A stretch of 64,000 nt of DNA, from the IMG/VR virus record IMGVR_UViG_3300032213_002832, positions 32,001 through 96,000 of that record; one strand, given 5' to 3'. This stretch comes from a virus. The notes under the pieces were generated by a model. It was given only the letters and a program-made list of their open reading frames with translations, had not been told where the DNA came from and searched no databases. The position numbers and the translations under genes are program-made. The number at the start of each line of letters is the position of its first letter. Position 1 is the stretch's first letter. Below, piece after piece: positions 1-64,000 of this stretch.

Positions 1-26
1 TATACCGAAACACAAATGGACACGAT

Positions 27-1400
27 GTGGATATTGAAATTAAAAATAATGAGATAATAATAAAAAATTATACTCTAGATTTTTCTAGTAAGTTAAATGA
101 GCTATTATCTTATAAAGATAAGTCAAAAGAGTACCAGATTAGAAAAATGAGTAAGAACCCGTTTTCGCGTGGCTCTGATCACTATAAGAAACTACTAGAA
201 AGTCAAGAAGGTACCTTAGTTAATGAGCAAAGCGGTGTCATAACTATACCATCTGGTTTTTCATATCTGTTTAAAGATGAAAAATATATTGACAATAGAA
301 AAGATACCGGTAAATCGGTTGTATTTCCATGGAAGTTAAAACCTCATGATATGAGGGATTATCAACTTGAAGCTGTAAATCTAATGTCCAATAACTATCG
401 TGGACTTATTAACTTTGCTACTGGCTTAGGCAAAACACTAACGGCTGTATATGCTGTACGAGCAATTGGTAGGCGAGCACTAATATTATGTCCAAGTAAA
501 GCTATTGCTGATAATTTCCATAGTGAACTATGCTCTGCGTTTGGTGACCATTGCGTCGGGTACTTTGGTGGTGGTAAGAAACAAGTTAAAGATATAACAG
601 TTGGAATCGTTCAATCTGTTGTCAATTCAATTGATACATTTACAAAACATGATCTTGGATTGGTTATATTTGACGAAGTTCATCACTTAGCTGCTGATAC
701 TTTCTTCTCTATTGCTTCTGGACTAATTGGGGTAGGTAGAATGTTTGGTCTCACTGCGACTGACTTTAGATCAGATGGTAAAGATATTATGATTCAGGGC
801 GGAGTCGGTGAAGTCTTAATCAAAAGAGATATTGTATGGGGCATATCAAACAATTGGCTCGCATATCCTAATATTGTAATTAGAGATGTAAAAACAACTG
901 GCCGCGACTATCCTGATGATAAGTTAAAGAACTATAAAGCACATGTACTCAACTCTAGTGAAATGAATAATAGAATTATTCAAGATATTCAGAAATGTTT
1001 AGCAGCTAATAAGTCAGTATTATGTTTAGTAGACCAAAAAGAACATGGTAGAGTTTTAGCAGATGCCCTAGGATTGCCCTTGGCAACAGGGGATGACAAG
1101 AATTCTAAGGTATATATTCAGCAACTGAATGATGGAAGTGTCCCAGGATTGATCGGAACCAGCTCCCTTATTGGTGAGGGATGTGATACTAAGAATGTTG
1201 ATGTATTGGTGTTAGCTAATTTTGTTGCTAACAAAGGGTCACTATGGCAGAATCTTGGGCGTGGATTGAGAAGGCAAGGTATTAAAACACAAGTTTTAGT
1301 ATTAGATTACAAACCAACTGGCTCTAAAATGCTAACACGCCATGCTAATCAGCGCCTAAAACTGTATAAGGCTATTACAAATAATATTAAGGAGGTTTAA
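27..1400 (+). CDS. SF2 DEAD/H-box helicase (UvsW/ResIII-like)
   Basis: Q-motif MRDYQ, Walker A ATGLGKT, Walker B DEVH, motif III TAT, motif VI QNLGRGLR. Confidence 0.9.
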   Translation: MDIEIKNNEIIIKNYTLDFSSKLNELLSYKDKSKEYQIRKMSKNPFSRGSDHYKKLLESQEGTLVNEQSGVITIPSGFSYLFKDEKYIDNRKDTGKSVVFPWKLKPHDMRDYQLEAVNLMSNNYRGLINFATGLGKTLTAVYAVRAIGRRALILCPSKAIADNFHSELCSAFGDHCVGYFGGGKKQVKDITVGIVQSVVNSIDTFTKHDLGLVIFDEVHHLAADTFFSIASGLIGVGRMFGLTATDFRSDGKDIMIQGGVGEVLIKRDIVWGISNNWLAYPNIVIRDVKTTGRDYPDDKLKNYKAHVLNSSEMNNRIIQDIQKCLAANKSVLCLVDQKEHGRVLADALGLPLATGDDKNSKVYIQQLNDGSVPGLIGTSSLIGEGCDTKNVDVLVLANFVANKGSLWQNLGRGLRRQGIKTQVLVLDYKPTGSKMLTRHANQRLKLYKAITNNIKEV

Positions 1401-1690
1401 TGTTCAACATAGATAGAGAAGAGTTAAAGAATAAAATAAACGACAGTATCAATAGTCATTACGCACAAAATATCACTGAGCATATCTATATATCTGGTAG
1501 CGGCTCTAACAGTCATGAATTGGCTGATGGTTTTAATAATATTATTAGAGGTTTAGACGCACGCATCCAAAATCAGATAAAGCAAGCTTTTGAAATACAT
1601 ACAAAAACAATGCTAAGAGATGTTATGTCTGATCTAATAGATAGTTTATATACTGCTGATGACTTTGAAAAAGATCTAGAGCTAAAGTAG
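1400..1690 (+). CDS. hypothetical protein
   Basis: 96-aa ORF, GGAGG RBS, TAATG overlap with helicase stop. Confidence 0.7.
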   Translation: MFNIDREELKNKINDSINSHYAQNITEHIYISGSGSNSHELADGFNNIIRGLDARIQNQIKQAFEIHTKTMLRDVMSDLIDSLYTADDFEKDLELK

Positions 1691-1718
1691 GTTATAATAG
1701 CTTTAGGAGAGCTATTAT

Positions 1719-2258
1719 ATGAAAATAAACAATGCCGGACTTGAATTAATCAAAGATTTTGAAGGCCTATCACTAGTACCATATCCAGATCCTGGAACTA
1801 AAGCTGCCCCATATACCATAGGTATTGGTGCTACTTTTTATCAAGATGGTCGAAAAGTCACTATGGCAGATGCTCCTATTACTGAAGCTCAAGCTATTGC
1901 CCTCCTACAATTCCACCTCACTAAATTTGAACAATCTATAACACAACTTGTTAAAGTACCACTATCTTCTAATCAATTCTCCGCCCTTGTATCTTTTGCT
2001 TATAATTGCGGAACTGGCAATCTTCAAAGTAGTACTCTACTTAAAAAGCTTAACGCATCAGATTATGCTGGAGCAGCTGACGAATTCCTTAAGTGGGACA
2101 AAGCCAATAAGATAGTTATGGCAGGTCTTACTCGTAGACGCAAAGCTGAAAGAGAGCTTTTCTTAAAGTCAGAAACAGCTAAAAACAGCTTATTGCCAGA
2201 TGGTCCAAGCGAGCAAGAAATGAATGAGATTTTAAAGAATCTAGAGAATGGTATCTAA
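1719..2258 (+). CDS. GH24 phage lysozyme (endolysin)
   Basis: IKDFEG..PYPD..YTIGIG catalytic region, NQFSALVSFAYNCG, AADEFLKW, GLTRRRKAERELF; short acidic C-terminal extension. Confidence 0.95.
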   Translation: MKINNAGLELIKDFEGLSLVPYPDPGTKAAPYTIGIGATFYQDGRKVTMADAPITEAQAIALLQFHLTKFEQSITQLVKVPLSSNQFSALVSFAYNCGTGNLQSSTLLKKLNASDYAGAADEFLKWDKANKIVMAGLTRRRKAERELFLKSETAKNSLLPDGPSEQEMNEILKNLENGI

Positions 2259-2724
2259 CAAAAACTACATAGACAGTTCATCTACAACTGTTGTTTATAA
2301 AGGTTGGCTATCAATCTCTCGTCCTGAAAGAAATAAAGACACTACCGTTATCTTATCTAAAAACAAATTCTTCTACCGCCCTAAGAATCATGTATTAACA
2401 GAGTCTATTTACTTTGATGTATATGAGTATGGTCGTTATGTTAATGTGAGGTTGTGGGCCAATAAGAAACAGAAAAATATAGGTATATGCCTTAATGATT
2501 CGTGGATGGGTAGGCTTAATGTTAAATATCAAGAAATAAGTAATATAAATCAATACCTATATTCACGACAGTTTCTAGATATCAATGAATTCAACCTATT
2601 AGACCATTTAACCAAATTTAATGGTCAATATTGTGTTATAGAGATCACTTATAATAAAAGTGAGTTTGACATGATATCTCATGAAGCTGAACTTATTCTA
2701 CTAACAAATGAGATTACAGAGTAG
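2248..2724 (+). CDS. hypothetical protein
   Basis: 158-aa ORF overlapping the lysozyme stop. Confidence 0.6.
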   Translation: MVSNKNYIDSSSTTVVYKGWLSISRPERNKDTTVILSKNKFFYRPKNHVLTESIYFDVYEYGRYVNVRLWANKKQKNIGICLNDSWMGRLNVKYQEISNINQYLYSRQFLDINEFNLLDHLTKFNGQYCVIEITYNKSEFDMISHEAELILLTNEITE

Positions 2725-2733
2725 AATAGTCAC

Positions 2734-3420
2734 ATGAGTGATATTGACATACTAAAACTATATATGAAACAAGCCTGTAAGACACCACTACTTACTTATG
2801 CCCAAGAAGTTCAATTGGCTAAGGAGATAGTGGAGGGTAATATGAGGTCGCGTGAAAAGCTTATACACGCTAATCTACGCCTAGTGATCTCTATAGCCAA
2901 AGCTTATAGTAATCGTGGAATGGCTCTTGAGGATTTGATTCAAGAGGGTAATTTGGGTTTGATTAAAGCCATAGAGAAATTCGAATATCAGCGTGGTTAT
3001 AAGTTTTCGACTTATGCTACTTGGTGGATTCGCCAAGCAGTGACAAGATCTATCGCCGACAAAAATAGATTGATTAGATTACCTGTACACATGGTTGAGA
3101 CCTACAATAAAGTATCTAAAGTAGTTAGCTTATTCGTAACTGAGTTTGGTAGAAGTCCAACTCATAAAGAAATAGCTGAGAAGTCTGGGCTTTCGGTCGA
3201 AAAAGTTAACGATGTAATCAATTACGGTGCCCCTCTCGCAAGTATTGATGATATTTTGATGGAAGATTCTGACGTAAGATTTAGTGATATATTATCTGAC
3301 AATAACTCACCTATATCCTCCTTTATGGAAGACTCTATGAATACTGTTGTCTTTTCATCTCTAAAAGAATTATCTAGCCGTGAAGAAAAAATATTAAGAT
3401 TAAGGTTTGGTATAAAATAA
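2734..3420 (+). CDS. RpoD/RpoS-type sigma-70 factor, C-terminally truncated (no region 4.2 HTH)
   Basis: region 1.2 LKLYMKQ..PLLT, region 2 [42 protein letters not shown], region 3 IRLPVHM; ends at [16 protein letters not shown]. Confidence 0.92.
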
Positions 3421-3443
3421 ACAATATTAATTTCATTGGGTTA

Positions 3444-3671
3444 GTGATGAAAACTTTAATTTTATTGGGCGAAAATAGAACATATTTAGGTTATAAAATC
3501 TTCTCTACTGAAGAGAAACTTGATTTATTCATAGATAAAATCCATCCACTAATGATGGCCAACATTCTTGGCGAACTTCCATTAAAACAGAGACTTGAGA
3601 TAGTTAAAGATGACTATTTCCCCTATGCAGGGTTAGTATTTGATTTCGAAGTTATAGAATTACCTTCCTGA
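3444..3671 (+). CDS. hypothetical protein
   Basis: 75-aa ORF in gene order. Confidence 0.5.
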   Translation: MMKTLILLGENRTYLGYKIFSTEEKLDLFIDKIHPLMMANILGELPLKQRLEIVKDDYFPYAGLVFDFEVIELPS

Positions 3672-3701
3672 AAAATTCACAAAAACCTCTCTATACCTTA
3701 C

Positions 3702-3820
3702 ATAAATGCACTTTAGTGCATTTATAACATTACACACGCATGCGTGTGTAAGAAGAGTAGTGTAACTTAGTGTGAGAAATCTAGAAGAGTAGTCTAGTAT
3801 AGTATAGAATAGTATTGTAG
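3702..3820. repeat. palindrome and direct-repeat cluster (candidate replication origin or operator)
   Basis: ATAAATGCACT-TT-AGTGCATTTAT (3702-3725); perfect 22-bp palindrome TTACACACGCATGCGTGTGTAA (3730-3751); AGAAGAGTAGT twice (3751, 3783); TAGTA/TAGAA pentamer run. Confidence 0.75.
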
Positions 3821-3923
3821 GTTGTTGTTAGATTCATTGTACCCGCGACGAAGCACTTTTTTAGTAAAAAATAAAAATAAATATTTTATGTATAATGCAC
3901 TCATTAATGTTATGGAGATTTTA

Positions 3924-4433
3924 ATGGCTAAAAAAGATTATAAAATTGAAGTTGAATTACTAGAAGGCGGTAAGTTACCAACTAAAGCAAACTCTACTGA
4001 CGCAGGGTTCGACGTATTTGCCACAGAAGACTTGATAATTTTTCCAGGTCAAGTTATTAAAACACCGCTTAATATTCGTATGAAGCTTCCAGCTGGATCT
4101 TGGGCTCGCATTGAAACAAAGAGCGGGCTAGGTTCTAAAGGCATGCTAGTATATGCTGGAGTTGTGGATGAAGGATACCGTGGTATTCCACATGTGATCG
4201 CAACCAACTTAAACTGGAACTTAGAGTGGGCACTTCAGACAAATGGTGGATTTACACCAATAGAGGGAACTGGTGCTAAAGCAATATTACCAATAATTAT
4301 TAAAAAAGGTGAAAAGCTTGCGCAGATCACTATGAATGAGCATTCTAACAAATACTTTATGGTACAAGTTGATAAAGTTGATACAGATACAGCTAGAGCA
4401 ACTGGAGGATTTGGGTCCACTGGTAAAACATAG
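3924..4433 (+). CDS. dut: trimeric dUTPase
   Basis: motifs DAGFDV, KSGL, GVVDEGYRG, KLAQ, RATGGFGSTG; start moved to ATG 3924 behind GGAG RBS. Confidence 0.93.
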   Translation: MAKKDYKIEVELLEGGKLPTKANSTDAGFDVFATEDLIIFPGQVIKTPLNIRMKLPAGSWARIETKSGLGSKGMLVYAGVVDEGYRGIPHVIATNLNWNLEWALQTNGGFTPIEGTGAKAILPIIIKKGEKLAQITMNEHSNKYFMVQVDKVDTDTARATGGFGSTGKT

Positions 4434-4474
4434 GTAAGTGTAGTATAATGCTCACATGTATCCAGGAGGAATGT

Positions 4475-5167
4475 GTGGGCAATAATTTAGATAAGCTTTT
4501 TACTTCAAATATACGAATCTCAAATCTTAATCCCTTCCATTCAGACGCTGTCTGGCCTGCCGGAATCGAAATATGTATCACTCGAGTACCAATACGTAAA
4601 CGAGATGGTTATGATGATGCGATGATTCAAGAATTAGCTTTAAAATTAAAAAATAATATGGTTAAAAATGGAATAGTATTTCTAATATGCTATGCGCCAG
4701 TTGAAGCTAAATTTAGACCTTTTCAGGTTGCTAAGTTTATGACTGATGCTGGTTTTAATCATATTGATAATATTGTAATTCAAAAAACCTGGTATCCAGG
4801 TAAACGATCGGAAATTAACTTAGTCAACTCTCACGAATACGTTATGTACTTTTGTAACGGTGATGTATGGAGTCTAGACCGACTCCCAATCAGACAGTAC
4901 TTAGGTACTGATCCCGAAATATCATGTCCTGGAAACACGTGGAAGGTCCAAACAGGTTCACTCGATGAATCAATACCTCCAGATTTAGCCGAATTATTGC
5001 TTCGCATGACTGACTCACTTCCAGGATCTATAGTTTTTGACCCATTTTTAGGAACAAGTTCCACTCTCCTAGCTTCTCTTAAACTTGGCCATTCTTTCTT
5101 TGGATTTGAATCAGATCCAAAAAGAATAAAAAAATATGAAAAAATAGTAGAGGAGTTTAATAAATGA
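4475..5167 (+). CDS. beta-class N4C/N6A DNA methyltransferase homologue with degenerate catalytic motif IV
   Basis: NSHEYVMYF, IVFDPFLGTSSTL (motif I), FFGFE; expected DPPY position reads TRVPI; probable GTG start after GGAGGA. Confidence 0.75.
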   Translation: MGNNLDKLFTSNIRISNLNPFHSDAVWPAGIEICITRVPIRKRDGYDDAMIQELALKLKNNMVKNGIVFLICYAPVEAKFRPFQVAKFMTDAGFNHIDNIVIQKTWYPGKRSEINLVNSHEYVMYFCNGDVWSLDRLPIRQYLGTDPEISCPGNTWKVQTGSLDESIPPDLAELLLRMTDSLPGSIVFDPFLGTSSTLLASLKLGHSFFGFESDPKRIKKYEKIVEEFNK

Positions 5168-5709
5168 TAAAAACATGTATTAAATGTGAAAATCAAATTG
5201 GCAATAAAAATAGTAGTGGCAAGTGTAGAAAGTGTTATAAAACAGACTACGAGAAAAAATACTGTATAAACAGGTATAAAACTGACAATTCTTTCGCACA
5301 AAAACAAATTATTCGTGCTCTTAATTATTACGAAGATAATAAAAAAAGTGTTCTTGAATATAGGGCTAAGTATCGTTTTGTAAGAGAAAAAACAGATATT
5401 TCTTTTAAATTAGCTAATTCTTTACGAACCAGATTAACTCATGCGGTTAGAAATAACCAAAAAGTTGGTTCAGCTGTAAAAGATTTGGGTTGTTCTGTAG
5501 ATGAACTTAAATCATATTTGTCTTCTAAATTTACAGATAATATGACTTGGGAAAACTATGGCAAATGGCATATTGACCACATAAAGCCACTAAGTAGTTT
5601 TGATCTGGCAAATAGAGATGAATTGTTAAAAGCTTGTCACTATACTAACTTACAACCTCTTTGGGCTGAAGATAACTTAAAAAAGGGAGCAAAAGATGTC
5701 ATTTCATAA
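5164..5709 (+). CDS. HNH-family (homing) endonuclease with N-terminal Zn finger
   Basis: CxxC..CxxC, MTWENYGKWHIDHIKP..CHYTNLQPLWAEDNLKKG. Confidence 0.85.
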   Translation: MIKTCIKCENQIGNKNSSGKCRKCYKTDYEKKYCINRYKTDNSFAQKQIIRALNYYEDNKKSVLEYRAKYRFVREKTDISFKLANSLRTRLTHAVRNNQKVGSAVKDLGCSVDELKSYLSSKFTDNMTWENYGKWHIDHIKPLSSFDLANRDELLKACHYTNLQPLWAEDNLKKGAKDVIS

Positions 5710-7411
5710 AACAAAAAGTAAACAAATAATTGCGGATAAGACTCAAATACGTGATCTTGTTCATAAGACTATGGGTGACATGGCAGCAATCATTGGCTCT
5801 ACACTAGGACCCGGTGGTTCTCCTGTACTAATTGAGCGAGATGGTTTGTCACCTCTTGTAAGTAAAGATGGAGTCACTGTAGCTAAAAATATTGGAGTTA
5901 CAGATGCTGCGGCCAACACTATCATCGAGGCTGCTAAAGAGATATGTTTAAATACAGCTAAAGAAGCGGGTGACGGAACAACTACGGCTATCGTACTAGC
6001 TGATGCTCTAGTTAGAGAAGGACAAAAGTTTCTATCTACAAGACCTAAATATAATCCGCAACGAATGATTAATGAACTTAATGAAGCATACTCAAAAATC
6101 GTATTGCCATACTTAGAAAAAGTAGCCACAAAAGTTGATAAAGAAGAACAATTAAAATTTGTAGCCACAATCTCTGCTAACGGCGATAAAAACATTGCTG
6201 AAGTTGTAGTTAAGGCAGTAATGGATGCGGGAGATGATGGTACTGTTCTTATTAACGAAAGCCAAGGTGGTAAAACCTACGTTGAAATAAGTGAAGGCTA
6301 TATTGTAACTACTGGTCTAAAAGACCTAGGCCAAATCGGTCCTGCTTTTATTAACGATAAGGCAAATCAACAAGTAAAAATGGATCAAGGTGTTGTTGTT
6401 CTATATGATGGAACAATGAATGATCTTAAGGTTCCAGGACTAATTCAAGCGGCGGTTGCTGATGAAGGTGGCTTTTCAGATGGAACACCTATCATTGTGT
6501 TTGCTCATGGTTTTGCGGATAGCGTTCTAGATAAATTCGCTAAAACAACCAAAGGCGGGCTAACAGTAGTACCAATCAAAACCCCAAGATCAGGACTACC
6601 TAATGGAGCCTCTATGTTTCTAGAGGATATGTCCGTGTATACCGGCGCAAAAGTATATAACCCAAGCAATGTTGAAGAACTTAACGAAGATGGTTTAGGT
6701 GATTTCGAAAATGCTACAGTAAACCTATACGAATCGTTTATATCTGCCACTCCTGATCCAGATGCTGTTAACTCACGAGTACTAGAACTTAAAGCTATTT
6801 CAGATGCCGCAATGGGAGAATTAGATCGATCATTCTTAAGAGCAGCAATAGCTAAATTGACAGGTGGTGTATCTACCATTCACGTAGGTGGATCTTCTGA
6901 TCTTGAAATACGAGAGAAGAAAGCCCGTGTTGAAGATGCTGTAGAAGCTGTTCGCTCAGCTATAGCCGAAGGTATAGTAGCTGGTGGATGCGCATCACAC
7001 CTAACATTATCCCTTATCCTAAAAACTCACGAAGAAAGAACAGAAGCCTGGTCTATTCTTGCTGACGCACTATTTGCTCCATTTAAACTATTATTAAAGA
7101 ACTGTGGTGAGGATTTTGATGATGTTTGGTCTAAATATGGAGTTAATGTTCTAGTTGCTTCTAAGGGAAGCTATAAGTTACCAGAACAGGTGTTTGACGC
7201 CAATCTACATGAAATGGTAGATCCGTTAAAAACCGGAATCATCGAACCTGCTAAAGTTGTTAGAGTTAGTATTGGCAACGCGCTCTCTGTAGCTTCTCTT
7301 TTGACAACGTTAGGTGGAATTGTGGTTGTTCCGCGGGATATAAGTATGGAAGGCCAAGCTGAGTTAGCACAACAAGCTTTCAAATCTATGATGGAGACAG
7401 TAAATGATTGA
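5696..7411 (+). CDS. groEL: phage GroEL-like chaperonin (Cpn60)
   Basis: TLGPGG, SKDGVTVAK, AGDGTTTA, ATISAN, EKKARVEDAV, EGIVAGG, GIIEPAKV. Confidence 0.93.
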   Translation: MSFHKTKSKQIIADKTQIRDLVHKTMGDMAAIIGSTLGPGGSPVLIERDGLSPLVSKDGVTVAKNIGVTDAAANTIIEAAKEICLNTAKEAGDGTTTAIVLADALVREGQKFLSTRPKYNPQRMINELNEAYSKIVLPYLEKVATKVDKEEQLKFVATISANGDKNIAEVVVKAVMDAGDDGTVLINESQGGKTYVEISEGYIVTTGLKDLGQIGPAFINDKANQQVKMDQGVVVLYDGTMNDLKVPGLIQAAVADEGGFSDGTPIIVFAHGFADSVLDKFAKTTKGGLTVVPIKTPRSGLPNGASMFLEDMSVYTGAKVYNPSNVEELNEDGLGDFENATVNLYESFISATPDPDAVNSRVLELKAISDAAMGELDRSFLRAAIAKLTGGVSTIHVGGSSDLEIREKKARVEDAVEAVRSAIAEGIVAGGCASHLTLSLILKTHEERTEAWSILADALFAPFKLLLKNCGEDFDDVWSKYGVNVLVASKGSYKLPEQVFDANLHEMVDPLKTGIIEPAKVVRVSIGNALSVASLLTTLGGIVVVPRDISMEGQAELAQQAFKSMMETVND

Positions 7412-8153
7412 GAAATTAAAGACACTATGGCAGTATGATTGGTTTAAGATTACTTTTTCACTTCTAATTGGAGGTGTAATTGGTGTAGTTTTTTACCCAA
7501 CCAAAACCACTATTGAACGTGAAACGCTTAAGTTAAAAGAAACTTATGAGTTAAAGATTAGTGAGCTACAAAAAACTCATATAGAAGAAGTTGCTAAACT
7601 TAATGAAAAAGTCGTATCTGAAGAGACTACTCGTAAAACAATTGAATCAGAGACCTCTAAGAAACTAGAACTTCTTACTCAAGAGAATAGAAGTTTGAAA
7701 CAATCTAGTAAGAAACAAAAGTTTAAACTAGTTAAACCAGATGGGACAATTATCGAAAAAGAAATGGAGCAATCTAATTCTGAAGAAGTTTCAAGTGTAG
7801 TTACTTCTATTAAAGAAGAGTTTAATGAAAAAGTTAAATCCATTGAAGATAAATGGAAGAAGGTTCATCAAGAGCGTATCGTTGAACTCAAAAAGAAATT
7901 CGATCAAGATATTGAAAAAACAAAGAGTGAGCAAAAGGTAGTTGAAAAGATAGTGGAAAAAGAAAAGATCGTAGAAATTAACAAGAAGAAACTAAGACCA
8001 GAATTAGGTGTTAGTTATAATAAAGACAAAGTCACATTAGGTTATTTCCACCTATCTTATCCTATAAGTGGACCTATCTTTATCGGTGGTGGTGTAAGTG
8101 GCAATCAAACAAGAGTTGGTGAAATTCAACTAGGATTAGGATTAGAACTTTAA
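7404..8153 (+). CDS. membrane-anchored coiled-coil protein with C-terminal amphipathic beta-strands (spanin-like?)
   Basis: N-terminal TM ITFSLLIGGVIGVVF, long E/K-rich coiled coil, four alternating-hydrophobic strands ending QLGLGLEL. Confidence 0.5.
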   Translation: MIEKLKTLWQYDWFKITFSLLIGGVIGVVFYPTKTTIERETLKLKETYELKISELQKTHIEEVAKLNEKVVSEETTRKTIESETSKKLELLTQENRSLKQSSKKQKFKLVKPDGTIIEKEMEQSNSEEVSSVVTSIKEEFNEKVKSIEDKWKKVHQERIVELKKKFDQDIEKTKSEQKVVEKIVEKEKIVEINKKKLRPELGVSYNKDKVTLGYFHLSYPISGPIFIGGGVSGNQTRVGEIQLGLGLEL

Positions 8154-8154
8154 T

Positions 8155-8514
8155 ATGCCAAAGTATAGTTTTAAATGTGAAAAATGTAGTTTATTACACC
8201 AAATGTATGTACCTATTTTAGTTCAACATGTCGAGTGTAAGGCATGTGGTGGTACAATGCATAGGCAGATGCCAACTCTTAACGGTCCCGCAAATGTACG
8301 TGAGGTTGTAGATAAAAATACAGGTATAACCTGGGGTGATGATCAAAAACAAATGATTCAAGATAGAAAAGATGAGTATTATTGGACAGTAGAAGTACCA
8401 AGATTTGTTGCTTCTGGTACTTATAGTCTTGAAACTATGTTAGAGAATTCGTGGATTCAAGTTGATGATGCTGGAAAAATCCATGTAAATAATAAACCTC
8501 CAAATAAGAGATAA
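8155..8514 (+). CDS. FmdB-like zinc-ribbon protein
   Basis: MPKYSFKCEKC...CKACGG..MHRQ signature. Confidence 0.7.
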   Translation: MPKYSFKCEKCSLLHQMYVPILVQHVECKACGGTMHRQMPTLNGPANVREVVDKNTGITWGDDQKQMIQDRKDEYYWTVEVPRFVASGTYSLETMLENSWIQVDDAGKIHVNNKPPNKR

Positions 8515-8516
8515 AT

Positions 8517-10229
8517 ATGAGAGTGAAGGAATTAGAGGTTGAGAACATACTAAGTATCGGACAACTCTCTATCTCCTTCCAAGACTCTGGTCTAGTCTTA
8601 CTAGATGGTTGGAATCATGACGACAACTCTCATAACGGTGCTGGTAAGTCCTCTATCTTTAATGCTTTAGCATTTGCTATATACAATAAGCTTCCAAGAA
8701 AAATAACAGCCTCTGAGATTGTTCGTAGAGGATGTAAGACTGGTTTTGCTCGTGTTGTTTTAAATATAGGAAAAGACGAGTTAGATATTAAGCGTAGTAG
8801 ACCGAATGGTCTAGTTGTTCTTAAGAACAATATCCCTTGCCCTGAAATATCTCAAGAACAATTAGAAAAACTAATCAACCTAACATATGACCAATTTCTA
8901 ATATGTATGTATTCTTCTCAAGTTGAATCAGTAAAGCTACTAACACTTAATGACGGATCTAAAAAGGACTTCTTTTTACGTCTACTTAATTTAGAGGATT
9001 TCGCTGAAAGAAAGAAGCATATAGATGCTCTAATAAAAACTAAAAATACTGAATTATCAGAATTACGCTTATCTCTTGGTAAGGTAGAGGCAAAAATATC
9101 AGCATATAGCGAAAATCTAGTTGATATCGATAGCGTTATTAATAAGATTAAAGAACTTGATTCTAGCGAATTAATTTTGGAATTAGAATCTTTATCAAAA
9201 ATTCAAAAACCAGACATATCTAAGTTTGATCTATTGGAGTCCAATCTAAATAAGAAATTAAGAGATATAGCGATTGCTGAGAGTGGTATACGAAACCATA
9301 ATTCTCTATTAAAGAAGTTAAAGCATGATATGGCTCATATGCGACCTGAGGGTGTTGTGTGTCCACATTGTGATCAGTATTTTATAGTTGATAATGATGG
9401 TGCTGTAACTGAAAATCAATTACAGTTAGAGCATGATAAATGTGTTGATGAAATTGCCACGTTATCTCAAGATGTTTTAGAAAAAGATAAGATTGAAAAT
9501 AACTTACTAAAACTAAAGAATAAAAAATCAGAACTGCTATCTGAATACAGCGATGCCTCTATAAGAAAATCAGAACTCAATAATCTAATAGATAGACGTT
9601 CACACCAAATATCCTCATTAAATGAGAAACTAGAAAAGCAAGCAGAAGCCCTAAGCAAGATAGAAGATGCTAAAAAATTAGTGGAAGCCCTCTCTAATAA
9701 GATGTCTCAACTAAATACAGACATATTAGTATATGAAGCAGTGTCGTCAGCACTTTCACCTACTGGTGCTCCAGCATATGTTGTAGATTCAATTATCGAC
9801 AGGTTTAATGAGAAGGTATCTCAATACGTATCATTGGTTTGGCCAAATGCTACATATATGCTACAGTCTTATAAAGAAAATAAAACCGGTGATGTTAAGG
9901 CTAAATTCAGTGATAAACTGATGATACAGGGAGTCGAAAGCTCAATAGGAAGCCTGTCTGGTGGTGAGTTGCGCTGTCTATCTCTCGCTGTAGATTTTGC
10001 TATTATTGACGTGGTTGAATCAGTATTCGGCATATCTATTAACCCAATAGTGCTTGATGAAGGATTTGAAGCTTTAGACTCTTTGAATAGAGAGCGTGTA
10101 ATCGAGGTCTTAGAGACAATCTCTGCTGATAGGCAGATCTATGTAATAGATCACGCTACAGAAGCCAAATCTATGTTCTCATCCATCATTAAGATAGAAA
10201 AGAAGAACGGCATATCCTCAATTGTCTGA
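8517..10229 (+). CDS. sbcC: SbcC/Rad50 (gp46-like) ATPase
   Basis: NGAGKSS, coiled coil with CPHC zinc hook, LSGGE signature, LDE Walker B, IDH. Confidence 0.93.
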   Translation: MRVKELEVENILSIGQLSISFQDSGLVLLDGWNHDDNSHNGAGKSSIFNALAFAIYNKLPRKITASEIVRRGCKTGFARVVLNIGKDELDIKRSRPNGLVVLKNNIPCPEISQEQLEKLINLTYDQFLICMYSSQVESVKLLTLNDGSKKDFFLRLLNLEDFAERKKHIDALIKTKNTELSELRLSLGKVEAKISAYSENLVDIDSVINKIKELDSSELILELESLSKIQKPDISKFDLLESNLNKKLRDIAIAESGIRNHNSLLKKLKHDMAHMRPEGVVCPHCDQYFIVDNDGAVTENQLQLEHDKCVDEIATLSQDVLEKDKIENNLLKLKNKKSELLSEYSDASIRKSELNNLIDRRSHQISSLNEKLEKQAEALSKIEDAKKLVEALSNKMSQLNTDILVYEAVSSALSPTGAPAYVVDSIIDRFNEKVSQYVSLVWPNATYMLQSYKENKTGDVKAKFSDKLMIQGVESSIGSLSGGELRCLSLAVDFAIIDVVESVFGISINPIVLDEGFEALDSLNRERVIEVLETISADRQIYVIDHATEAKSMFSSIIKIEKKNGISSIV

Positions 10230-10241
10230 TACTATAGATAT

Positions 10242-10517
10242 ATGAATGATTTAATATCCAAACTAACAGAACTAAACAAAGCTCTTAAAACAGCTAATGT
10301 TTTACCATCCCCTAAGCTACCTAAGGCACCTACGGCCCCTAAAGTCGGTGATATTCCAGAGGTACCTAAGCAACCGACTTTAACACCTACGTCTCAAAAA
10401 GACCCAATGAAACAAGCCCAACAAGTCCAAGATCCGAGTACAAAGATCCAAGCTGTTAAAATGGCTAAAGAAAAGATTAAATTATCTAAAAATGGACAAT
10501 GGACATTAGAATCATAG
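10242..10517 (+). CDS. Pro/Lys-rich small protein, putative head-internal protein
   Basis: LNK|A motif near N-terminus, Pro-rich middle, C-terminal LSKNGQWTLE. Confidence 0.55.
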   Translation: MNDLISKLTELNKALKTANVLPSPKLPKAPTAPKVGDIPEVPKQPTLTPTSQKDPMKQAQQVQDPSTKIQAVKMAKEKIKLSKNGQWTLES

Positions 10518-10531
10518 GGTAGAATTGCCCT

Positions 10532-11839
10532 ATGAAAAAGAAGACTAAAAATACTTTCGATAGTTTAAAGAAAGCTAGAAACAAATCTGGAGTTTTACTA
10601 CCAGATTCTGAATCAATGTCTTCAATAATTGGTTCTCTAAAAAGAACGTTTTCAAGATCGCCAATGGTTAGAGACTTCTTAAGTAAGTACAGAAGAGAAC
10701 AAGAATGGTTTAAAAAAGACAATACTAAAGCTAAAAAACCTAAGGTTTTTTATAAGTGCTTTAAATGTCAACAAGAATTTAACTCTAATAATGTTCAGGT
10801 AGATCACATTGAGCCTGTTGTACCAGTTAATATACCAGCCAAACACTTATCTATGAATACATTGATTGATCGTCTTTTTTGTGATGAAAGTAATCTACAA
10901 ATATTATGTAAAGAACACCATAACGAGAAAAGCAAATTAGAAAATGAATTGCGAAAAGAATGGGTTTCAAAAGTTAAATTTATAGTTTATCAAACTACAA
11001 ATAAAATTAATTATAAGAAATATATAGGTATTCACAAGTGTCAAGACTATGATGACGGATATATGGGGAGTGGTACGGCTTTTAAAGCTGCTCTTAGTAA
11101 ATATGGTAAGTCTAATTTTTATAGACATATATTATTTGTTTACGATAACGCAGAAGACGCTCTTAATAAAGAAAGAGAACTAGTTAATGATGATATAGTA
11201 AATTCTGATGAGTACTATAATCTAATAAATGGAGGATTATATAATAAAGATCATAGAGATGCCGACTCTAAAATAGAAATTATATGTCATGAAACTAAAG
11301 AGGTGTTTGAATCTATAACTTCTGCCGCTGGGGCAATAAGTATTAGTATTAGTAGTATTTGTAAAGTACTTGATAATCCAAATGAAACTGCTAAGAATCT
11401 ACATTTTTTTAATTTATTGTCATATAACCCTAACACTATAGTTTCCTATCCCAAAAACGGTAAAAGTATTATCCACTTAAATTCAAATACAGAATATGAC
11501 TCCATCGAAAAAGCTGCTACAGCACTATCATTAAATTACAAAAGTTTAAGAAATGCCTTAATAGAAGAAAATGAAGATGAAGTTTTTGAGTTAAAAGATC
11601 ATTTTTTCTTATATAAAGAAGATTATGTGCCTGATAAACAATATTTTAAAACTATAAAAAAAGTTAAGTGTATTCAATTAGATAAGACTTTCGACACACT
11701 CTCAGAAGCAGCCACCTTCTTAAAGCATAAAAACCCTATACATGGTGGTATAGCTATAGGTAAATCCATTATAAAAGAAACGAAAGCATATGGCTATAAC
11801 TGGCAATGGATAGTAGAAAAACTTCCAATTAGGCAATAA
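10532..11839 (+). CDS. HNH nuclease fused to GIY-YIG (Seg-like) endonuclease with NUMOD1-like repeats
   Basis: CFKC..VQVDHIEP..NLQILCKEHHNEKS; FIVYQTTNKINYKKYIGIH..YMGSG..YYNL; three F/Y-x-S/T-I/L-x-x-A-A repeats. Confidence 0.85.
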   Translation: MKKKTKNTFDSLKKARNKSGVLLPDSESMSSIIGSLKRTFSRSPMVRDFLSKYRREQEWFKKDNTKAKKPKVFYKCFKCQQEFNSNNVQVDHIEPVVPVNIPAKHLSMNTLIDRLFCDESNLQILCKEHHNEKSKLENELRKEWVSKVKFIVYQTTNKINYKKYIGIHKCQDYDDGYMGSGTAFKAALSKYGKSNFYRHILFVYDNAEDALNKERELVNDDIVNSDEYYNLINGGLYNKDHRDADSKIEIICHETKEVFESITSAAGAISISISSICKVLDNPNETAKNLHFFNLLSYNPNTIVSYPKNGKSIIHLNSNTEYDSIEKAATALSLNYKSLRNALIEENEDEVFELKDHFFLYKEDYVPDKQYFKTIKKVKCIQLDKTFDTLSEAATFLKHKNPIHGGIAIGKSIIKETKAYGYNWQWIVEKLPIRQ

Positions 11840-11914
11840 AATATCAAAATATATTTAAAAAGCAATATAAAATAATTTCGTATAATCATTTTGATAATTT
11901 TATAAGGAGATATC

Positions 11915-12199
11915 ATGTCTGTAGATTTAGGTAAAGCAAAGAAAATATTAAGCAAAGCGTTTCTTGATACCAACAGTTCAGTTACAGAGGCTCAAGCTAA
12001 TAGCATGGTTGTAAAATCTGAAATGACTATTAAAGAAATCAGAGAAGAAATGAATGCTAACGAAAGCCTTGCTGCTGCTCAGCAAATTGTTGCAGATCTT
12101 AAAAAGAGTTACAAAAGTGCAATTGAGTATGAAGAAGCTAAGATCCAGTTTTTATTAACAAAGATTGAAGAACTACAGCAAAGTATTGTAACTAAATAA
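11915..12199 (+). CDS. hypothetical coiled-coil protein
   Basis: AGGAG RBS, helical 94 aa. Confidence 0.7.
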   Translation: MSVDLGKAKKILSKAFLDTNSSVTEAQANSMVVKSEMTIKEIREEMNANESLAAAQQIVADLKKSYKSAIEYEEAKIQFLLTKIEELQQSIVTK

Positions 12200-12256
12200 G
12201 TGTTTGACTTAAAAGTGGTGATATAATGTACTATCCAAACTCCCGGAGATTACATT

Positions 12257-12589
12257 ATGTCACTTAGAACTACATATACTGGTGCACTTGATACCAAACT
12301 TGCAGAAGCAAGGGCCGCTGGCAATACATTTATAGTTACAACCAACACCGTAGCAATAGACACAGGATTGGCTACAGCTGCTGGTAGAGGACAGAAGAAA
12401 TTCACTCTAACCTACCCAGTTTCCTACCAACCATCAGATCTAAGATTACTAGGCCCTCTATGGGAAGCTTTTAAAACCGGTGTAATACAAGGTTTAGCCT
12501 CACAAGACATTATGGGTAATGAGGTCACTGTTAAACTCAATACTGCTGATACTGTAACTACCTCTGTTGATCTAGTTTTCGCATTCTAA
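12257..12589 (+). CDS. hypothetical protein (possibly virion-associated)
   Basis: own TG-n-TATAAT promoter, GGAG RBS and terminator; T/A/G-rich. Confidence 0.65.
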   Translation: MSLRTTYTGALDTKLAEARAAGNTFIVTTNTVAIDTGLATAAGRGQKKFTLTYPVSYQPSDLRLLGPLWEAFKTGVIQGLASQDIMGNEVTVKLNTADTVTTSVDLVFAF

Positions 12590-12613
12590 AATATAAATAT
12601 AAACAATAATTTT

Positions 12614-12640
12614 AGGCGCCATTTGGCGCCTTTATTATTT
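12614..12640 (+). terminator. rho-independent terminator
   Basis: AGGCGCC-ATTT-GGCGCCT followed by T-rich tract. Confidence 0.8.
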
Positions 12641-12679
12641 GTAAAAATGTACAATCTAAACACATAAACGGAGATTTTA

Positions 12680-15600
12680 ATGTCGAACTTCTTGTGGATT
12701 GACTCAGAAACAACTGGACTTTACCCAGAAAAAAATGATATAGTACAATTAGCATGTATACCAGTTATTCTTGGTAAAGAACAAAAGGCATTTAATCAAT
12801 TTTGTAAACCAGTAAATTGGGATAAGATTGATGCTATTGCAGTTAGTGTACATGGTATCACTGTTGATAGAATGCATACCTTTCAAGAACCTGAGGCTAT
12901 GCTTGATAGTTTTATTGCGTATTTGAGATCATTTAATACAAAATTCGTAATTGCCGGATACAATGTCAATTTCGACAAGCGCTTTCTAAGCTCATTCTTT
13001 ACCCGTAATGGTAAAGCATCTGAATTCTTTGAATTGTTTGAAATTCAAGTTCATGATACATATACTAGAGCTCAAAAAGTAAGAAGTCTACTTAAGACTG
13101 AAAATCTAAAATTAGCTACACTTTCAAAGCATTTCAATATTGAAATCAATGCTCACGAAGCGATGTCAGATATTGAGGCTACTATTAAGGTAGATAAAGA
13201 GATTGGTAGTTTATTAGGTGAAGAGAAAATAGTTGAAGAAATAGTAGAAGTTTATAAAGAAATTCAGCTAAACACCAAGTTTAAAGAACCAGCACAATTA
13301 CATTTACATTCTATGTATGGCATGGCTGAATCTGTACCTTCAGTCGAAGAGTGGATCCAATGGTGTAAAGATACAAAAACACCAGGATTTAGCATAGTAG
13401 ACCATGGTCCTGCTATCGCTACATATCATATGATAAACGAGAAAGACCCAGACGTAGTTGGTATTCCTGGTGTTGGAATATACATGTACGAAGATAAGAA
13501 CCCAGACTTATTGTTTCCAATGAACGTTTGGGCTACTAATACTGATGGCTATTTTAATCTAATGAAACTAGCCTCATTAGGATATGAAGAACAGGTTGTT
13601 ATAGATAAAGTTACTTATCCAAAATTGAAAGTAGAAACTGTTAATCAATATAAGGCAGGTTTAGCTTTTGGTGTTGCCGATGTATATGGTCCAATAGGTC
13701 AAGCTATATTAGACGGTAATAATGCCGAGGCGGTCAGTAGATTTGACGTATATTTGAATAATTTCAAAGACCAGATGTATATAGAATTTAATCCAGTATC
13801 AATTAAAGAGACTTTCTCTACAAAGAACGGTTTTCAGAAGATAAAGAAAAATAAGCTTATTATAAATGGCGATTTGAATATGGCATATAACTTATTCTTA
13901 TCTCAAATGGTTGACAAGTACCAATTACGTTGCGTACCGGTTAGTGGAGCTCACTTTATAGCCCCAGGCGATAAGCTTATACAAGAATGTATATCCCGTA
14001 ACTCATTTGAGAGTGGCAAAAGCTATACAGAGTCATATCACGCAAAAACTGCAGAGCAATTATATAAAGAACTTAAGCACCAATTAAAAGATTGGTTGAC
14101 AGAGGATATGTTTAAGGATTGGATTGATAATACTCATAGCATTATGGAAACAGCTAAAACAATTGAAGTTAAATTCGATTATCATATGCCAAAGATCGAA
14201 ATTCCAGCTAATATAGCAGCACAGACCAGTGATTATAATGAACAAACCAGATTGTTAGCTATAGCCTTAGCTAAAGCTCATAATAGATGGAGTGACGATC
14301 CAATATACGTTGAGAGATTCAATAAAGAATTAGATGTAATCATGAATAATGAAGCAACTAATTTCTTACCATATTTTTTACTATATGAAGATATATGTAC
14401 CTATGCTAGATCTATCGGCATTTTACAGAATATAGGTCGTGGATCAGCAGGCGGATGCTTATTATCCTACTATCTCAAAATTATCCACATAGATCCTATT
14501 AAGGCAAAACTACCATTCGAAAGATTCTTGTCTCATGCTCGTATTAGAGCAAAATCGTTTCCAGATATTGACTGTGACTTTGGTGATAGAACAAAAATAC
14601 TTGCATACTTAGAAGAGAAGTACAAGACAGGTTTTGCTCAAATTGGTACGCTTCTAAAAATGAAAACCAAGTATGCTATTAAAGATGCTATGTGGGCTCT
14701 TTATGGTAGAAATCGTGAAGATTTTGAAATCAAACAACTATGTGAATTAATACCAGATTCTCCCCAAGGTGTAGATGAGTATGACTTTATTTACGGCTTT
14801 ACCGATAAAGAAGGAACCGTACACCCTGGTGTAGTCGAGCTTTTTCCAGATATAGCTGCATTTTTCCAACAATATCCTCAGGTTGAACAGATGGTTAAGC
14901 GTCTAATTGGTATCCCTAGAGGTTGGGGTAGACATGCCTCTGCATTCGTTGTCTCAACTATTGACCTATCTGCTACTAGATTACCAACAATGCACACCTT
15001 GGATGCCAATACTGGTCAAATGATAAGAGTAACACAGTACGAAGCACATATGGTAGAAAAGTGTGGTCTAGTAAAAGCAGACATACTTGGTGTTGTTACC
15101 ATTAACATGGTTTCTGATTGTATAGAACTTGTAAAACAAAGATATGGCATAGATTACCTAAAAGAAGATAAGGGTGTATCTTTCATATACAGGTTGCCAG
15201 AAGATAAGAACGTATATGTAGATTTTAGAAATAAGAAAACGGATTCATCATTCCAGTTCAACTCATCTATTATTAAATCTGTAATCTATGATTTTGATCC
15301 AAAAACAAAAGAACAGCTTTCAATTATGACAGCCCTTATGAGACCAGGTTCAATGGATGTGCAGATGGATGTAGACGCTGTTAGTGGAAAAATAGATGAC
15401 CCTGAAGCAAAAACTATGTCAGCTGCTAATTTCTATATCTCAGTTAGAAAAGGCTCCTCAGATCCTTACTATATTCATAAAGATCTTGAACCTATCTTAA
15501 ATGAAACTTATGGGGTTATCGTATACCAAGAACAAGTTATGTCAATTCTAGTCGCAATCTGTGGATATACCTTAGAAGAAACAGATACTATTAGAAGTGC

Positions 15601-16735
15601 TATTGCTAAAAAGAAGCACGACGTTATGATGGCTTGTTTTACTAGGGTTAGAGAGAACTGTGCTAAACGAAACTGGTCACCAAAGCAAGCGGATGCATTA
15701 TGTGATCAGATTATGGCATTCTCAAGATACTCTTTCAACAGGTCTCACTCCAGATGTTATGCCGAACTAGGCTATATAACTATGTTCCTAAAGCACCATC
15801 ACCCACTAGAGTGGTGGACTTCTGTACTAAACAATACAGACAAAGAAGAAAAACTACGCCCCTATGTTGCGCTGTTGGGCCCAATAATTAGACCACCCTC
15901 TTTATCGATACCTACAGAAAAATTTGCAATTATCGGTAACACTATTGTAGCCCCATTGTCTGTAGTTAAAAAAGTAGGCCCATCGTCTGTGCGTGAGCTA
16001 GTTACAAAAGGTCCATTTAATAGTTTAAGTGACTATATAACAAAAGTAGCACATAATAAAGTAAATATCGGACATTTCATTGCCCTTATTAATGCAAGAG
16101 CTGCAGATTCATTAATGGACAGCACTTTACCCTATATAGATGCTAGAAAACAACTAATAATGGATTATGTTGCATTACGCAAACTAAAGCGAGATATTAC
16201 AGAATTTGATAGTATCACTGCAATAGATGTCTTTTTATTAGAGCGTGAATACAATAAATGTTTTAATAAAACACTAGTAGAAGATGAGTCATTACAGGGG
16301 ATGATTCAAGAAGCAATGCCAATGATAGTGAAAACTCATAGAACTGGCATACCTCTATATTATGGTAGGGATATACCTATTATTTCTGGCTATAAGATGG
16401 CAGATGGTTTGGCTAAAAAACAATATGATAAAGAAGTTGCTATGATTCTTTTATTTCAAGATTCTTTACATAAAAGCGGCAAATCAAAGAAAAACAATAA
16501 AGAGTATAATTTCGTTAAGGTAAATCTATCCGATGGAAACAATATTATTGAATGTACTTGGTGGGATAAGAAGAGAGCACTAAATTGGCCCAAAAATAGT
16601 ATCGTGTTTGTTAAGGGTACATTACAAGAGGGCTGGAAAGGCTCTGTCCAATTAACAGTAAAAGAAATGGAGAAAATCATCGATGTCAAGATTCTTAGTA
16701 GTGAAGACAGCACCAGAAAATCTGCAAGAGCATGA
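12680..16735 (+). CDS. dnaE: family C DNA polymerase (DnaE) with N-terminal DEDDh 3'-5' exonuclease
   Basis: N-terminal IDSETTG..GYNVNFD..AHEAMSD; PHP-like HLHS..DH; GRGSAGG, FERFL, FPDIDCDF, GRHASA, KADILG, YQEQVM, YSFNRSHS; C-terminal OB fold. Confidence 0.95.
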   Translation: MSNFLWIDSETTGLYPEKNDIVQLACIPVILGKEQKAFNQFCKPVNWDKIDAIAVSVHGITVDRMHTFQEPEAMLDSFIAYLRSFNTKFVIAGYNVNFDKRFLSSFFTRNGKASEFFELFEIQVHDTYTRAQKVRSLLKTENLKLATLSKHFNIEINAHEAMSDIEATIKVDKEIGSLLGEEKIVEEIVEVYKEIQLNTKFKEPAQLHLHSMYGMAESVPSVEEWIQWCKDTKTPGFSIVDHGPAIATYHMINEKDPDVVGIPGVGIYMYEDKNPDLLFPMNVWATNTDGYFNLMKLASLGYEEQVVIDKVTYPKLKVETVNQYKAGLAFGVADVYGPIGQAILDGNNAEAVSRFDVYLNNFKDQMYIEFNPVSIKETFSTKNGFQKIKKNKLIINGDLNMAYNLFLSQMVDKYQLRCVPVSGAHFIAPGDKLIQECISRNSFESGKSYTESYHAKTAEQLYKELKHQLKDWLTEDMFKDWIDNTHSIMETAKTIEVKFDYHMPKIEIPANIAAQTSDYNEQTRLLAIALAKAHNRWSDDPIYVERFNKELDVIMNNEATNFLPYFLLYEDICTYARSIGILQNIGRGSAGGCLLSYYLKIIHIDPIKAKLPFERFLSHARIRAKSFPDIDCDFGDRTKILAYLEEKYKTGFAQIGTLLKMKTKYAIKDAMWALYGRNREDFEIKQLCELIPDSPQGVDEYDFIYGFTDKEGTVHPGVVELFPDIAAFFQQYPQVEQMVKRLIGIPRGWGRHASAFVVSTIDLSATRLPTMHTLDANTGQMIRVTQYEAHMVEKCGLVKADILGVVTINMVSDCIELVKQRYGIDYLKEDKGVSFIYRLPEDKNVYVDFRNKKTDSSFQFNSSIIKSVIYDFDPKTKEQLSIMTALMRPGSMDVQMDVDAVSGKIDDPEAKTMSAANFYISVRKGSSDPYYIHKDLEPILNETYGVIVYQEQVMSILVAICGYTLEETDTIRSAIAKKKHDVMMACFTRVRENCAKRNWSPKQADALCDQIMAFSRYSFNRSHSRCYAELGYITMFLKHHHPLEWWTSVLNNTDKEEKLRPYVALLGPIIRPPSLSIPTEKFAIIGNTIVAPLSVVKKVGPSSVRELVTKGPFNSLSDYITKVAHNKVNIGHFIALINARAADSLMDSTLPYIDARKQLIMDYVALRKLKRDITEFDSITAIDVFLLEREYNKCFNKTLVEDESLQGMIQEAMPMIVKTHRTGIPLYYGRDIPIISGYKMADGLAKKQYDKEVAMILLFQDSLHKSGKSKKNNKEYNFVKVNLSDGNNIIECTWWDKKRALNWPKNSIVFVKGTLQEGWKGSVQLTVKEMEKIIDVKILSSEDSTRKSARA

Positions 16736-17210
16736 ATTTGTAATAGGTAAACCTGATTTTTATGAACAAATTAGTAAAAGCAAAACAAAGAAACCAAAAT
16801 CTTCTCAAATGACAGTTAACTACTTGCGTGAAGTAATTGCATCGGTAGGGCAAAAGTATATGGGTGAAGATTTTGATGCTTTACTTAGTATCAATGTTAG
16901 TAAATTTATTGGAGTACCATGTAGTACAGATAAGGAAGTCCACGATGTTCTTATTAAAGCATTTGACGAGCAGTGCCCAAAGATCCTATCATCTTATGTA
17001 CAACATTGCTTTAAACAGCGTCCTTCTAGAACAAATGTCATTTACTATACTTGGAACCCTAAGTATGCTACTAAATTAGCAGAGTATGGGTGGGAGCAAG
17101 TAAGCCAAAAAGATCTAGAAGATGAACGATCTGGTAAGCAGAAGAAGGTGGTTGGCAAACCTGCAATTACTGCTGAGCAAGCCGCTTCTTTAGATGTAAA
17201 TAATAAATAA
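16683..17210 (+). CDS. hypothetical protein
   Basis: 175-aa ORF with GGAG RBS, overlapping the polymerase end. Confidence 0.7.
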   Translation: MSRFLVVKTAPENLQEHEFVIGKPDFYEQISKSKTKKPKSSQMTVNYLREVIASVGQKYMGEDFDALLSINVSKFIGVPCSTDKEVHDVLIKAFDEQCPKILSSYVQHCFKQRPSRTNVIYYTWNPKYATKLAEYGWEQVSQKDLEDERSGKQKKVVGKPAITAEQAASLDVNNK

Positions 17211-17246
17211 CCTTTTTAATATAAAAATTGGTATAAAAATATCGTA

Positions 17247-17276
17247 AATCAACAAATGTCAATTATGACAAAGGAG
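17247..17276 (+). promoter_or_regulatory. 30-bp conserved leader with TGTCA-N4-TGACA palindrome abutting the RBS (copy 1)
   Basis: AATCAACAAATGTCAATTATGACAAAGGAG; 29/30 identical to the - strand copy at 54051-54080. Confidence 0.8.
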
Positions 17277-17282
17277 TAAACA

Positions 17283-18326
17283 ATGGCTAAAATAACGATT
17301 AACATGGATTCTTTAAAATCTGGCCGTGACTATGTACGTCACAAGATTAAAGATGGCTCTAATATCTATAGGATATTGCCACCTCACGGTGATGCCTCTG
17401 TACATAATAACTACCCATACCGCAGATGGAGCACAGTGTGGTTACACGATCCAAAAGCTAATAAAAGACTTCCATTCGCCACTCCACTAATGGATGGCAA
17501 AGATTGTCCTATTAAAGAATATGGTGATGCTCTAACTGCGCGTATTGAACAAATCAAGAACAAACTTGCGTCAGAGGGTCATTCTGAGTCAGAGATTAAG
17601 ACTGAACTTGAAGGATTACGTCAAATACAGTGGAGTCTTAAAGTAAACTATACTTATGCGTATAATGCTTGTGACCAAGCTGGTACAGTCGGTATTCTAG
17701 AATTAAAACCAACAGCACACAAATCAATGAAAAAGATGATGAATTTATTCATTACAGAGAATAGCCAAGATCCAACAACACTCGGTGCCTCTTCTGATGA
17801 GTATGGTGTTTGGTTCAATATTCTAAAAGAAGGTCAGAAAAAAGATACAGAATATAGCGTAGCATTCCATCAGACTAAAGAGAAGCGAGATGGAAAATTG
17901 ATTAAAATTGATGATACCTCACCATTGCCAGACAATGTTATTGAGAACTACGATAGTCTAGCATATGATCTAAATGCCATCTATACACGTAGATCATATA
18001 ATGAACTAAAAGCGATTCTAATCGCCAACCTTGCTATGATAGCAAATGATGTTCCTGAAGCAATATTGCCGGGATACGAGAGCAGTGAAAAACCTACACT
18101 AGTTGCACCTGTTAGATCATTACCAACACAGAAAACCTCTGCCCCTGCTGCTAAGGTTGCGCTAAATCTACGTGATGAAGATGATGACGAAGATGACGGG
18201 ATTCCATTTAGCGGATCAACAAAAAGAGCACCAGTTCCAGTATCTGTCCCAACAAGAAGAGCGGCAGCTAAGTTTGAAGATGATGATGAACTAAATAGAC
18301 TTACAAATGAAATCTTAGGAGACTAA
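17283..18326 (+). CDS. gp32-like single-stranded DNA-binding protein
   Basis: YRILPP, CPI motif, acidic C-terminal tail (DEDDDEDDGIPF; DDDELNRLTNEILGD); upstream of recombinase. Confidence 0.8.
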   Translation: MAKITINMDSLKSGRDYVRHKIKDGSNIYRILPPHGDASVHNNYPYRRWSTVWLHDPKANKRLPFATPLMDGKDCPIKEYGDALTARIEQIKNKLASEGHSESEIKTELEGLRQIQWSLKVNYTYAYNACDQAGTVGILELKPTAHKSMKKMMNLFITENSQDPTTLGASSDEYGVWFNILKEGQKKDTEYSVAFHQTKEKRDGKLIKIDDTSPLPDNVIENYDSLAYDLNAIYTRRSYNELKAILIANLAMIANDVPEAILPGYESSEKPTLVAPVRSLPTQKTSAPAAKVALNLRDEDDDEDDGIPFSGSTKRAPVPVSVPTRRAAAKFEDDDELNRLTNEILGD

Positions 18327-18327
18327 G

Positions 18328-18801
18328 ATGTCTCAAGACCTCGTTAAGGTTGAGGAGGGACTACGGTCTCTCCGTCTTGATCGACTTGCCGAGTTTACAA
18401 AAAAGATCGAAGATATTTCTAAAGGGTTCAACACTATGTTGGCCCCTGTTTATCTACGAGATTTTATTATGGCATACGATTTCACAAACACAATGCTGGC
18501 ATCAGCTATGAGAATGCATGGGATTGCTGATTCTGCTCTTCGCACTGCTGAAGCAGTAGCATACTTTGAAAATGCACCAGAGTATCTAAAATCTAAAGAT
18601 GTAAAAGATAGCGATGCAGCTAGAAAAAGATATGTACCAATGGATCCAGCAGTTCAACAAGCAGATAAGATTAAAGCACAGGCTGAGGCTATGGTTGTAT
18701 TTTTAAAGAATAAACTACAAGCATTCCGTTTAGCACATGATGATACAAAGAAAATAGCTTATGCTAATGAAAACAATGACTCGCCTTATGAAGGCATGTA
18801 A
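18328..18801 (+). CDS. UvsY-like recombination mediator (putative)
   Basis: helical 157 aa with KDSDAARKRYV..DP segment, between SSB and RecA. Confidence 0.5.
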   Translation: MSQDLVKVEEGLRSLRLDRLAEFTKKIEDISKGFNTMLAPVYLRDFIMAYDFTNTMLASAMRMHGIADSALRTAEAVAYFENAPEYLKSKDVKDSDAARKRYVPMDPAVQQADKIKAQAEAMVVFLKNKLQAFRLAHDDTKKIAYANENNDSPYEGM

Positions 18802-18822
18802 GATATAAAATAAGGAATAAGT

Positions 18823-19953
18823 ATGAGTAAAGATAAATGGATGTCCAAATTAGTAGAGGATTTTGGTATTATTGCTAGTCAACTTAATACAAAACTTCCA
18901 CCTGTCATACCCACGCGATCACCATCATTAAACTATGCTACAGGAATAGGCGGATTTCAGCCAGGTAAAATACTTATCCCATATGGACCTGAATCATCAG
19001 GTAAGTCGCTTTTAGCCATGATGGCAATTGCTGATTATCAGAAAATGGATCCAGAAGCTATATTTATATGGTTTGATGCTGAATTCTCATTCAATCTACC
19101 ACTATTTAAAAAGATTGGTGGAAATGCTGAAAAATTGATTATTAGAAGATCAAATGATCCACTACTAATATTCGATTATATTGGCAAAGATCTGCTCGCC
19201 ATGCTACAAGATGGCGCTCCTGTAAGAGGAATTGTCATCGACTCCATAAAGGCTATTAGATACCCTAAAGAAACAAATATGAAGCAAACCACCGATCAAA
19301 AAATGGGTGGAACTGGAGCTAGCTATTTACCGTCAGCTTTAAAATTGATAATACCAATCATTGCTGAATATAATCTATTAACATTCTTAATACAACAAGT
19401 TACAATGGAAATCGATCCAATGAAAGCACTGCGTAATCCGTATGTGATAACAGAGGGTAGAGCTCTTAAACATGCTGGCGATTTGATGTTAGAGATTGTC
19501 AAACTAGATACAAAAAATGGTGTTTTAGAAGATGGAAAAACAATCTCTGGTGCTGCTCAGCAAACAGGCCATGTTGTTAGGGTGAAGGTTAAGAAGAACC
19601 GCCTTGGTGTTCCAGCACGTATGGCTCAATTTACATACAGCTACGATCATGGCATTATTAATACAGGTGATGAGATATTCGATTTAGCTAAATCACTAAA
19701 TGTAGTCTACCATCCTGTTAATCCTTCTACCGGTAAAGAAAACAACATGATGTGGCAATTCGCTAACTATCCTCCTATTCGTGGTGAAGATGCTATGCGT
19801 AAATTTGTTTTAGAATCTAAGAGGATTCAAGAGGAAATCATGGAAGCATGTAACCAGTGTAAAAGTGATAACATTAGTTTTGATGCTGATGGCATGGTTA
19901 TAGATACAGATTCTATTGATCTTGATGTTGGCGTTCCAGAGTTGGATGAATGA
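18823..19953 (+). CDS. recA: RecA/UvsX recombinase
   Basis: YGPESSGKS, FDAE, IVIDSI, EGRALKH, VKKNR. Confidence 0.92.
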   Translation: MSKDKWMSKLVEDFGIIASQLNTKLPPVIPTRSPSLNYATGIGGFQPGKILIPYGPESSGKSLLAMMAIADYQKMDPEAIFIWFDAEFSFNLPLFKKIGGNAEKLIIRRSNDPLLIFDYIGKDLLAMLQDGAPVRGIVIDSIKAIRYPKETNMKQTTDQKMGGTGASYLPSALKLIIPIIAEYNLLTFLIQQVTMEIDPMKALRNPYVITEGRALKHAGDLMLEIVKLDTKNGVLEDGKTISGAAQQTGHVVRVKVKKNRLGVPARMAQFTYSYDHGIINTGDEIFDLAKSLNVVYHPVNPSTGKENNMMWQFANYPPIRGEDAMRKFVLESKRIQEEIMEACNQCKSDNISFDADGMVIDTDSIDLDVGVPELDE

Positions 19954-20327
19954 GTAAGATTAATGAAATCGCGGATAAGGTGGACGAGATCGCCAGCTTT
20001 TATCCCAATCTAGATTTCAGCTACATCTTAGTAGCACCGAAACTATTTAGTAATATGCTTATTGCATTAAATGCATCACCATGGTATCACCAACATAAAT
20101 CTCCTACTGGTGTTGCGTTTGAGAATATCGTGTTACAAACACGTCATGGTGAACTATATGTTAAACCGGAAATAGATTTGGAAGAGGATGATTTGGTTTT
20201 GATGGATAAATCCGGCAATAGATACTCATATAAGCACTTCTTTGTTAATATGCTGGCGGAAAAAATCCTACTAGAGGAGAATGATAATGAAGATATTACT
20301 CATTGGAGATCCTCACCTACAATTTAG
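19950..20327 (+). CDS. hypothetical protein
   Basis: ATGA overlap with recA. Confidence 0.65.
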   Translation: MSKINEIADKVDEIASFYPNLDFSYILVAPKLFSNMLIALNASPWYHQHKSPTGVAFENIVLQTRHGELYVKPEIDLEEDDLVLMDKSGNRYSYKHFFVNMLAEKILLEENDNEDITHWRSSPTI

Positions 20328-21294
20328 CAGGTTTGATACTGCTAAAAAGTTTTTAAGATGGATTGATGAAGTTGTAACTAAACATAAGCCAGACTTAGTT
20401 ATTAACTTAGGCGACACGTTTCATGATCATGGTGTATTGAGATCTGAGATAGTATCAGAATTTAATAGTCATGTTAAAAGAGTAACAGAAAAAGTACCAT
20501 ATATGTATGTGTTGGGCAATCATGATATGGCGAAGCCACGAGATGCTACATATCATGCTCTTCAAGCATTTAAAGATGTTTATGAAGATTTTACAGTAGT
20601 AGATTCTATCTCTCATAGAGAAGATTTAGGTATTACGTTTGTGCCTTTTCAAGCAAATGATCGAGATTTCCCAACTCAGACATTACCAATTTGTATAGCA
20701 CACCAGACATTCGCCGGATGTGATTTTGGTGGCTATAGACCAGATGATGGCCTTGATCCAGATAAGATATCCGCAGATATTATAATAAGTGGACATATCC
20801 ATAAGAAGCAAGCATTCGGTAAAGTCTTCTATCCAGGTAGTCCATACTCTCAAAGCATGAGGGATATCGGGCAGATTAAGGGATTATCGCTATTTGATAC
20901 AGAAACATATAAGACGCAATTCATCCAATGCCCACTACCGTCCTGGCAAAGTCTTGAAGTAGTGGTGTCCGATATTAAGTCAACAATATCTCATATATCC
21001 AATTCCGTAAATGAAACTGATAATTGGGTTGTAGTTTTTACAGGCCCACGTAAAGAGATTGCTGCTATTTTTGAATCTAAAGATTGGAAAAAACTATGTG
21101 AAAAACATAGGATTTCTACCCGTACTAAGTACGTTGATTCAGATCGGGTAGAAAGGATTAAGATTAAGGCTCATACGGTAACTGACGTAGTTGAAGAGTA
21201 TGTTGATAAGGTCTATTCTGGTGGAATAGATAAGGCATTAATAAAGAAGACAATGCGACAACTATTTGATAATTATGACAAAAATAATGTTTAA
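20281..21294 (+). CDS. sbcD: SbcD/Mre11 (gp47-like) nuclease
   Basis: GDPH, LGDTFH, GNHD, AHQ, SGHIH, YPGSP. Confidence 0.92.
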   Translation: MIMKILLIGDPHLQFSRFDTAKKFLRWIDEVVTKHKPDLVINLGDTFHDHGVLRSEIVSEFNSHVKRVTEKVPYMYVLGNHDMAKPRDATYHALQAFKDVYEDFTVVDSISHREDLGITFVPFQANDRDFPTQTLPICIAHQTFAGCDFGGYRPDDGLDPDKISADIIISGHIHKKQAFGKVFYPGSPYSQSMRDIGQIKGLSLFDTETYKTQFIQCPLPSWQSLEVVVSDIKSTISHISNSVNETDNWVVVFTGPRKEIAAIFESKDWKKLCEKHRISTRTKYVDSDRVERIKIKAHTVTDVVEEYVDKVYSGGIDKALIKKTMRQLFDNYDKNNV

Positions 21295-21330
21295 GTATGT
21301 ATATCTGATATTATAACATAGGTAAGAGAT

Positions 21331-21783
21331 ATGACTCGTCCAGTAGAAGAAATCTTAGATCAGCACCGATGGCTCATGAATAATGGGCTAATAAACGATC
21401 TTCATAAGGATACTTTATACCTATACGGTACTTTAGTACACAAAGACGTCCAGGCAGTTGAACTAAGTATAGATGTGGAAAGCAAATCATTGTCCTATAT
21501 AATATATGTAGGCACAAGTTTGTATAAAAGCTATATGACTTACCAAGAATTGCGTACAACTACTACTGTGTTTGGACTTCTAAGATTAAAGTTTCTGCTT
21601 AAGAGAATGGGAAATCTAAATTTTATGGCAATTCTAAACAGTTTTGTAAAGGACTATTGTGGTCCAAATTGGAAAGTGGCATTAGAAATCAAGGATTTTA
21701 AATATTATGAGGACGGTTTTAAGGGGATTAACGACGGATCAGAAGATGATCCACGAGCTAATCCTAATCTTAACAAAGAATGA
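21331..21783 (+). CDS. hypothetical protein
   Basis: 150-aa ORF after TGATATTAT promoter. Confidence 0.7.
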   Translation: MTRPVEEILDQHRWLMNNGLINDLHKDTLYLYGTLVHKDVQAVELSIDVESKSLSYIIYVGTSLYKSYMTYQELRTTTTVFGLLRLKFLLKRMGNLNFMAILNSFVKDYCGPNWKVALEIKDFKYYEDGFKGINDGSEDDPRANPNLNKE

Positions 21784-22153
21784 GGACCTACAACAAGACC
21801 TCTGGCTCTCCTACCTCTGCGGAGAAATAGATTCAACTTTCTCCAATAAATTAAGACAGTTATCCCTATCTCAAAAAATACAACAAACAGCCTCACACAA
21901 CTTTCAAGATATAATCAACTTAAATATTCCACAAGATCAACTAGACGAACTATCAGAGCTACAGTGCTTAATTTTGTTTATGACTATATTAGGTTATAGT
22001 TTAAAACAGGTTAGAGAGTATAATAGTGTAAGTCAGGTTGCTATCAATAAAGAGATGGCTACTCTATCTAAACATGCATTGTGGGTACAGTATGGGTCTA
22101 AAGAGATATCTAAATCCAGATCAAAGATTCGGATTAACAGAACAAGAGATTAA
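21707..22153 (+). CDS. degenerate ECF-sigma-like or HTH protein
   Basis: EDLQQDLWLSYL (sigma2-like) and LSELQCLIL..GYSLKQV...VSQVAI (sigma4-like HTH). Confidence 0.45.
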   Translation: MRTVLRGLTTDQKMIHELILILTKNEDLQQDLWLSYLCGEIDSTFSNKLRQLSLSQKIQQTASHNFQDIINLNIPQDQLDELSELQCLILFMTILGYSLKQVREYNSVSQVAINKEMATLSKHALWVQYGSKEISKSRSKIRINRTRD

Positions 22154-22715
22154 GGTCTCTGAGAAATATTTAAGACGCTATAAAACAGCTGGAGCTATTG
22201 GCGAATCTGAATCAAGCAAGCTATATGAGCTACTCATGATAGGTTACTCTTTTAGTGACATCCATAACCAATACCCACAATATCCTATGGGTCAAATTAT
22301 ACTAACAGCTGCACTTCGTGGTTGGTGTAAAGACAGAGATAAAATGATGGGAACCCTGCGTGATCGAATTCAGGCTAGGGCAGCAAAGAGTATTATTGAG
22401 CAAGTAGATTTTCTTACGTCCATGCTCTCTGTAGCTAATGTACAACATTTAGACGCTATGCGTAAATATATATTAGATCCAGTAAATAATCCATTACCTA
22501 AATTACTCATTAGCGATATTAAGGAATACAAAGAGGTTGCTGAAACTCTAAATAAGTTAATATCTGGTACATCTTCTGGTGGAAAAAAGAGCACAATGAT
22601 GGATGCTGTATCCGCACAAGCATCCACTAGTAAAATAGAAAAAACAGCTAATAAACCACAGGGTAAAGTTTTAGATATTAGACAACTAGATATGGCTAAT
22701 GAAGATGACGAATAA
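22092..22715 (+). CDS. putative terminase small subunit
   Basis: directly upstream of and overlapping TerL; HTH-like GYSFSDIH; start moved to ATG 22092. Confidence 0.45.
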   Translation: MGLKRYLNPDQRFGLTEQEIKVSEKYLRRYKTAGAIGESESSKLYELLMIGYSFSDIHNQYPQYPMGQIILTAALRGWCKDRDKMMGTLRDRIQARAAKSIIEQVDFLTSMLSVANVQHLDAMRKYILDPVNNPLPKLLISDIKEYKEVAETLNKLISGTSSGGKKSTMMDAVSAQASTSKIEKTANKPQGKVLDIRQLDMANEDDE

Positions 22716-24705
22716 GAAACCTAAAAAGGCTAAGACACAAAAAGTAGAGACTGTTAAGCATAAGGTAAATATTTTAAAAACACTCACTATAGAACAGCGC
22801 ACTGAGTTGTTTTTTCGCATTTGTAAGACAAGAGCAGAACTAAAAGCCTGGATTAGGTTGTTCTTGGGTCTGGATATGCCAGATACCACTGTTTCTCGAT
22901 ATGCAGATACAAATCCATTGGATATCATATGGCTTATATATGAAATATGTGTACTTGAGAAAAATCCAGACAATATAGAAGAATTATTATGCGTAGCTGG
23001 AAGGGGTAGTGGAAAAACCTTGGCTGTAGCTATAGCCGAATTTATATTATTATTCCATGATCAAAGAGATGTTGCTCACGTAGGGGCAATTCTTTCACAA
23101 GCTAAGCGATGTTATCAGTATCAGCAGGGCTTCATGCTTAGCGAAAGAGTTAAGCCAATATTAAGCCAATCAATCGACGGTTTTCCTGTCATGGAAAAAA
23201 CAACACAAGAAAAAAGCTCATTTAATGTTAGAGATAGAAAAACAGGCGAACTAGTTAAGATAGACCTAGAAGTATTACCTTGTACACTTAAGTCGGTAAA
23301 CGGTTTTCACGGCGCATTTGTATCCGTAGATGAGATTGATACGGTTCAAGGCGAAGGCGTGAGAGCATTCCAAGATATTTCCGGTATGCTGGATTCCAAG
23401 AGAGGTCGCAAGTCTCTCCGTGTTGGTATATCGACAAGGAAAACACGAAATGGGTTGATGAATCAGCAAATTGAGGATGCTGATGCTCAGGGTAGAACTG
23501 TTAAAAAATGGACAGTTTTAGAGTTCAGTGAACGTTGTCCAGATGAAAGATCTGGAACTACACCTACAGTTGGCTATTATCTACAAGATTCTATGGAAGT
23601 AATCTCTGAAGAATTGTGGCTTAAGAAAGACCCTAAAAAGCAAGAAGAATATAGCAGACAAGAGTTTGCTGGGGAAGGATGTTTAAAATGTCCGATGGCA
23701 GCATTGTGTCTATCTGACGCAAAGAAACAGACGTCTAAATCTCCTATGTTAAAACCAATCTCTGACGCAATTAAGAAAACTAGAGAAAACGGAGCAGATT
23801 GGGCAATATCACAGCTTTATAACTTAAAACCCTCTGTTGAAGGTATCGTATATAAAGAATTTGATGAAAAGGAACATGTTAAAGACTGGAACCAAATGTG
23901 GTTCGTACTTACAAACCAAGAATTTCCTGGTGAGTGTACCCATGATATCTTCGTCAAAAAATGCCATAGTATGGGATTATCTTGTTATGCTGGCATTGAC
24001 TGGGGATGGTCTAACCCTAGTACTGTAGTTTACTTTTTTGTAGATAAAAGAGAAAACATATATGTGGTACGTTGCGAAGGTAGGACGTACACTAATAACC
24101 CAACATGGGCACAGATTATAAAGAGCAAATGGCAACATATGTATCGATGCCAGCTTTATCTACCTGACTTAGCAAACCCCGGCGATGCTCAGACTATGAG
24201 ATTCGAGGGGTTACCATGTCCATCTGAACAACTTAAAGATACCCCTGGTGGTATACAAGTTATTAAAAAATGGCTAAAAAGCTTAGCTTCAATAAATACA
24301 AAGATATTCTTTGCAAAAGAAACATGCGGACCAATAATCACCGAGTTCGGTCTATACCACTTTAAAACAGATGCTGCTGGTAAGATCACTGATGACGTAG
24401 AGAAAGAGCATGATCACTGGTTGGATGCGCTCAGATACGCAATGTACCATTTATTTGGTAAGAGTTCAGCAATTGTTGGTGATGATGACTTTGACATTAA
24501 GAGTTCAGCTTTCGATAGAAATGGAACCTACTCCAGAATGCCCTCTCCTGAAGAATTTGCTTTGTCAAAGAATATCAAAATAAACCCAGACATAACTCAA
24601 GATAAGAGTAAATTAGGGCAAATTGGTACTAAACATGATCTAGATAATGATGGCAATGACGATGATGGGATAGGTGGTAATGGAAGTTTCTTGTGGTCAA
24701 TATAG
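22699..24705 (+). CDS. terL: terminase large subunit
   Basis: AGRGSGKT, VDEID, IST, RNase H-like GIDWGWSNP, HDHWLDALRY. Confidence 0.93.
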   Translation: MKMTNKKPKKAKTQKVETVKHKVNILKTLTIEQRTELFFRICKTRAELKAWIRLFLGLDMPDTTVSRYADTNPLDIIWLIYEICVLEKNPDNIEELLCVAGRGSGKTLAVAIAEFILLFHDQRDVAHVGAILSQAKRCYQYQQGFMLSERVKPILSQSIDGFPVMEKTTQEKSSFNVRDRKTGELVKIDLEVLPCTLKSVNGFHGAFVSVDEIDTVQGEGVRAFQDISGMLDSKRGRKSLRVGISTRKTRNGLMNQQIEDADAQGRTVKKWTVLEFSERCPDERSGTTPTVGYYLQDSMEVISEELWLKKDPKKQEEYSRQEFAGEGCLKCPMAALCLSDAKKQTSKSPMLKPISDAIKKTRENGADWAISQLYNLKPSVEGIVYKEFDEKEHVKDWNQMWFVLTNQEFPGECTHDIFVKKCHSMGLSCYAGIDWGWSNPSTVVYFFVDKRENIYVVRCEGRTYTNNPTWAQIIKSKWQHMYRCQLYLPDLANPGDAQTMRFEGLPCPSEQLKDTPGGIQVIKKWLKSLASINTKIFFAKETCGPIITEFGLYHFKTDAAGKITDDVEKEHDHWLDALRYAMYHLFGKSSAIVGDDDFDIKSSAFDRNGTYSRMPSPEEFALSKNIKINPDITQDKSKLGQIGTKHDLDNDGNDDDGIGGNGSFLWSI

Positions 24706-24811
24706 ATAATAAAGTCGTATTTACATATACTTGGTATAAGAATAGTGCTATATGTTGCGATAGTATGATAATAAGATATAATTAATATAAAGAACGTACT
24801 GGAGGCATTTA

Positions 24812-26749
24812 ATGGGCTTTTTTGATGATCTAACTAAAGGTATTAAAGGCGCCTTATTAAACGATATTAATGAGTTATCTAAAGGCGATGGCAACAAAGT
24901 CATTGATAAGCCACAACAACTACCCGAAAACGAAGGTTCAATAGGTCAAAAGGCTATAATTGACGATCCCTTCTTTGACCAAGTACAGCAACATTTTATT
25001 TTCAGAAACAAAGTATCTCGCATATCTAATAAAACCCTAAAAAGTGTCTCTATGAGAGATTGGGTCGTATCTGCAGCTATACAAGCTAGATGTGACACAA
25101 TGCTGCGATTTGCTCGTCCTCAGCACAAAATGTTTGAGATGGGTTTTAAAATACGCAAGAAAAATCATACAGAAGATCTATCGGTAGAAGATCGTGCCAT
25201 GATTGACAATCTACAAGATTTCATCTATCATTGCGGACGTAAAGATAATGTCCCTCCTGGCGATGAAATGAATTTTGGTGAATTTTTAAAACTATGTACT
25301 CGTGATGCTTTAACATTTGGTCACGTTGCTATTGAAAAAGTACTAACTCGTAAAGGTAGTCTTCATCGTTTTAGACCAGTACCATCAGAAGCTGTATACA
25401 ATATCAACTCTAAAACTAGTAAAGACATTATAGCTAAAGAGATTACAAATGCACGAAAAACTTATAAAATTAAGCAAAACTCTGCAAATACTAATAATTC
25501 AGCTGAATCAGTACAACAATATAATGAACCACCAATAGATTACTACAAATATGTTCAAATGTCGTATGATGAGCGCGTTTTAGCGGCATTCGGTAATGAG
25601 GATATGATATTTAAGCTATTTAATCCACAGAATTTTGCAGATTCTATGGGGTATTGCTATTCACCACTTGAATTAGCTATTATCAATGTTACTAATCACT
25701 TAAATGTCGAAAACTATAACTCTAACTTCTTTACCCATGGATATGCAGCAAGAGGCATCCTACATTTAAAAGGTGCTGTTACTCAATCCCAACTTGCCTC
25801 ATTCCGTCGTCAATTTTACAATTCTATATCTGGTACACAGAATGCTTGGCGAACACCAATTATTGCTGGTATAGATGAAGTTGATTGGGTACCAATGTCT
25901 GGATCTGCCAAAGAGATGGAGTATCTAAACTACAACAACCACGTTATACGTGCTATCTGTACTCAATTCCAAATCGACCCAGTAGAACTAGGCCTAGATT
26001 ACCTAATAAGCGGTACAGGTCGTTCTTCATCACAGCAAGCTAATAATGAATACAAGATCAACTACTCCCGCGAACGTGGTTTGATCCCTATTCTAATGTT
26101 GTTTGAAGACATGATGAATGCTAATGTCTTACCAGCTATCGACCCTGAGATAGCTAAAAAGTTTGAGTTTAAGTTTACTGGTATTGATGAAGAATCTGCT
26201 CAAACAAATGTTGCTTTACAGCAAGCTCAAATGACCGTATTCTCCACAATGAATGATCTTCTTAGAGGCGAAGGCAAAGAACCAATTAAGCATGAAGTGG
26301 CGAACCTACCACTTAACCAAACCTTCTGGGCCTTAGTAGAAAAGAATATGACACGCGGAGAGATTCGTGCAACATTCTTTGGAGATAAGGGTGCAGATAA
26401 GAGAAGAGAGTTACAATATTTACCAGCTGATCCCGCATTTCTTAGCTGGCAACAGCTACTATTAACCATAGACAGTCAGAAGAAACAAGCTGAAGCGCAA
26501 CAACAGCAAGCTGAACAAGAAGCACAACAAGCTGCTCATGATCAAAAAATGGCTGAAGCTAAACATAATCGCGAACAAGAGATGCATGATTTGCAAATAG
26601 ATGATCATAAGAATCGTCAAGCTCATGCAGCAGCAGGCGGTCTTTCATTAAAAGATGCAGCTAAACAATTTGGAGCTGGATCTAAAGCTATAAATATTGA
26701 TGGACAATCAACATCAAATCCAATAAACTCGGACTTAGCAGATACATAG
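24812..26749 (+). CDS. portal protein
   Basis: RDALTFG, YCYSPLE, NFFTHGYAARGIL, NAWRTPI, IDPVELG, SRERGLIP (HK97/Herelleviridae-type portal); follows TerL. Confidence 0.9.
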   Translation: MGFFDDLTKGIKGALLNDINELSKGDGNKVIDKPQQLPENEGSIGQKAIIDDPFFDQVQQHFIFRNKVSRISNKTLKSVSMRDWVVSAAIQARCDTMLRFARPQHKMFEMGFKIRKKNHTEDLSVEDRAMIDNLQDFIYHCGRKDNVPPGDEMNFGEFLKLCTRDALTFGHVAIEKVLTRKGSLHRFRPVPSEAVYNINSKTSKDIIAKEITNARKTYKIKQNSANTNNSAESVQQYNEPPIDYYKYVQMSYDERVLAAFGNEDMIFKLFNPQNFADSMGYCYSPLELAIINVTNHLNVENYNSNFFTHGYAARGILHLKGAVTQSQLASFRRQFYNSISGTQNAWRTPIIAGIDEVDWVPMSGSAKEMEYLNYNNHVIRAICTQFQIDPVELGLDYLISGTGRSSSQQANNEYKINYSRERGLIPILMLFEDMMNANVLPAIDPEIAKKFEFKFTGIDEESAQTNVALQQAQMTVFSTMNDLLRGEGKEPIKHEVANLPLNQTFWALVEKNMTRGEIRATFFGDKGADKRRELQYLPADPAFLSWQQLLLTIDSQKKQAEAQQQQAEQEAQQAAHDQKMAEAKHNREQEMHDLQIDDHKNRQAHAAAGGLSLKDAAKQFGAGSKAINIDGQSTSNPINSDLADT

Positions 26750-26770
26750 TTTTTAGTATAATATTAATAT

Positions 26771-26812
26771 ATAACGTGTATAGACATAATTAGTTTATGC
26801 ACGTTATTTTAT
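26771..26812 (+). terminator. hairpin terminator after portal
   Basis: ATAACGTGTATAGAC...GTTTATGCACGTTAT followed by Ts. Confidence 0.6.
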
Positions 26813-26882
26813 ACACTTATTTTATTTCATGATGTGTATAATTATTGAGAATAATCTGTCTTAAAGATAAGAGGTGCTAGTA

Positions 26883-27809
26883 ATGGCGTGGGTTATATGC
26901 GAAGGTTTAGATAGAGTTGGCAAGAGCACAGTTGCCGAACTGTATAAGCGACAAGGATTTCAGGTAATCCACATGTCGGCACCTAATAAGAAATATAAAC
27001 AACCAGGATACTCTGGACCATCATATTTAGATGAAATACTAGATATGTTAATGGAACATGACGGTAAAGACGTATTCTGGGATAGAAGTTGGTATGGCGA
27101 ATCTTCTATATGGCCTCATGTCTATGGTAGAGAGCCAGCGCTTTCAGAAGACGAATTAGAAATTCTTCAAGAATATGAAGAGCGAAATGAAGCTCTTAAA
27201 ATTCTAATGACTGACCCTAATACAGAAGCACATTGGAAACGATGCGTTGAAAACAACGAGCCATTGACACACCCGCAATTTCGTTTAGCCAATAGTCTGT
27301 ACGCAAAACTTGCACATAAGTATAACTTTGTGCCAAAACAATTGAGTGACTTTAACCATGACATTAGTAAACCTAAAGCAAAAAATGATGAACAAATTAG
27401 TAATGTTGATTCTGAAGTATCAGAAAACACAAAAACTAACAATACTAGAAAAGACATCGTTACTAGCAATATTAGCATCGTTGCGAATACTAAACCTATT
27501 CATGAAAAAAACTCCGGTCTTGAAAGACTCGAAAAAGCTAACGCAATTTCAGCAATCCTCAGCAAGCGCCTTATTAAACAAAGAGGCGATGCGTTCGACG
27601 AACTCGAAGGAGAAGTTACCGACTTCCTTAAGGGACGATTGGAAGAACTTTTAGGTGCTAAAAAGGCTTCTACTCCCTCATTTGCAGAAGAAGAGATTGA
27701 AATACTCAAGGTATTCTGTAAACGTTTAATGGAAAAAGAAAAAGAATCGCAAAGTGTACAGACAAATGTAAGTAAAACCTCTATTAATAGACAACCAATC
27801 AGGAGATAG
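26883..27809 (+). CDS. atypical dNMP (thymidylate-like) kinase with C-terminal helical extension
   Basis: ICEGLDRVGKST P-loop, DRSWYGE..WP.VYGR motif. Confidence 0.75.
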   Translation: MAWVICEGLDRVGKSTVAELYKRQGFQVIHMSAPNKKYKQPGYSGPSYLDEILDMLMEHDGKDVFWDRSWYGESSIWPHVYGREPALSEDELEILQEYEERNEALKILMTDPNTEAHWKRCVENNEPLTHPQFRLANSLYAKLAHKYNFVPKQLSDFNHDISKPKAKNDEQISNVDSEVSENTKTNNTRKDIVTSNISIVANTKPIHEKNSGLERLEKANAISAILSKRLIKQRGDAFDELEGEVTDFLKGRLEELLGAKKASTPSFAEEEIEILKVFCKRLMEKEKESQSVQTNVSKTSINRQPIRR

Positions 27810-27810
27810 T

Positions 27811-28380
27811 ATGACTAAGCGTTTCAATAAGACTAAGGGTGAGCGTTTTCAACAAGCAGAAACCGGAGTTAGCCAATTACAAATGGCCACAAGAGTCACC
27901 CAAATGCTCCTAAAGCAAATGGGCGAATCTATAACTTCAATGTCTAGAGATTTTAATGAACTAACTGCTCGTCAGCGCGATCTGCAATATAAAGTCTTAG
28001 CAATTCAAGAGCTTTCTGGTTTAACTGAAGACCATGTTACTAAACGCGCAGAGTCATTGCAGATTAAGGATTTTGAAGAGACCTCTGCTAAAGAAGATCT
28101 TGCCGTAGGCGCAACGGATGTAGCGGAAGTTGCTGACGATTCTGTTGTAATTTTGACATCTAAACTAGCTTCTGGCGGAGGTATTCTTAGAACTAGATTA
28201 AACGTATCAGAGATTGGATTTCCACAATTTAAACAAGACCTTTTAGGTAAAAAAGTAAATGATACTTTTGATGCAGATATTAACGGAACTACACATAGTA
28301 TAACTGTTCTTGGTATTAAAAAGTTACCAGCAAAGGTAGAAAATGTTGAAGGACAAGAACAACCAACCTCAATCAACTAA
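27811..28380 (+). CDS. coiled-coil plus GreA-C/FKBP-like domain protein
   Basis: N-terminal coiled coil; C-terminal FKQDLLGKKVNDTF...ITVLGI resembles GreA/GreB C-domain (ALLGKKVGD..V...I). Confidence 0.55.
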   Translation: MTKRFNKTKGERFQQAETGVSQLQMATRVTQMLLKQMGESITSMSRDFNELTARQRDLQYKVLAIQELSGLTEDHVTKRAESLQIKDFEETSAKEDLAVGATDVAEVADDSVVILTSKLASGGGILRTRLNVSEIGFPQFKQDLLGKKVNDTFDADINGTTHSITVLGIKKLPAKVENVEGQEQPTSIN

Positions 28381-28783
28381 GAAGATTGATTCTAGATGCC
28401 CTCGCCAGCTAGAGTGTTTACCAGATACCTGGTGCGCCCTAGCGGTCCAGCGTTTAAAAGCGCTAAGACATGCTGGCAGAGAACTCTCGGAAGAAGAAGA
28501 GGCAAAACTCCCAGGTTGCCCCTACGCTACCAATCATCAACTAGCTAATTACTGCTTTTTCAAACTAGTCGAAGAATTCCTTCCAGAAGGAAGAAGTTTC
28601 TCTGATATGGAAATAGCTCATTTTCTAAATATATCTACCGATACTGTTAAGAAGGTTGAGAAAAAGGCTATTCAGCGTATTAAGAATTCGCCAGTATTCA
28701 GAGAAATAATAGATATGCATGATGGTGATCAGATTATGGAAGAAACCACTGATTTTAGAGAATCTGACCATACTAAAGAGTAG
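28343..28783 (+). CDS. Cys-rich protein with sigma-70 region 4.2-like HTH
   Basis: FSDMEIAHFLNISTDTVKKVEKKAIQRIK; five Cys in the N-terminal half. Confidence 0.7.
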   Translation: MLKDKNNQPQSTKKIDSRCPRQLECLPDTWCALAVQRLKALRHAGRELSEEEEAKLPGCPYATNHQLANYCFFKLVEEFLPEGRSFSDMEIAHFLNISTDTVKKVEKKAIQRIKNSPVFREIIDMHDGDQIMEETTDFRESDHTKE

Positions 28784-28853
28784 CTTACACAATTAAGCAC
28801 CATTCCTGTTAAAATAAGAGGTAGAATTACTATATCTCTTAAACAGGTAGTTA

Positions 28854-30041
28854 ATGTCTAATAAGAAACAACTAGAGTTCGACTGCATCGCCGGATCCCA
28901 AGTTAGGGATACACAAGGCGAGATGCTTGACGTTGCCGGTGCTGATATATCTCATTTAGAACAAGGGCTTGGTCTTTGGAATGATAATCACGGTGCTGGG
29001 TACTTTAATACATTGGGTCGTATAACTTCAGCAAAGAAGATCTTTAAAGCTGAAGATTGTGAAAATGATCGACAGAGATATTACTGGGAAAAAGTAAAAA
29101 GCCCATACATATATGCTCGTGGCTATATGTTTGATGACGACCATCCAAACGCTAAAGCAGCGGCAGCCATATTAAGAAACATACATAATACTGATAGTCC
29201 ACTAAAGTTAAAAGCCTCTGTTGAAGGGGGTGTGATTGCTCGTGGTATTAATGATAGTAGCCTCTTAGCAAGAACCAAAATAACCAAAGTAGCCATTACA
29301 TTCACTCCTGCCAACAATGCCACCCTAGTTGAACCACTTAATCTAGATAAATCAAGTACTTGGGAACAAGACGAGATATTGATCAAATCAGTAATGCACC
29401 TTGCGAAAACAGATATCCCATCTTTTAGGCATATTACGCGATATGCCTCTGCAGAAAAGATTATAGATAATTTTAATAAAATTCGCAATATCGCTAAAGA
29501 GGCTGGCTTGAAAACACAACTACCCGAATATACTACTGATACTTTGATTCGCGAAGCAGTGTTAGAAAAAGTAACTGGTAACATTAATAAAATCAATGAC
29601 TTAATAAAAGGCAAGATTATACCAGGTACGACTGAAGATGTATTTCCAAAAACAATAGGCGCAATGAAGTTAGATGGTGACGATGTTGCTACTATGAGAC
29701 ATCATCAGCAACTACATCAAGCAGCCGCACTAAAAGATCCTACACATTCTGGTCGACTATATCATCAGGGGCAAATCAAAGAAATAGATGACCACATAGC
29801 TAAACTAAATAAAGCCCTGACTGCTGGCTATGGCGGAGCAGGTTCTCCCACTTCTATGACTGGCGGCTCTGTAATTCAATCAGAAGCATTGGATGATGGT
29901 AGGGGGAATGGTCTTAAGTATATAACATGTAACAACTGTGGTAAAGAACAAGTCTACATGAAGCACCAGGTTAAGTGTAGGTCCTGCAACCAGCATTACC
30001 CTATGTCTACACTATACGGTGTAATGGTTAAGAATAAGTAA
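28854..30041 (+). CDS. prohead protease with C-terminal capsid-like segment and Zn ribbon
   Basis: RDTQGE, NDNH (His), ASVEG (Ser), VAITFTPAN; between portal and MCP; C-terminal CNNC..CRSC. Confidence 0.85.
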   Translation: MSNKKQLEFDCIAGSQVRDTQGEMLDVAGADISHLEQGLGLWNDNHGAGYFNTLGRITSAKKIFKAEDCENDRQRYYWEKVKSPYIYARGYMFDDDHPNAKAAAAILRNIHNTDSPLKLKASVEGGVIARGINDSSLLARTKITKVAITFTPANNATLVEPLNLDKSSTWEQDEILIKSVMHLAKTDIPSFRHITRYASAEKIIDNFNKIRNIAKEAGLKTQLPEYTTDTLIREAVLEKVTGNINKINDLIKGKIIPGTTEDVFPKTIGAMKLDGDDVATMRHHQQLHQAAALKDPTHSGRLYHQGQIKEIDDHIAKLNKALTAGYGGAGSPTSMTGGSVIQSEALDDGRGNGLKYITCNNCGKEQVYMKHQVKCRSCNQHYPMSTLYGVMVKNK

Positions 30042-30073
30042 TTATAATTACTACATTAATTTTATAAAATACA

Positions 30074-30118
30074 ATGCACATATCTCCCACAATAATGAGG
30101 TATGTGCATAATTTTGTT
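30074..30118 (+). terminator. hairpin terminator
   Basis: ATGCACATATCTC..GAGGTATGTGCAT followed by T-rich tract. Confidence 0.55.
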
Positions 30119-30191
30119 TAACTAAGCCCATGTGATATAAAGGTAATTGCATTACGCAGTTTTGCAATATTAAAATATAGGAGAAAACAAA

Positions 30192-30599
30192 ATGGCGAAC
30201 AAAGAAGCGATGCTAGACAAGATTGCTCGCAATCTGAAGCAAAGAGGACTCGCGGAATCAGTAGTGGTTCGGGGTGCAACAAGTGTTTCTGTCACTAAAA
30301 CTGGTGGCGATGTGTTAACAATTTCTTATGTAGACAAGTCAGTTCAATCACCAATGGGTGGTGTAAGTGCTAGTGCTGCACCTTATCTAGGAATCGGCAT
30401 TGCTGCTCCTGGTTCACTTAAAGTTAAAGGCGCTGCTGCTGAAACTACTATTGCTGCAATCGTTGATACGACTGAAGCTCTACAAGTTTTGGCTGTACTA
30501 AGTGGTTTTGGAAATGATGTGATTATTGAATCTGGAGCTTCAACTGCTGAGCTTGCTCGTATTGCTGGAACTTCTGATCTACTAGGTATGGGAATGTAA
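30192..30599 (+). CDS. putative head structural or decoration protein
   Basis: A/G/S/T-rich, strong RBS, between protease and scaffold. Confidence 0.5.
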   Translation: MANKEAMLDKIARNLKQRGLAESVVVRGATSVSVTKTGGDVLTISYVDKSVQSPMGGVSASAAPYLGIGIAAPGSLKVKGAAAETTIAAIVDTTEALQVLAVLSGFGNDVIIESGASTAELARIAGTSDLLGMGM

Positions 30600-30659
30600 T
30601 CTAGTTTGGGTATAAGTAAATAGGTTACGAAAACCCTAAACTATAGGAAAGGAATACAG

Positions 30660-31331
30660 ATGAATGAGGAACTAATGAAATCCCTCACTTCCTTGATTGA
30701 CGAGTCCCTAGCGGAACTTGAGATCATGAAAAAGTCTGATCGTTTTTCTGCTACTGAGATCAAACTAGATGGACCGGGTACAGGAATTGCTGGCAAAGAT
30801 CCACAAGGTAGTCTTGGTAAAGACGAAGATAAAGACGAAGACGACGACGAAGATGAAGATGAAGAAGAAAAAGACGAAGACAAAAAACCAGAAATGGAAA
30901 AAGCTGAGTCTAAAAAAGAAGACAAAGACGAAGACAAAAAAGAAGACAAAGACGAAGATAAGAAAAAAGATATGGATGATATGAAGAAGTCGCTTGACGA
31001 GCAGTCAACACTACTTAAATCCTATGTTGATTCTAAATTTGCTAGCTTCGAGACCCAATTAGATAAGATCGCAAAACTTGTCTCTGATATTGCTGATGCA
31101 CCAGTAGCTCCAAAGAGTGTAAGCTATAAAAACATAGCTCCTCTTAAAAAGTCTGCAGGTTCACACGATGAAGAAGGCGAAAATGAGCCACTAACTAAGG
31201 GCCAAATTGTTGATAAGCTTTTTGATCTTAAGAAGTCGGGAACACGCGTAGATAGTGCAGATATAGCAAGCGCAGAATTGGCGAGTGGCCATGATCTTGC
31301 GAAAATCGCTAACAAATACAACATCAAATAA
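30660..31331 (+). CDS. head scaffold protein
   Basis: D/E/K low-complexity tract, coiled coil, repeated L/M-x-K-S motifs, directly upstream of MCP. Confidence 0.75.
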   Translation: MNEELMKSLTSLIDESLAELEIMKKSDRFSATEIKLDGPGTGIAGKDPQGSLGKDEDKDEDDDEDEDEEEKDEDKKPEMEKAESKKEDKDEDKKEDKDEDKKKDMDDMKKSLDEQSTLLKSYVDSKFASFETQLDKIAKLVSDIADAPVAPKSVSYKNIAPLKKSAGSHDEEGENEPLTKGQIVDKLFDLKKSGTRVDSADIASAELASGHDLAKIANKYNIK

Positions 31332-31343
31332 GGAGTAACATCG

Positions 31344-32792
31344 ATGTTCAATGATTCAGTTAACAACATTATGCAAGGTATCGAACAGGGTATTCTTACT
31401 CCTGATGAAGTAGAAAACCTGCAAAAAGCTATATCCGCGGGTTACGGATATGCTGGAAAACCAACCGACCTAACATACGGCGGAGTTATCCAAACAGAAT
31501 CGCTAGAAACAACTCTTAAGAGTGTTACTTTCGATATGAAAAACCTAAAAATGTGGCCAGCAATTTCAATGGATAAAGCCACTAACTTGTTCGAGCAATA
31601 CAATCGCTTAACAAGCTACGGTTCTGATTCCGCACCTTACCTAGCAGAAGGTGGAGCTCCTCAAGAAGAAGATAGCTCTTATATCCGTGATGGACAAAGG
31701 ATCGTGTTCTTTGGTACAAGACGTAAAGTTTCTCACCAAATGACATTGATCAAGACTACTGTTGGTGATGTAGTCGCTCAGCAAGCTAAAGAAGGAACAA
31801 TGCACCTTCTTAAGAATGTTGAAAGAGAACTATACTGGGGACAAGCACACTTTGCTAACGCATTGGGCGCTCACACCGGTGAAAACTCTGCTATTCCTGC
31901 AGATTCTATCGCAATGAGCGGATTGCTACAGCAGTTACTTAAGGGTGACTCTGATGAGCAACATCGTTCAGGTGATTTCGAAGGATACGGTTCATTCGAA
32001 TCCATCCTACGCGATCTAGATGGACAAGTAATTACTCAAGATGACGTTGAAGAGTTGGCAGTTGTTCTTTTAGAGAACTTCGGTTCACCTAGCGAAATCC
32101 ACATTGAGCCTCTAGCTCTAAGTTCTTTCGTTCGTCAGTTCTATCCACAATTCAGATCAGCTCCTGGTCTTTCTAACCAAACTGTTGGTTATGACGTATC
32201 CAAAGTAACCACAACTGCTGGTTCAATGGATCTTAAGCCAAACCTATTCTTGCGCCCACGCGGAAAAGCTCGTGAAAAAGCTGTTAACGCAAATTGCCCA
32301 GGACAACCAGCCGCATTCACCGGAGCTGCAGTTCCTGCAACCGGTAATCTAGAAGCTGGTACTTACCAGTACCGAATTACCGAAGTTTCAGATTTCGGCG
32401 AGTCCGCTCCTCGTAACATCACCGCTGCTGTTGTAGTAGCTGCTGATGGTAGCTCTGTTGCATTGACAATGCCAACCGCACAAGCTGGAACAAAGTACTT
32501 CAAAGTATATCGTTCTGCTGCTGGTGGTTCTGTTGCATCTGCTCAGTTCATCGGTAACTATAAAGTAGGTTTGGGAGCATACGTTGATGCTGATGCTAAG
32601 CGCCCAGGACTTGGTGAAGCTTTCATGTTAGACATGAGTGCTGAGTGCATGAGATTCAAGCAACTAGCTCCAATGAGCAAAATTAATTTTGCTATCGTTA
32701 CTACTGCTCTTGAATTTGCGATCGTATTGTACGGAGCTCTCTTCGTATATACTCCAAGATTCAACGGTGGATGGAGAAATGTTGGGAAGTAA
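31344..32792 (+). CDS. major capsid protein (Herelleviridae-like, with Ig/FN3-like insertion)
   Basis: LQK|AISAGYG..ESLETTLK, YNRLTSYG..EGG.P, ERELYWG, YQYRIT...GES.P...YFKVYRS insertion, QLAPMSKINFA, LYGAL. Confidence 0.92.
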   Translation: MFNDSVNNIMQGIEQGILTPDEVENLQKAISAGYGYAGKPTDLTYGGVIQTESLETTLKSVTFDMKNLKMWPAISMDKATNLFEQYNRLTSYGSDSAPYLAEGGAPQEEDSSYIRDGQRIVFFGTRRKVSHQMTLIKTTVGDVVAQQAKEGTMHLLKNVERELYWGQAHFANALGAHTGENSAIPADSIAMSGLLQQLLKGDSDEQHRSGDFEGYGSFESILRDLDGQVITQDDVEELAVVLLENFGSPSEIHIEPLALSSFVRQFYPQFRSAPGLSNQTVGYDVSKVTTTAGSMDLKPNLFLRPRGKAREKAVNANCPGQPAAFTGAAVPATGNLEAGTYQYRITEVSDFGESAPRNITAAVVVAADGSSVALTMPTAQAGTKYFKVYRSAAGGSVASAQFIGNYKVGLGAYVDADAKRPGLGEAFMLDMSAECMRFKQLAPMSKINFAIVTTALEFAIVLYGALFVYTPRFNGGWRNVGK

Positions 32793-32814
32793 TAAGTAAT
32801 TGATTTTACTGATA

Positions 32815-32850
32815 AAAGTGGCTGGTGTAAACCGGCCATTTTTTATTTAT
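32815..32850 (+). terminator. rho-independent terminator after MCP
   Basis: GTGGCTGGT-GTAA-ACCGGCCAT followed by TTTTT. Confidence 0.85.
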
Positions 32851-32903
32851 ATAACCTATAAAATTATTTATTTATGTACAATATCCATATGATGTGGAGA
32901 TGT

Positions 32904-33581
32904 ATGAAAAAGAAATGTCAATATATAGTTGTAGAAGGTTTGGATGGTGTTGGAAAAACAACACAAACTCAAAAATTAGTAGATTATCTACGTAGTCTAA
33001 ATTATAAGGTTTTACAAACAAAAGAACCAGGTTCTGAACATGCTCCACTAACAATGGAACTTCGTAATATAATGTTAAATGCTAAATATGATACCTCACT
33101 CACTGTCGCAGCAAGAGAACTCATTAGTCTTGCTATACGTTCCATCCATCTAGAAAAAGTTATTATACCAGCCCAATACGAGTACGACTTCATAATACAA
33201 GATCGTGGTATCCTATCTGGTCTCGCTTATGGTGAAGCATGTGGTAACGATTTAGGTTGGATAATGAATATTTCTAATACAATTGTTAAAAATGCGGATA
33301 AAACGCTAGATGGACAACCTACTTTGCTATATGATAAGGTAATAGTGTTATCTGGTAATGCTAAAAGTAGTTTACACAAAGCTGCCCAAGCTAAACAAGA
33401 GTTCACACACGGAGACGCAATAGAAAACAAAGGTGTATCCTTTATGGAATCTGTTGGTATAAATATGTTAAATTATTCTAATTTCTTTAATACTAGACAC
33501 ATTGATGTGGATGGTAAAAATATAGATGAAGTTTTTAGTGAAATCATTAATACTCTTAATTTAGAGGAAACCAATGTATGA
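32904..33581 (+). CDS. tmk: thymidylate kinase
   Basis: VEGLDGVGKTTQ, TKEPG, QDRG.LS..AY; start moved to ATG 32904. Confidence 0.9.
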   Translation: MKKKCQYIVVEGLDGVGKTTQTQKLVDYLRSLNYKVLQTKEPGSEHAPLTMELRNIMLNAKYDTSLTVAARELISLAIRSIHLEKVIIPAQYEYDFIIQDRGILSGLAYGEACGNDLGWIMNISNTIVKNADKTLDGQPTLLYDKVIVLSGNAKSSLHKAAQAKQEFTHGDAIENKGVSFMESVGINMLNYSNFFNTRHIDVDGKNIDEVFSEIINTLNLEETNV

Positions 33582-33655
33582 GTGAGCAAGAACAAGCGGT
33601 AGTTAAAGAAGAAAGTATGAGTGAGCAAGAACAAGCGGTAGTTAAAGAAGAAAGT
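33578..33655 (+). repeat. perfect 39-bp tandem duplication (MSEQEQAVVKEES x2)
   Basis: 33578-33616 is identical to 33617-33655. Confidence 0.95.
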
Positions 33656-35248
33656 GAAAAGAAACTTGCTCTTGTAGAGACATATGCTTCATTAGCAAAA
33701 ACTTTACGTCGTCATGTCAAAATGACTGATCTTATCGATGGTTCATCTTTTACTAAAGACATGGTCACTCATTACTTTAAGTCACTCTCTAGATTAGAAG
33801 AAGCCGCAAGAGAAGCTTTTCCAGAAAGTTTCTATGACGTTAAGATCAAAGACATAATTGGTCCTAAAAAATTAGCAGAATTACAAGATGCTGTAAAGAA
33901 ATACAAAAGATTTTTCATCACCACAGCTGTAGCTGGATGTCAGGCTGATACAAATTTTCTTAAAAGTATTCAAAGCTATTGTGCGAAAAATAATGCGGGA
34001 TTTCTCGTGTTAGTCGCATCAGATCCAGCTCATGTACATTCAAAGGGCGGATATGGAACTATTGATACTGACGTTATGGCTTATGGTGGTCAAGTAGTAT
34101 TGGCTGATACAGCGCTTAATAGTAATCTATATGTAAGCACACTAAAGCTAAGCGCCAAGCATATCGATCCTATTACCGGTTTATCACGAATTGGTCAACG
34201 TAATGGTAGTTTTATTTACGCATCACCTAAACAGAGATTAAAGGCTACTGCCGTATCTAATACCAAACTCCCACATATGCTAATGACTACTGGAGCAGTA
34301 ACAAGATCTAATTACTCTACAGATATCTATATGAGTGAACGTACAGCATATATCGCAGAAAATGACCATGTAATGGGTGGATTAATCATAGAGATTGAAG
34401 ATGATAAGATATATCATTTTAGACAAGTACAGGCAGATATTGATGGAGCATTTATTGATTTGGGTATTCAGTATAATGCTGACGAATCTGTAGAAAATAT
34501 AGCACCAGAAGCTTTCGTTTTAGGCGATTGGCATAGCGGCGAAACAGATCCTGTGGCTAAACAAGCGTGGGTTGAAGTTGTACAACAACTAGGTGTTAAG
34601 AAAGTTATATTACATGATACTTTTAATGGTCTCTCTATTAATCACCATGAAGATCATATGGGGATTTTGAAGGCACAGAGAGCTCATATGAATCAATTGG
34701 ATCTTGGATCTGAGTTGAAAGTATTGGCACAAGATTTAGATGATTGGGCTTTGCTTGTCGATTCAGTTGTAATTGTAAAATCAAATCATGACATCTTTCT
34801 AGAAAGATACCTCCAAGATGGCAAGTACGTCAAAGATCCCCATAACCACAAATTATCTCTTCATCTATCTTTAGCAATGCTAGATGGTAAAGATCCACTA
34901 CAATATGGCGTTGAAATGCAGGGATTGAAGAATCCAGATAAGATAGTATGGCTTAAGATGGATGATGATTATAAGATTGCTCATATCCAGTTAGGAGCAC
35001 ATGGTCATAAAGGGTCTAATGGAAGTAGGGGGTCTCTAAAAGCAATGGAGGCAGCTTATGGACAGTCTGTTTCTGGCCATGCTCATACACCAGAAATATT
35101 AAGACAAAGTTGGCAAACCGGTACAAGTAGTTATCTAAAACTATCTTATAATTCAGGCGCCAGCTCCTGGTTACATTCCAGTTGCCTGGTTTATTCCAAT
35201 GGCTCAAGACAGCTAATCAATGTTATGAACGGTAAATGGAAAGCCTAA
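33578..35248 (+). CDS. large-phage calcineurin-like metallophosphoesterase
   Basis: LGDWH, LHDTFNG, SNHD, HGH, GHAH motifs in the C-terminal half. Confidence 0.8.
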   Translation: MSEQEQAVVKEESMSEQEQAVVKEESEKKLALVETYASLAKTLRRHVKMTDLIDGSSFTKDMVTHYFKSLSRLEEAAREAFPESFYDVKIKDIIGPKKLAELQDAVKKYKRFFITTAVAGCQADTNFLKSIQSYCAKNNAGFLVLVASDPAHVHSKGGYGTIDTDVMAYGGQVVLADTALNSNLYVSTLKLSAKHIDPITGLSRIGQRNGSFIYASPKQRLKATAVSNTKLPHMLMTTGAVTRSNYSTDIYMSERTAYIAENDHVMGGLIIEIEDDKIYHFRQVQADIDGAFIDLGIQYNADESVENIAPEAFVLGDWHSGETDPVAKQAWVEVVQQLGVKKVILHDTFNGLSINHHEDHMGILKAQRAHMNQLDLGSELKVLAQDLDDWALLVDSVVIVKSNHDIFLERYLQDGKYVKDPHNHKLSLHLSLAMLDGKDPLQYGVEMQGLKNPDKIVWLKMDDDYKIAHIQLGAHGHKGSNGSRGSLKAMEAAYGQSVSGHAHTPEILRQSWQTGTSSYLKLSYNSGASSWLHSSCLVYSNGSRQLINVMNGKWKA

Positions 35249-35326
35249 AATAAACCACTCCAATCAATTGCGGTTACTGGCACTTCTGGTATAATAAGCA
35301 TAAGCTTATATACTATGGAGTGAATA

Positions 35327-35641
35327 GTGAAACCAACAAATATGCCATCAGGCGCACAAAGAAATGCAGAAGTAGGGTTAGTTTGGATAGAAATATTAAC
35401 AAACGCCCAAGGGTCATTTCAATTACCATTTCAAGCAACTTTTAGAGTACGTGCTACTGGCGCAACCACGGTAACAATCGGTGGCACTTTAGCTATGACA
35501 ATGTCTGCCGGTGAAATAGCTATTTTCAATGCAGGCACTGGCCCATCTGACACACTCTCTTACACTACTATCGTCATAGCTGGTGCTAACGCATTTGTTC
35601 AAAAAGCAGCAGACATCGAAAGCGGACGTATACGCAGATAA
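35327..35641 (+). CDS. small beta-rich putative virion protein
   Basis: TGGTATAAT promoter, GGAG RBS, GTG start. Confidence 0.55.
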   Translation: MKPTNMPSGAQRNAEVGLVWIEILTNAQGSFQLPFQATFRVRATGATTVTIGGTLAMTMSAGEIAIFNAGTGPSDTLSYTTIVIAGANAFVQKAADIESGRIRR

Positions 35642-35650
35642 GGAGTTTTT

Positions 35651-36703
35651 ATGAAGTTGGACAACTTTAAAGAACTTCTTGCTAAAAAAGCACAAGATGT
35701 TTCTATTAAAAATTTAATAAAGTTTATGAAAGATGATCTATTTGTAGATCTTGTTTATGAATCACTTGAGAAGATGGCGAGAGCCAGCCATAAAGGCGAT
35801 GCTGCTAATCTAGCTACTCGTGATTTTGGTACTGAAATGGATCCATCTCACGAGCCAAATATGATTCATGACGCATTATCACATCACGTGTCTAACTATA
35901 AGGCTGCACTTAATAGCGGAAATCATACCGTTGCTAATCAGCACGCTAAGCAAGTATTTAGAATAGTAGATATGGCTGATCAAGCACAAAAGCATTCTCA
36001 TGGTAAACTACAAGTCGAAGCAGTGTCTCCACATCCGTGGGAACGAAACAGTAAGACTAATAAGTATACTGCTGATGATGATAAGGTAAAAGATGGTTCA
36101 TACAAACCAGGTGAATTTAAAACAAAAACAAAAGGTTGGCGTTATAGAGGCAATGATTACGGGTTCCTACAACAGGCTCCTCATGAATCGTATTCAGGAG
36201 AGGTGCGTAGACATGGCCATAATAACGCATATCCTATGGAAGAGATAAAGGTTAATGGAAAACATGTTGATGTTGAAGATGTTAAGTCACCAACAACGTA
36301 TGCTGCTCATCCATTTGACTCGCATCCAATAATGCAGCACTTTGAAGAATCAGCTGGAAATAGAACTCCAGAAAGAGATAAGCAATATTTAGCAGAGCGT
36401 GACAAGTTTTCTGAGTCACCTGAGCTAGATAAATATTTCTCAAGCCAAGAAGAAAGACAAAACGCAGATCCAGAAAAAGCTCAACAACGCGGTAGTGTGA
36501 AGTCTTCACCTGTTCATAAGCAAGTTGAGCCACTAGATTTATCTAGCCAATCAAGTACAGAGCCAGGCCAACCAACAGATAAACCGGCTCCTAAGGCTAT
36601 AGTTAGAAAACCAAATCAAGCAAGTACATTATCAGACGAAGAAAGAGCAAAAGCAATATCTCTACTTCCACCTGACTTGCGTGCTAAATTAGGATTAGAA
36701 TAA
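35651..36703 (+). CDS. hydrophilic His-rich putative head-internal protein
   Basis: SLEK|M motif after helical N-terminus, low hydrophobicity, late cluster. Confidence 0.55.
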   Translation: MKLDNFKELLAKKAQDVSIKNLIKFMKDDLFVDLVYESLEKMARASHKGDAANLATRDFGTEMDPSHEPNMIHDALSHHVSNYKAALNSGNHTVANQHAKQVFRIVDMADQAQKHSHGKLQVEAVSPHPWERNSKTNKYTADDDKVKDGSYKPGEFKTKTKGWRYRGNDYGFLQQAPHESYSGEVRRHGHNNAYPMEEIKVNGKHVDVEDVKSPTTYAAHPFDSHPIMQHFEESAGNRTPERDKQYLAERDKFSESPELDKYFSSQEERQNADPEKAQQRGSVKSSPVHKQVEPLDLSSQSSTEPGQPTDKPAPKAIVRKPNQASTLSDEERAKAISLLPPDLRAKLGLE

Positions 36704-37767
36704 TGAGCACATATGATATAAATTCCATATCGGCTACAATAGATTTTATTCGTCAAAATAAAGATGAGTTAATAAAAAATCTATCAGCATATGAACATTT
36801 GCTTCATACACTAAAGAAAGCAGCAGATGAGCAGAATAAGAAGCAATACTCTAAAGATTGGGAAGCACGCAAAGACTATTCTCCCCAAGAATCTGCTGCT
36901 ATAAAGAAGTACGTTGATGATGGGTATTCTCCAAGAGAAGCAGAGAGACTTGCTGGAGCGCATCAAGGGCCAAAGAATTATAAAGCCGCATTACAATCTG
37001 GCGTTAATCCATCTATGCCATCAGATAAAATGATGGGTAATTTAAAAGGCTTGGCTAAAGAGTGGCTTGACTCAAATCGCAGTCGTGATTTAGCCGAAGC
37101 AGATCCAGTGAAAAATCCGATGAAGCATGCTTCAGGTCAAATGGAACAAGCTCATCAAAAACACACTGGAAACTATCACGAAGCATACAGCGACTTTCTA
37201 TCATCCGATGATGTTAAAAATCTTTCTCCACGAGATAGGCATAAAGCAGTTTCAGAGTGGAAGAATAAGTGGAAACAAGATAATCCAGAGTATGAAGAAG
37301 GATTAACATCTAATGTTTCTCAAACACAATCTAAATTTGCCGATGCCGCTAAAAATATAGAACAAAAGAATCAAGAAGCAGCTCAGCATATAGCTTTAGG
37401 CGGTGCGGGTGACGTTCATGATATGACAGATCAAGAAGCTATGCAGCATCTTAGCGGTAGTCAAAATGATGAAGGTTATAGTGGCGGATCTATCATTAAA
37501 GATCCTGCTGCTGATTTTGCAGCCAAAAACCCACGTTACATAAAAATCTTGAATCAAGAACAAATGGATAGAGTGAAAAGATTAGATGCAGCTGCTACTG
37601 CTCAGGGTAAAACTAGAACTCCAGTACAGCCACAAACACAAGAACAGAGCACACCTGCTGCCCAACCAGAAGCCGCTCCGAAAAAAGCAGTTGTTGTTAG
37701 AGCTGGTCAAAGGGTTAAAAACACAGCCGCACCAATTAAAATCACTCGCGATGATGAAGAGGAATAA
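36703..37767 (+). CDS. hydrophilic putative head-internal protein
   Basis: LIK|N and LKK|A motifs, late cluster. Confidence 0.55.
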   Translation: MSTYDINSISATIDFIRQNKDELIKNLSAYEHLLHTLKKAADEQNKKQYSKDWEARKDYSPQESAAIKKYVDDGYSPREAERLAGAHQGPKNYKAALQSGVNPSMPSDKMMGNLKGLAKEWLDSNRSRDLAEADPVKNPMKHASGQMEQAHQKHTGNYHEAYSDFLSSDDVKNLSPRDRHKAVSEWKNKWKQDNPEYEEGLTSNVSQTQSKFADAAKNIEQKNQEAAQHIALGGAGDVHDMTDQEAMQHLSGSQNDEGYSGGSIIKDPAADFAAKNPRYIKILNQEQMDRVKRLDAAATAQGKTRTPVQPQTQEQSTPAAQPEAAPKKAVVVRAGQRVKNTAAPIKITRDDEEE

Positions 37768-37770
37768 CAT

Positions 37771-38601
37771 ATGAGCATGAGTAGAACGCCAGAGTTGGAA
37801 ATGTTCCCATATCGCGCGACGGATCAATTTGAACCAACGTTTGAACGATATTGTCCACTTCCAACTGTATGTGATATGAAAGATAATAAGCTTTTTGGTA
37901 TACCATTAAGATCAGCATTGACTGGACAAGAATTAAAAGATAAAACTATTCAGTTCTATATGAATTCAGCAATATCAGAGATTGAGCATATGTTAGATCT
38001 CTATATTACACCAGTTAAATTCTTTGAAACACATGATTATGAGAGATCTAAGTTTACTTGGACTTACAACTACATGAAGTTAGATCATCCAAATATACTG
38101 AGCGTATCTAGAGTAGAGCTTAGTTTTTCCAATAACCCGCTAACACCTGGATTTGTACAGTTTCCATTAGAGTACGTGTATGTGCGTCCTCAAGAAGGCG
38201 TAATACAGCTAGTCCCAGCATACGGTACATCTATATCTGGTTTTCTACTATCTGCTTTTAGTGGTACACAGTTCCATGCCCTTCAATCAGCCGGCACGTC
38301 AAACTTTCCTGGTGGTATACGTGTAGAATATACTGCGGGATTTGCCGAAGATAAAGTACCTGTATCTATATGTGAACTTATTCAAACAATAGCAGCAATT
38401 AATATTTTGTCAGCATTAGGACCCATTTTGTTCCCTCAAACATCTGTCTCTATCTCTGTAGATGGTGCTTCGCAATCAACTGGCGGATTTGGTCCGAAAT
38501 ATCTTAACGATAGAATTGACCAGTTAAAAGAAGAGCGAGATAGAATGGTTGACGTCGTTAAGGGATACTATTGCCGTAGATTTCTCATAGATACTATTTA
38601 A
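37771..38601 (+). CDS. head-tail connector or neck protein
   Basis: LFGIPL, AISEIEHMLD..I.P, IRVEYTAGF, SISVDG.SQS pattern of large-phage neck proteins. Confidence 0.75.
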   Translation: MSMSRTPELEMFPYRATDQFEPTFERYCPLPTVCDMKDNKLFGIPLRSALTGQELKDKTIQFYMNSAISEIEHMLDLYITPVKFFETHDYERSKFTWTYNYMKLDHPNILSVSRVELSFSNNPLTPGFVQFPLEYVYVRPQEGVIQLVPAYGTSISGFLLSAFSGTQFHALQSAGTSNFPGGIRVEYTAGFAEDKVPVSICELIQTIAAINILSALGPILFPQTSVSISVDGASQSTGGFGPKYLNDRIDQLKEERDRMVDVVKGYYCRRFLIDTI

Positions 38602-38629
38602 GGGATAAAAGTGTTAAAAGGAGATAAAT

Positions 38630-40027
38630 ATGAGTAACAAAAAATGGCAAATAAAGCATCAAGGTAAGTGGTATTCACTTAATCATATAGTTGATAGTGG
38701 TAAACCTTCTCATGAAGAGGGTGGCGGAAACCATTATCATGTAGATGGTCATGAACCAATTAGCCAGCATGATATTGAAGATATTGACATGAGTGGTCAG
38801 CAAGATCTTAATAAGCGTGAAGATAAAATACCCGGCGGTTTAGCTGATAAGAAGAAACCCTCTGACTTTGATAGTGAGAAATTAAAAGCTGGTATCAAAA
38901 TAGAAATGGAACATACTAGTGATAGAGCTGTAGCTGAAGAAATTGCTATGGATCATCTCACTGAAGATTCAGAGTATTATAAGAAACTAAAAGAAGTAGA
39001 AAAATATGATCGCGTAGAAGTAACCCCTGATGGGAAGCGTGAACTTACATATGGAAAAGAAGATCTGAGTAAAGAACCAGACTTGAAAAAACGTTGGAGT
39101 AAACTTAAAAAAGCACTAGATAGCAGTTCTGCCATAATGGATTTAGCTGAAGAGAGTGGAGATGATGAGTCAGATGCTCAACCTGAAGCCCAACCAGATG
39201 CTCAGCCTGAAGGCGACGTTGACCAAAGTGCTCAGCCTCAACCAGACGCACAACCAGAAGATAGCGGTCAAGATGATTCACAGCAAGAAGATGAAGCACA
39301 AAAAGAACAAGAAGTAATTGACTTCCTTCGCCAAGAAGGGTATGATGATACAGAAATCGCATATATTGTACGAAACCACAGTATCCCTATCCCTACAAAA
39401 GATGATAATGCCGCACAAAATGAAGCAGCTAAGGGAGAAATGGAGCAAGCACACTTACAAGAAAAACACGAACTTTCTCATGCGCATAAACAAGATGCTC
39501 ATGAACAAGAACGTCAACAAGATGACGAAGAATATAAGGTTAGGCTAGAGCACAAGAAGCGTATGTCAGAAGTTGAATACGAAAAAGCCAAATCTGACCT
39601 AGTAGATCCTAGTTTAGCTGGAGAGCATAAAAAGAAAATGCTTGATATTGAAGTTGAAATAGCTAGTAAGAAAAAAGAGCAAGCAGCTTTAGAGGTTGAA
39701 CATAAGAAGCGCATGTTAGACTTAGAATATGAGAAAGCTCATAAAGAAGCTAATAAAGAAGATCCAGCAGAAGCTACACAGAAAGAGCAATTACAATTTG
39801 AATTAGACATGAAGAGGATGGAGAAGGAGCTTGAACTTGAATTTAAAAAGAAAGAATTAGCTCTTAAACTAAAACTCACAGAAGAAGCAGCAAAACAAAA
39901 ACATGAACATGCTAAGCAGCAGTTTGAGTCAGACGCGGCAGTTAATTCTCAAGTAAAAGAGAACCAAGCTAAACATAAAATAGCTGAATCTAAAAAACCA
40001 CCAGTTAAGGAGAAAAAAGGTGAATAA
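38630..40027 (+). CDS. DUF5661-like domain protein with QPDA and EHKKRM repeats
   Basis: IPGGLAD..GIKIEMEHT..A.EIAMDHL.E...YY..L; QPD/EA repeats; EHKK(R/K)M x3. Confidence 0.65.
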   Translation: MSNKKWQIKHQGKWYSLNHIVDSGKPSHEEGGGNHYHVDGHEPISQHDIEDIDMSGQQDLNKREDKIPGGLADKKKPSDFDSEKLKAGIKIEMEHTSDRAVAEEIAMDHLTEDSEYYKKLKEVEKYDRVEVTPDGKRELTYGKEDLSKEPDLKKRWSKLKKALDSSSAIMDLAEESGDDESDAQPEAQPDAQPEGDVDQSAQPQPDAQPEDSGQDDSQQEDEAQKEQEVIDFLRQEGYDDTEIAYIVRNHSIPIPTKDDNAAQNEAAKGEMEQAHLQEKHELSHAHKQDAHEQERQQDDEEYKVRLEHKKRMSEVEYEKAKSDLVDPSLAGEHKKKMLDIEVEIASKKKEQAALEVEHKKRMLDLEYEKAHKEANKEDPAEATQKEQLQFELDMKRMEKELELEFKKKELALKLKLTEEAAKQKHEHAKQQFESDAAVNSQVKENQAKHKIAESKKPPVKEKKGE

Positions 40028-40337
40028 GATTGAAGCACTTATAAAAGCATTATCAGATGTAAAAGAGAAACTTACAAAAGATGCTTTAGATGACAAGATT
40101 AAAGCTAAAATGAAAGCTGAAATGGATAAGCGTAATTTTGGTGATAAGCAAGTTGCTGACCATTTACGTGACACAGACGAATCTATTCCTGCTGCCCAAC
40201 GTAGTAATATCAAAAACTCACTTAAGATACAAAATGCTCCAAAACCTAAACTAACAATAGTTAAGGGTGAGGAGTGTTATAAGATCAGTGATTTAGGTCA
40301 ATGGGGTATTGAAAAGAAGGATAAAGATAATGGCTAG
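40020..40337 (+). CDS. small putative head-internal protein
   Basis: LIK|A, LTK|D, C-terminal LGQWGIEK. Confidence 0.55.
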   Translation: MNKIEALIKALSDVKEKLTKDALDDKIKAKMKAEMDKRNFGDKQVADHLRDTDESIPAAQRSNIKNSLKIQNAPKPKLTIVKGEECYKISDLGQWGIEKKDKDNG

Positions 40338-40749
40338 AAAACAAGATATAGACTGGTCTGACTGGAAAGGTTCTGTTCAATTAACACAACATCCATTATC
40401 AGCACCTATTAATACTAATCTTAAAAAAGGTGCTGATGTTGTTAATAATTTCTTATCGACATGTGCTCAATCTATCTTACGAGATATACCAAAACAACCA
40501 ACAAATGAACGAATGTTTGGTCATCTTGTAAAAACAGAAGCAGAAATTAAGGCTATCAATAAAAAGTGGGAAAATAGCATACACAATCATAAAGAGTTAT
40601 ATAAGCCCATTGATCATCTTAATAAGTCTAAAATAGAAGCTACGTGGGGTGAAGGTAAGTCTTTCAATAGTTTGCTTAAAGAGCAACTCTCTAAAGAGGA
40701 ATTAGCACAAAGAAATATGTGCGTTCAAGATATTGATGTTGCGAAATAA
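40330..40749 (+). CDS. hypothetical protein (LKK|G, LNK|S motifs)
   Basis: ORF coupled to upstream gene. Confidence 0.6.
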   Translation: MARKQDIDWSDWKGSVQLTQHPLSAPINTNLKKGADVVNNFLSTCAQSILRDIPKQPTNERMFGHLVKTEAEIKAINKKWENSIHNHKELYKPIDHLNKSKIEATWGEGKSFNSLLKEQLSKEELAQRNMCVQDIDVAK

Positions 40750-40828
40750 TACTCTATAGTATGATATACTAGTATAGTGTGATTTAAGAGTGACCTAGGG
40801 TGGTCATGCTTGGAAATGGGTGTAAAAT

Positions 40829-41824
40829 ATGTATGAAAAAAGACTCCCAGCAGTCTCTATACGAGCCTTTACTTCCGATGGTGGTACGCTTGGTCGCATA
40901 TTAACTACTCAAGCCCAAGATTTTAAAGTAAAACAACAAGTTATATTAAATTCTAATACCGCTGGCCAATCACGATTAGAGGTTAAGCGCGTAGAATCCG
41001 CTACAGTTTTATATGTAGGTCCTATTTCTACGCCCATCACTGCTAGAAGTGATATATCTAATTATTTAGTAGCAGATTCAGCTTCTATACAAGCAGATGA
41101 ACAACCACGTCCTACCATACCCGAACAAGAAATAGAGCGTTTAACTTACGAAGAAGAACCGACTGTAGCTAGGCGTACAGTTTTAGTAGATGCTTTAGGT
41201 AATAAATATAGCGATACCAATCCATTGCCAGTACAAGTTGATGGTGATATCAATGTTGGCGATATCAATGTAAGATTGTCACATTTAGATAATGTGCCTA
41301 ATCCAGGTGATATCGCCGACTCTGTTCGTGTAGGTGATGGTACTGATCTTTTAGGTATTAATGCCGATGGTAGTATTAATGTTGTAGATGATGCTTTAGC
41401 TGACTTGGTTACTGAAACTAATAACTTAATCACTGATAGTAATACTTTACTTGATGATATTAATACTCAATTAACCAGCGGTACGATTAAAGTAGACGAT
41501 GACCAAACACAAACCGCACTCAATAACATTCTAGGACAATTACAAGCCGGTGGTATAATCATAGGGACTGAGAACGGCACACCAACTGGTGTTCAGCATG
41601 TTTTTGTTAATAATATCAAAGAGATGATATTAAAAGCGAAAGATAGAACTGGGACAATAGTGTACGCAGATTTTGGAACTAAAGATCAGCGCATTACTAA
41701 AATCACATATACGGCACCAAGTATCGGAACCGGAGCTGGCTTTACAGCTGAAAAAACATTCACTTACACCCAAGTCGGAAATCGCTATCGAAGAGATACT
41801 CCTGGCAATTGGTCTTTGGTATAA
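40829..41824 (+). CDS. putative virion structural protein
   Basis: NPLPV and LGINADGSINV fibre-type motifs, short coiled coil. Confidence 0.55.
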   Translation: MYEKRLPAVSIRAFTSDGGTLGRILTTQAQDFKVKQQVILNSNTAGQSRLEVKRVESATVLYVGPISTPITARSDISNYLVADSASIQADEQPRPTIPEQEIERLTYEEEPTVARRTVLVDALGNKYSDTNPLPVQVDGDINVGDINVRLSHLDNVPNPGDIADSVRVGDGTDLLGINADGSINVVDDALADLVTETNNLITDSNTLLDDINTQLTSGTIKVDDDQTQTALNNILGQLQAGGIIIGTENGTPTGVQHVFVNNIKEMILKAKDRTGTIVYADFGTKDQRITKITYTAPSIGTGAGFTAEKTFTYTQVGNRYRRDTPGNWSLV

Positions 41825-41835
41825 AAGAGGGAACT

Positions 41836-43911
41836 ATGAAAACAATATTAGCAGACTTAGTAGCAAACGTAGGCAATACCTATGATCAAACCCGTACCAC
41901 AATCCAAGGTAGGGTATCGTCGAAGGTTATCAATACACAGACCGTACTTGGTCCTCCTTTAACAAAGTTTATTGACGTTTTTTCCGATACTGGACAAACG
42001 CCAACAGGTACAATCCGTGTTACTGATGCCAATAGACTTTTTGTGTGTGGAGCACCGACAGCGGGTAATATACCAATATTACTATACGATTTTAATTTAA
42101 CGACTGGCGCTTACGCTTATGTCGGCCGTATTAACGTAGCTATGCCAAACACAGCATCTACTACGCATACCATAAGAGCCTTAAGGGTTGCAGTCGACTC
42201 TACAAACACTGGCTGGAAGATTTTTTTAGTCACAACTGGATCAGTAACTATAAACGGTGGTACTTTTTTAATTAATAGTATCGACAAAACCGATTTCACT
42301 CCAGGTGGTACGTCCATCCCATTCGCAACAGCAAATAACCAAAAAGCTGTATATTTCTTGCAAGATCCAGCAAATATTGGAGCTGGACAACTTAACATTG
42401 CATCGGTTGGTGCTGCTTACGTTTCTTCAACAAATAAACTATATGTTCATAACGGTGTTGCAGCAACACATCAATACTATGTATATGACACGACTACCAG
42501 TCCAACTTACACAACCAATACCGTCAACGTATCTGTAGCATCTCCCGGTGTTGTCTCGGATGCCGGACACAGTTTTGTCCTTAATACGCCCGTTGTTTTT
42601 ACTAGTGGTCCTTTGCCGACTGGACTTGTCGTGGGTACGGTTTACTTCGTCAACAACCCTGTTGCTGGTGTAAGTTATGAATTAAAAGCAACTACAGGTG
42701 GTTCATCAATTAACACAACCGGCTCCCCCGCGACTGGAGTTGCGATAGGTAGAGCTTTTGGAACTACTGGTTCAAATTTTGTGCATAAAACTGGTAACTT
42801 ACCCGCATTATCAGGAACCCTGCTTGCTAACGACTCTGAAGAGTATGCCGTTCCGGTTGCTTCGCCAATCAACGGTGGTGTGCTTAACGGTAATGATTGT
42901 GTATTTTTAGCTACTACAACCAACTTATATTTGGGGTTAATTTCTCAACTAACGTCCGGCGCAGTTACTTGGACCTCTTTGTCAAACTCGAACACATTGG
43001 GTACAGTTAATCAAATCACGGCACCTACACCAACATTCGCAACTTGGTCAAACATATTAGATCAAGCTGTTTATATCACAAACACCTCAAAATTTGTATC
43101 GAAAAAATTAGAAAACAACGTCATCAGATCTATTACCGGCGAACTAAATAATCAATACTATGAAGGATTTTCTCCAGCAACTATTGAATTAGGCTTAGTT
43201 ACTGTCGTCGCTCTCACCAGAAGAGATGGTTGGATTTTTGCAGCGGGTGGTACGACAGGGCAAAGAGGAGTAATTGCTGCCGACTTTAAATCTGATTATT
43301 CAAATGATTTTTCCTATATCGTTACAAAAGTCTTAGATAATCAAAACGCCAAATTAAGATTTTATACTACTTATGAACAACTTTGGGATTCGACTGGTAA
43401 CATCAAGCTTCAGTATAGAACCTCTGGCTTTGGATCTATCAGCGGTGGCTGGATAGATGTTCCAGAATACGAAGACTTGGCTGGTTTGGTGATAGGAAGT
43501 AATCAAATACAGTTTAAGATTTCATTCAGCCTGCAATCAGAAGGAGCATCAGCTCCCGCTCAAGTTAATGAGTTAATAGCCGGTATTGATCCAAATGATG
43601 GGGTTAGTGATAATTGGGAATTTAGCGATGATTTCTCTGACAATGGTGTGCCATCAAGATCCGCATTCAGGTTAAAATTAGCATACGCTTCTGTCGTACC
43701 TACTCTTTATTATAGAGCATATGACTTATCAGATGCTCTATTGATTAATAACAACTCGGTCACTAATGCCGCCAACTTTGAATACTCAACCAATAATGGT
43801 ACATCATGGTTGCCTTTGGGAACTATCCCCAATACTGTAGGTACTTTAGTTAGGTATTCATTTACTACACCCCCAGGAGTTGATGTGCGCCCAGGACTTA
43901 AGGAGTCATAA
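41836..43911 (+). CDS. large T/G/S/N-rich beta protein (fibre or receptor-binding candidate)
   Basis: about 690 aa, beta-rich, ASPGVV..H......V.F...LPTGL..GTVYFV module; RBS GAGGGA. Confidence 0.55.
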   Translation: MKTILADLVANVGNTYDQTRTTIQGRVSSKVINTQTVLGPPLTKFIDVFSDTGQTPTGTIRVTDANRLFVCGAPTAGNIPILLYDFNLTTGAYAYVGRINVAMPNTASTTHTIRALRVAVDSTNTGWKIFLVTTGSVTINGGTFLINSIDKTDFTPGGTSIPFATANNQKAVYFLQDPANIGAGQLNIASVGAAYVSSTNKLYVHNGVAATHQYYVYDTTTSPTYTTNTVNVSVASPGVVSDAGHSFVLNTPVVFTSGPLPTGLVVGTVYFVNNPVAGVSYELKATTGGSSINTTGSPATGVAIGRAFGTTGSNFVHKTGNLPALSGTLLANDSEEYAVPVASPINGGVLNGNDCVFLATTTNLYLGLISQLTSGAVTWTSLSNSNTLGTVNQITAPTPTFATWSNILDQAVYITNTSKFVSKKLENNVIRSITGELNNQYYEGFSPATIELGLVTVVALTRRDGWIFAAGGTTGQRGVIAADFKSDYSNDFSYIVTKVLDNQNAKLRFYTTYEQLWDSTGNIKLQYRTSGFGSISGGWIDVPEYEDLAGLVIGSNQIQFKISFSLQSEGASAPAQVNELIAGIDPNDGVSDNWEFSDDFSDNGVPSRSAFRLKLAYASVVPTLYYRAYDLSDALLINNNSVTNAANFEYSTNNGTSWLPLGTIPNTVGTLVRYSFTTPPGVDVRPGLKES

Positions 43912-43913
43912 TA

Positions 43914-45263
43914 ATGGCTAATTTCTTAGTTAGAAATAATTTTTATCAAGGCACGAGTCAAGCATGTATCGTGGATTTAACACCGCCTACATTCGCGGGC
44001 ATTAACTTCCTTGATGTTGAGTCTAGAGGTCAAATAAGGTCTGGGTGGTCGGCAGCAACCGACGCATCAGCTCCTATTCGGTACGAGGTCTATATCAAGG
44101 CTTCGACCGCAACTGGCCTTTTTAACTTCGCTAATATCATTGCAGTAACACCAAACCTCCAGTACGATATCTTTACTCTACCAGATGGATCTTTCTTACA
44201 AAACGGAGTAACTTACTTTGTTGGAGTAAGGGCGATAGATGGTGTTAATAATAGAGATAGTAATACTATATCTCAAAGTGTTATTTCAACTGGTGTCTTA
44301 ACCACAATTGATACATATAACGTAAGTTGCAGTTTCTCTAATGACAATAACGATGATTTCAATTTGACGGCGTGGGCGGACAAGAATGGATCTCTAGCCG
44401 TTGCTCCTTCTGCGACTGTCGGTGTAGCGAATTATCAAGTGTATGATGAAAACGGCGCTGCTGTAGCTGGTATGTCAGGTTCTGGCATATCGGCTAATGT
44501 CAATGGATTATTCATATTTCCTCCCGTAGCAGACCTGACGAACCGACTCACTGAACATTATCAAGTTAGGGTGGGAATCATTGTAGACTCAGAAGAAAGA
44601 GTTAATTATACGCCAATAGACAGTTTCCAGAGAAATTATGAGATTGCTGGTATTGCTGATGCTGACGCTACTGGACAGATTGTTGGATCTTTCTGGATCA
44701 ACAGAAATGGTTCGATCGTTACTACTGGACTTGGTGATGGATCGTATCAATTATTTACATCTGACGGGATTGCGCTACCACTCACGGAATCTGGAATATC
44801 GGCCGATTCAAATGGATTTTTCGTAATAACTCCGGTATTCTCCCCCTTCCCGCTAGATCCAACCAGGCCATTTATTGTAAGAGCTGTTGTTGACATTGAC
44901 GGTCATATGCATGAACAAAACCTCATTCTGGGCAATGAGCAAGAAGTCTTTGATATTAAAGCTGTATTCTCGATTAATGCGTCTAACCAGCTTCGTGCTA
45001 CCTTTTGGTGTGCTAAAAATCATGAACAGATCAGCGGTGTTGTACTTGGAACAGCTAGTTATCAAGTATATGATGCCTCTGGAGCGGCTGTTTCTGGATT
45101 GACACAGTCTGGTTTAACCGCCGATGGAAATGGCTATTATCAAATCACTCCGGTTTTGGCTACATTAATAACCGATTTAACTCATTACACCGTTAAAATC
45201 ACTATGACGGTAGCTGGTTATCCAAGGATTGCAAGTAAAGCCTTCACTCTTTTAGGTACATAA
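43914..45263 (+). CDS. FN3-like plus repeated Ig-like domain structural protein
   Basis: DLTPPTFAGI..WSAATD..YEVY..YFVGVRAID FN3 pattern; three YQ(V/L)...G...SG...D/NG repeats. Confidence 0.6.
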   Translation: MANFLVRNNFYQGTSQACIVDLTPPTFAGINFLDVESRGQIRSGWSAATDASAPIRYEVYIKASTATGLFNFANIIAVTPNLQYDIFTLPDGSFLQNGVTYFVGVRAIDGVNNRDSNTISQSVISTGVLTTIDTYNVSCSFSNDNNDDFNLTAWADKNGSLAVAPSATVGVANYQVYDENGAAVAGMSGSGISANVNGLFIFPPVADLTNRLTEHYQVRVGIIVDSEERVNYTPIDSFQRNYEIAGIADADATGQIVGSFWINRNGSIVTTGLGDGSYQLFTSDGIALPLTESGISADSNGFFVITPVFSPFPLDPTRPFIVRAVVDIDGHMHEQNLILGNEQEVFDIKAVFSINASNQLRATFWCAKNHEQISGVVLGTASYQVYDASGAAVSGLTQSGLTADGNGYYQITPVLATLITDLTHYTVKITMTVAGYPRIASKAFTLLGT

Positions 45264-45808
45264 TGGCTATTTCACGGAAATTATTAGCTCACGAAGATAA
45301 TGAGACTGTGCAATGGTTAAAAGTTGACCATGCCAGTCGTTACATTCAGATGCATAGTTCCGATTGGCAATTCCTATTCAATCCAGAGAGTACCCTTTCG
45401 GCCAGTGAACAGATTATCAAGATCGCTGCCAAATTTGATGATAATACTTTCAATAATATCCGAATGAGTGCGTACCTTTATGATCAGCAAAATGCGACAA
45501 TTGGCAATGCAGCGACATGTGTATTTAAAGTATACAAGGTATCTGGAGCTGATTGGGTAGAAACCTTACTTGCGACAGTTAATGGAACTCAACTCTCAAA
45601 TAATTATTTTTATGTCGCGCCAGACCTCAATACTTTGGGTAACTTAGACTATCAGGGCGGCGATACTATCATGATAGAAGCTACCATAATTAGGCTTACG
45701 ACTACTTATAGAGATAGAATCTATGTCAATCACTTGGGTATCTACGACAACATAACACGACTTCGCGGGGACGTGGAATTCCTAGAAGTTACAAAGATGG
45801 ATGAATAA
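45263..45808 (+). CDS. hypothetical structural protein
   Basis: TAATG-coupled to upstream gene. Confidence 0.55.
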   Translation: MAISRKLLAHEDNETVQWLKVDHASRYIQMHSSDWQFLFNPESTLSASEQIIKIAAKFDDNTFNNIRMSAYLYDQQNATIGNAATCVFKVYKVSGADWVETLLATVNGTQLSNNYFYVAPDLNTLGNLDYQGGDTIMIEATIIRLTTTYRDRIYVNHLGIYDNITRLRGDVEFLEVTKMDE

Positions 45809-45809
45809 C

Positions 45810-46292
45810 ATGGTTAGAAAATATGCAATTCTAAAAAATCAAGTAATTACAGAAATCCTCTCTCTAGAGGAAGAGCAGGTTGCTGACGCAGCTCGTAATG
45901 CCGAAACTATCATCGATATCGAAGATATGTTACCACTTCCAGCAATTGGATATATTCTTAATGGAAATACCTTGCAAATTCCGCAAGGGTTAAGTTCTCG
46001 TGAAGAATTTGAAATTGAACTTAACAATCGAAAGTCAATTTTTGGTTCTGAACTGGCCAGAGAATCTGTCAATAGGATTGGAGCGAGAAACAAGATACTT
46101 AATAAGACTGGAGCGCAAGTTACAGCTCTTTTGACTACGCTGCTCGGAGTTAAATCTTTGATGGAGACCGGAGCATTAGGCACTGCCAGAAACGCCTGTA
46201 ATCAACTTAAGTATGTGTACACGGAATATACTGATATATTTGATTTAATCATACAAAAAATTAATGCTTTTGAGGCTACCAATGGCCTCTAA
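45810..46292 (+). CDS. tail-fibre-assembly-like protein
   Basis: YAILKNQVITEIL..P.IGY.LNG N-terminus typical of fibre chaperones. Confidence 0.45.
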   Translation: MVRKYAILKNQVITEILSLEEEQVADAARNAETIIDIEDMLPLPAIGYILNGNTLQIPQGLSSREEFEIELNNRKSIFGSELARESVNRIGARNKILNKTGAQVTALLTTLLGVKSLMETGALGTARNACNQLKYVYTEYTDIFDLIIQKINAFEATNGL

Positions 46293-46773
46293 AACTATCA
46301 TAGTGGGTTTCTCCCACGGCAAAACTATCTTCAGTAAACTTATATCCTTCCTTACACGCCAGGAGATAAGTCATTGCTACACTAGAATTCCTTTTGAAGG
46401 TGATGAAAAATTATCTACTGTTTTTCATGCGGCAGGCTTTAATGTTCACTATATGAATTACAACTATTTCAAAACTTTTCAGAAAAAGATCATTTCAGAG
46501 TACAAAATAGAACTAACTGATGAACAGTGGCTAGAAGCACAAAAGTTCAGGTTCGAAAATGCTGGCAAACCATATGGTTGGAAGCAAATTTTGGGATACC
46601 TATGGATTTTAATTAATAAAAAACTCAATAATCCCTGGGCTGATGGTGATAAAAGCCACGTTTGTGTAGAAGTGGTAGCTAAGTCTTTGGGTTTACCTGA
46701 CGCAGAAAAATTACTTCCACATGAATTAGAGGTAATAATGAAGTCAATGCCTTCAAGTACATTATTGATCTAG
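46282..46773 (+). CDS. permuted papain-like (YaeF/YiiX, NlpC/P60) amidase
   Basis: SKLI..LT...SHC, GKPY, CVEVV (His before Cys). Confidence 0.75.
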   Translation: MASKTIIVGFSHGKTIFSKLISFLTRQEISHCYTRIPFEGDEKLSTVFHAAGFNVHYMNYNYFKTFQKKIISEYKIELTDEQWLEAQKFRFENAGKPYGWKQILGYLWILINKKLNNPWADGDKSHVCVEVVAKSLGLPDAEKLLPHELEVIMKSMPSSTLLI

Positions 46774-47507
46774 TGTGGTTTTTGTTCCATAGCGTGAATC
46801 CTATCTTTTAAGTCATTCTCTCTTTGCTTTTGTACTGCTTTAACATCTTTTATTCGAAGTTCAAATTCATCCTTTATTTCTTTTCTCTCACTTCTTACCT
46901 TAGCATACGCGTGGTCTAATGCCTTTCTAGTTTCAGCATTCATCTCGAGTTGTTTTTGTTTATGTTTTTCCATTAGTTCTATAAAATCTTTAGATAATAA
47001 TGATATCTTCTCTTCTCTTGCCTGTTGAATTGTATCCCACGCAGTCTTTACTTGTTTATCATGGGCCTCACATGAGACAATCTCTGCCTTTTCGGCTTCT
47101 TCTTTATTTTTAAAGCCTTCATAAGAAAAATCATCACACCTTCTTTTAACCTCTTGGTCAATTAGACTACGCATAGCCTCAAAATCTTCTTCATTCCATG
47201 TAGATATTATCGAGTCTACTTCGTGTATTTCTACTGGCCATGCCGATTTATGCTTCTCTTGTATCACACTCTCTACTGTCTCATATTCCGCCATATTAGC
47301 TTCATAACTATCCGTCAATTCAGTAGTCAACTCTTCATCTATAGATTCAATTTCTTTTTTATTTTGCTCAACTTCATATACTAAGTCTACTTTGAGTTTC
47401 TCGATAGATATACTACCTTTAGAAGTTGTTAATTTGACGGTTGATTTCTGAACTGGATCAGAGCCACAACCCACTAATAAGACTAAGCCCAATAAGCACC
47501 CTCTCAT
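46770..47507 (-). CDS. coiled-coil lipoprotein
   Basis: signal peptide with lipobox LVG|C, E/K-rich helices. Confidence 0.7.
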   Translation of the reverse strand: MRGCLLGLVLLVGCGSDPVQKSTVKLTTSKGSISIEKLKVDLVYEVEQNKKEIESIDEELTTELTDSYEANMAEYETVESVIQEKHKSAWPVEIHEVDSIISTWNEEDFEAMRSLIDQEVKRRCDDFSYEGFKNKEEAEKAEIVSCEAHDKQVKTAWDTIQQAREEKISLLSKDFIELMEKHKQKQLEMNAETRKALDHAYAKVRSERKEIKDEFELRIKDVKAVQKQRENDLKDRIHAMEQKPH

Positions 47508-47695
47508 AAGTCCTCCTTATCTTTAGGATCATTAGCATAGTCTAAAAGTTTAGTGAGCTCTTCTACGGCCCCAGATACTTGGTGTAGTCGCACCTCTAAT
47601 TCTTGAACTAGGTTTAGCATATTTTCACGCTGTTCAACCAATGACAAAGCCTCTTTATTCAAACCTTTTATCCTATCTTCAATCACACTTCTCAT
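47504..47695 (-). CDS. small coiled-coil protein
   Basis: GAGG RBS, ATGA overlap with lipoprotein. Confidence 0.65.
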   Translation of the reverse strand: MRSVIEDRIKGLNKEALSLVEQRENMLNLVQELEVRLHQVSGAVEELTKLLDYANDPKDKEDL

Positions 47696-47767
47696 CTATA
47701 ACCTCTATTTTAGAGCTAATATTATGATATTATAGTATTAGTGTTATTTTACCCTCGAGGATTTTTT

Positions 47768-48184
47768 ATGAGCGATATACAACAATTTATTCTCAATAAA
47801 CTTGAGAAGTTAGATGAAAAACTCGATGAAGTTAGAGAACAAAATATCAAAATTAAAGCTGATTTTGATTCGCACGCAACAATAGATCAAGAAATACATG
47901 AAGAAGTGGTTAAATTAACTAGCAGTATAGATAACCACTCAAAATCATTAGATGAATACAATCGACAATTAGAAATACATATTAGGGGAGTCAACACGTT
48001 AGATAAAAAAGTTGACATCTTAGAGCAAAAAGTACTACCTATACTGATAGAGAAAACAGATACAGAAGTAGTTAAAAAGTGGTGGAGTGTCCGTTTTGCT
48101 ACTATTTTAAAAATAGCCGGCTGGTTATCCGGTATCGCTGGCCTAGTTGTAGTGATATTAGAGCTGATTTCTAAATTAAGTTAA
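47768..48184 (+). CDS. coiled-coil protein with C-terminal TM (holin/XhlA-like)
   Basis: heptad repeats, C-terminal hydrophobic helix. Confidence 0.5.
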   Translation: MSDIQQFILNKLEKLDEKLDEVREQNIKIKADFDSHATIDQEIHEEVVKLTSSIDNHSKSLDEYNRQLEIHIRGVNTLDKKVDILEQKVLPILIEKTDTEVVKKWWSVRFATILKIAGWLSGIAGLVVVILELISKLS

Positions 48185-48255
48185 CATTAAGGTATAATTG
48201 ACATATCCGCCACAAGTAAATTTGCTTGTGTACTAACTAATATAAAGGAAAAGTT

Positions 48256-48882
48256 ATGGCCGGCCAAAGCAAAGCATCAATGAGAAAGAAGTTGCGCTCA
48301 GCATTAGCACACAAAAAAGCAGCAGACAAATTATTGGATTCTATTGTAACTTCACAAACAAAGTGGAATAGTGCAATGGCCAAACTACAAGCAGATAATC
48401 CTGCTTCATTAGATACCAACTACACAGCAACTCAAGCAATCACACCTAAATATGAAGCTGATGGCGAAGGTTCAGATGCTCAGCACAAGGTAAGTTTGCG
48501 CAATACAATGAGATCAGCACTTGCTCACAGAAAATTAGCTGATGAACTATGTGATGCGTTAGAAGAAATACAAACTGCGCATAACGCACTAATGGCAAAA
48601 CTAGATGCGGAAGCTGGAACACTTAATGATACAAACTATGTAGCATTAATTGCTGTAACACCAATCGATAGAGATGGTGAAGGTTCAGAAGCTCAGCACA
48701 AAGTAAGTTTAAGAAAATCATTAGTTTCTGCGTTAGCAAATAAATCACTCGCAGATAGTATTCTTGATTCAATTTGGTCTTTACAAACAGCATTAAACTC
48801 AGAGTTGGCTTTATTAAATACTAGTGTTGTTGCGGGATCTAGTGCGCGAGTCGTATCAGTAATTCAACCAGACGCTGAATAA
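48256..48882 (+). CDS. triple-repeat helical protein
   Basis: K.S(M/L)R....SALA....AD...D three times. Confidence 0.7.
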   Translation: MAGQSKASMRKKLRSALAHKKAADKLLDSIVTSQTKWNSAMAKLQADNPASLDTNYTATQAITPKYEADGEGSDAQHKVSLRNTMRSALAHRKLADELCDALEEIQTAHNALMAKLDAEAGTLNDTNYVALIAVTPIDRDGEGSEAQHKVSLRKSLVSALANKSLADSILDSIWSLQTALNSELALLNTSVVAGSSARVVSVIQPDAE

Positions 48883-48893
48883 GGAATAATAGT

Positions 48894-49130
48894 ATGCGTA
48901 GAGCAAATATCGATCGTTTATCAGAATTAACAAAAGAGTTATTAGCCTCAAAACCTGCTTCTAAAGCAAAGGCTAAAGTAGAAGCTAAAGTAGAAGCTAA
49001 AGTAGAAGAAGTAGTAGAAGAACCTGCCAAAGATTTAGATGTTAATGAAGATGGCAAAGTTGACGAAGCAGATGTAGAGATGGTTCAAAAAGAAGTTCGT
49101 AAGAAAAAAGTAGTTAAGAACGAAGAATAA
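48894..49130 (+). CDS. small protein with AKVE repeats and EF-hand-like loop
   Basis: GCTAAAGTAGAA x3 (48972-49007); DVNEDGKVDEAD. Confidence 0.6.
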   Translation: MRRANIDRLSELTKELLASKPASKAKAKVEAKVEAKVEEVVEEPAKDLDVNEDGKVDEADVEMVQKEVRKKKVVKNEE

Positions 49131-49139
49131 GAGGCAGTT

Positions 49140-49592
49140 ATGAAATTCAGAGATAGAGAACATTTTCTAGAAGAGCTTAATAAATCTTTTACAAGAGAAG
49201 TTGAGAACTTAGAAGAATTGAAGAAGTCAATTAAAAAGCCATTATTTCGACATGGTTCTACTATTCATATCACTAAAGCTGTTGCTGGAAAAGGCTATGG
49301 GGTTGAAGAGCATACAGCAGAGGGTGAGAAAGTTTCACATGAAAATGTACCTTTTCAAACACTAGATTCCAAAATGAATTCCCTCCCTAAACATCTTAAG
49401 CAAAAAGAAGGTCCAAAAGAACTTCTCAGAATGAAAGATTCTAAACACGAAGGCGCACTACTATATCATTCAGCAACAGTTTCACATAATTTAATGCCTA
49501 AGAATAAAAAAACTGGTGAAATTAGTAAGTGGGAAAAATTAGAACCACACGGTAAACCACATGGTACAGGTTCGGGTAAAAAAGAAGAATAA
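49140..49592 (+). CDS. His/Lys-rich putative head-internal protein
   Basis: LNK|S and LKK|S at N-terminus. Confidence 0.55.
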   Translation: MKFRDREHFLEELNKSFTREVENLEELKKSIKKPLFRHGSTIHITKAVAGKGYGVEEHTAEGEKVSHENVPFQTLDSKMNSLPKHLKQKEGPKELLRMKDSKHEGALLYHSATVSHNLMPKNKKTGEISKWEKLEPHGKPHGTGSGKKEE

Positions 49593-49598
49593 TAAAAG

Positions 49599-49622
49599 AG
49601 AGGTCGCGAAAGCGGCCTCTTA
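49599..49622. terminator. bidirectional terminator at strand switch
   Basis: AGAGGTCGC-GAAA-GCGGCCTCT between convergent genes. Confidence 0.85.
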
Positions 49623-50429
49623 AAATTTAAACAGCCTGCGAGTAATTAATACAGATATAAACATTAGTATCACTCTAAAAGCAGCACGTCCCCATGCTTG
49701 ATACTCTACAACCTTAGAGACACTCTCTGTCTTGCCTTCACCTTGCTTCTCTTTTAAAGCGATAAGCTTATCTACCAAAGCCTTCTTTTCAAGTTCATGC
49801 CGGTTGACGCTAGTGCCCCAATTCTTACCTTTATAAAATTCTATAGTCTTTTGAATATCTTCTATTTGTTTTTCTACTAATACTACTTGCTGTGAAATAT
49901 TATTACTAACAGCAGTTGTTGAAACACTCTTGAATGCTAAATCAGATGTGATAACAAATAGCATCACACAGAATATAGAAACTCTCAATATACCAACAAG
50001 AGCTGATTCCACAAAGCCTGTCGCTCTATACCCACTCAAGAATATGAAACATACTTCAGTCAATATAGCCTTAATCCAACCCTTAGCTACTATCGTACTC
50101 TCAACGGCATAGAATGACACTGCTTCACTTACAAGAAACATAGTGATGGTACTTAATAATAATATATATAGGATTGAACGTGTATCAATTTTGCTTATCT
50201 TCTTAGAAAACCATCTCTTCCAGCGCTTCTTCTTCCAATTCTCTAACTCTCCTGGCGATAACGTAGTATACACATCAGTTGGATCATCTTTGAAGATTTT
50301 ACGAATAAGTTCATTAAGCTCATCTATAAAAGATAGCTGCTGCTTATCCGTATCTTCGATTTCTGTTTTAAAACGAGAACGAATATTGTTTACAGCATCT
50401 ATTAACTCTTTTTCATCTTTATCACTCAT
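49620..50429 (-). CDS. multi-pass membrane protein with coiled coil
   Basis: three TM segments, coiled coil, C-terminal TM. Confidence 0.65.
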   Translation of the reverse strand: MSDKDEKELIDAVNNIRSRFKTEIEDTDKQQLSFIDELNELIRKIFKDDPTDVYTTLSPGELENWKKKRWKRWFSKKISKIDTRSILYILLLSTITMFLVSEAVSFYAVESTIVAKGWIKAILTEVCFIFLSGYRATGFVESALVGILRVSIFCVMLFVITSDLAFKSVSTTAVSNNISQQVVLVEKQIEDIQKTIEFYKGKNWGTSVNRHELEKKALVDKLIALKEKQGEGKTESVSKVVEYQAWGRAAFRVILMFISVLITRRLFKF

Positions 50430-51285
50430 ACGATTTAATAGCCTTGCGAAGTTTATCTTTAGTGCTATCTTTAAACTCTAATTTATTAAATATATCATCT
50501 ATATCTTTTGTATACTGAGGTCGCATTCTTAAATCTTCTAAAGAAATATCTACATCTAATTTAACTAGATCTGTCAGTTGTTTGCTTAACCTTATCTTAT
50601 CCATACTCTTTATAAGCTTATCTCTATACTTAGCTGGTGTACTGTGTAGCCTATACTCAATCTCTTCCACACCACCATATTGAGATAGTAGGTCTTGCGC
50701 AGCTTTTGGCCCAATACCTTCTCCACCAGGTATGTTGTCTGCCTTGTCTCCACATAGTGCCAAGTAATCACTGATCTGACTTGGCTTAACACCAAACTTC
50801 TCAAATGCCGTTGCTTCATCATATGTTAGGTTCTTCATAGAATCAAATATAGAGACATTCTCATCAATAAGCTGTAACATATCCTTGTCGCCAGTTAAAA
50901 TAACAATATCTAGCTCATGTTTAAACTTATGTGTAATAGTAGCAATCAGATCATCTGCCTCATACCCAGACGCAGTGATTCCATATATGCCTAGCATACC
51001 TATTATCTTTCTTATAATCAATTCTTGCGCAGATACGGCGTTTACTTTCACTCTATTAGCTTTGTATTCTGGATAGATATCTCTACGTACACTTTTGCCA
51101 TCTTGCGCATCATATGTTATCGCTACGTACTTAGGTTTCTTTTCAGAAATGAATTTACATAATAAGCTTATTGTGCCATATATAGCACCAGAAGGCATCC
51201 CATGGCTCGTATATAGATCACTATGTGCGTGAAACGAACGATGGATAAAACTGCTTATGTCGATTATATATAGTTTATCTTTCAT
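50422..51285 (-). CDS. 5'-3' exonuclease (Pol I N-domain/flap endonuclease family)
   Basis: IDISSF, YPEYKANR, EADD, TGDKD, GDKADNIPG..GIGPK.A H3TH. Confidence 0.95.
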   Translation of the reverse strand: MKDKLYIIDISSFIHRSFHAHSDLYTSHGMPSGAIYGTISLLCKFISEKKPKYVAITYDAQDGKSVRRDIYPEYKANRVKVNAVSAQELIIRKIIGMLGIYGITASGYEADDLIATITHKFKHELDIVILTGDKDMLQLIDENVSIFDSMKNLTYDEATAFEKFGVKPSQISDYLALCGDKADNIPGGEGIGPKAAQDLLSQYGGVEEIEYRLHSTPAKYRDKLIKSMDKIRLSKQLTDLVKLDVDISLEDLRMRPQYTKDIDDIFNKLEFKDSTKDKLRKAIKSYE

Positions 51286-51643
51286 GTTGCGGTGATTTCA
51301 ATATGATTTCGTAAACTGGTTTACCTAACTTCATCATCTCTTTCTTCATGCTTAGACTACCTTTAGATGTTCCACTCCATATAAGGAGCAAAGCATCTCC
51401 ATATTCAGCCATTCTTTTATTTCGTATAGGTCCAGCAGCATTGCCATCATTCTTCCAATTGGCTTGGAATACTTTAGGTTCTTTCTCTAAGAATAAAGAG
51501 GACCACTCTTCGCCAGCTTCATCCACAAAGCCACCACTACCACTCACAACCTCTTTAACTTTTAAGCGAAAGTGCTTAACACATTGGTCCACAAAGTCAG
51601 AGTCAACTAGCAACTCTCTACTTCCAGCAATAACTAATCTCAT
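51275..51643 (-). CDS. SLOG-family (DUF2493/YspA-like) protein
   Basis: IAGSR, VVSG, AAGPIRN..MA, W.G.SKGS..M. Confidence 0.85.
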   Translation of the reverse strand: MRLVIAGSRELLVDSDFVDQCVKHFRLKVKEVVSGSGGFVDEAGEEWSSLFLEKEPKVFQANWKNDGNAAGPIRNKRMAEYGDALLLIWSGTSKGSLSMKKEMMKLGKPVYEIILKSPQHER

Positions 51644-52092
51644 ACAAATGCCTCATACTTTAATCTGATATACCCTTCTGGAGTTTGTGATTCAATAACT
51701 CTAATATCTTTCATATTCATTATAGTATCGAAGTCTCTATACTTAGTTTCACACACTACTTCAGTTATACCACTTTGATATAAGAGTCGCATACAAGAAA
51801 CACAGGGGCTCATCGTACATACAATCATACAGTCTTTGGTAGAGATGCCGCTATACGCGCAATTCGCAATTAGGTTTACTTCGCTATGTACAATCACGGC
51901 ATACTTCTCTGGCCTAGTATTAGGCAAACTATCATCAGGAGCATTCCTAACAAAGCCATTACACCCTGTAGCTATGATAGCTCCACTGTTGTTATTAATG
52001 AGTACTGAACCCACTTTTGTTTCAGCATCATGACTTCGTAAAGATACATTTTTAGCAATTGCCATTGCTGTTTCAATCTTACTAGGTCTCAT
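51640..52092 (-). CDS. dCMP deaminase
   Basis: KVGSV, G.NG, HSE.N, SPCVSC. Confidence 0.92.
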   Translation of the reverse strand: MRPSKIETAMAIAKNVSLRSHDAETKVGSVLINNNSGAIIATGCNGFVRNAPDDSLPNTRPEKYAVIVHSEVNLIANCAYSGISTKDCMIVCTMSPCVSCMRLLYQSGITEVVCETKYRDFDTIMNMKDIRVIESQTPEGYIRLKYEAFV

Positions 52093-52176
52093 CCACACAC
52101 CCCTCACATGATATCTTTTAAGATTATACGGTTTAAATATAAAATCCTATGTTATAATAATTAGATAGGAGGATTT

Positions 52177-52365
52177 ATGAAAAAGATATTAAGCTGTAGG
52201 AGATCATTAGTTGCTGTGTTTGCGATTAGTTGCTTAACATGGTTGGGGTTGGCAAAGGGGATAGATATTTCTGGCATAGCTATAGCCATCTCTGGAGTAT
52301 CGGCTTCTGTGTGCGCCGCAAATGCTTATCAAGGTAAGGGCTCTAAAACAGAAGAAAAAGGTTAA
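52177..52365 (+). CDS. two-TM holin-like protein
   Basis: SCRR N-terminus, two hydrophobic helices, basic tail; own TGTTATAAT promoter and GGAGG RBS. Confidence 0.55.
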   Translation: MKKILSCRRSLVAVFAISCLTWLGLAKGIDISGIAIAISGVSASVCAANAYQGKGSKTEEKG

Positions 52366-52553
52366 TCTTCTAAATCTGTTAGGGTTTCATCTAGTTCTAT
52401 ATCCAGCTCAGTACCGTCTGGTGGGGTGGCAGCTTTAAAACGCTTCACCTCAACTTCTTCTTCTACCCAACCCCTTTTAGGGCATTCATATCTAACAATA
52501 GTCTTATATACCAACTCTATCTTATCTTCATTACCTTCTTTTCTTTTTCGCAT
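52362..52553 (-). CDS. hypothetical protein
   Basis: 63-aa ORF overlapping upstream gene. Confidence 0.55.
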   Translation of the reverse strand: MRKRKEGNEDKIELVYKTIVRYECPKRGWVEEEVEVKRFKAATPPDGTELDIELDETLTDLED

Positions 52554-53109
52554 TCTCTGCCCTCATTAATTGAACAACCAAATCCCACTCACCATGTAGG
52601 CAATCCTCTATCGCCTTACGGTAGGATTCTACCGGCTTTGGTAAGCCTACTTGTTCAATATACCTCATCCAAGAGGTTAATGAGCCATATACTACTAATG
52701 TATTATATATACTTATTGGAGATATAACCTGTGATATAAACCTATCACAATGATCCGATTGATATGCCTGAGGATTGATTAATAATGCCTCTGTCGTCAT
52801 TTCAATATCGGCCTGTATCGTTTTGCTAGTTTCCAAATCTTGTGCGCCTACGGCACCAATATCCGGTATATAAGCCTCTAATTTACCACTCGTCTTCTCT
52901 GATGAGCATCTTAAGCCAAACTCTGAAAAAGTAAGCTGTACAAATAAAGGACACCGGATACTAAGCATGACATGGGTCATATCGGTGATCCGGTTATCTA
53001 TTGTGCCTCTAAAGTGGGTTTTTGAGATCCGCTTAAAGTCTTCCCGCATAGGAGACCCACTAAGTAGAGCAACCCAACCTTTATCAAGTACTGGCGTCCT
53101 GTTCAGCAT
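52531..53109 (-). CDS. ThyX-fold protein lacking the catalytic RHR motif
   Basis: VLDKGWVAL, H....I.CPLFV, R...P...Y......GSL.SW..Y match the ThyX scaffold; RHRxxSxxxxSxR is absent. Confidence 0.6.
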   Translation of the reverse strand: MLNRTPVLDKGWVALLSGSPMREDFKRISKTHFRGTIDNRITDMTHVMLSIRCPLFVQLTFSEFGLRCSSEKTSGKLEAYIPDIGAVGAQDLETSKTIQADIEMTTEALLINPQAYQSDHCDRFISQVISPISIYNTLVVYGSLTSWMRYIEQVGLPKPVESYRKAIEDCLHGEWDLVVQLMRAENAKKKRR

Positions 53110-53506
53110 CTTCTTCCTTTTTAAGGTAATCTACAAAGCCAGCTTTACAAGTAGCTTTTTTATTCTCAAGCTCACCAGACAACATAGCTTCCATAAGTAT
53201 TTCTACATGCTTTGCTTCAATGTAGTCGATAGTACAGGCATCTAGAACTTGTGGAGGTTTGCCGAAAGTTTTAGAAGGTATCATGGCTTTAGCATGAAGC
53301 TGTTGATCAATATGGATATTAGCTACAGTTTCTACCATCTCTAAGAAGTCAAATGGCCCACAAACTGACTCTGAGATAAACTTAGGCTTGGCTCTATCAC
53401 CAGTAGATATAGCAACAAGAAAGGTTTTATCTTTGATTTCAGAGAGATCCATTTCACCCAATTCTCCGATCCAAGTTTCAGGATCTGCTGTTGGTAAATC
53501 ACTCAT
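53084..53506 (-). CDS. hypothetical protein
   Basis: 140-aa ORF with AGGA RBS. Confidence 0.7.
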   Translation of the reverse strand: MSDLPTADPETWIGELGEMDLSEIKDKTFLVAISTGDRAKPKFISESVCGPFDFLEMVETVANIHIDQQLHAKAMIPSKTFGKPPQVLDACTIDYIEAKHVEILMEAMLSGELENKKATCKAGFVDYLKKEEDAEQDAST

Positions 53507-53559
53507 ATAAAAATCCTTATAAAATTATTACTAACCCATCGAATCGGTTTTGTTTAACT

Positions 53560-54045
53560 CTAGATAGGTTTAGCTTTTAAAACGTTTTTAAGATAAGTCT
53601 CAGCTTGTAATTTAGTTTTATGTTTTTTGCGTAGAGGATTTGAAATGGTTTTGCCGTTTCTAATAATGCCATATCCACTATCAATTTCATTTAAATCGTA
53701 TGTTACACCAGTTTCATCAGCATACTGATTAGATACCGATTTCGCTGGCACACTAACAGTTGGTTTGGCAATTGATGATAATCTACTTGTTACGGCCTTT
53801 TTAGCTATGATAAAAAATTCATCACCACTACTGCGATTCTTTCTAGATACATAGTCACCCTGCTGAAGTATATCTTTATATACTTTAATATCAACTGGCC
53901 CATGAATAACTGTTCCGTTTTGCTCTTTAGCTTCTACATGCGTATATTTCCCACTACGAATCTTTTCTATCTCAGATTTCCATATTAGTGTAGTATTCGC
54001 AAAACTCTCTGCTGATGTGGACTTCTTAATAGTTAATACTCTCAT
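53560..54045 (-). CDS. hypothetical basic protein
   Basis: 161-aa ORF behind the conserved 30-bp leader. Confidence 0.7.
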   Translation of the reverse strand: MRVLTIKKSTSAESFANTTLIWKSEIEKIRSGKYTHVEAKEQNGTVIHGPVDIKVYKDILQQGDYVSRKNRSSGDEFFIIAKKAVTSRLSSIAKPTVSVPAKSVSNQYADETGVTYDLNEIDSGYGIIRNGKTISNPLRKKHKTKLQAETYLKNVLKAKPI

Positions 54046-54050
54046 ACCTT

Positions 54051-54080
54051 CTCCTTTGTCATAATTGACATTTATTGATT
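54051..54080 (-). promoter_or_regulatory. 30-bp conserved leader with TGTCA-N4-TGACA palindrome (copy 2)
   Basis: reverse complement AATCAATAAATGTCAATTATGACAAAGGAG. Confidence 0.8.
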
Positions 54081-54090
54081 ATTCTTATAC

Positions 54091-54867
54091 TTAACCTAGC
54101 ATCTTTAATATTGCGTCTTTATCTTTTTCATAGATATGGCAAGAATGAACCACGTGAGTGTAGTCGCCTTTAGTAAGTGTTGGGTACGTAGGTTTTAACT
54201 CATCAATCATCTTATCCATAAGAGATACAAAAAATGGAAGATCATACACTAGTCCGCGAAATAAATCATTAGACCTCATAACTACTGAAAAATACAACTT
54301 ATCATTACGTATTAAAAAATTACCGTGCATGGTACAGGTCTGATCTTTATTACCCATATATTGATGTTCTGGTAAACTAAATCGCAATATAGCTTGACGC
54401 GTATCTTTGTCTGCCTTTAAAGATTCTAAACACCATTCCCACGGCGATCGATAAATAGATTGAGCTCTTATACTAATCCCACCATCTTCAAAGCTACGCT
54501 TTTTAGTATACTCATAATTCTCATTACCACAACTCTTGTTTTCCCATATCAAATACCCGTAAGCCGAATTGATAGTCCCATCTGGATTGGCTATCTTCTC
54601 CCAAAACTTAGAGGCCTTAGCAAAATCTTCTACACGATTAGAGCGAGAATTGTAAAGCTCAACCTCTTTAGCTGTATAGTCAGCTATTACTTTATTTCGC
54701 TCTAAGTCTTTAGTGATAATAGGTTCAGAAACTGGATCAGAGACTGTAAAAGTGTAGTTTAAGATCTCTCTAACTGGCATTCCACGTGGTGATGCTATAA
54801 AATCTGGAAAGTACCATACTTGCTGTAGCGCGTCTAAATACGCTTCATGTATATTCTTGTATGTCAT
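54091..54867 (-). CDS. thymidylate-synthase-fold enzyme, dCMP hydroxymethylase/methylase type
   Basis: SPRG, NSAYG, DTRQA, catalytic Cys in DQTCT, MRSNDLFRGLVYD, SCHIYE. Confidence 0.85.
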   Translation of the reverse strand: MTYKNIHEAYLDALQQVWYFPDFIASPRGMPVREILNYTFTVSDPVSEPIITKDLERNKVIADYTAKEVELYNSRSNRVEDFAKASKFWEKIANPDGTINSAYGYLIWENKSCGNENYEYTKKRSFEDGGISIRAQSIYRSPWEWCLESLKADKDTRQAILRFSLPEHQYMGNKDQTCTMHGNFLIRNDKLYFSVVMRSNDLFRGLVYDLPFFVSLMDKMIDELKPTYPTLTKGDYTHVVHSCHIYEKDKDAILKMLG

Positions 54868-55532
54868 TTATATCCCTCTAAGAATTCTTCATCTCTATTA
54901 GATCTCATTTTCAATAATTCTACAAACATTGCGCGTTGATATTTATCTACCTTAAAACCTTTTTCAATATATTTTACTAATCTTTTTACAGTGATGCTTC
55001 TAGCTTCAGTCTGAAAAACAATTCTCTTATCTACACAGTCACCTATCGCACCTTGAACACTAATGACTTGGCGCTTAACTGGATCATAAGCTATGGCACA
55101 AGCTCTTATATCGAAGTGACTTATGAGATCTTCTGGGGTATTAAATGGTACACCTACAATTAGGTTGTAAGTAACGTTACGATAAACATGCGCACATAAA
55201 TCGTACATAAAATTAGTAGGTTTACTAAACCCATTAATAGCACACCATAAAGTAGCATGTTCTTTAGAATGGAAGTATATGTCAATATCGTTGTGAATTA
55301 TGCTTTGATTTATATAGTGGCACATATAAGAACCAGCTATAATCTCACCATTATCTACGTATTCTGACTCATTGAGCCAACGTAAGGCATTAATCGGACT
55401 AGTTAATATTAAGTTTTCATTTCTATAAAGAAATTCTGGTACTGGTTTATCGTTTAGTAAAAAACTATTTTGAATATCATCAATTTGCTTTTTATAATGT
55501 TCTTCCGCATTATATTCCATGAGTATATCCAT
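54864..55532 (-). CDS. Pol-beta superfamily nucleotidyltransferase (CCA/poly(A) polymerase head-like)
   Basis: IIAGS..NDIDIYF, FDI..CAIAYD, RLVKYIEKGF. Confidence 0.75.
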   Translation of the reverse strand: MDILMEYNAEEHYKKQIDDIQNSFLLNDKPVPEFLYRNENLILTSPINALRWLNESEYVDNGEIIAGSYMCHYINQSIIHNDIDIYFHSKEHATLWCAINGFSKPTNFMYDLCAHVYRNVTYNLIVGVPFNTPEDLISHFDIRACAIAYDPVKRQVISVQGAIGDCVDKRIVFQTEARSITVKRLVKYIEKGFKVDKYQRAMFVELLKMRSNRDEEFLEGYK

Positions 55533-55544
55533 ATAAACCCCTTT

Positions 55545-55934
55545 TTACTCGTCTTCAAACCTATCACCAATTACTTCTTCGACTGGACTCATCCAGACCC
55601 CGTAGCCGTAACGCTTCTTGGTAAGCTTTTTCATAAGTTGACCAACTCTATTATATAAGTGCTGAAACACAAACGTAAACTCTTTAACACTCCTACCATC
55701 TGCTGTACGATACTCAGGATTATAGTTTTGTAAAGCTATTACCAGCTGATAATAAAGTTCTTGGCGCATATCAGCCATGGTCATGCCAGTATTACCTAAC
55801 GATATGTCTGAATCACCAGCAGACATATTAGCTTCTTTCCAATTCTTAACAATACTATCTCTTAAGTACTTATTAACTAATGGCATATACTTCTTAATAT
55901 CAGCGTTTGTAACTACCCTACGTTGCTTATTCAT
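55545..55934 (-). CDS. stand-alone sigma-70 region 2-like protein
   Basis: YMPLVNKY..DMRQE....L..ALQNYNP..F.FVFQHLYN matches the sigma2 pattern; no region 4. Confidence 0.6.
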   Translation of the reverse strand: MNKQRRVVTNADIKKYMPLVNKYLRDSIVKNWKEANMSAGDSDISLGNTGMTMADMRQELYYQLVIALQNYNPEYRTADGRSVKEFTFVFQHLYNRVGQLMKKLTKKRYGYGVWMSPVEEVIGDRFEDE

Positions 55935-56473
55935 CTTCTTATCTTTCTTTTGGATGTTTCAGGTGATTCGTATCGGTTTTTAATTAAAAGCAATACTGAT
56001 CGACAAACCTTTAAATGATCTTCAGTCCATGCGGGTTTTGAAGTTGTGAACTTATCAAACTCGTATAAATCTTTCATAAACGCTTCATTACGTATAAAAC
56101 TATTATTCATAGTAGTATCTCGATACCACTTGTATAGTGATGTCAACTTGTTATTACTATGCCCACCCCTTTTATTTATGAAGTCAAGGACCTTATCTCG
56201 CATATTATGGTTGATGCGAGAATAGATTGAGTCAATACTATAGTTAACATCATACTTGTTTCTTTCTAGATTAAACTTTAAATCCGTACAAGATCTCACA
56301 GCCTCTATAACCGCATCATTTATACCATGTATTGCTTGTGAATTAAAGATGAATTGTTTATTGTATCTAAAGTAGATTTGATCTGCGCCATAAGTCAATA
56401 TTGGCGCTATTATAGGTTCTGGTAATTCAATAGCTGAAATCACTTTAGCTACGTCATCTCGTAAATGCTTCAT
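55931..56473 (-). CDS. hypothetical protein
   Basis: GGAGG RBS, coupled ORF. Confidence 0.7.
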   Translation of the reverse strand: MKHLRDDVAKVISAIELPEPIIAPILTYGADQIYFRYNKQFIFNSQAIHGINDAVIEAVRSCTDLKFNLERNKYDVNYSIDSIYSRINHNMRDKVLDFINKRGGHSNNKLTSLYKWYRDTTMNNSFIRNEAFMKDLYEFDKFTTSKPAWTEDHLKVCRSVLLLIKNRYESPETSKRKIRR

Positions 56474-57174
56474 ACAACCTCCTCCATAGAGTAAATTGGA
56501 TTCTTCTTATGTGTCATACACTTGAGTTTGCTTATGTTTGCTAGAGAGTAGGCATCTCCATTTTTAGCATAACTTTTTATCCACTTGAGAAGCTTGATAA
56601 TCAAATCTACATTTTTAATATTCCAAGTATTGTCATAAACTATACGACCAATATGCGTTTGAAGTACGCGTGCTCTTTTATTAATGGCTCGTGATCGACC
56701 GTTTTCTTTACATTCTAATAAATCCGATAATACACTAATATTGGCAGGTTTTGCGCTAGCTACATTGATACAAAGTTCGTGTCTGCTATTAAGATAAGGT
56801 AGTAACTCTTTGATTTCATCGTCACCCAATGATTCTTTCTCTTTCACTATACTAATGCGACCTACTATTCTTTTTTCAGCAACCTCTATTTTAGTACCTG
56901 GCTCAACTGTCATTTTAAAATAACGTTCAAACCCAATCAAGTCAAACAGCTCTGCTTGCTCTTTCGAGATACCAGCTTTATCCAACATCCTATTACAAAA
57001 ATACTCTAATCTCAAATGTCTATCATCAGCAATATATGGAACCAACTCTTCGTATTCAAGCACATACTCTGAAGGTAGTTTAACTAATGTATCACTTAAA
57101 GAAAAAGTATAAGGTTCAATTGCCTTATTCAACCAATCCATCTCTTCATATTGCTTATCATCTAAAAATGCCAT
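56470..57174 (-). CDS. hypothetical protein
   Basis: GGAG RBS, 234 aa. Confidence 0.7.
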   Translation of the reverse strand: MAFLDDKQYEEMDWLNKAIEPYTFSLSDTLVKLPSEYVLEYEELVPYIADDRHLRLEYFCNRMLDKAGISKEQAELFDLIGFERYFKMTVEPGTKIEVAEKRIVGRISIVKEKESLGDDEIKELLPYLNSRHELCINVASAKPANISVLSDLLECKENGRSRAINKRARVLQTHIGRIVYDNTWNIKNVDLIIKLLKWIKSYAKNGDAYSLANISKLKCMTHKKNPIYSMEEVV

Positions 57175-57182
57175 CTGTTCTC

Positions 57183-57707
57183 CTAATTGTCAAACCAAAA
57201 AACAACACGAACCTCTGGATTTATATCGGATCGGTTTAGAAGCATAGCCTCCGCAGCCTCATTATTAATCCACTCTTCACAGTAGTTGATGATAGTAGTA
57301 TAGTCTTCAGGGCGTTTCTTACCACCATGGTAGTCACTATATTCAAAAAAAGCTTGAGTAGACTTATTATCTGTAGGATAATACTCTGCTTCTATAAGAC
57401 ATTGCTTAAATTCTTCAAGAGAAAGCCAACTATGTGAATGTCCATCAACATACCTATCATATTCCCATCTCAATAACTCTGAAATATCTTCTGGTATCCC
57501 TTTAGGTGCGCGTATTACTGCTGTACCATAACGACGCACACTAGCAAGTATTCCAAATAAATCATAGTTCCTGCCTGTAGCATTCACTTGTTCTAAATAC
57601 TTATAATTATCGCCATCTTCACTATTTACTGTATGGTTTTCATCTAGTTGCCAAGGGTCTTCTTTTCTAAGGCGCTTTTCCAAAAATACATGAATATCAC
57701 ATCCCAC
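57183..57707 (-). CDS. conserved phage protein (MGCDIH family)
   Basis: MGCDIH, RNYDLFGILA.VR, PKGIPED, HSHSWL...E, RVVFWFDN. Confidence 0.8.
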   Translation of the reverse strand: MGCDIHVFLEKRLRKEDPWQLDENHTVNSEDGDNYKYLEQVNATGRNYDLFGILASVRRYGTAVIRAPKGIPEDISELLRWEYDRYVDGHSHSWLSLEEFKQCLIEAEYYPTDNKSTQAFFEYSDYHGGKKRPEDYTTIINYCEEWINNEAAEAMLLNRSDINPEVRVVFWFDN

Positions 57708-57726
57708 CTATAACCCCTTATTATCA

Positions 57727-58017
57727 TTATTTAACTTCAAAACCTGCTTCTTGTGCCTCTTTTAAAGAGAGGTCACCGCGCTTCTCGTCTGCGCGACGTG
57801 TTCTAGCATAGCTAAACTTCTCATAATAAACAAAACGACCATCTGGTATAGTCGTTTTATATACGGTTCCATCCGCATCTTGAAAATAACTGTTGACACC
57901 AATCTCAGCCACTACTGTTTCAAGCGCAGTAGAGAGCTCGTCAAAATACTTCTTTACTTCACTCTTCTTACGTTCTAGCTCAATGAACCGCTGAATCGCC
58001 GGCGTTAGATTTGACAT
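57727..58017 (-). CDS. hypothetical protein
   Basis: start moved to ATG 58017 behind GGAG. Confidence 0.65.
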   Translation of the reverse strand: MSNLTPAIQRFIELERKKSEVKKYFDELSTALETVVAEIGVNSYFQDADGTVYKTTIPDGRFVYYEKFSYARTRRADEKRGDLSLKEAQEAGFEVK

Positions 58018-58540
58018 CCTTATTCTCCTCAGTATTTTTAACGACACGAAGAATTCGCGTCTTACTTGTAGGATTCGGATCGGTTTTTAATTCTGCTATT
58101 TTATCTTCAGGTAGTAGACCAGACTCAAGGTATGGGAGTAGTTGTGAAGCCTTCATGGTTTTAGCTTCTCCATCTATTCTTATGCTCATAGTAGGATCAG
58201 CTCCATCTTTAAGCATGCTTCTAAATAGATCTAGTTTCTCTTCTTCCATAGCTTTAATTTTAGATACTAAAGAGTTTTTATATCGGCCATGAGCAGCACT
58301 AGCATTAGGTTGGTCTAGAGCTCCAAAAATCTGTATTTGCTCATTAGATATTTCGTTAATACGTTCTATTTTGGCTTGTAGCATGCCATTTTTAACACCT
58401 TCATCATAGGCGTAATTAATGTTTTTAACTATGTTTCTCTCAACACCACTAAGTAGTAGGTTATTGAAGAAGTTACTTATATAATAACCAATTAATGAAC
58501 CAACAATCAATGCGCAAGTAATAGATAACAGTAATAACAT
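57980..58540 (-). CDS. N-terminally membrane-anchored hypothetical protein
   Basis: hydrophobic first 25 aa. Confidence 0.65.
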   Translation of the reverse strand: MLLLLSITCALIVGSLIGYYISNFFNNLLLSGVERNIVKNINYAYDEGVKNGMLQAKIERINEISNEQIQIFGALDQPNASAAHGRYKNSLVSKIKAMEEEKLDLFRSMLKDGADPTMSIRIDGEAKTMKASQLLPYLESGLLPEDKIAELKTDPNPTSKTRILRVVKNTEENKDVKSNAGDSAVH

Positions 58541-58594
58541 ACAATCCTTTCAATAATATATCAATAGGATTATACAAAACCGTGTTTAATTAAT

Positions 58595-59173
58595 TTATTC
58601 GTTATCTTCGATTGGTAGAGATTCTAATATTTTTTCTATATCAAGTAATTGTAGTGTTTTTTCTAAACCTTCATTACCATGTTCTAAAGCCTTGGCTCGA
58701 AGCAGTGTCATAAAATCTTCAGGGTCAATATCATGTTTCTTTAACTTCTTTTTCCAAGCAGCTAGTTTCTTAGGGTCAACTTTATGGCGCCCTCGGTTTA
58801 GTTTCTCAGGGACCATGCGTGTATTTTTTGCTGCGTATCCATGACTATTGTTTTTTCTATCTGGAGATAGTTTCTGACCGGTTTTCTTTTCAGCTGCTTG
58901 GGTTTGCTTTACAATGGAAGCACGAGATCCTCTACCCTTAGACTTATGGCTTGCTGTACCATTCTTACCGTCTTGGCGCCTTAAAGCATCGTCCGCCTTA
59001 GTTTGCGCTCTCTGCCAGTGGCCAGGCTTTTTCTTATTAGCAGATAGCTTATTTAAGCAACCTCTACAGCGTCCAGCTGGATTAGACTTATTAGCACTAG
59101 TTTTTCCGCAACGAGGGCAGGATTTTATTAGTTCTTCTAATTCAGAAGCTACAAGTTTGTCTAGTATTTCCAA
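58595..59173 (-). CDS. basic Zn-finger, degenerate HNH-like protein flanked by LxK motifs
   Basis: CPRC..CRGC; LSPDRKNNSHGYAAKNTRMVPEKLN resembles SIDRIDN..GY...N...V....N; TTG start with GGAG RBS and TGGTATAAT promoter. Confidence 0.6.
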   Translation of the reverse strand: MEILDKLVASELEELIKSCPRCGKTSANKSNPAGRCRGCLNKLSANKKKPGHWQRAQTKADDALRRQDGKNGTASHKSKGRGSRASIVKQTQAAEKKTGQKLSPDRKNNSHGYAAKNTRMVPEKLNRGRHKVDPKKLAAWKKKLKKHDIDPEDFMTLLRAKALEHGNEGLEKTLQLLDIEKILESLPIEDNE

Positions 59174-59229
59174 GGTTTATCTCCAAAACATAATAAGTCA
59201 TTATATTTACAATTATACCACAGATAATA

Positions 59230-59258
59230 AGTAAGCCCTGGCATTTCTACCAGGGCTT
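59230..59258 (-). terminator. terminator hairpin downstream of tRNA
   Basis: AAGCCCTGG-N8-CCAGGGCTT. Confidence 0.7.
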
Positions 59259-59316
59259 TATTTTGCCAGAGTTTCCTCTGGCTAACACGTTCACTTTCGA
59301 TCCCGTGGATTCGGCT

Positions 59317-59392
59317 TGGACGCGGGTGTGGGATGTGCGCCCACGATCTGAAGGTTATGAGCCTTCCGAGATAACTGCTACTCTAACCCGCA
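59317..59392 (-). tRNA. tRNA-Met (CAT), initiator-like, atypical D and T loops
   Basis: 76 nt: acceptor TGCGGGT/ACCCGCG, anticodon arm GAAGG-CTCATAA-CCTTC, T arm GTGGG-CGCACAT-CCCAC, encoded CCA; TGGTATAAT 5 nt upstream. Confidence 0.85.
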
Positions 59393-59414
59393 CATTCATT
59401 ATACCACATTTTCG

Positions 59415-59933
59415 TTAATCCCAAAGTGTTCTCCAATATTTACCTAAGTGCTTGAATAAACGATCATATAGTTCATCTTCTTTTTTAGCACTTTTCTCAT
59501 ACATCTCTCTCGAATCGGTTTCAGCCAACTCATGTAGCTCTGGAGTGTTAGCCTTGCTATAGCTCACCTTTAGTGCTTTATATCTTCTCTTATCAGCCTT
59601 TTCAGCTATAATCTCTTCAAAGCTATACTTTGTATCACCCCATTTATCATTGAATTCTTTTTTATAGAGTTCAGTATCATATTGGCTTTTAATACGCTCA
59701 AAAAGATATACAGCATAATCTATACGTCTACAAATAGTATTATGGTCAGTAACTAGCTGATTTCTACGTATACACTTAGACATACGCTTAAGCTTGAATA
59801 TAATCATATCTTCAAGAAATCCATAGTCATAATCTCTATCCTCTTTAAGAAGAGGTAGCCAATCTTTGATGCGATTAGCTGTTTGTATTTTAACTTTTGT
59901 TTTTCTATGCTTCTGGCGTTTTCTACTGTTCAT
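59415..59933 (-). CDS. hypothetical phage protein
   Basis: DRDYDYGFL..FKLKRM and C-terminal W..LWD pattern common in large phages. Confidence 0.7.
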   Translation of the reverse strand: MNSRKRQKHRKTKVKIQTANRIKDWLPLLKEDRDYDYGFLEDMIIFKLKRMSKCIRRNQLVTDHNTICRRIDYAVYLFERIKSQYDTELYKKEFNDKWGDTKYSFEEIIAEKADKRRYKALKVSYSKANTPELHELAETDSREMYEKSAKKEDELYDRLFKHLGKYWRTLWD

Positions 59934-60147
59934 TATTTACCCCTCCAGTTGCTTGTTTGTTCAATAAGTACTCAGTATAGATTGCGGCAAGTATGAGTGC
60001 TGGCCAAGCAAATATAATACCTGCTAGACCCATATACACACCGTTTAATCCAGCACCAAAAAATAAACCAACAAACGTTGTACCAATAAACAGGCATAAC
60101 GTGTTTACTAAAGTCGTTTTAGCTAGTCTGACAAGATCATATTTCAT
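59923..60147 (-). CDS. small two-TM membrane protein
   Basis: two hydrophobic helices. Confidence 0.65.
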   Translation of the reverse strand: MKYDLVRLAKTTLVNTLCLFIGTTFVGLFFGAGLNGVYMGLAGIIFAWPALILAAIYTEYLLNKQATGGVNNEQ

Positions 60148-60156
60148 ATTTTATCC

Positions 60157-60627
60157 CTATACTAGAGTACTTGCATTAAAGTAGCCACCAACATAGTTGC
60201 CAGATTGGAAATCTTTAAAAAACCACTCTATTTCTCCACTAATACAAACATCTATTGATAGTTTAGCTCTTTTCAAATACCATGCCAATACTAATCCGCC
60301 ATCTTCTGAAGTACATACAACAGGTACTGGCATTTTAAAACCTACCTTTTTATCTAGTCTAGATCTAATTCTACTTACAACTTCAAAAACAAATTCATCT
60401 ACGTTCTCTTCGTCACTCTGTTCATCACATATAGTTTTTAGCTTTACAAGATACTCATTCCAAGCTTGCTCTTTTTCTTCAGGATTACTTTTAGGCCAAA
60501 AGTAATTGCATATTTTATCACCTAAAATTTGTTCAGGTAAATTTTTATGCCAGTATTCAATACGCTGTTTGGCAATTTTTGAACACACATCATCACAAAG
60601 TTTATCAATATAATCATTATTGCTCAT
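60157..60627 (-). CDS. hypothetical protein
   Basis: GGGGG RBS, 156 aa. Confidence 0.65.
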   Translation of the reverse strand: MSNNDYIDKLCDDVCSKIAKQRIEYWHKNLPEQILGDKICNYFWPKSNPEEKEQAWNEYLVKLKTICDEQSDEENVDEFVFEVVSRIRSRLDKKVGFKMPVPVVCTSEDGGLVLAWYLKRAKLSIDVCISGEIEWFFKDFQSGNYVGGYFNASTLV

Positions 60628-60760
60628 TATTTACCCCCTGATTTAAAAACTCATGATATCTACGTGTATCTCTTTTAGCTTTCTCATATAAGAAATAGAC
60701 AAAGATTAAGAAGCACGAAATGATTATGCAATGTATAGTTTTTAACGTCTTATGACTCAT
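60617..60760 (-). CDS. 47-aa single-TM protein (not in ORF track)
   Basis: MSHKTLKTIHCIIISCFLIFVYFLYEKAKRDTRRYHEFLNQGVNNEQ; fills the gap with overlaps at both ends. Confidence 0.55.
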   Translation of the reverse strand: MSHKTLKTIHCIIISCFLIFVYFLYEKAKRDTRRYHEFLNQGVNNEQ

Positions 60761-61143
60761 TATCTACTCTGTGTTAAAGATGTTTCTAATCTAAAAACAA
60801 ACTCACTGGTTAATTCGTATAAGCCATTAAGATCTTTACAGTACAACCTACCTAAATAGGCATTGTTTGTAAACCTATCATTGCGTCCCCAAACAGGTTG
60901 TCTCACTTTAAACTTACAGCCAGTTTTATTATCATCAAGATAAGTACCACGAGTAAACTTGGGATTGAACATATGTTGATTACATAAGTCGAACTCTCGT
61001 TGAGTAACTATTTTATACCCATTATCTTGACTCTCACACTCCCTGTGACCCCTACTACCGTCACTCATCTTAAAATTATGAGGTACATTGCTAGTATCAC
61101 AACCTGTTAGCATAAGTAATAGTATAAGCTTATTCTTCATCAC
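60760..61143 (-). CDS. lipoprotein
   Basis: MKNKLILLLMLTG|C lipobox. Confidence 0.65.
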   Translation of the reverse strand: MMKNKLILLLMLTGCDTSNVPHNFKMSDGSRGHRECESQDNGYKIVTQREFDLCNQHMFNPKFTRGTYLDDNKTGCKFKVRQPVWGRNDRFTNNAYLGRLYCKDLNGLYELTSEFVFRLETSLTQSR

Positions 61144-61531
61144 ACCCTTTATCCCCAGGAATTCTCACTATTAGATCTACACTTTCTGAATAGTACCCGT
61201 TGCTTTCGCCGTGCCACCTAACATCCACATAACCTTTTACAGTAGCAAATTTATAGAAGGTCCAAGTATGACTATTATCCATTTGAATACGACCATTAAT
61301 ATTTTCTTCAAATGATTCAGACGTCGATTCCTCTGCCACCAATAATGGTGTACCAATTAAGTCATTTAAATCACCAGCGATATCATCAATACGAACATGT
61401 TCACAACACTGCTGATCATGATAGAACACCCATTTAGTACCATTCTCTTCACAAAATACCAACCTCTCACCGCCAGTTGTACCGCTTACATTAGCGAAGG
61501 TTTTACCAACCATATCAGATATAGTTTTCAT
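61130..61531 (-). CDS. conserved phage protein (H-x-Q-x-CCE...ESNGYYSE family)
   Basis: HDQQCCE.V, DL.G.P...AEE, TWTFYKFAT.KG.V..RW.GESNGYYSE; start moved to 61531. Confidence 0.8.
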   Translation of the reverse strand: MKTISDMVGKTFANVSGTTGGERLVFCEENGTKWVFYHDQQCCEHVRIDDIAGDLNDLIGTPLLVAEESTSESFEENINGRIQMDNSHTWTFYKFATVKGYVDVRWHGESNGYYSESVDLIVRIPGDKGCDEE

Positions 61532-61665
61532 TTTGCCTTCCTTCTTTCTCTCCACTCAACTATTTCTCGCATCATAGCAGCTTTCAGCTCTTCTATAGGT
61601 ACATCGCTCCATATTATAAAATGCTTGGGATGACATTACCTTAATTCCAAATATTTCTAAAAACT

Positions 61666-61842
61666 TCATTTCTTTATCGCCTTTTCAATCTTAGCACAAG
61701 CCTTTAGTATATCCTCAGCAAGCTTCTTAGCTTCGCTCAATGTCATCCAATCGGAAGAAGCGACATAATCCGTAAAATGAATATACCACCCAGGTGGGGA
61801 TGGTTCGATTGAACCTTTAAATGCTTTAACTTTACGTCTCAT
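61666..61842 (-). CDS. 58-aa hypothetical protein (not in ORF track)
   Basis: MRRKVKAFKGSIEP...AIKK, AGGTG RBS, TAATG coupling. Confidence 0.55.
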   Translation of the reverse strand: MRRKVKAFKGSIEPSPPGWYIHFTDYVASSDWMTLSEAKKLAEDILKACAKIEKAIKK

Positions 61843-62357
61843 TATTTATCACCTTTCATTAGTTTTTTCAATGCTTCATTAGGTTCTGGACTTTCTACGA
61901 AGTCTTCGCCGTCAATCTCTTCGAATGGTAAATCCGGTTCACCTAGCTCTTCATTACATAGACCTTGTGGCAATGGTATCCAGCCAGTAACTTTGCCCGA
62001 TATAATATCTTCATGTTCACCAAAACTATAACAGAATTTACCACTTTTTCTATCTTTAAAACCTAATGTAGTCCAACTAGAAAACTCTGTTTCAATAAGT
62101 AATATGGCTTCATTATTAGTGATTGTATCAATAGGTAACCAATCTTTACGTCTAGTTTTTTGTAGTTCAATTGATTTAGCTATGTTTCTAAGCAAAAATC
62201 TTTCTACATCTTTACCGTTATTTGTAGCACAACGACATCCGCCATTAGTGCACATACCAGTTGGTATGACATACTTACAACCACTATCACCACAACCTAA
62301 ACCATAAGCAGCAGGATCTTCAAACCAATCCCAATTACCTATTAAAGACTTAACCAT
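61842..62357 (-). CDS. Cys-cluster plus DUF551-like protein
   Basis: GCGDSGC..GMCTNGGCRC; W.PI.T...VTGWIPLP. Confidence 0.6.
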   Translation of the reverse strand: MVKSLIGNWDWFEDPAAYGLGCGDSGCKYVIPTGMCTNGGCRCATNNGKDVERFLLRNIAKSIELQKTRRKDWLPIDTITNNEAILLIETEFSSWTTLGFKDRKSGKFCYSFGEHEDIISGKVTGWIPLPQGLCNEELGEPDLPFEEIDGEDFVESPEPNEALKKLMKGDK

Positions 62358-62413
62358 CTAATACACCTCATTATTTAACTAATTGTAGCGTGTTTGTATC
62401 ATTTAATTGTGTG

Positions 62414-62872
62414 TTATTTCCAACTAAAGTATAGACCAACCTTTTCATCATCAGTGGAACGATATGTAGTAATATGAAAACCATTAAATACCGGATCTTT
62501 TTCAAACATTTCATAAATTTTCCATATCATGTCGAATTCGCTAATCTTAAGCTTGAGATCTCCAATATGCTCTAATACCAATTTATTAACTTTAACGTAT
62601 TGATCTACCCGACCTTCAACTGCTGCTTCTCTTAAGCGCTCTAGTACTAATGGTTTATACTCTAATTCATATAAGCCACATATTATCTCATTATCGTTAT
62701 TGCGAATAAAACTAGCTGTATTCTGTAGTTCCAACTTAAATTGAGAAGGTTCAGACTCTTTTTTAAGCTCAGAAATAGGTTTACGATTAACAATCTTATC
62801 ATCTGCTATAAAAAAACGATATACCGCATATATAAAACCAAATAATGCTAGCACACAAGCTAAAACACCCAT
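62414..62872 (-). CDS. N-terminally anchored membrane protein
   Basis: GGAGG RBS, hydrophobic N-terminus. Confidence 0.65.
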   Translation of the reverse strand: MGVLACVLALFGFIYAVYRFFIADDKIVNRKPISELKKESEPSQFKLELQNTASFIRNNDNEIICGLYELEYKPLVLERLREAAVEGRVDQYVKVNKLVLEHIGDLKLKISEFDMIWKIYEMFEKDPVFNGFHITTYRSTDDEKVGLYFSWK

Positions 62873-62887
62873 AAATACCTCCTTATA

Positions 62888-62995
62888 TTATTCATCGTCG
62901 TGGTCGTCTATACCCTTATATTCATCCATCATAATCACCATGATAACAACGCCCATAATAACAGCGAATACTAAAAACATCGCAATCTTTATCAT
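62888..62995 (-). CDS. 35-aa single-TM peptide (not in ORF track)
   Basis: MIKIAMFLVFAVIMGVVIMVIMMDEYKGIDDHDDE, GAGG RBS. Confidence 0.5.
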   Translation of the reverse strand: MIKIAMFLVFAVIMGVVIMVIMMDEYKGIDDHDDE

Positions 62996-62997
62996 AA

Positions 62998-63432
62998 TCA
63001 AACCTCATTAATTGGTTGTTTTGTTTTTCTAACCTTCTTTACCTTCTTAGGTATGGCTGCTTTCCATCTTCTAGCTAAAGCATCTATTTTACTGTTAAAG
63101 TCAAAGCTGAATATCTTAATTTTAGCCATCGCATATGACTTATGGTACTTTAAATCATCTACAAAGAAAGTCGTAGCTATATCTTTAACTATGGATTTAA
63201 CTAATACTTTATTAAACGAACCTGTTATTGACACTGCTTCAAAGTGTGTTACCTGATCCTCTATGATTTTATCTGCGAGTTTCTCTGCTGTAGCATTAAT
63301 CATATCTTTAAGCTTTACATACAGTGGCGAATTTACATCTACATTGAAGTTACCGACATAAGCCTTCTCTAAACTAGATACAGCAATATCTGTAATACTC
63401 TTCTTGATGTCTACCACGTTACCTTTAATCAT
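62998..63432 (-). CDS. hypothetical protein
   Basis: GAGG RBS, 144 aa. Confidence 0.65.
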   Translation of the reverse strand: MIKGNVVDIKKSITDIAVSSLEKAYVGNFNVDVNSPLYVKLKDMINATAEKLADKIIEDQVTHFEAVSITGSFNKVLVKSIVKDIATTFFVDDLKYHKSYAMAKIKIFSFDFNSKIDALARRWKAAIPKKVKKVRKTKQPINEV

Positions 63433-63691
63433 ACTGATCCTCTTTAGGATTAACCTTATAATAGGCTATTATTCCGATAATTAATACATTGAATAAGTAA
63501 TTAATTAGCAATATAAGGTCATTAGTAGTATTTGCTACATAAATGATTAAAAATATCTCGCCCAATCCCCACAACCATAAGAACAGAGAGTTCACACCAG
63601 CACTTGATTTCGTCTTAATGGATTGAATCGCTTGAGGGATACCACATATAGCCAACATTGCTGATCCAATTATACCGATAAGACTAATCAT
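63425..63691 (-). CDS. PQ-loop (SemiSWEET-like) three-TM transporter
   Basis: IGIIG...L..CGIPQAI.SIKTKS..GV, three TM helices, LLINY. Confidence 0.8.
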   Translation of the reverse strand: MISLIGIIGSAMLAICGIPQAIQSIKTKSSAGVNSLFLWLWGLGEIFLIIYVANTTNDLILLINYLFNVLIIGIIAYYKVNPKEDQYD

Positions 63692-63702
63692 ATCAATACA
63701 CC

Positions 63703-63918
63703 TTATTTCAATGTTATTGTGGTGGTACCAGGTTTTGCTGGTGGATCATACCTTTTAATGTATTCGTCCATAATCTTTTGTAGTGTTTGCTTTGAGATAA
63801 CTTGGTATCCCATTTTACAGTTTGCTTCATTTAAAGCTAATACCGCAGCATCAACAAGTTCTTTTTTAGTCTTACTCGCTTTAGTGACTTTATTTACTTT
63901 GATTGTTTTATTGCTCAT
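63703..63918 (-). CDS. hypothetical protein
   Basis: GGAG RBS, 71 aa. Confidence 0.6.
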   Translation of the reverse strand: MSNKTIKVNKVTKASKTKKELVDAAVLALNEANCKMGYQVISKQTLQKIMDEYIKRYDPPAKPGTTTITLK

Positions 63919-64000
63919 TATAAATCTCCATGAAGTAATTTTAATTCAGTTAACTCATTTAATAACTCATCCATATCATATTTTTGTCTTACATTATCCC

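Follow-up and report, generated by a model that had tools for sequence, protein, structure and literature searches.

Domain 4 is normally considered an integral part of group 1 to 3 sigma factors. Sigma appropriation by phage T4 (AsiA/MotA) is a case in which a phage protein remodels host sigma70 and domain 4 stops reading the -35 element. The outcome is a holoenzyme with a -35-blind domain 4 and an upstream region left free for another factor, an outcome to which the locus described here may be likened, although this phage brings its own sigma without region 4.2. The genes for SigO and RsoA are adjacent and act together. Their products constitute a two-subunit sigma of Bacillus subtilis (PMC10141391) and provide a natural precedent for sigma functions divided over two polypeptides; in the present case, however, the candidate partner is encoded 25 kb from the sigma and belongs to a family that occurs both with and without the sigma. 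The late system of T4 consists of gp55 and gp33, together with the gp45 clamp, and the small gp33 holds the beta flap instead of sigma domain 4 (PMC2988020, PMC7892883). Like gp55, the protein discussed below is a phage-encoded reduced sigma for which no -35 box would be needed, but gp55 is a minimal, sigma2-like factor that reads TATAAATA, whereas the phage sigma here is a near-complete RpoD spanning regions 1.2 to 4.1. The closest parallel in domain content is an engineered E. coli sigma70: in a review (PMC2613000, on Kumar et al. 1993), sigma70 without region 4.2 is described as transcribing TGn/-10 promoters and not -35-dependent ones. Both proteins have regions 2 and 3 and lack the -35-reading helix-turn-helix (HTH), and the readers of the TG and -10 elements are kept here. 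The phage protein differs in being natural, ancient and selected, in keeping the 4.1 helix and in lacking region 1.1, and it is known from its sequence. Literature searches brought up no account of a natural RpoD-type phage sigma without region 4.2, nor of the related proteins treated below.

The DNA analysed here, a window of 64,000 nucleotides, corresponds to bases 32001 to 96000 of a phage record (IMG/VR) that is complete at 167.5 kb and has terminal repeats. Independent contigs place this phage in lake and freshwater metagenomes, and its closest cultured relative is Myxococcus phage Mx1, with as little as 28% identity in the large terminase. The sigma-70-family gene lies on the + strand at positions 2734 to 3420 and encodes a protein of 228 aa, in which translation, Pfam and PHROGs together identify regions 1.2, 2, 3, 3.2 and 4.1 only. 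Pfam matches above cut-off were obtained for Sigma70_r1_2 (PF00140, residues 5-36, 30.9 bits), region 2 (PF04542, residues 43-112, 81 bits, profile positions 1-70 of 71) and region 3 (PF04539, residues 122-191, 39.9 bits). The protein is assigned to the phrog_351 sigma factors (E 1e-66), shares about 50% identity with bacterial RpoD and is RpoD/RpoS-like (group 1-2) in regions 1.2, 2 and 3. Sigma70_r4 (PF04545) is matched only over profile positions 2-22 of 50, at the extreme C terminus, which bears out the original prediction that the sigma ends just before the -35-reading HTH. A complete region 4 with its 4.2 HTH is absent, as is region 1.1. The chain closes with the remnant of region 4.1, a C-terminal helix at residues ~205-228 (3346..3417, + strand) recognised by the partial PF04545 match and by its conservation in alignments; it ends in ...LRLRFGIK and is followed by a TAA stop codon (3418..3420, + strand) at the 4.1/4.2 boundary.

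The claim that the protein does not continue in another frame also held. A hidden 4.2 exon reached through an intron, readthrough or frameshift was rejected, since there is no downstream r4 signal and no Rfam family or intron in positions 2500-4100. An atypical split intein was likewise rejected, as reading of the sequence revealed no intein-like extension beyond the FGIK end. A Pfam search of the rest of the 167.5-kb genome returned no r4-like piece other than that in ORF 28343-28783. Within the parts that are retained, alignments of the truncated family show that Q101, H119 and E122 are invariant and T104 nearly so; we take these to be the equivalents of E. coli sigma70 Q437, H455, E458 and T440, readers of the -10 and TG elements. 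Conservation also extends to the 3.2 linker and the 4.1 helix, both of which are present throughout the family. In the helix, L213, S214, R216 and E217 hardly vary and E218 and K219 not at all, a strength of conservation that suggests the helix binds something.

The endpoint of the protein is a conserved feature. More than 25 homologues were found, with lengths of 228-237 aa. In a large protein collection, 27 of them have 64-100% identity and almost all of these are 228-229 aa long, further groups of 230-237 aa have ~43-53% identity, and a region 4 domain is found in none of the 27 or of the further groups. No cultured-phage relative in the searched collection exceeded 47% identity to the truncated sigma. 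Homologues do end at the same residue, as the original prediction would have it: 20 that were aligned (43-94% identity) stop 0-4 residues past the FG[IL] motif closing the 4.1 helix, and bacterial RpoD of similar identity runs on into the 4.2 HTH. Close relatives have TGA at the position where the window has TAA. The stop itself is sound: in three other runs, from lakes or freshwater, contigs extend past the 3' end of the gene and its stop without any indel. Purifying selection is evident over the whole gene (pN 0.09-0.15 against pS 0.71-0.86, with synonymous sites saturated) and over codons 201-228 (pN 0.10-0.30 against pS 0.66-0.92), so that the last 28 codons are constrained too.

In a maximum-likelihood tree a branch separates the truncated sigmas from 30 full-length ones, and it persists without the 4.2 columns (SH-aLRT 85 for the 14 truncated sequences together, 96 for 13 of the 14). 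This topology fits, but does not prove, a single old loss of region 4.2. The family occurs in at least three different phage contexts, and its clade is deep and almost entirely confined to phage-like surroundings. The most basal truncated sigma, P0240 (L189:10001-10714), is 237 aa long, ends in ...RLRFGIC and is carried by contigs of 134-203 kb with cellular-type genes (RsgA, a ribosome hibernation factor, glycoside hydrolases). From this context, an RpoD-like sigma without region 4.2 may also exist in a bacterium. A 128-aa 'sigma4' gene near P0240 was considered as a partner and rejected, as it is a piece of an ECF sigma.

How might such a protein function? The reading that we favour, to which we give about an even chance of being right, is that ORF 2734-3420 encodes a stand-alone, -35-blind phage sigma of the RpoD/RpoS type, which competes for core enzyme and favours phage promoters consisting of a -10 element only. 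It is preferred because the published sigma70 without region 4.2 works on TGn/-10 promoters and not on -35-dependent ones. The truncated sigma retains what should be the core-binding and promoter-opening parts, namely region 1.2, region 2 with its -10 readers, the TG-reading His/Glu pair of region 3.0, the 3.2 finger and, from region 4, a single helix. After infection, it would compete with the host primary sigma for core enzyme, and the resulting holoenzyme would start only at promoters free of -35 contacts, such as those of the phage (T)G(n)TATAAT type. Host promoters that depend on the -35 element would be ignored, and transcription would shift toward the phage. As for the 4.1 helix, it probably keeps its place at the beta flap or offers an auxiliary protein a point of contact. 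The domain content, the shared endpoint, the purifying selection and the promoter repertoire are observed directly, whereas core binding, promoter class and timing are what we infer from sequence, and none of the public runs is listed as an RNA dataset holding this phage.

The promoter repertoire of the phage was surveyed over the full 167.5-kb genome. Intergenic TATAAT is found 60 times, against 32 in shuffles, and the extended forms are more strongly enriched, with 23 against 4.9 for GTATAAT and 11 against 1.6 for TGnTATAAT. TTGACA is not enriched between genes (5 against 7.4 in shuffles), and the 11 canonical -35/-10 matches in positions 1-4500 fall below the shuffled expectation of 18.7. 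In 40 oriented promoters, information is confined to the hexamer and a G at -13, and nothing positional is seen further upstream. This G is the most frequent upstream base, in place of the classical T-15 G-14. Oriented intergenic TATAAT boxes of the window and of two complete relatives that lack the sigma (G006 and G008) prefer G at -13 (0.45-0.70), and those of G008 also prefer T at -15. The preference for G-13 without a -35 signal may reflect the host primary sigma. The -35-less pattern is just as enriched in G006 and G008 as in the phage studied here, and such promoters therefore do not require the truncated sigma; the host sigma is presumably able to use -35-less TATAAT promoters. The original suggestion that the sigma acts alone on -10-only promoters fits best, with the TG/-10 readers kept and no -35 signal present, although the occurrence of the same promoters in sigma-less relatives counts against it.

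A second explanation, which we consider unlikely, is a two-piece sigma. Here the truncated protein would supply domains 2 and 3 and the 4.1 helix, and the product of ORF 28343 would bind to this helix as well as to the beta flap and would contact upstream DNA. This ORF (28343..28783, + strand) encodes 146 aa with a sigma4-like HTH at the C terminus and four Cys that are invariant, as judged from a PF04545 match below cut-off, Atlas neighbours and a family alignment. A WhiB-like reading of the four Cys was rejected, as their spacing does not fit that of WhiB proteins. PF04545 coverage in the two proteins is complementary, with positions 2-22 in the sigma and 25-49 in ORF 28343 (21 bits, gathering cut-off 24.1), and the Atlas clusters closest to ORF 28343 (0.91-0.96) consist of viral 'sigma-70 region 4' proteins. 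When sigma residues 120-228 were modelled with ORF 28343 residues 14-130, the complex prediction reached a score of 0.58, compared with 0.00 for the highest-scoring control. Agreement between runs covered at least 53% of contacts, with a partner pLDDT of 68 or more; the tool classes such a result as weak support. The score may reflect memory, because sigma4 folds are solved.

Other properties of ORF 28343 fit this pairing less well. The AF2 model (pLDDT 61) has helices at 65-79, 88-95, 99-114 and 117-125, and at this low confidence the protein appears to form a complete unit of the sigma4 type, in which residues 65-79 make up a 4.1-like helix of its own. A Foldseek search of the model against the PDB gave nothing at E <= 0.001, a PDB profile search reached sigma4 chains at E ~1 only, and the recognition helix, as read from the sequence, is without the -35-reading residues of RpoD. 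The family, with 33 IMG/VR loci, is a core gene of the phage group. It is present in three complete 176-kb relatives without any RpoD-like sigma and, by family HMM, in two complete phages with full-length sigmas, so its presence does not track the truncation. The 28343-family HMM had no match in the readable parts of the clade B contigs, which are fragments, and no sigma4-like gene was seen in the readable contig parts of clade B and of the P0157 lineage. No upstream element shared among the TATAAT promoters was detected, moreover. The product of ORF 28343 may be an auxiliary factor, but it is not simply what the sigma has lost. The stand-alone 4.2-like HTH that had been proposed at 28343-28783 is supported as sigma4-like by its Atlas neighbours, although its region 4 match is below cut-off and, in the low-confidence model, it has a 4.1-like helix of its own. 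The broader proposal of separate sigma2 and sigma4 modules is partly supported: the truncation is old and falls exactly at the 4.1/4.2 boundary, and the complex score of the pair lends weak support, but the failure of ORF 28343 to track the truncation speaks against it.

A stronger case for division of a sigma can be found elsewhere. About 65 of 80 IMG/VR sigma loci (L019-L083) form a separate clade (SH-aLRT 95) of viral RpoD-like sigmas of 256-294 aa, in which the 4.1 helix with its FGL motif, the same as in the truncated family here, is followed by an acidic tail of 23-29 residues and no HTH. In four of five large contigs with acidic-tail sigmas, a distant ORF of 79-90 aa encodes a Cys-rich N terminus and an RpoD-like region 4.2 (L155-L158), with PF04545 matches of 28-37 bits, above cut-off. 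From their sequences, an acidic-tail sigma and its 4.2 miniprotein make a stronger candidate for a genuinely split sigma than does the pair in the window. The occurrence of such 4.2 proteins in this other clade is in favour of a two-piece arrangement and makes trans-complementation a realistic design; at the same time, the 28343-family HMM misses the RpoD-like 4.2 proteins, no homology being detectable between the miniproteins and the ORF 28343 family. Neither ORF 28343 nor the RpoD-like 4.2 miniprotein has a cultured-phage relative in the searched collection. A general scheme can be imagined in which freshwater phages use modular sigmas, with a 4.2-less RpoD-type body on core RNA polymerase, such as the truncated sigma here or those of the acidic-tail clade, and a separately encoded small Cys-rich subunit of the sigma4 type at the beta flap setting upstream specificity. 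This scheme is doubtful, and so, to a like degree, is the assignment of the subunit to the ORF 28343 product here and to the RpoD-like 4.2 miniproteins in other lineages.

Further sigma modules had been proposed within the window, namely a 'sigma2-only' protein at 55545-55934 (- strand) and a 'degenerate ECF-like' protein at 21707-22153. Neither gave a sigma match in Pfam or PHROGs, and both were dropped from consideration. A mini-sigma2 is nevertheless encoded by the phage outside the window, at genome positions 112116-112520 (L123:1372-1776, + strand), as a 134-aa protein with a weak match to sigma region 2. The module belongs to the core gene content of the phage group and forms the C terminus of 500-600-aa proteins in complete relatives; in G006, the protein bearing it adjoins a likely structural gene. 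The mini-sigma2 may be a minimal sigma resembling gp55, perhaps delivered with the virion, and it is more likely than the truncated sigma to be this genome's analogue of gp55. About 20 copies of AAACCGAWYCGA lie on the - strand from window positions 53500-64000 to genome ~144 kb, upstream of - strand genes, and usually have TATAAT 8-10 nt later. The sigma-less G006 has ~13 copies of the box on one strand, 22-50 nt before start codons and without TATAAT. From its placement in G006, the CCGAWYCGA box behaves as a -10-like element and seems to mark a second class of promoters read by a phage factor, presumably the mini-sigma2. Its use as a -35-like site (CCGAWTCGA) for ORF 28343 or the truncated sigma was rejected, since the G006 copies precede start codons without TATAAT, and TATAAT after the box fails in G004 as a marker of sigma-bearing phages.

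It is also conceivable, though improbable, that the truncated sigma acts mainly as a competitor or decoy that occupies host core RNA polymerase or titrates a host or phage regulator of sigma and so shuts down host transcription dependent on the -35 element, with initiation of its own being secondary. The core-binding regions are intact and highly conserved, the gene is accessory and limited to a subclade, and sigma-less relatives share the promoters, so that the sigma is not needed for reading them. All of this would suit a decoy, but a pure decoy would not be expected to preserve the residues of regions 2.4 and 3.0 that read DNA, and these do not vary within a deep clade.

Very little probability can be given to a cofactor encoded next to the sigma that replaces domain 4, as T4 gp33 does for gp55. 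The candidates are a 158-aa ORF upstream (2248..2724, + strand), without a Pfam or PHROG match, and a 75-aa ORF downstream (3444..3671, + strand), without a family match; neither has a feature match. The order of 158-aa ORF, sigma and 75-aa ORF is kept in four of five close relatives, and in L004-L007 the ATG of the 75-aa ORF overlaps the sigma stop (ATGA), an arrangement that suggests translational coupling of the two genes in these relatives. Against such a role, both ORFs are missing from L008, from clade B and from the P0157 lineage, all of which have the same truncated sigma. Beyond the 75-aa ORF, a 150-nt gap (3672-3821) before the dUTPase gene holds perfect hairpins at ~3704-3723 and ~3732-3749 with no T-run after them, and in L008 this position is occupied by GC-rich hairpins and TATAAT boxes. 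The wider gene order in the window (1719-4433) is cell-wall hydrolase, short ORF, truncated sigma and dUTPase, and in the P0157 lineage (L191) it is peptidase M15, a 148-aa ORF on the opposite strand, sigma and dUTPase_2. The recurrence of a hydrolase-to-dUTPase order in so distant a lineage suggests a mobile or conserved cassette. Lastly, the idea that the stop is a recent nonsense mutation, an assembly error or the mark of a decaying pseudogene is already refuted by an endpoint shared among more than 25 independent assemblies (43-94% identity, differing stop codons), by strong purifying selection, by the independent contigs that cross the stop and by the failure to find a downstream remnant coding for region 4.2, and no point was found in its favour.

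What is new here is an RpoD-type sigma that lacks the DNA-reading half of domain 4 and is natural, old and under selection, a form until now known solely as a laboratory truncation. Its existence suggests that phages may use -35-blind holoenzymes as a routine design. The truncated sigma offers a simple natural system in which -35-independent initiation and competition for core enzyme can be studied, and together with small stand-alone proteins of the sigma4 type it makes the splitting of sigma function into exchangeable subunits testable. If the modular arrangement were true, classes of promoters would be switchable by the exchange of one small subunit.

Follow-up and report, generated by a model that had tools for sequence, protein, structure and literature searches.

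An open reading frame at positions 54091–54867, on the minus strand of the window (the whole stretch of 64,000 nucleotides analysed here), is predicted to encode a folate-dependent deoxycytidylate 5-hydroxymethylase of the T4 gp42 type, the product of which would end up as 5-hydroxymethylcytosine (5hmC) in virion DNA. Judged from sequence and modelled structure, the probability of this reading was estimated at about 0.7. The source is an uncultured freshwater phage with a 167-kb genome. Because this second thymidylate synthase (TS)-fold enzyme has every T4-type residue signature, the phage probably puts 5hmC into its own DNA; the step from the enzyme to a modified-cytosine genome is one that we infer. 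5hmC is already known as a phage strategy and would be found here in an unstudied phage group.

Fold, residue signature and relatives of the TS-type gene

54091..54867 (-): predicted dCMP 5-hydroxymethylase, Asp-type thymidylate-synthase-fold protein, 258 aa

The assignment draws on Pfam, sequence comparison with the PDB, an AF2 model, Foldseek, residue mapping and trees. The reading frame is intact and matched PF00303 at E 2.2e-12 (47.2 bits vs. the curated Pfam cut-off of 24.3). The best solved-structure matches by sequence were the CMP hydroxymethylase MilA (1.3e-17) and T4 dCMP hydroxymethylase (dCH, 8.4e-16), and ThyA reached merely 2e-5. With the AF2 model (pLDDT 97) as query, Foldseek ranked MilA first (E 4.9e-21, TM 0.75) and T4 dCH second, with ThyA clearly lower; there were 396 matches in the PDB at E ≤ 0.001, and those listed were all TS-family chains. 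Identity to any characterised enzyme is 24–28%, so the assignment of function rests on signatures.

The key residues are E68, S101-x-Y103, R157, D175, C178, T179, R198, S199, D201, D209, H244 and Y246. The catalytic Cys lies in the motif DQTC(178)TMHG, and D209 lies within MRSNDLFRGLVYD (fuller context VVMRSNDLFRGLVYD(209)LPFF). HMMER and MAFFT alignments place the last Asp of the latter motif opposite T4 D179, MilA D186 and E. coli N177. Asp at the position of E. coli 177 selects dCMP (PMC8670742, PMC13326640). The initial annotation, which had reported an Asp at the specificity position together with the catalytic Cys, was therefore correct on both residues. The TS catalytic set is present, C178, R198, Y103, E68, H244 and Y246 corresponding to E. 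coli C146, Arg166, Tyr94, Glu58, His207 and Tyr209, and is invariant or nearly so across 251 homologues (120 close homologues plus 131 cluster representatives).

Asp three residues before the Cys (Cys-3) together with Ser-x-Tyr is the signature of hydroxymethylases; in T4 the D145N mutant is inactive, and structural work assigns this Asp a role in activating water and blocking hydride transfer (PMC6400193). Both elements were found in the phage protein as D175-Q-T-C178 (T4 D145) and S101-A-Y103 (T4 S94 and Y96). The Asp at Cys-3 is present in 120/120 close homologues and 130/131 representatives (250/251 together), and the Ser of Ser-x-Tyr in 246/251. The control sequences gave Asn at Cys-3 for the Xp12 5mC enzyme, Leu for E. 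coli ThyA and RB69 td, and Asp at Cys-3 with Asn at 177 for the SP8 dUMP hydroxymethylase. Asp at the 177 position occurs in 120/120 close homologues and in 122 of the 131 representatives. The equivalent of E. coli D169 is D201, with Asp conserved in 119/120 and 130/131, respectively. The 5-hydroxy-dCMP synthases have Asn at this position (PMC13326640), which we confirmed in RB69 gp48 (read as "MRSQN"). The protein ends 12 residues after Tyr246 and does not contain the ∼55-residue ThyA C-terminus.

Two other identities were rejected. A canonical ThyA would have Asn177, His147 and a hydrophobic residue at 143, vs. D209, T179 and D175 in the phage protein, which also has the short C-terminus. 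A CMP-specific, MilA-like enzyme was rejected on the deoxyribose selectors S199 (E. coli 167) and R157 (E. coli 126'); Ser167/Arg126 equivalents indicate a deoxyribose substrate and MilA has Ala/Lys there (PMC5175136).

In a tree constructed without MilA, the protein clustered with T4 gp42, RB69 gp48 and SP8, and the Xp12 enzyme clustered with ThyA (SH-aLRT 96.8). This phylogeny with gp42, an SPO1-type hydroxymethylase and ThyA, which had been suggested as a check, thus put the protein on the hydroxymethylase side. D175 at Cys-3, the retention of D201 and the placement in the hydroxymethylase clade together narrow the product to hydroxymethyl. The initial annotation had left methyl, hydroxymethyl and hydroxy open; the acidic Cys-3, the D169 equivalent and the clade favor the second and disfavor the other two. 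Its core proposal, a cytosine-specific TS-fold enzyme acting before replication, was upheld by every sequence and structure test that we ran.

More than 1,100 related proteins were found, the best 120 of them at 62–88% identity and on contigs of up to ∼180 kb. A small sister subclade in the tree has switched to Asn177, which suggests that hmU-seeking lineages just change the specificity residue. Among ∼50,000 deposited phage genomes the closest protein is <40% identical, and a megablast search of 50,697 phage records with the surrounding 8 kb gave no match.

Neighbouring genes and nucleotide metabolism

54864..55532 (-): Gad2-family nucleotidyltransferase-like protein, 222 aa
53560..54045 (-): 161-aa protein in a variable slot between the TS-type gene and the conserved genes that follow downstream
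53084..53506 (-): 140-aa acidic protein, conserved companion of the TS-type gene
52531..53109 (-): ThyX-fold pseudo-enzyme, 192 aa
51640..52107 (-): dCMP deaminase family protein
32874..33581 (+): Tmk-family dNMP kinase, candidate for phosphorylating 5hm-dCMP
3888..4433 (+): trimeric dUTPase with an insertion of ∼30 aa

Downstream of the TS-type gene, at a distance of 2 kb, lies a dCMP deaminase gene (PF00383 at E 3e-19), and 13 of 24 related loci have a homologue no more than 10 kb from the TS gene. Linkage of an Asp-type TS homologue to a dCMP deaminase is an established marker for viromes with modified cytosine (PMC8670742; bioRxiv 10.1101/2024.12.05.627091). By MetaGPA, deaminase-TS linkage within 3 kb was seen in 70% of modified-cytosine contigs vs. 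6% of unmodified contigs (bioRxiv 10.1101/2024.12.05.627091).

The companion gene that is conserved most often, in 18/24 loci, encodes a protein with the ThyX fold (AF2 pLDDT 87; Foldseek TM 0.73–0.76 to T. maritima ThyX; score 0.97 to Thy1 clusters in the Atlas). This protein is missing three segments that active ThyX has (RHR, S-x-R-Y and His53), as the profile alignment with PDB ThyX (E 2e-7) reveals. A homologue of the 140-aa protein is located downstream of the TS gene in 17/24 loci, and the 161-aa protein has no family match and no homologue among the 24. For the 161-aa and 140-aa proteins and a 122-aa neighbour, searches of Pfam, NCBIfam, PDB and Atlas yielded nothing usable; of the three, the 122-aa protein alone had a PHROGs match (phrog_289).

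The stop codon of the Gad2-family gene (precomputed PF26128; phrog_4400) overlaps the start of the TS-type gene as ATGA, read directly from the sequence. The protein has a weak match to Pox_polyA_pol NTase (E 8e-4), and tblastn gave two marginal Aeromonas phage matches and nothing else. The gene adjoins the TS-type gene in just 6/24 related loci; it is probably an accessory anti-defence gene and not a step of the pathway.

Most of the genes that the initial annotation had listed around the enzyme were recovered. The deaminase and the degenerate ThyX stand as described above, as does the coupled upstream nucleotidyltransferase, for which the precomputed Pfam family is Gad2. The dUTPase matched PF00692, dut models and PDB dUTPases (E 7e-18), the DnaE polymerase contains an RNase_T exonuclease domain for proofreading, and an N6_N4 methyltransferase homologue accounts for the listed MTase. 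One of the two dNMP kinases was retained: the protein at 32874–33581 belongs to the Tmk family (PF02223 at E 1e-18; TIGR00041 at 1.8e-22, below cut-off), has a homologue in 4/5 related genomes and is not a gp1 homologue. The second, at 26874–27809, has nothing beyond a P-loop in common with the Tmk-like protein and was dropped. So was the SLOG protein, the sole basis of which was a sub-threshold Cap17-like_N match (E 0.004). We also asked whether the dUTPase could instead be a dCTPase or a dCTP deaminase and rejected both, because its alignment is that of a normal trimeric dUTPase (dCTP-deaminase model, E 0.004).

A canonical ThyA is encoded at 27116–27979 of the genome, 4 kb to the left of the window and outside the stretch covered by the initial annotation. 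It has YQRSCDVLLGLPHN with Asn177, a Cys-His pair and the full C-terminus, and Pro instead of Leu at the 143 position. This makes the Asp-type copy dispensable for dTMP. In five related genomes the Asp-type enzyme is the only TS.

The proposed reaction follows T4 dCH by homology at every step. Cys178 would attack C6 of dCMP, cytosine N3/N4 would be read and protonated by Asp209, and Glu68 and Asp201 would promote opening of 5,10-methylene-THF. The exocyclic methylene intermediate would be hydrated, not reduced, by a water positioned by Asp175 with Ser101 and Tyr103, giving 5hm-dCMP and THF. The phage's Tmk-family kinase, together with an NDP kinase of the host, may convert 5hm-dCMP to 5hm-dCTP, and the phage DnaE-type polymerase may then incorporate it as 5hmC in virion DNA. 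The dTMP supply would come from the separate canonical ThyA, the dCMP deaminase and the dUTPase, as from td, cd and gp56 in T4.

Extent of cytosine replacement and alternative readings

We searched the genome beyond the window for a dCTPase and for transferases, as the initial annotation had advised. A six-frame search of the complete genome with PF01503 and PF03819 (MazG/PRA-PH-type dCTPase) gave no match at E ≤ 1, and PF03819 MazG gave none in five related genomes, of which four are ≥91% complete. The lone dCTPase candidate in the genome is a MutT-like Nudix protein encoded at 151750–153297 of the genome. No Pfam family of glycosyltransferases or carbamoyltransferases was found on the genes scanned (all but two large tail-type proteins, part of a third and some short ORFs at 144–151 kb of the genome), a scan that could miss divergent transferases. 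This agrees with the earlier remark that no glycosyltransferase is visible. Neither a gp56-type dCTPase, a gp1-type kinase nor alpha- or beta-glucosyltransferases were recognised in the genome.

The most depleted tetranucleotide is TGCA, with an observed/expected ratio of 0.28 (∼four-fold). HpyCH4V, a TGCA enzyme, cannot cut 5hmC DNA (PMC7653180 supplement). Taken together, these two points suggest that restriction at a site containing C has acted on the phage lineage, and the depletion fits incomplete protection. The lack of a MazG/PRA-PH dCTPase and of a recognisable transferase, together with the strong avoidance of TGCA, weakens the case for full cytosine replacement. Replacement may thus be partial and the base may remain undecorated. 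The evidence does not support a complete system like that of T4. The suggestion that the base is further modified by a non-T4 route received no positive support; the coupled nucleotidyltransferase is a Gad2-family protein and seldom adjacent.

It is conceivable, but unlikely, that cytosine is modified in this phage group without a dCTPase or known transferase through a new pathway of which the ThyX-fold and 140-aa proteins are components, the final base being neither plain nor glucosylated hmC. In that case the two proteins might serve as a subunit for regulation or scaffolding, inhibit host ThyX and so divert methylene-THF and dCMP, or act as an enzyme on 5hm-dCMP to convert it further.

We consider it unlikely that the enzyme is an Xp12-type dCMP methyltransferase making 5-methyl-dCMP, part of which the linked deaminase turns into thymidine nucleotides. 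The near-invariant Asp at Cys-3 is set against Asn in Xp12, and the tree places Xp12 beside ThyA and the phage protein beside gp42, gp48 and SP8. In ThyA the C-terminal tail shuts the active site when the reductive step takes place, and the phage protein is devoid of this tail. This phage also has its own ThyA. The Asp at 177 and the linked dCMP deaminase are compatible with a methyltransferase, and the five relatives with a sole Asp-type TS also fit the model for Xp12, where a methyl-dCMP enzyme and a deaminase lead to thymidine and explain the layout (bioRxiv 10.1101/2024.12.05.627091).

We give little weight to 5hm-dCMP as an intermediate only, deaminated to 5hm-dUMP for a thymine-replacing modification instead of modified cytosine. 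Deaminase linkage in 13/24 loci would agree with such a route, and in vivo deamination of 5hmdC nucleotides is documented for some virome homologues of dCMP deaminase (bioRxiv 10.1101/2024.12.05.627091). However, the canonical ThyA and the dUTPase point to normal dTMP use, and the general Pfam scans gave no 5-hmU DNA kinase or recognisable thymidine-hypermodification family. The sister subclade at Asn177 suggests that a change of the specificity residue suffices for hmU.

An active enzyme with a non-genomic product is similarly improbable. It would drain dCMP or folate one-carbon units, or make a signalling or anti-defence metabolite, possibly with the Gad2-like nucleotidyltransferase. The failure to find a dCTPase or transferase, the translational coupling to the Gad2-family gene and the avoidance of TGCA, which suggests DNA that is not generally protected, are in line with this. 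Against it, the coupling is confined to 6/24 loci, all characterised phage members of the hydroxymethylase clade feed DNA synthesis, and the Tmk-family kinase is kept in four of the five relatives.

A flavin-dependent 5-hydroxy-dCMP synthase of the RB69 gp48/DLP3 gp80 type, feeding glycosylated 5-hydroxycytosine, would explain the fold family, Asp177, acidic Cys-3 and short C-terminus in common with RB69 gp48 but is very improbable, as the diagnostic D169N is absent (Asp in the phage protein and in all but one of each homologue set) and glycosyltransferase and NDP-sugar genes were not found among the genes scanned.

If the 5-hydroxymethylase reading is correct, a large group of uncultured phages probably has 5hmC in its DNA. 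This would affect restriction-enzyme behaviour and bisulfite- or enzyme-based methylation sequencing of such genomes, and may also change how well they are recovered in some library preparations. The group would offer a natural test of how far cytosine is replaced without a dCTPase or sugar decoration. The principle that an Asp-type TS homologue points to modified cytosine is already established; to a specialist the annotation would be expected and no surprise.

Comparison with known systems

The Xp12 dCMP methyltransferase (MT664984) has the Asp at 177 and a linked dCMP-deaminase-family gene in common with the phage system. It differs in the Asn at Cys-3, a Pro after the Cys and its grouping with ThyA, and its match to PF00303 (E 7e-42) is far better than that of the phage protein (2e-12). 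The SPO1/SP8 dUMP hydroxymethylase resembles the phage protein in the Asp at Cys-3 and its position on the hydroxymethylase side of the tree; it differs in the uracil-type Asn at 177, a further Asn following the Cys and a C-terminus with a long extension.

RB69 gp48 and DLP3 gp80 (PMC13326640) belong to the same clade and have Asp 177, an acidic Cys-3 and a similarly short C-terminus. They use flavin and O2 and have Asn at the D169 position, where the phage protein has Asp, and the phage is without a recognised arabinosyl- or glycosyltransferase cluster. MilA (PDB 5JNH), from mildiomycin biosynthesis, has the specificity Asp and the Asp at Cys-3. It is bacterial and ∼60 residues longer, and its Ala176 and Lys133' favour ribose, whereas the phage protein has Ser and Arg.

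T4 gp42 (PDB 1B5E, 6A9A) differs from the phage protein in length: the phage protein has a 30-residue beta-hairpin insertion at about residues 112–140, and 12 residues follow its conserved Tyr vs. 28 in T4. The two have the TS fold and the tree clade in common, as well as the catalytic Cys with the Thr after it, the specificity Asp, the Asp at Cys-3, Ser-x-Tyr, the equivalents of Glu60 and Asp171 and the Ser/Arg selectors. As in T4, the genome also encodes a distinct ThyA, a dCMP deaminase and an enzyme that hydrolyses dUTP.

Residue pattern of the hydroxymethylase-type enzyme

The window covers bases 32001-96000 of an IMG/VR phage record that is 167,515 bp long, carries direct terminal repeats of 123 bp and is rated complete. 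The open reading frame flagged in the initial annotation as a thymidylate synthase (TS)-fold enzyme with an Asp-bearing motif and a catalytic Cys was borne out as follows.

Window 54091-54867, minus strand: intact Asp-type TS-fold ORF, 258 aa

Residues 197-209 form the motif MRSNDLFRGLVYD, and the catalytic Cys was read within DQTC(178)TMHG. The gene begins within an ATGA that also holds the stop codon of the upstream gene (…GAGGGATATAAATGACAT…), with a GAGGGA Shine-Dalgarno-like box. The protein exceeded the curated cut-off of Pfam PF00303 (E 2.2e-12) and was assigned to phrog_160 'thymidylate synthase' of PHROGs. Its top PDB matches by sequence were the two cytosine-nucleotide hydroxymethylases, MilA (1.3e-17) and T4 dCMP hydroxymethylase (8.4e-16), with ThyA proteins appearing from 2e-5 on. 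For the AlphaFold2 model (mean pLDDT 97.1; input of 53 homologues), Foldseek ranked MilA first (E 4.9e-21, TM 0.75), followed by T4 dCH (∼2e-17) and ThyA (1e-14 and weaker).

It was reported that N177 to Asp (E. coli ThyA numbering throughout) shifts the substrate from dUMP to dCMP, and that residue 177, along with position 147, has the top association with modified-cytosine contigs in viromes (PMC8670742). Asp or Glu three positions before the catalytic Cys (Cys-3; T4 D145, ThyA L143) together with Ser94-x-Tyr96 is 'a signature for hydroxymethylation' (PMC6400193; also PMC13326640), and T4 D145N does not make 5hm-dCMP (PMC6400193). The flavin-dependent 5-hydroxy-dCMP synthases, among them those of RB69 and DLP3, are distinguished by Asn in place of D169 (PMC13326640). 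Deoxyribose is selected by Ser167 and Arg126'; MilA, with Ala and Lys, prefers CMP (PMC5175136).

Residues were mapped by MAFFT against references from public records (E. coli ThyA, RB55 T4-like gp42, RB69 td, RB69 gp48, SP8 dUMP hydroxymethylase and the single TS homologue of Xp12), all of which agreed with the published rules. The phage enzyme carries E68 (E58), S101-A-Y103, R157 (R126), D175 (Cys-3), C178, T179 (H147), R198, S199 (S167), D201 (D169), D209 (N177), H244 and Y246.

Table. Diagnostic residues of the reference enzymes (before the catalytic Cys; position 169; position 177)
T4-like gp42: D-F-M-C; Asp; Asp
RB69 gp48: E-Y-P-C; Asn (MRSQN); Asp
SP8 dUMP hydroxymethylase: D-R-P-C; Asp; Asn
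E. coli ThyA and RB69 td: L-x-P-C; Asp; Asn
Xp12 (5mC phage): N-V-P-C; Asp; Asp

Asp was present at Cys-3 in 120/120 close homologues and 130/131 cluster representatives, at 177 in 120/120 and 122/131, and at 169 in 119/120 and 130/131, respectively; Ser two positions before the conserved Tyr was kept in 246 of 251 aligned homologues. Judged from these alignments, the hydroxymethylase pattern is a family-wide property, beyond one sequence.

Phylogeny, relatives and predicted product

The initial annotation had proposed a phylogeny with T4 gp42, the SPO1 dUMP hydroxymethylase and ThyA. In an IQ-TREE analysis of 142 sequences, the enzyme fell inside a 139-sequence clade that includes T4 gp42, RB69 gp48 and the SP8 enzyme and is split from E. 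coli ThyA, RB69 td and the second TS encoded by this phage (SH-aLRT 99). When Xp12 was added, its methylase was placed on the ThyA side with a support of 96.8. From the residue rules, the controls, the family conservation and the tree placement, we concluded that the product is most likely 5-hydroxymethyl-dCMP, neither 5-methyl- nor 5-hydroxy-dCMP. The earlier interpretation of a cytosine-selecting enzyme was thus right in kind and is sharpened to a dCMP 5-hydroxymethylase; neither full replacement nor further modification along a non-T4 route is supported. Both the residue and the tree evidence oppose a minority rival with an Xp12-like logic (a methyl-dCMP enzyme, with the deaminase providing thymidine), which stays alive because five related genomes carry the Asp-type TS as their sole TS.

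Eight cluster representatives near the query clade (P0133, P0164, P0167, P0182, P0199, P0220, P0233, P0268) have Asn177 and retain Asp at Cys-3; seven form one sister subclade and the eighth stands apart. Because 177 changed to Asn while Asp at Cys-3 stayed, these are presumably dUMP hydroxymethylases that evolved from dCMP enzymes, or the change ran the other way. Around the query clade, position 177 is thus subject to functional choice.

A tblastn comparison with 50,697 deposited phage genomes gave the uncultured 462-kb phage LR756500 as top match (39.7% identity), and all matches in cultured phages, e.g., T4-like phages, Enterococcus phage vipetofem and SP8, were below ∼29% over most of the protein. 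Public metagenomes yielded 1,173 relatives at E<=1e-5, the best 120 of which showed 62-88% identity on contigs up to ∼180 kb, and 1,027 clusters were recovered at E<=1e-10 when representatives of the 50%-identity clusters were searched exhaustively with HMMER. The enzyme is a distant, previously undescribed member of an established kind; the Asp-type principle has been known since the work on T4 and was carried over to viromes by MetaGPA. The cultured Bacteroides phage BF486P3 (OP172668; 53 kb) encodes a pair of Asp-type TS homologues (1120-1881 and 3953-4633), which are separated by 2 kb and flank a dUTPase; each has Asp at Cys-3 as well as D169 and D177.

Conserved neighbours

Neighbours of the hydroxymethylase-type gene were counted in 24 related IMG/VR loci.

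Window 51275-51643, minus strand: 122-aa protein, start overlapping the dCMP deaminase gene end by 4 nt
2 kb downstream of the Asp-type TS: dCMP deaminase (13/24 loci)
Window 52531-53109, minus strand: 192-aa ThyX-fold protein (18/24 loci)
Window 53084-53506: 140-aa protein (17/24 loci)
Window 54864-55532, minus strand: 222-aa nucleotidyltransferase-like protein of the Gad2 family (Gabija anti-defence 2; precomputed annotation)
Upstream of the Asp-type TS: 129-aa sigma-region-2-like protein (15/24 loci)

The most consistent companion, the 192-aa protein, genuinely has the ThyX fold, as judged by its AF2 model (pLDDT 87), Foldseek match to T. maritima ThyX (TM 0.73-0.76), family profile against PDB ThyX (E 2e-7) and Atlas position beside Thy1 clusters. 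Because its alignment to ThyX shows none of the RHR triad, S-G-R-Y-S segment or His53 region, it cannot, on that comparison, be a working ThyX. A nearly invariant Cys53 (KCP) and the conserved D9, N112, D119, Y135 and Y163 could make up a different site.

A deaminase was reported to lie within 3 kb of the TS in 70% of modified-cytosine contigs vs. 6% of unmodified ones (bioRxiv 10.1101/2024.12.05.627091). The overlapping Gad2-family gene adjoins the Asp-type TS in only 6/24 loci and its product is roughly half as long as the characterised 400-aa Gad2, itself described as a predicted nucleotidyltransferase (bioRxiv 10.1101/2023.05.01.538930); we read it as an accessory anti-defence gene and no pathway step. 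The 122-aa protein matched phrog_289 ('GTP-binding domain', E 5e-15) and, below threshold, Cap17-like_N; no homologue of it or of a 161-aa gene was found in the 24 loci.

Possible cytosine replacement and nucleotide metabolism

TGCA is the most depleted of the 256 tetranucleotides in the whole genome (161 observed vs. 566 expected from trinucleotides, O/E 0.28; second-lowest O/E 0.72). The depletion is uneven, at 0.15 over genome 1-40 kb plus 80-167 kb vs. 0.60 over genome 40-80 kb (window 8,000-48,000), which hints at a possibly recently exchanged segment. Since it is not present in 16 related loci, it looks lineage-specific and like restriction avoidance. The TGCA enzyme HpyCH4V is listed as not cutting 5hmC-containing T4gt DNA (PMC7653180 supplement), which is overall resistant to 82% of type II enzymes. 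TGCA avoidance tempers the proposal of a modified-cytosine genome. It would fit incomplete cytosine replacement, a host TGCA enzyme that tolerates hmC, or a modification-dependent enzyme aimed at the TGCA context.

Pfam annotation over nearly the whole genome combined precomputed matches on identical metagenomic contigs with our own scans. As in the initial annotation, no glycosyltransferase was visible, nor any carbamoyltransferase family, on any scanned gene. When all six frames of the complete genome were searched for a dCTPase, neither PRA-PH nor MazG matched at E<=1; the five related genomes likewise lacked a PF03819 MazG match. The only candidate dCTP-clearing nucleotide pyrophosphohydrolase is kept in 5/5 related genomes at 48-52% identity.

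Genome 151750-153297, plus strand, outside the window: 515-aa Nudix protein, MutT/MTH1-like domain at residues 98-200

It is therefore not possible to demonstrate a T4-type machinery for replacing cytosine completely and decorating it. The missing dCTPase, the conserved ThyX-fold pseudo-enzyme and the TGCA avoidance are worth pursuing.

The genome also encodes an ordinary trimeric dUTPase, a Tmk-family kinase, DnaE with an RNase_T exonuclease, RecA, DNA and RNA ligases, NAD-salvage genes and, from faint precomputed matches only, a class II ribonucleotide reductase. A second PF00303 gene is a canonical ThyA, given its YQRSCDVLLGLPHN, Cys-His and full-length C-terminus.

Genome 27116-27979, minus strand, ∼4 kb left of the window: canonical ThyA, 287 aa

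It is surrounded by replication genes (Toprim primase, DnaB-like helicase) and seems to be a recent acquisition, since no second TS occurs in the five related genomes, four of which CheckV rates as at least 91% complete. As in T4 with td and gene 42, this phage has one TS enzyme for dTMP and another for cytosine.
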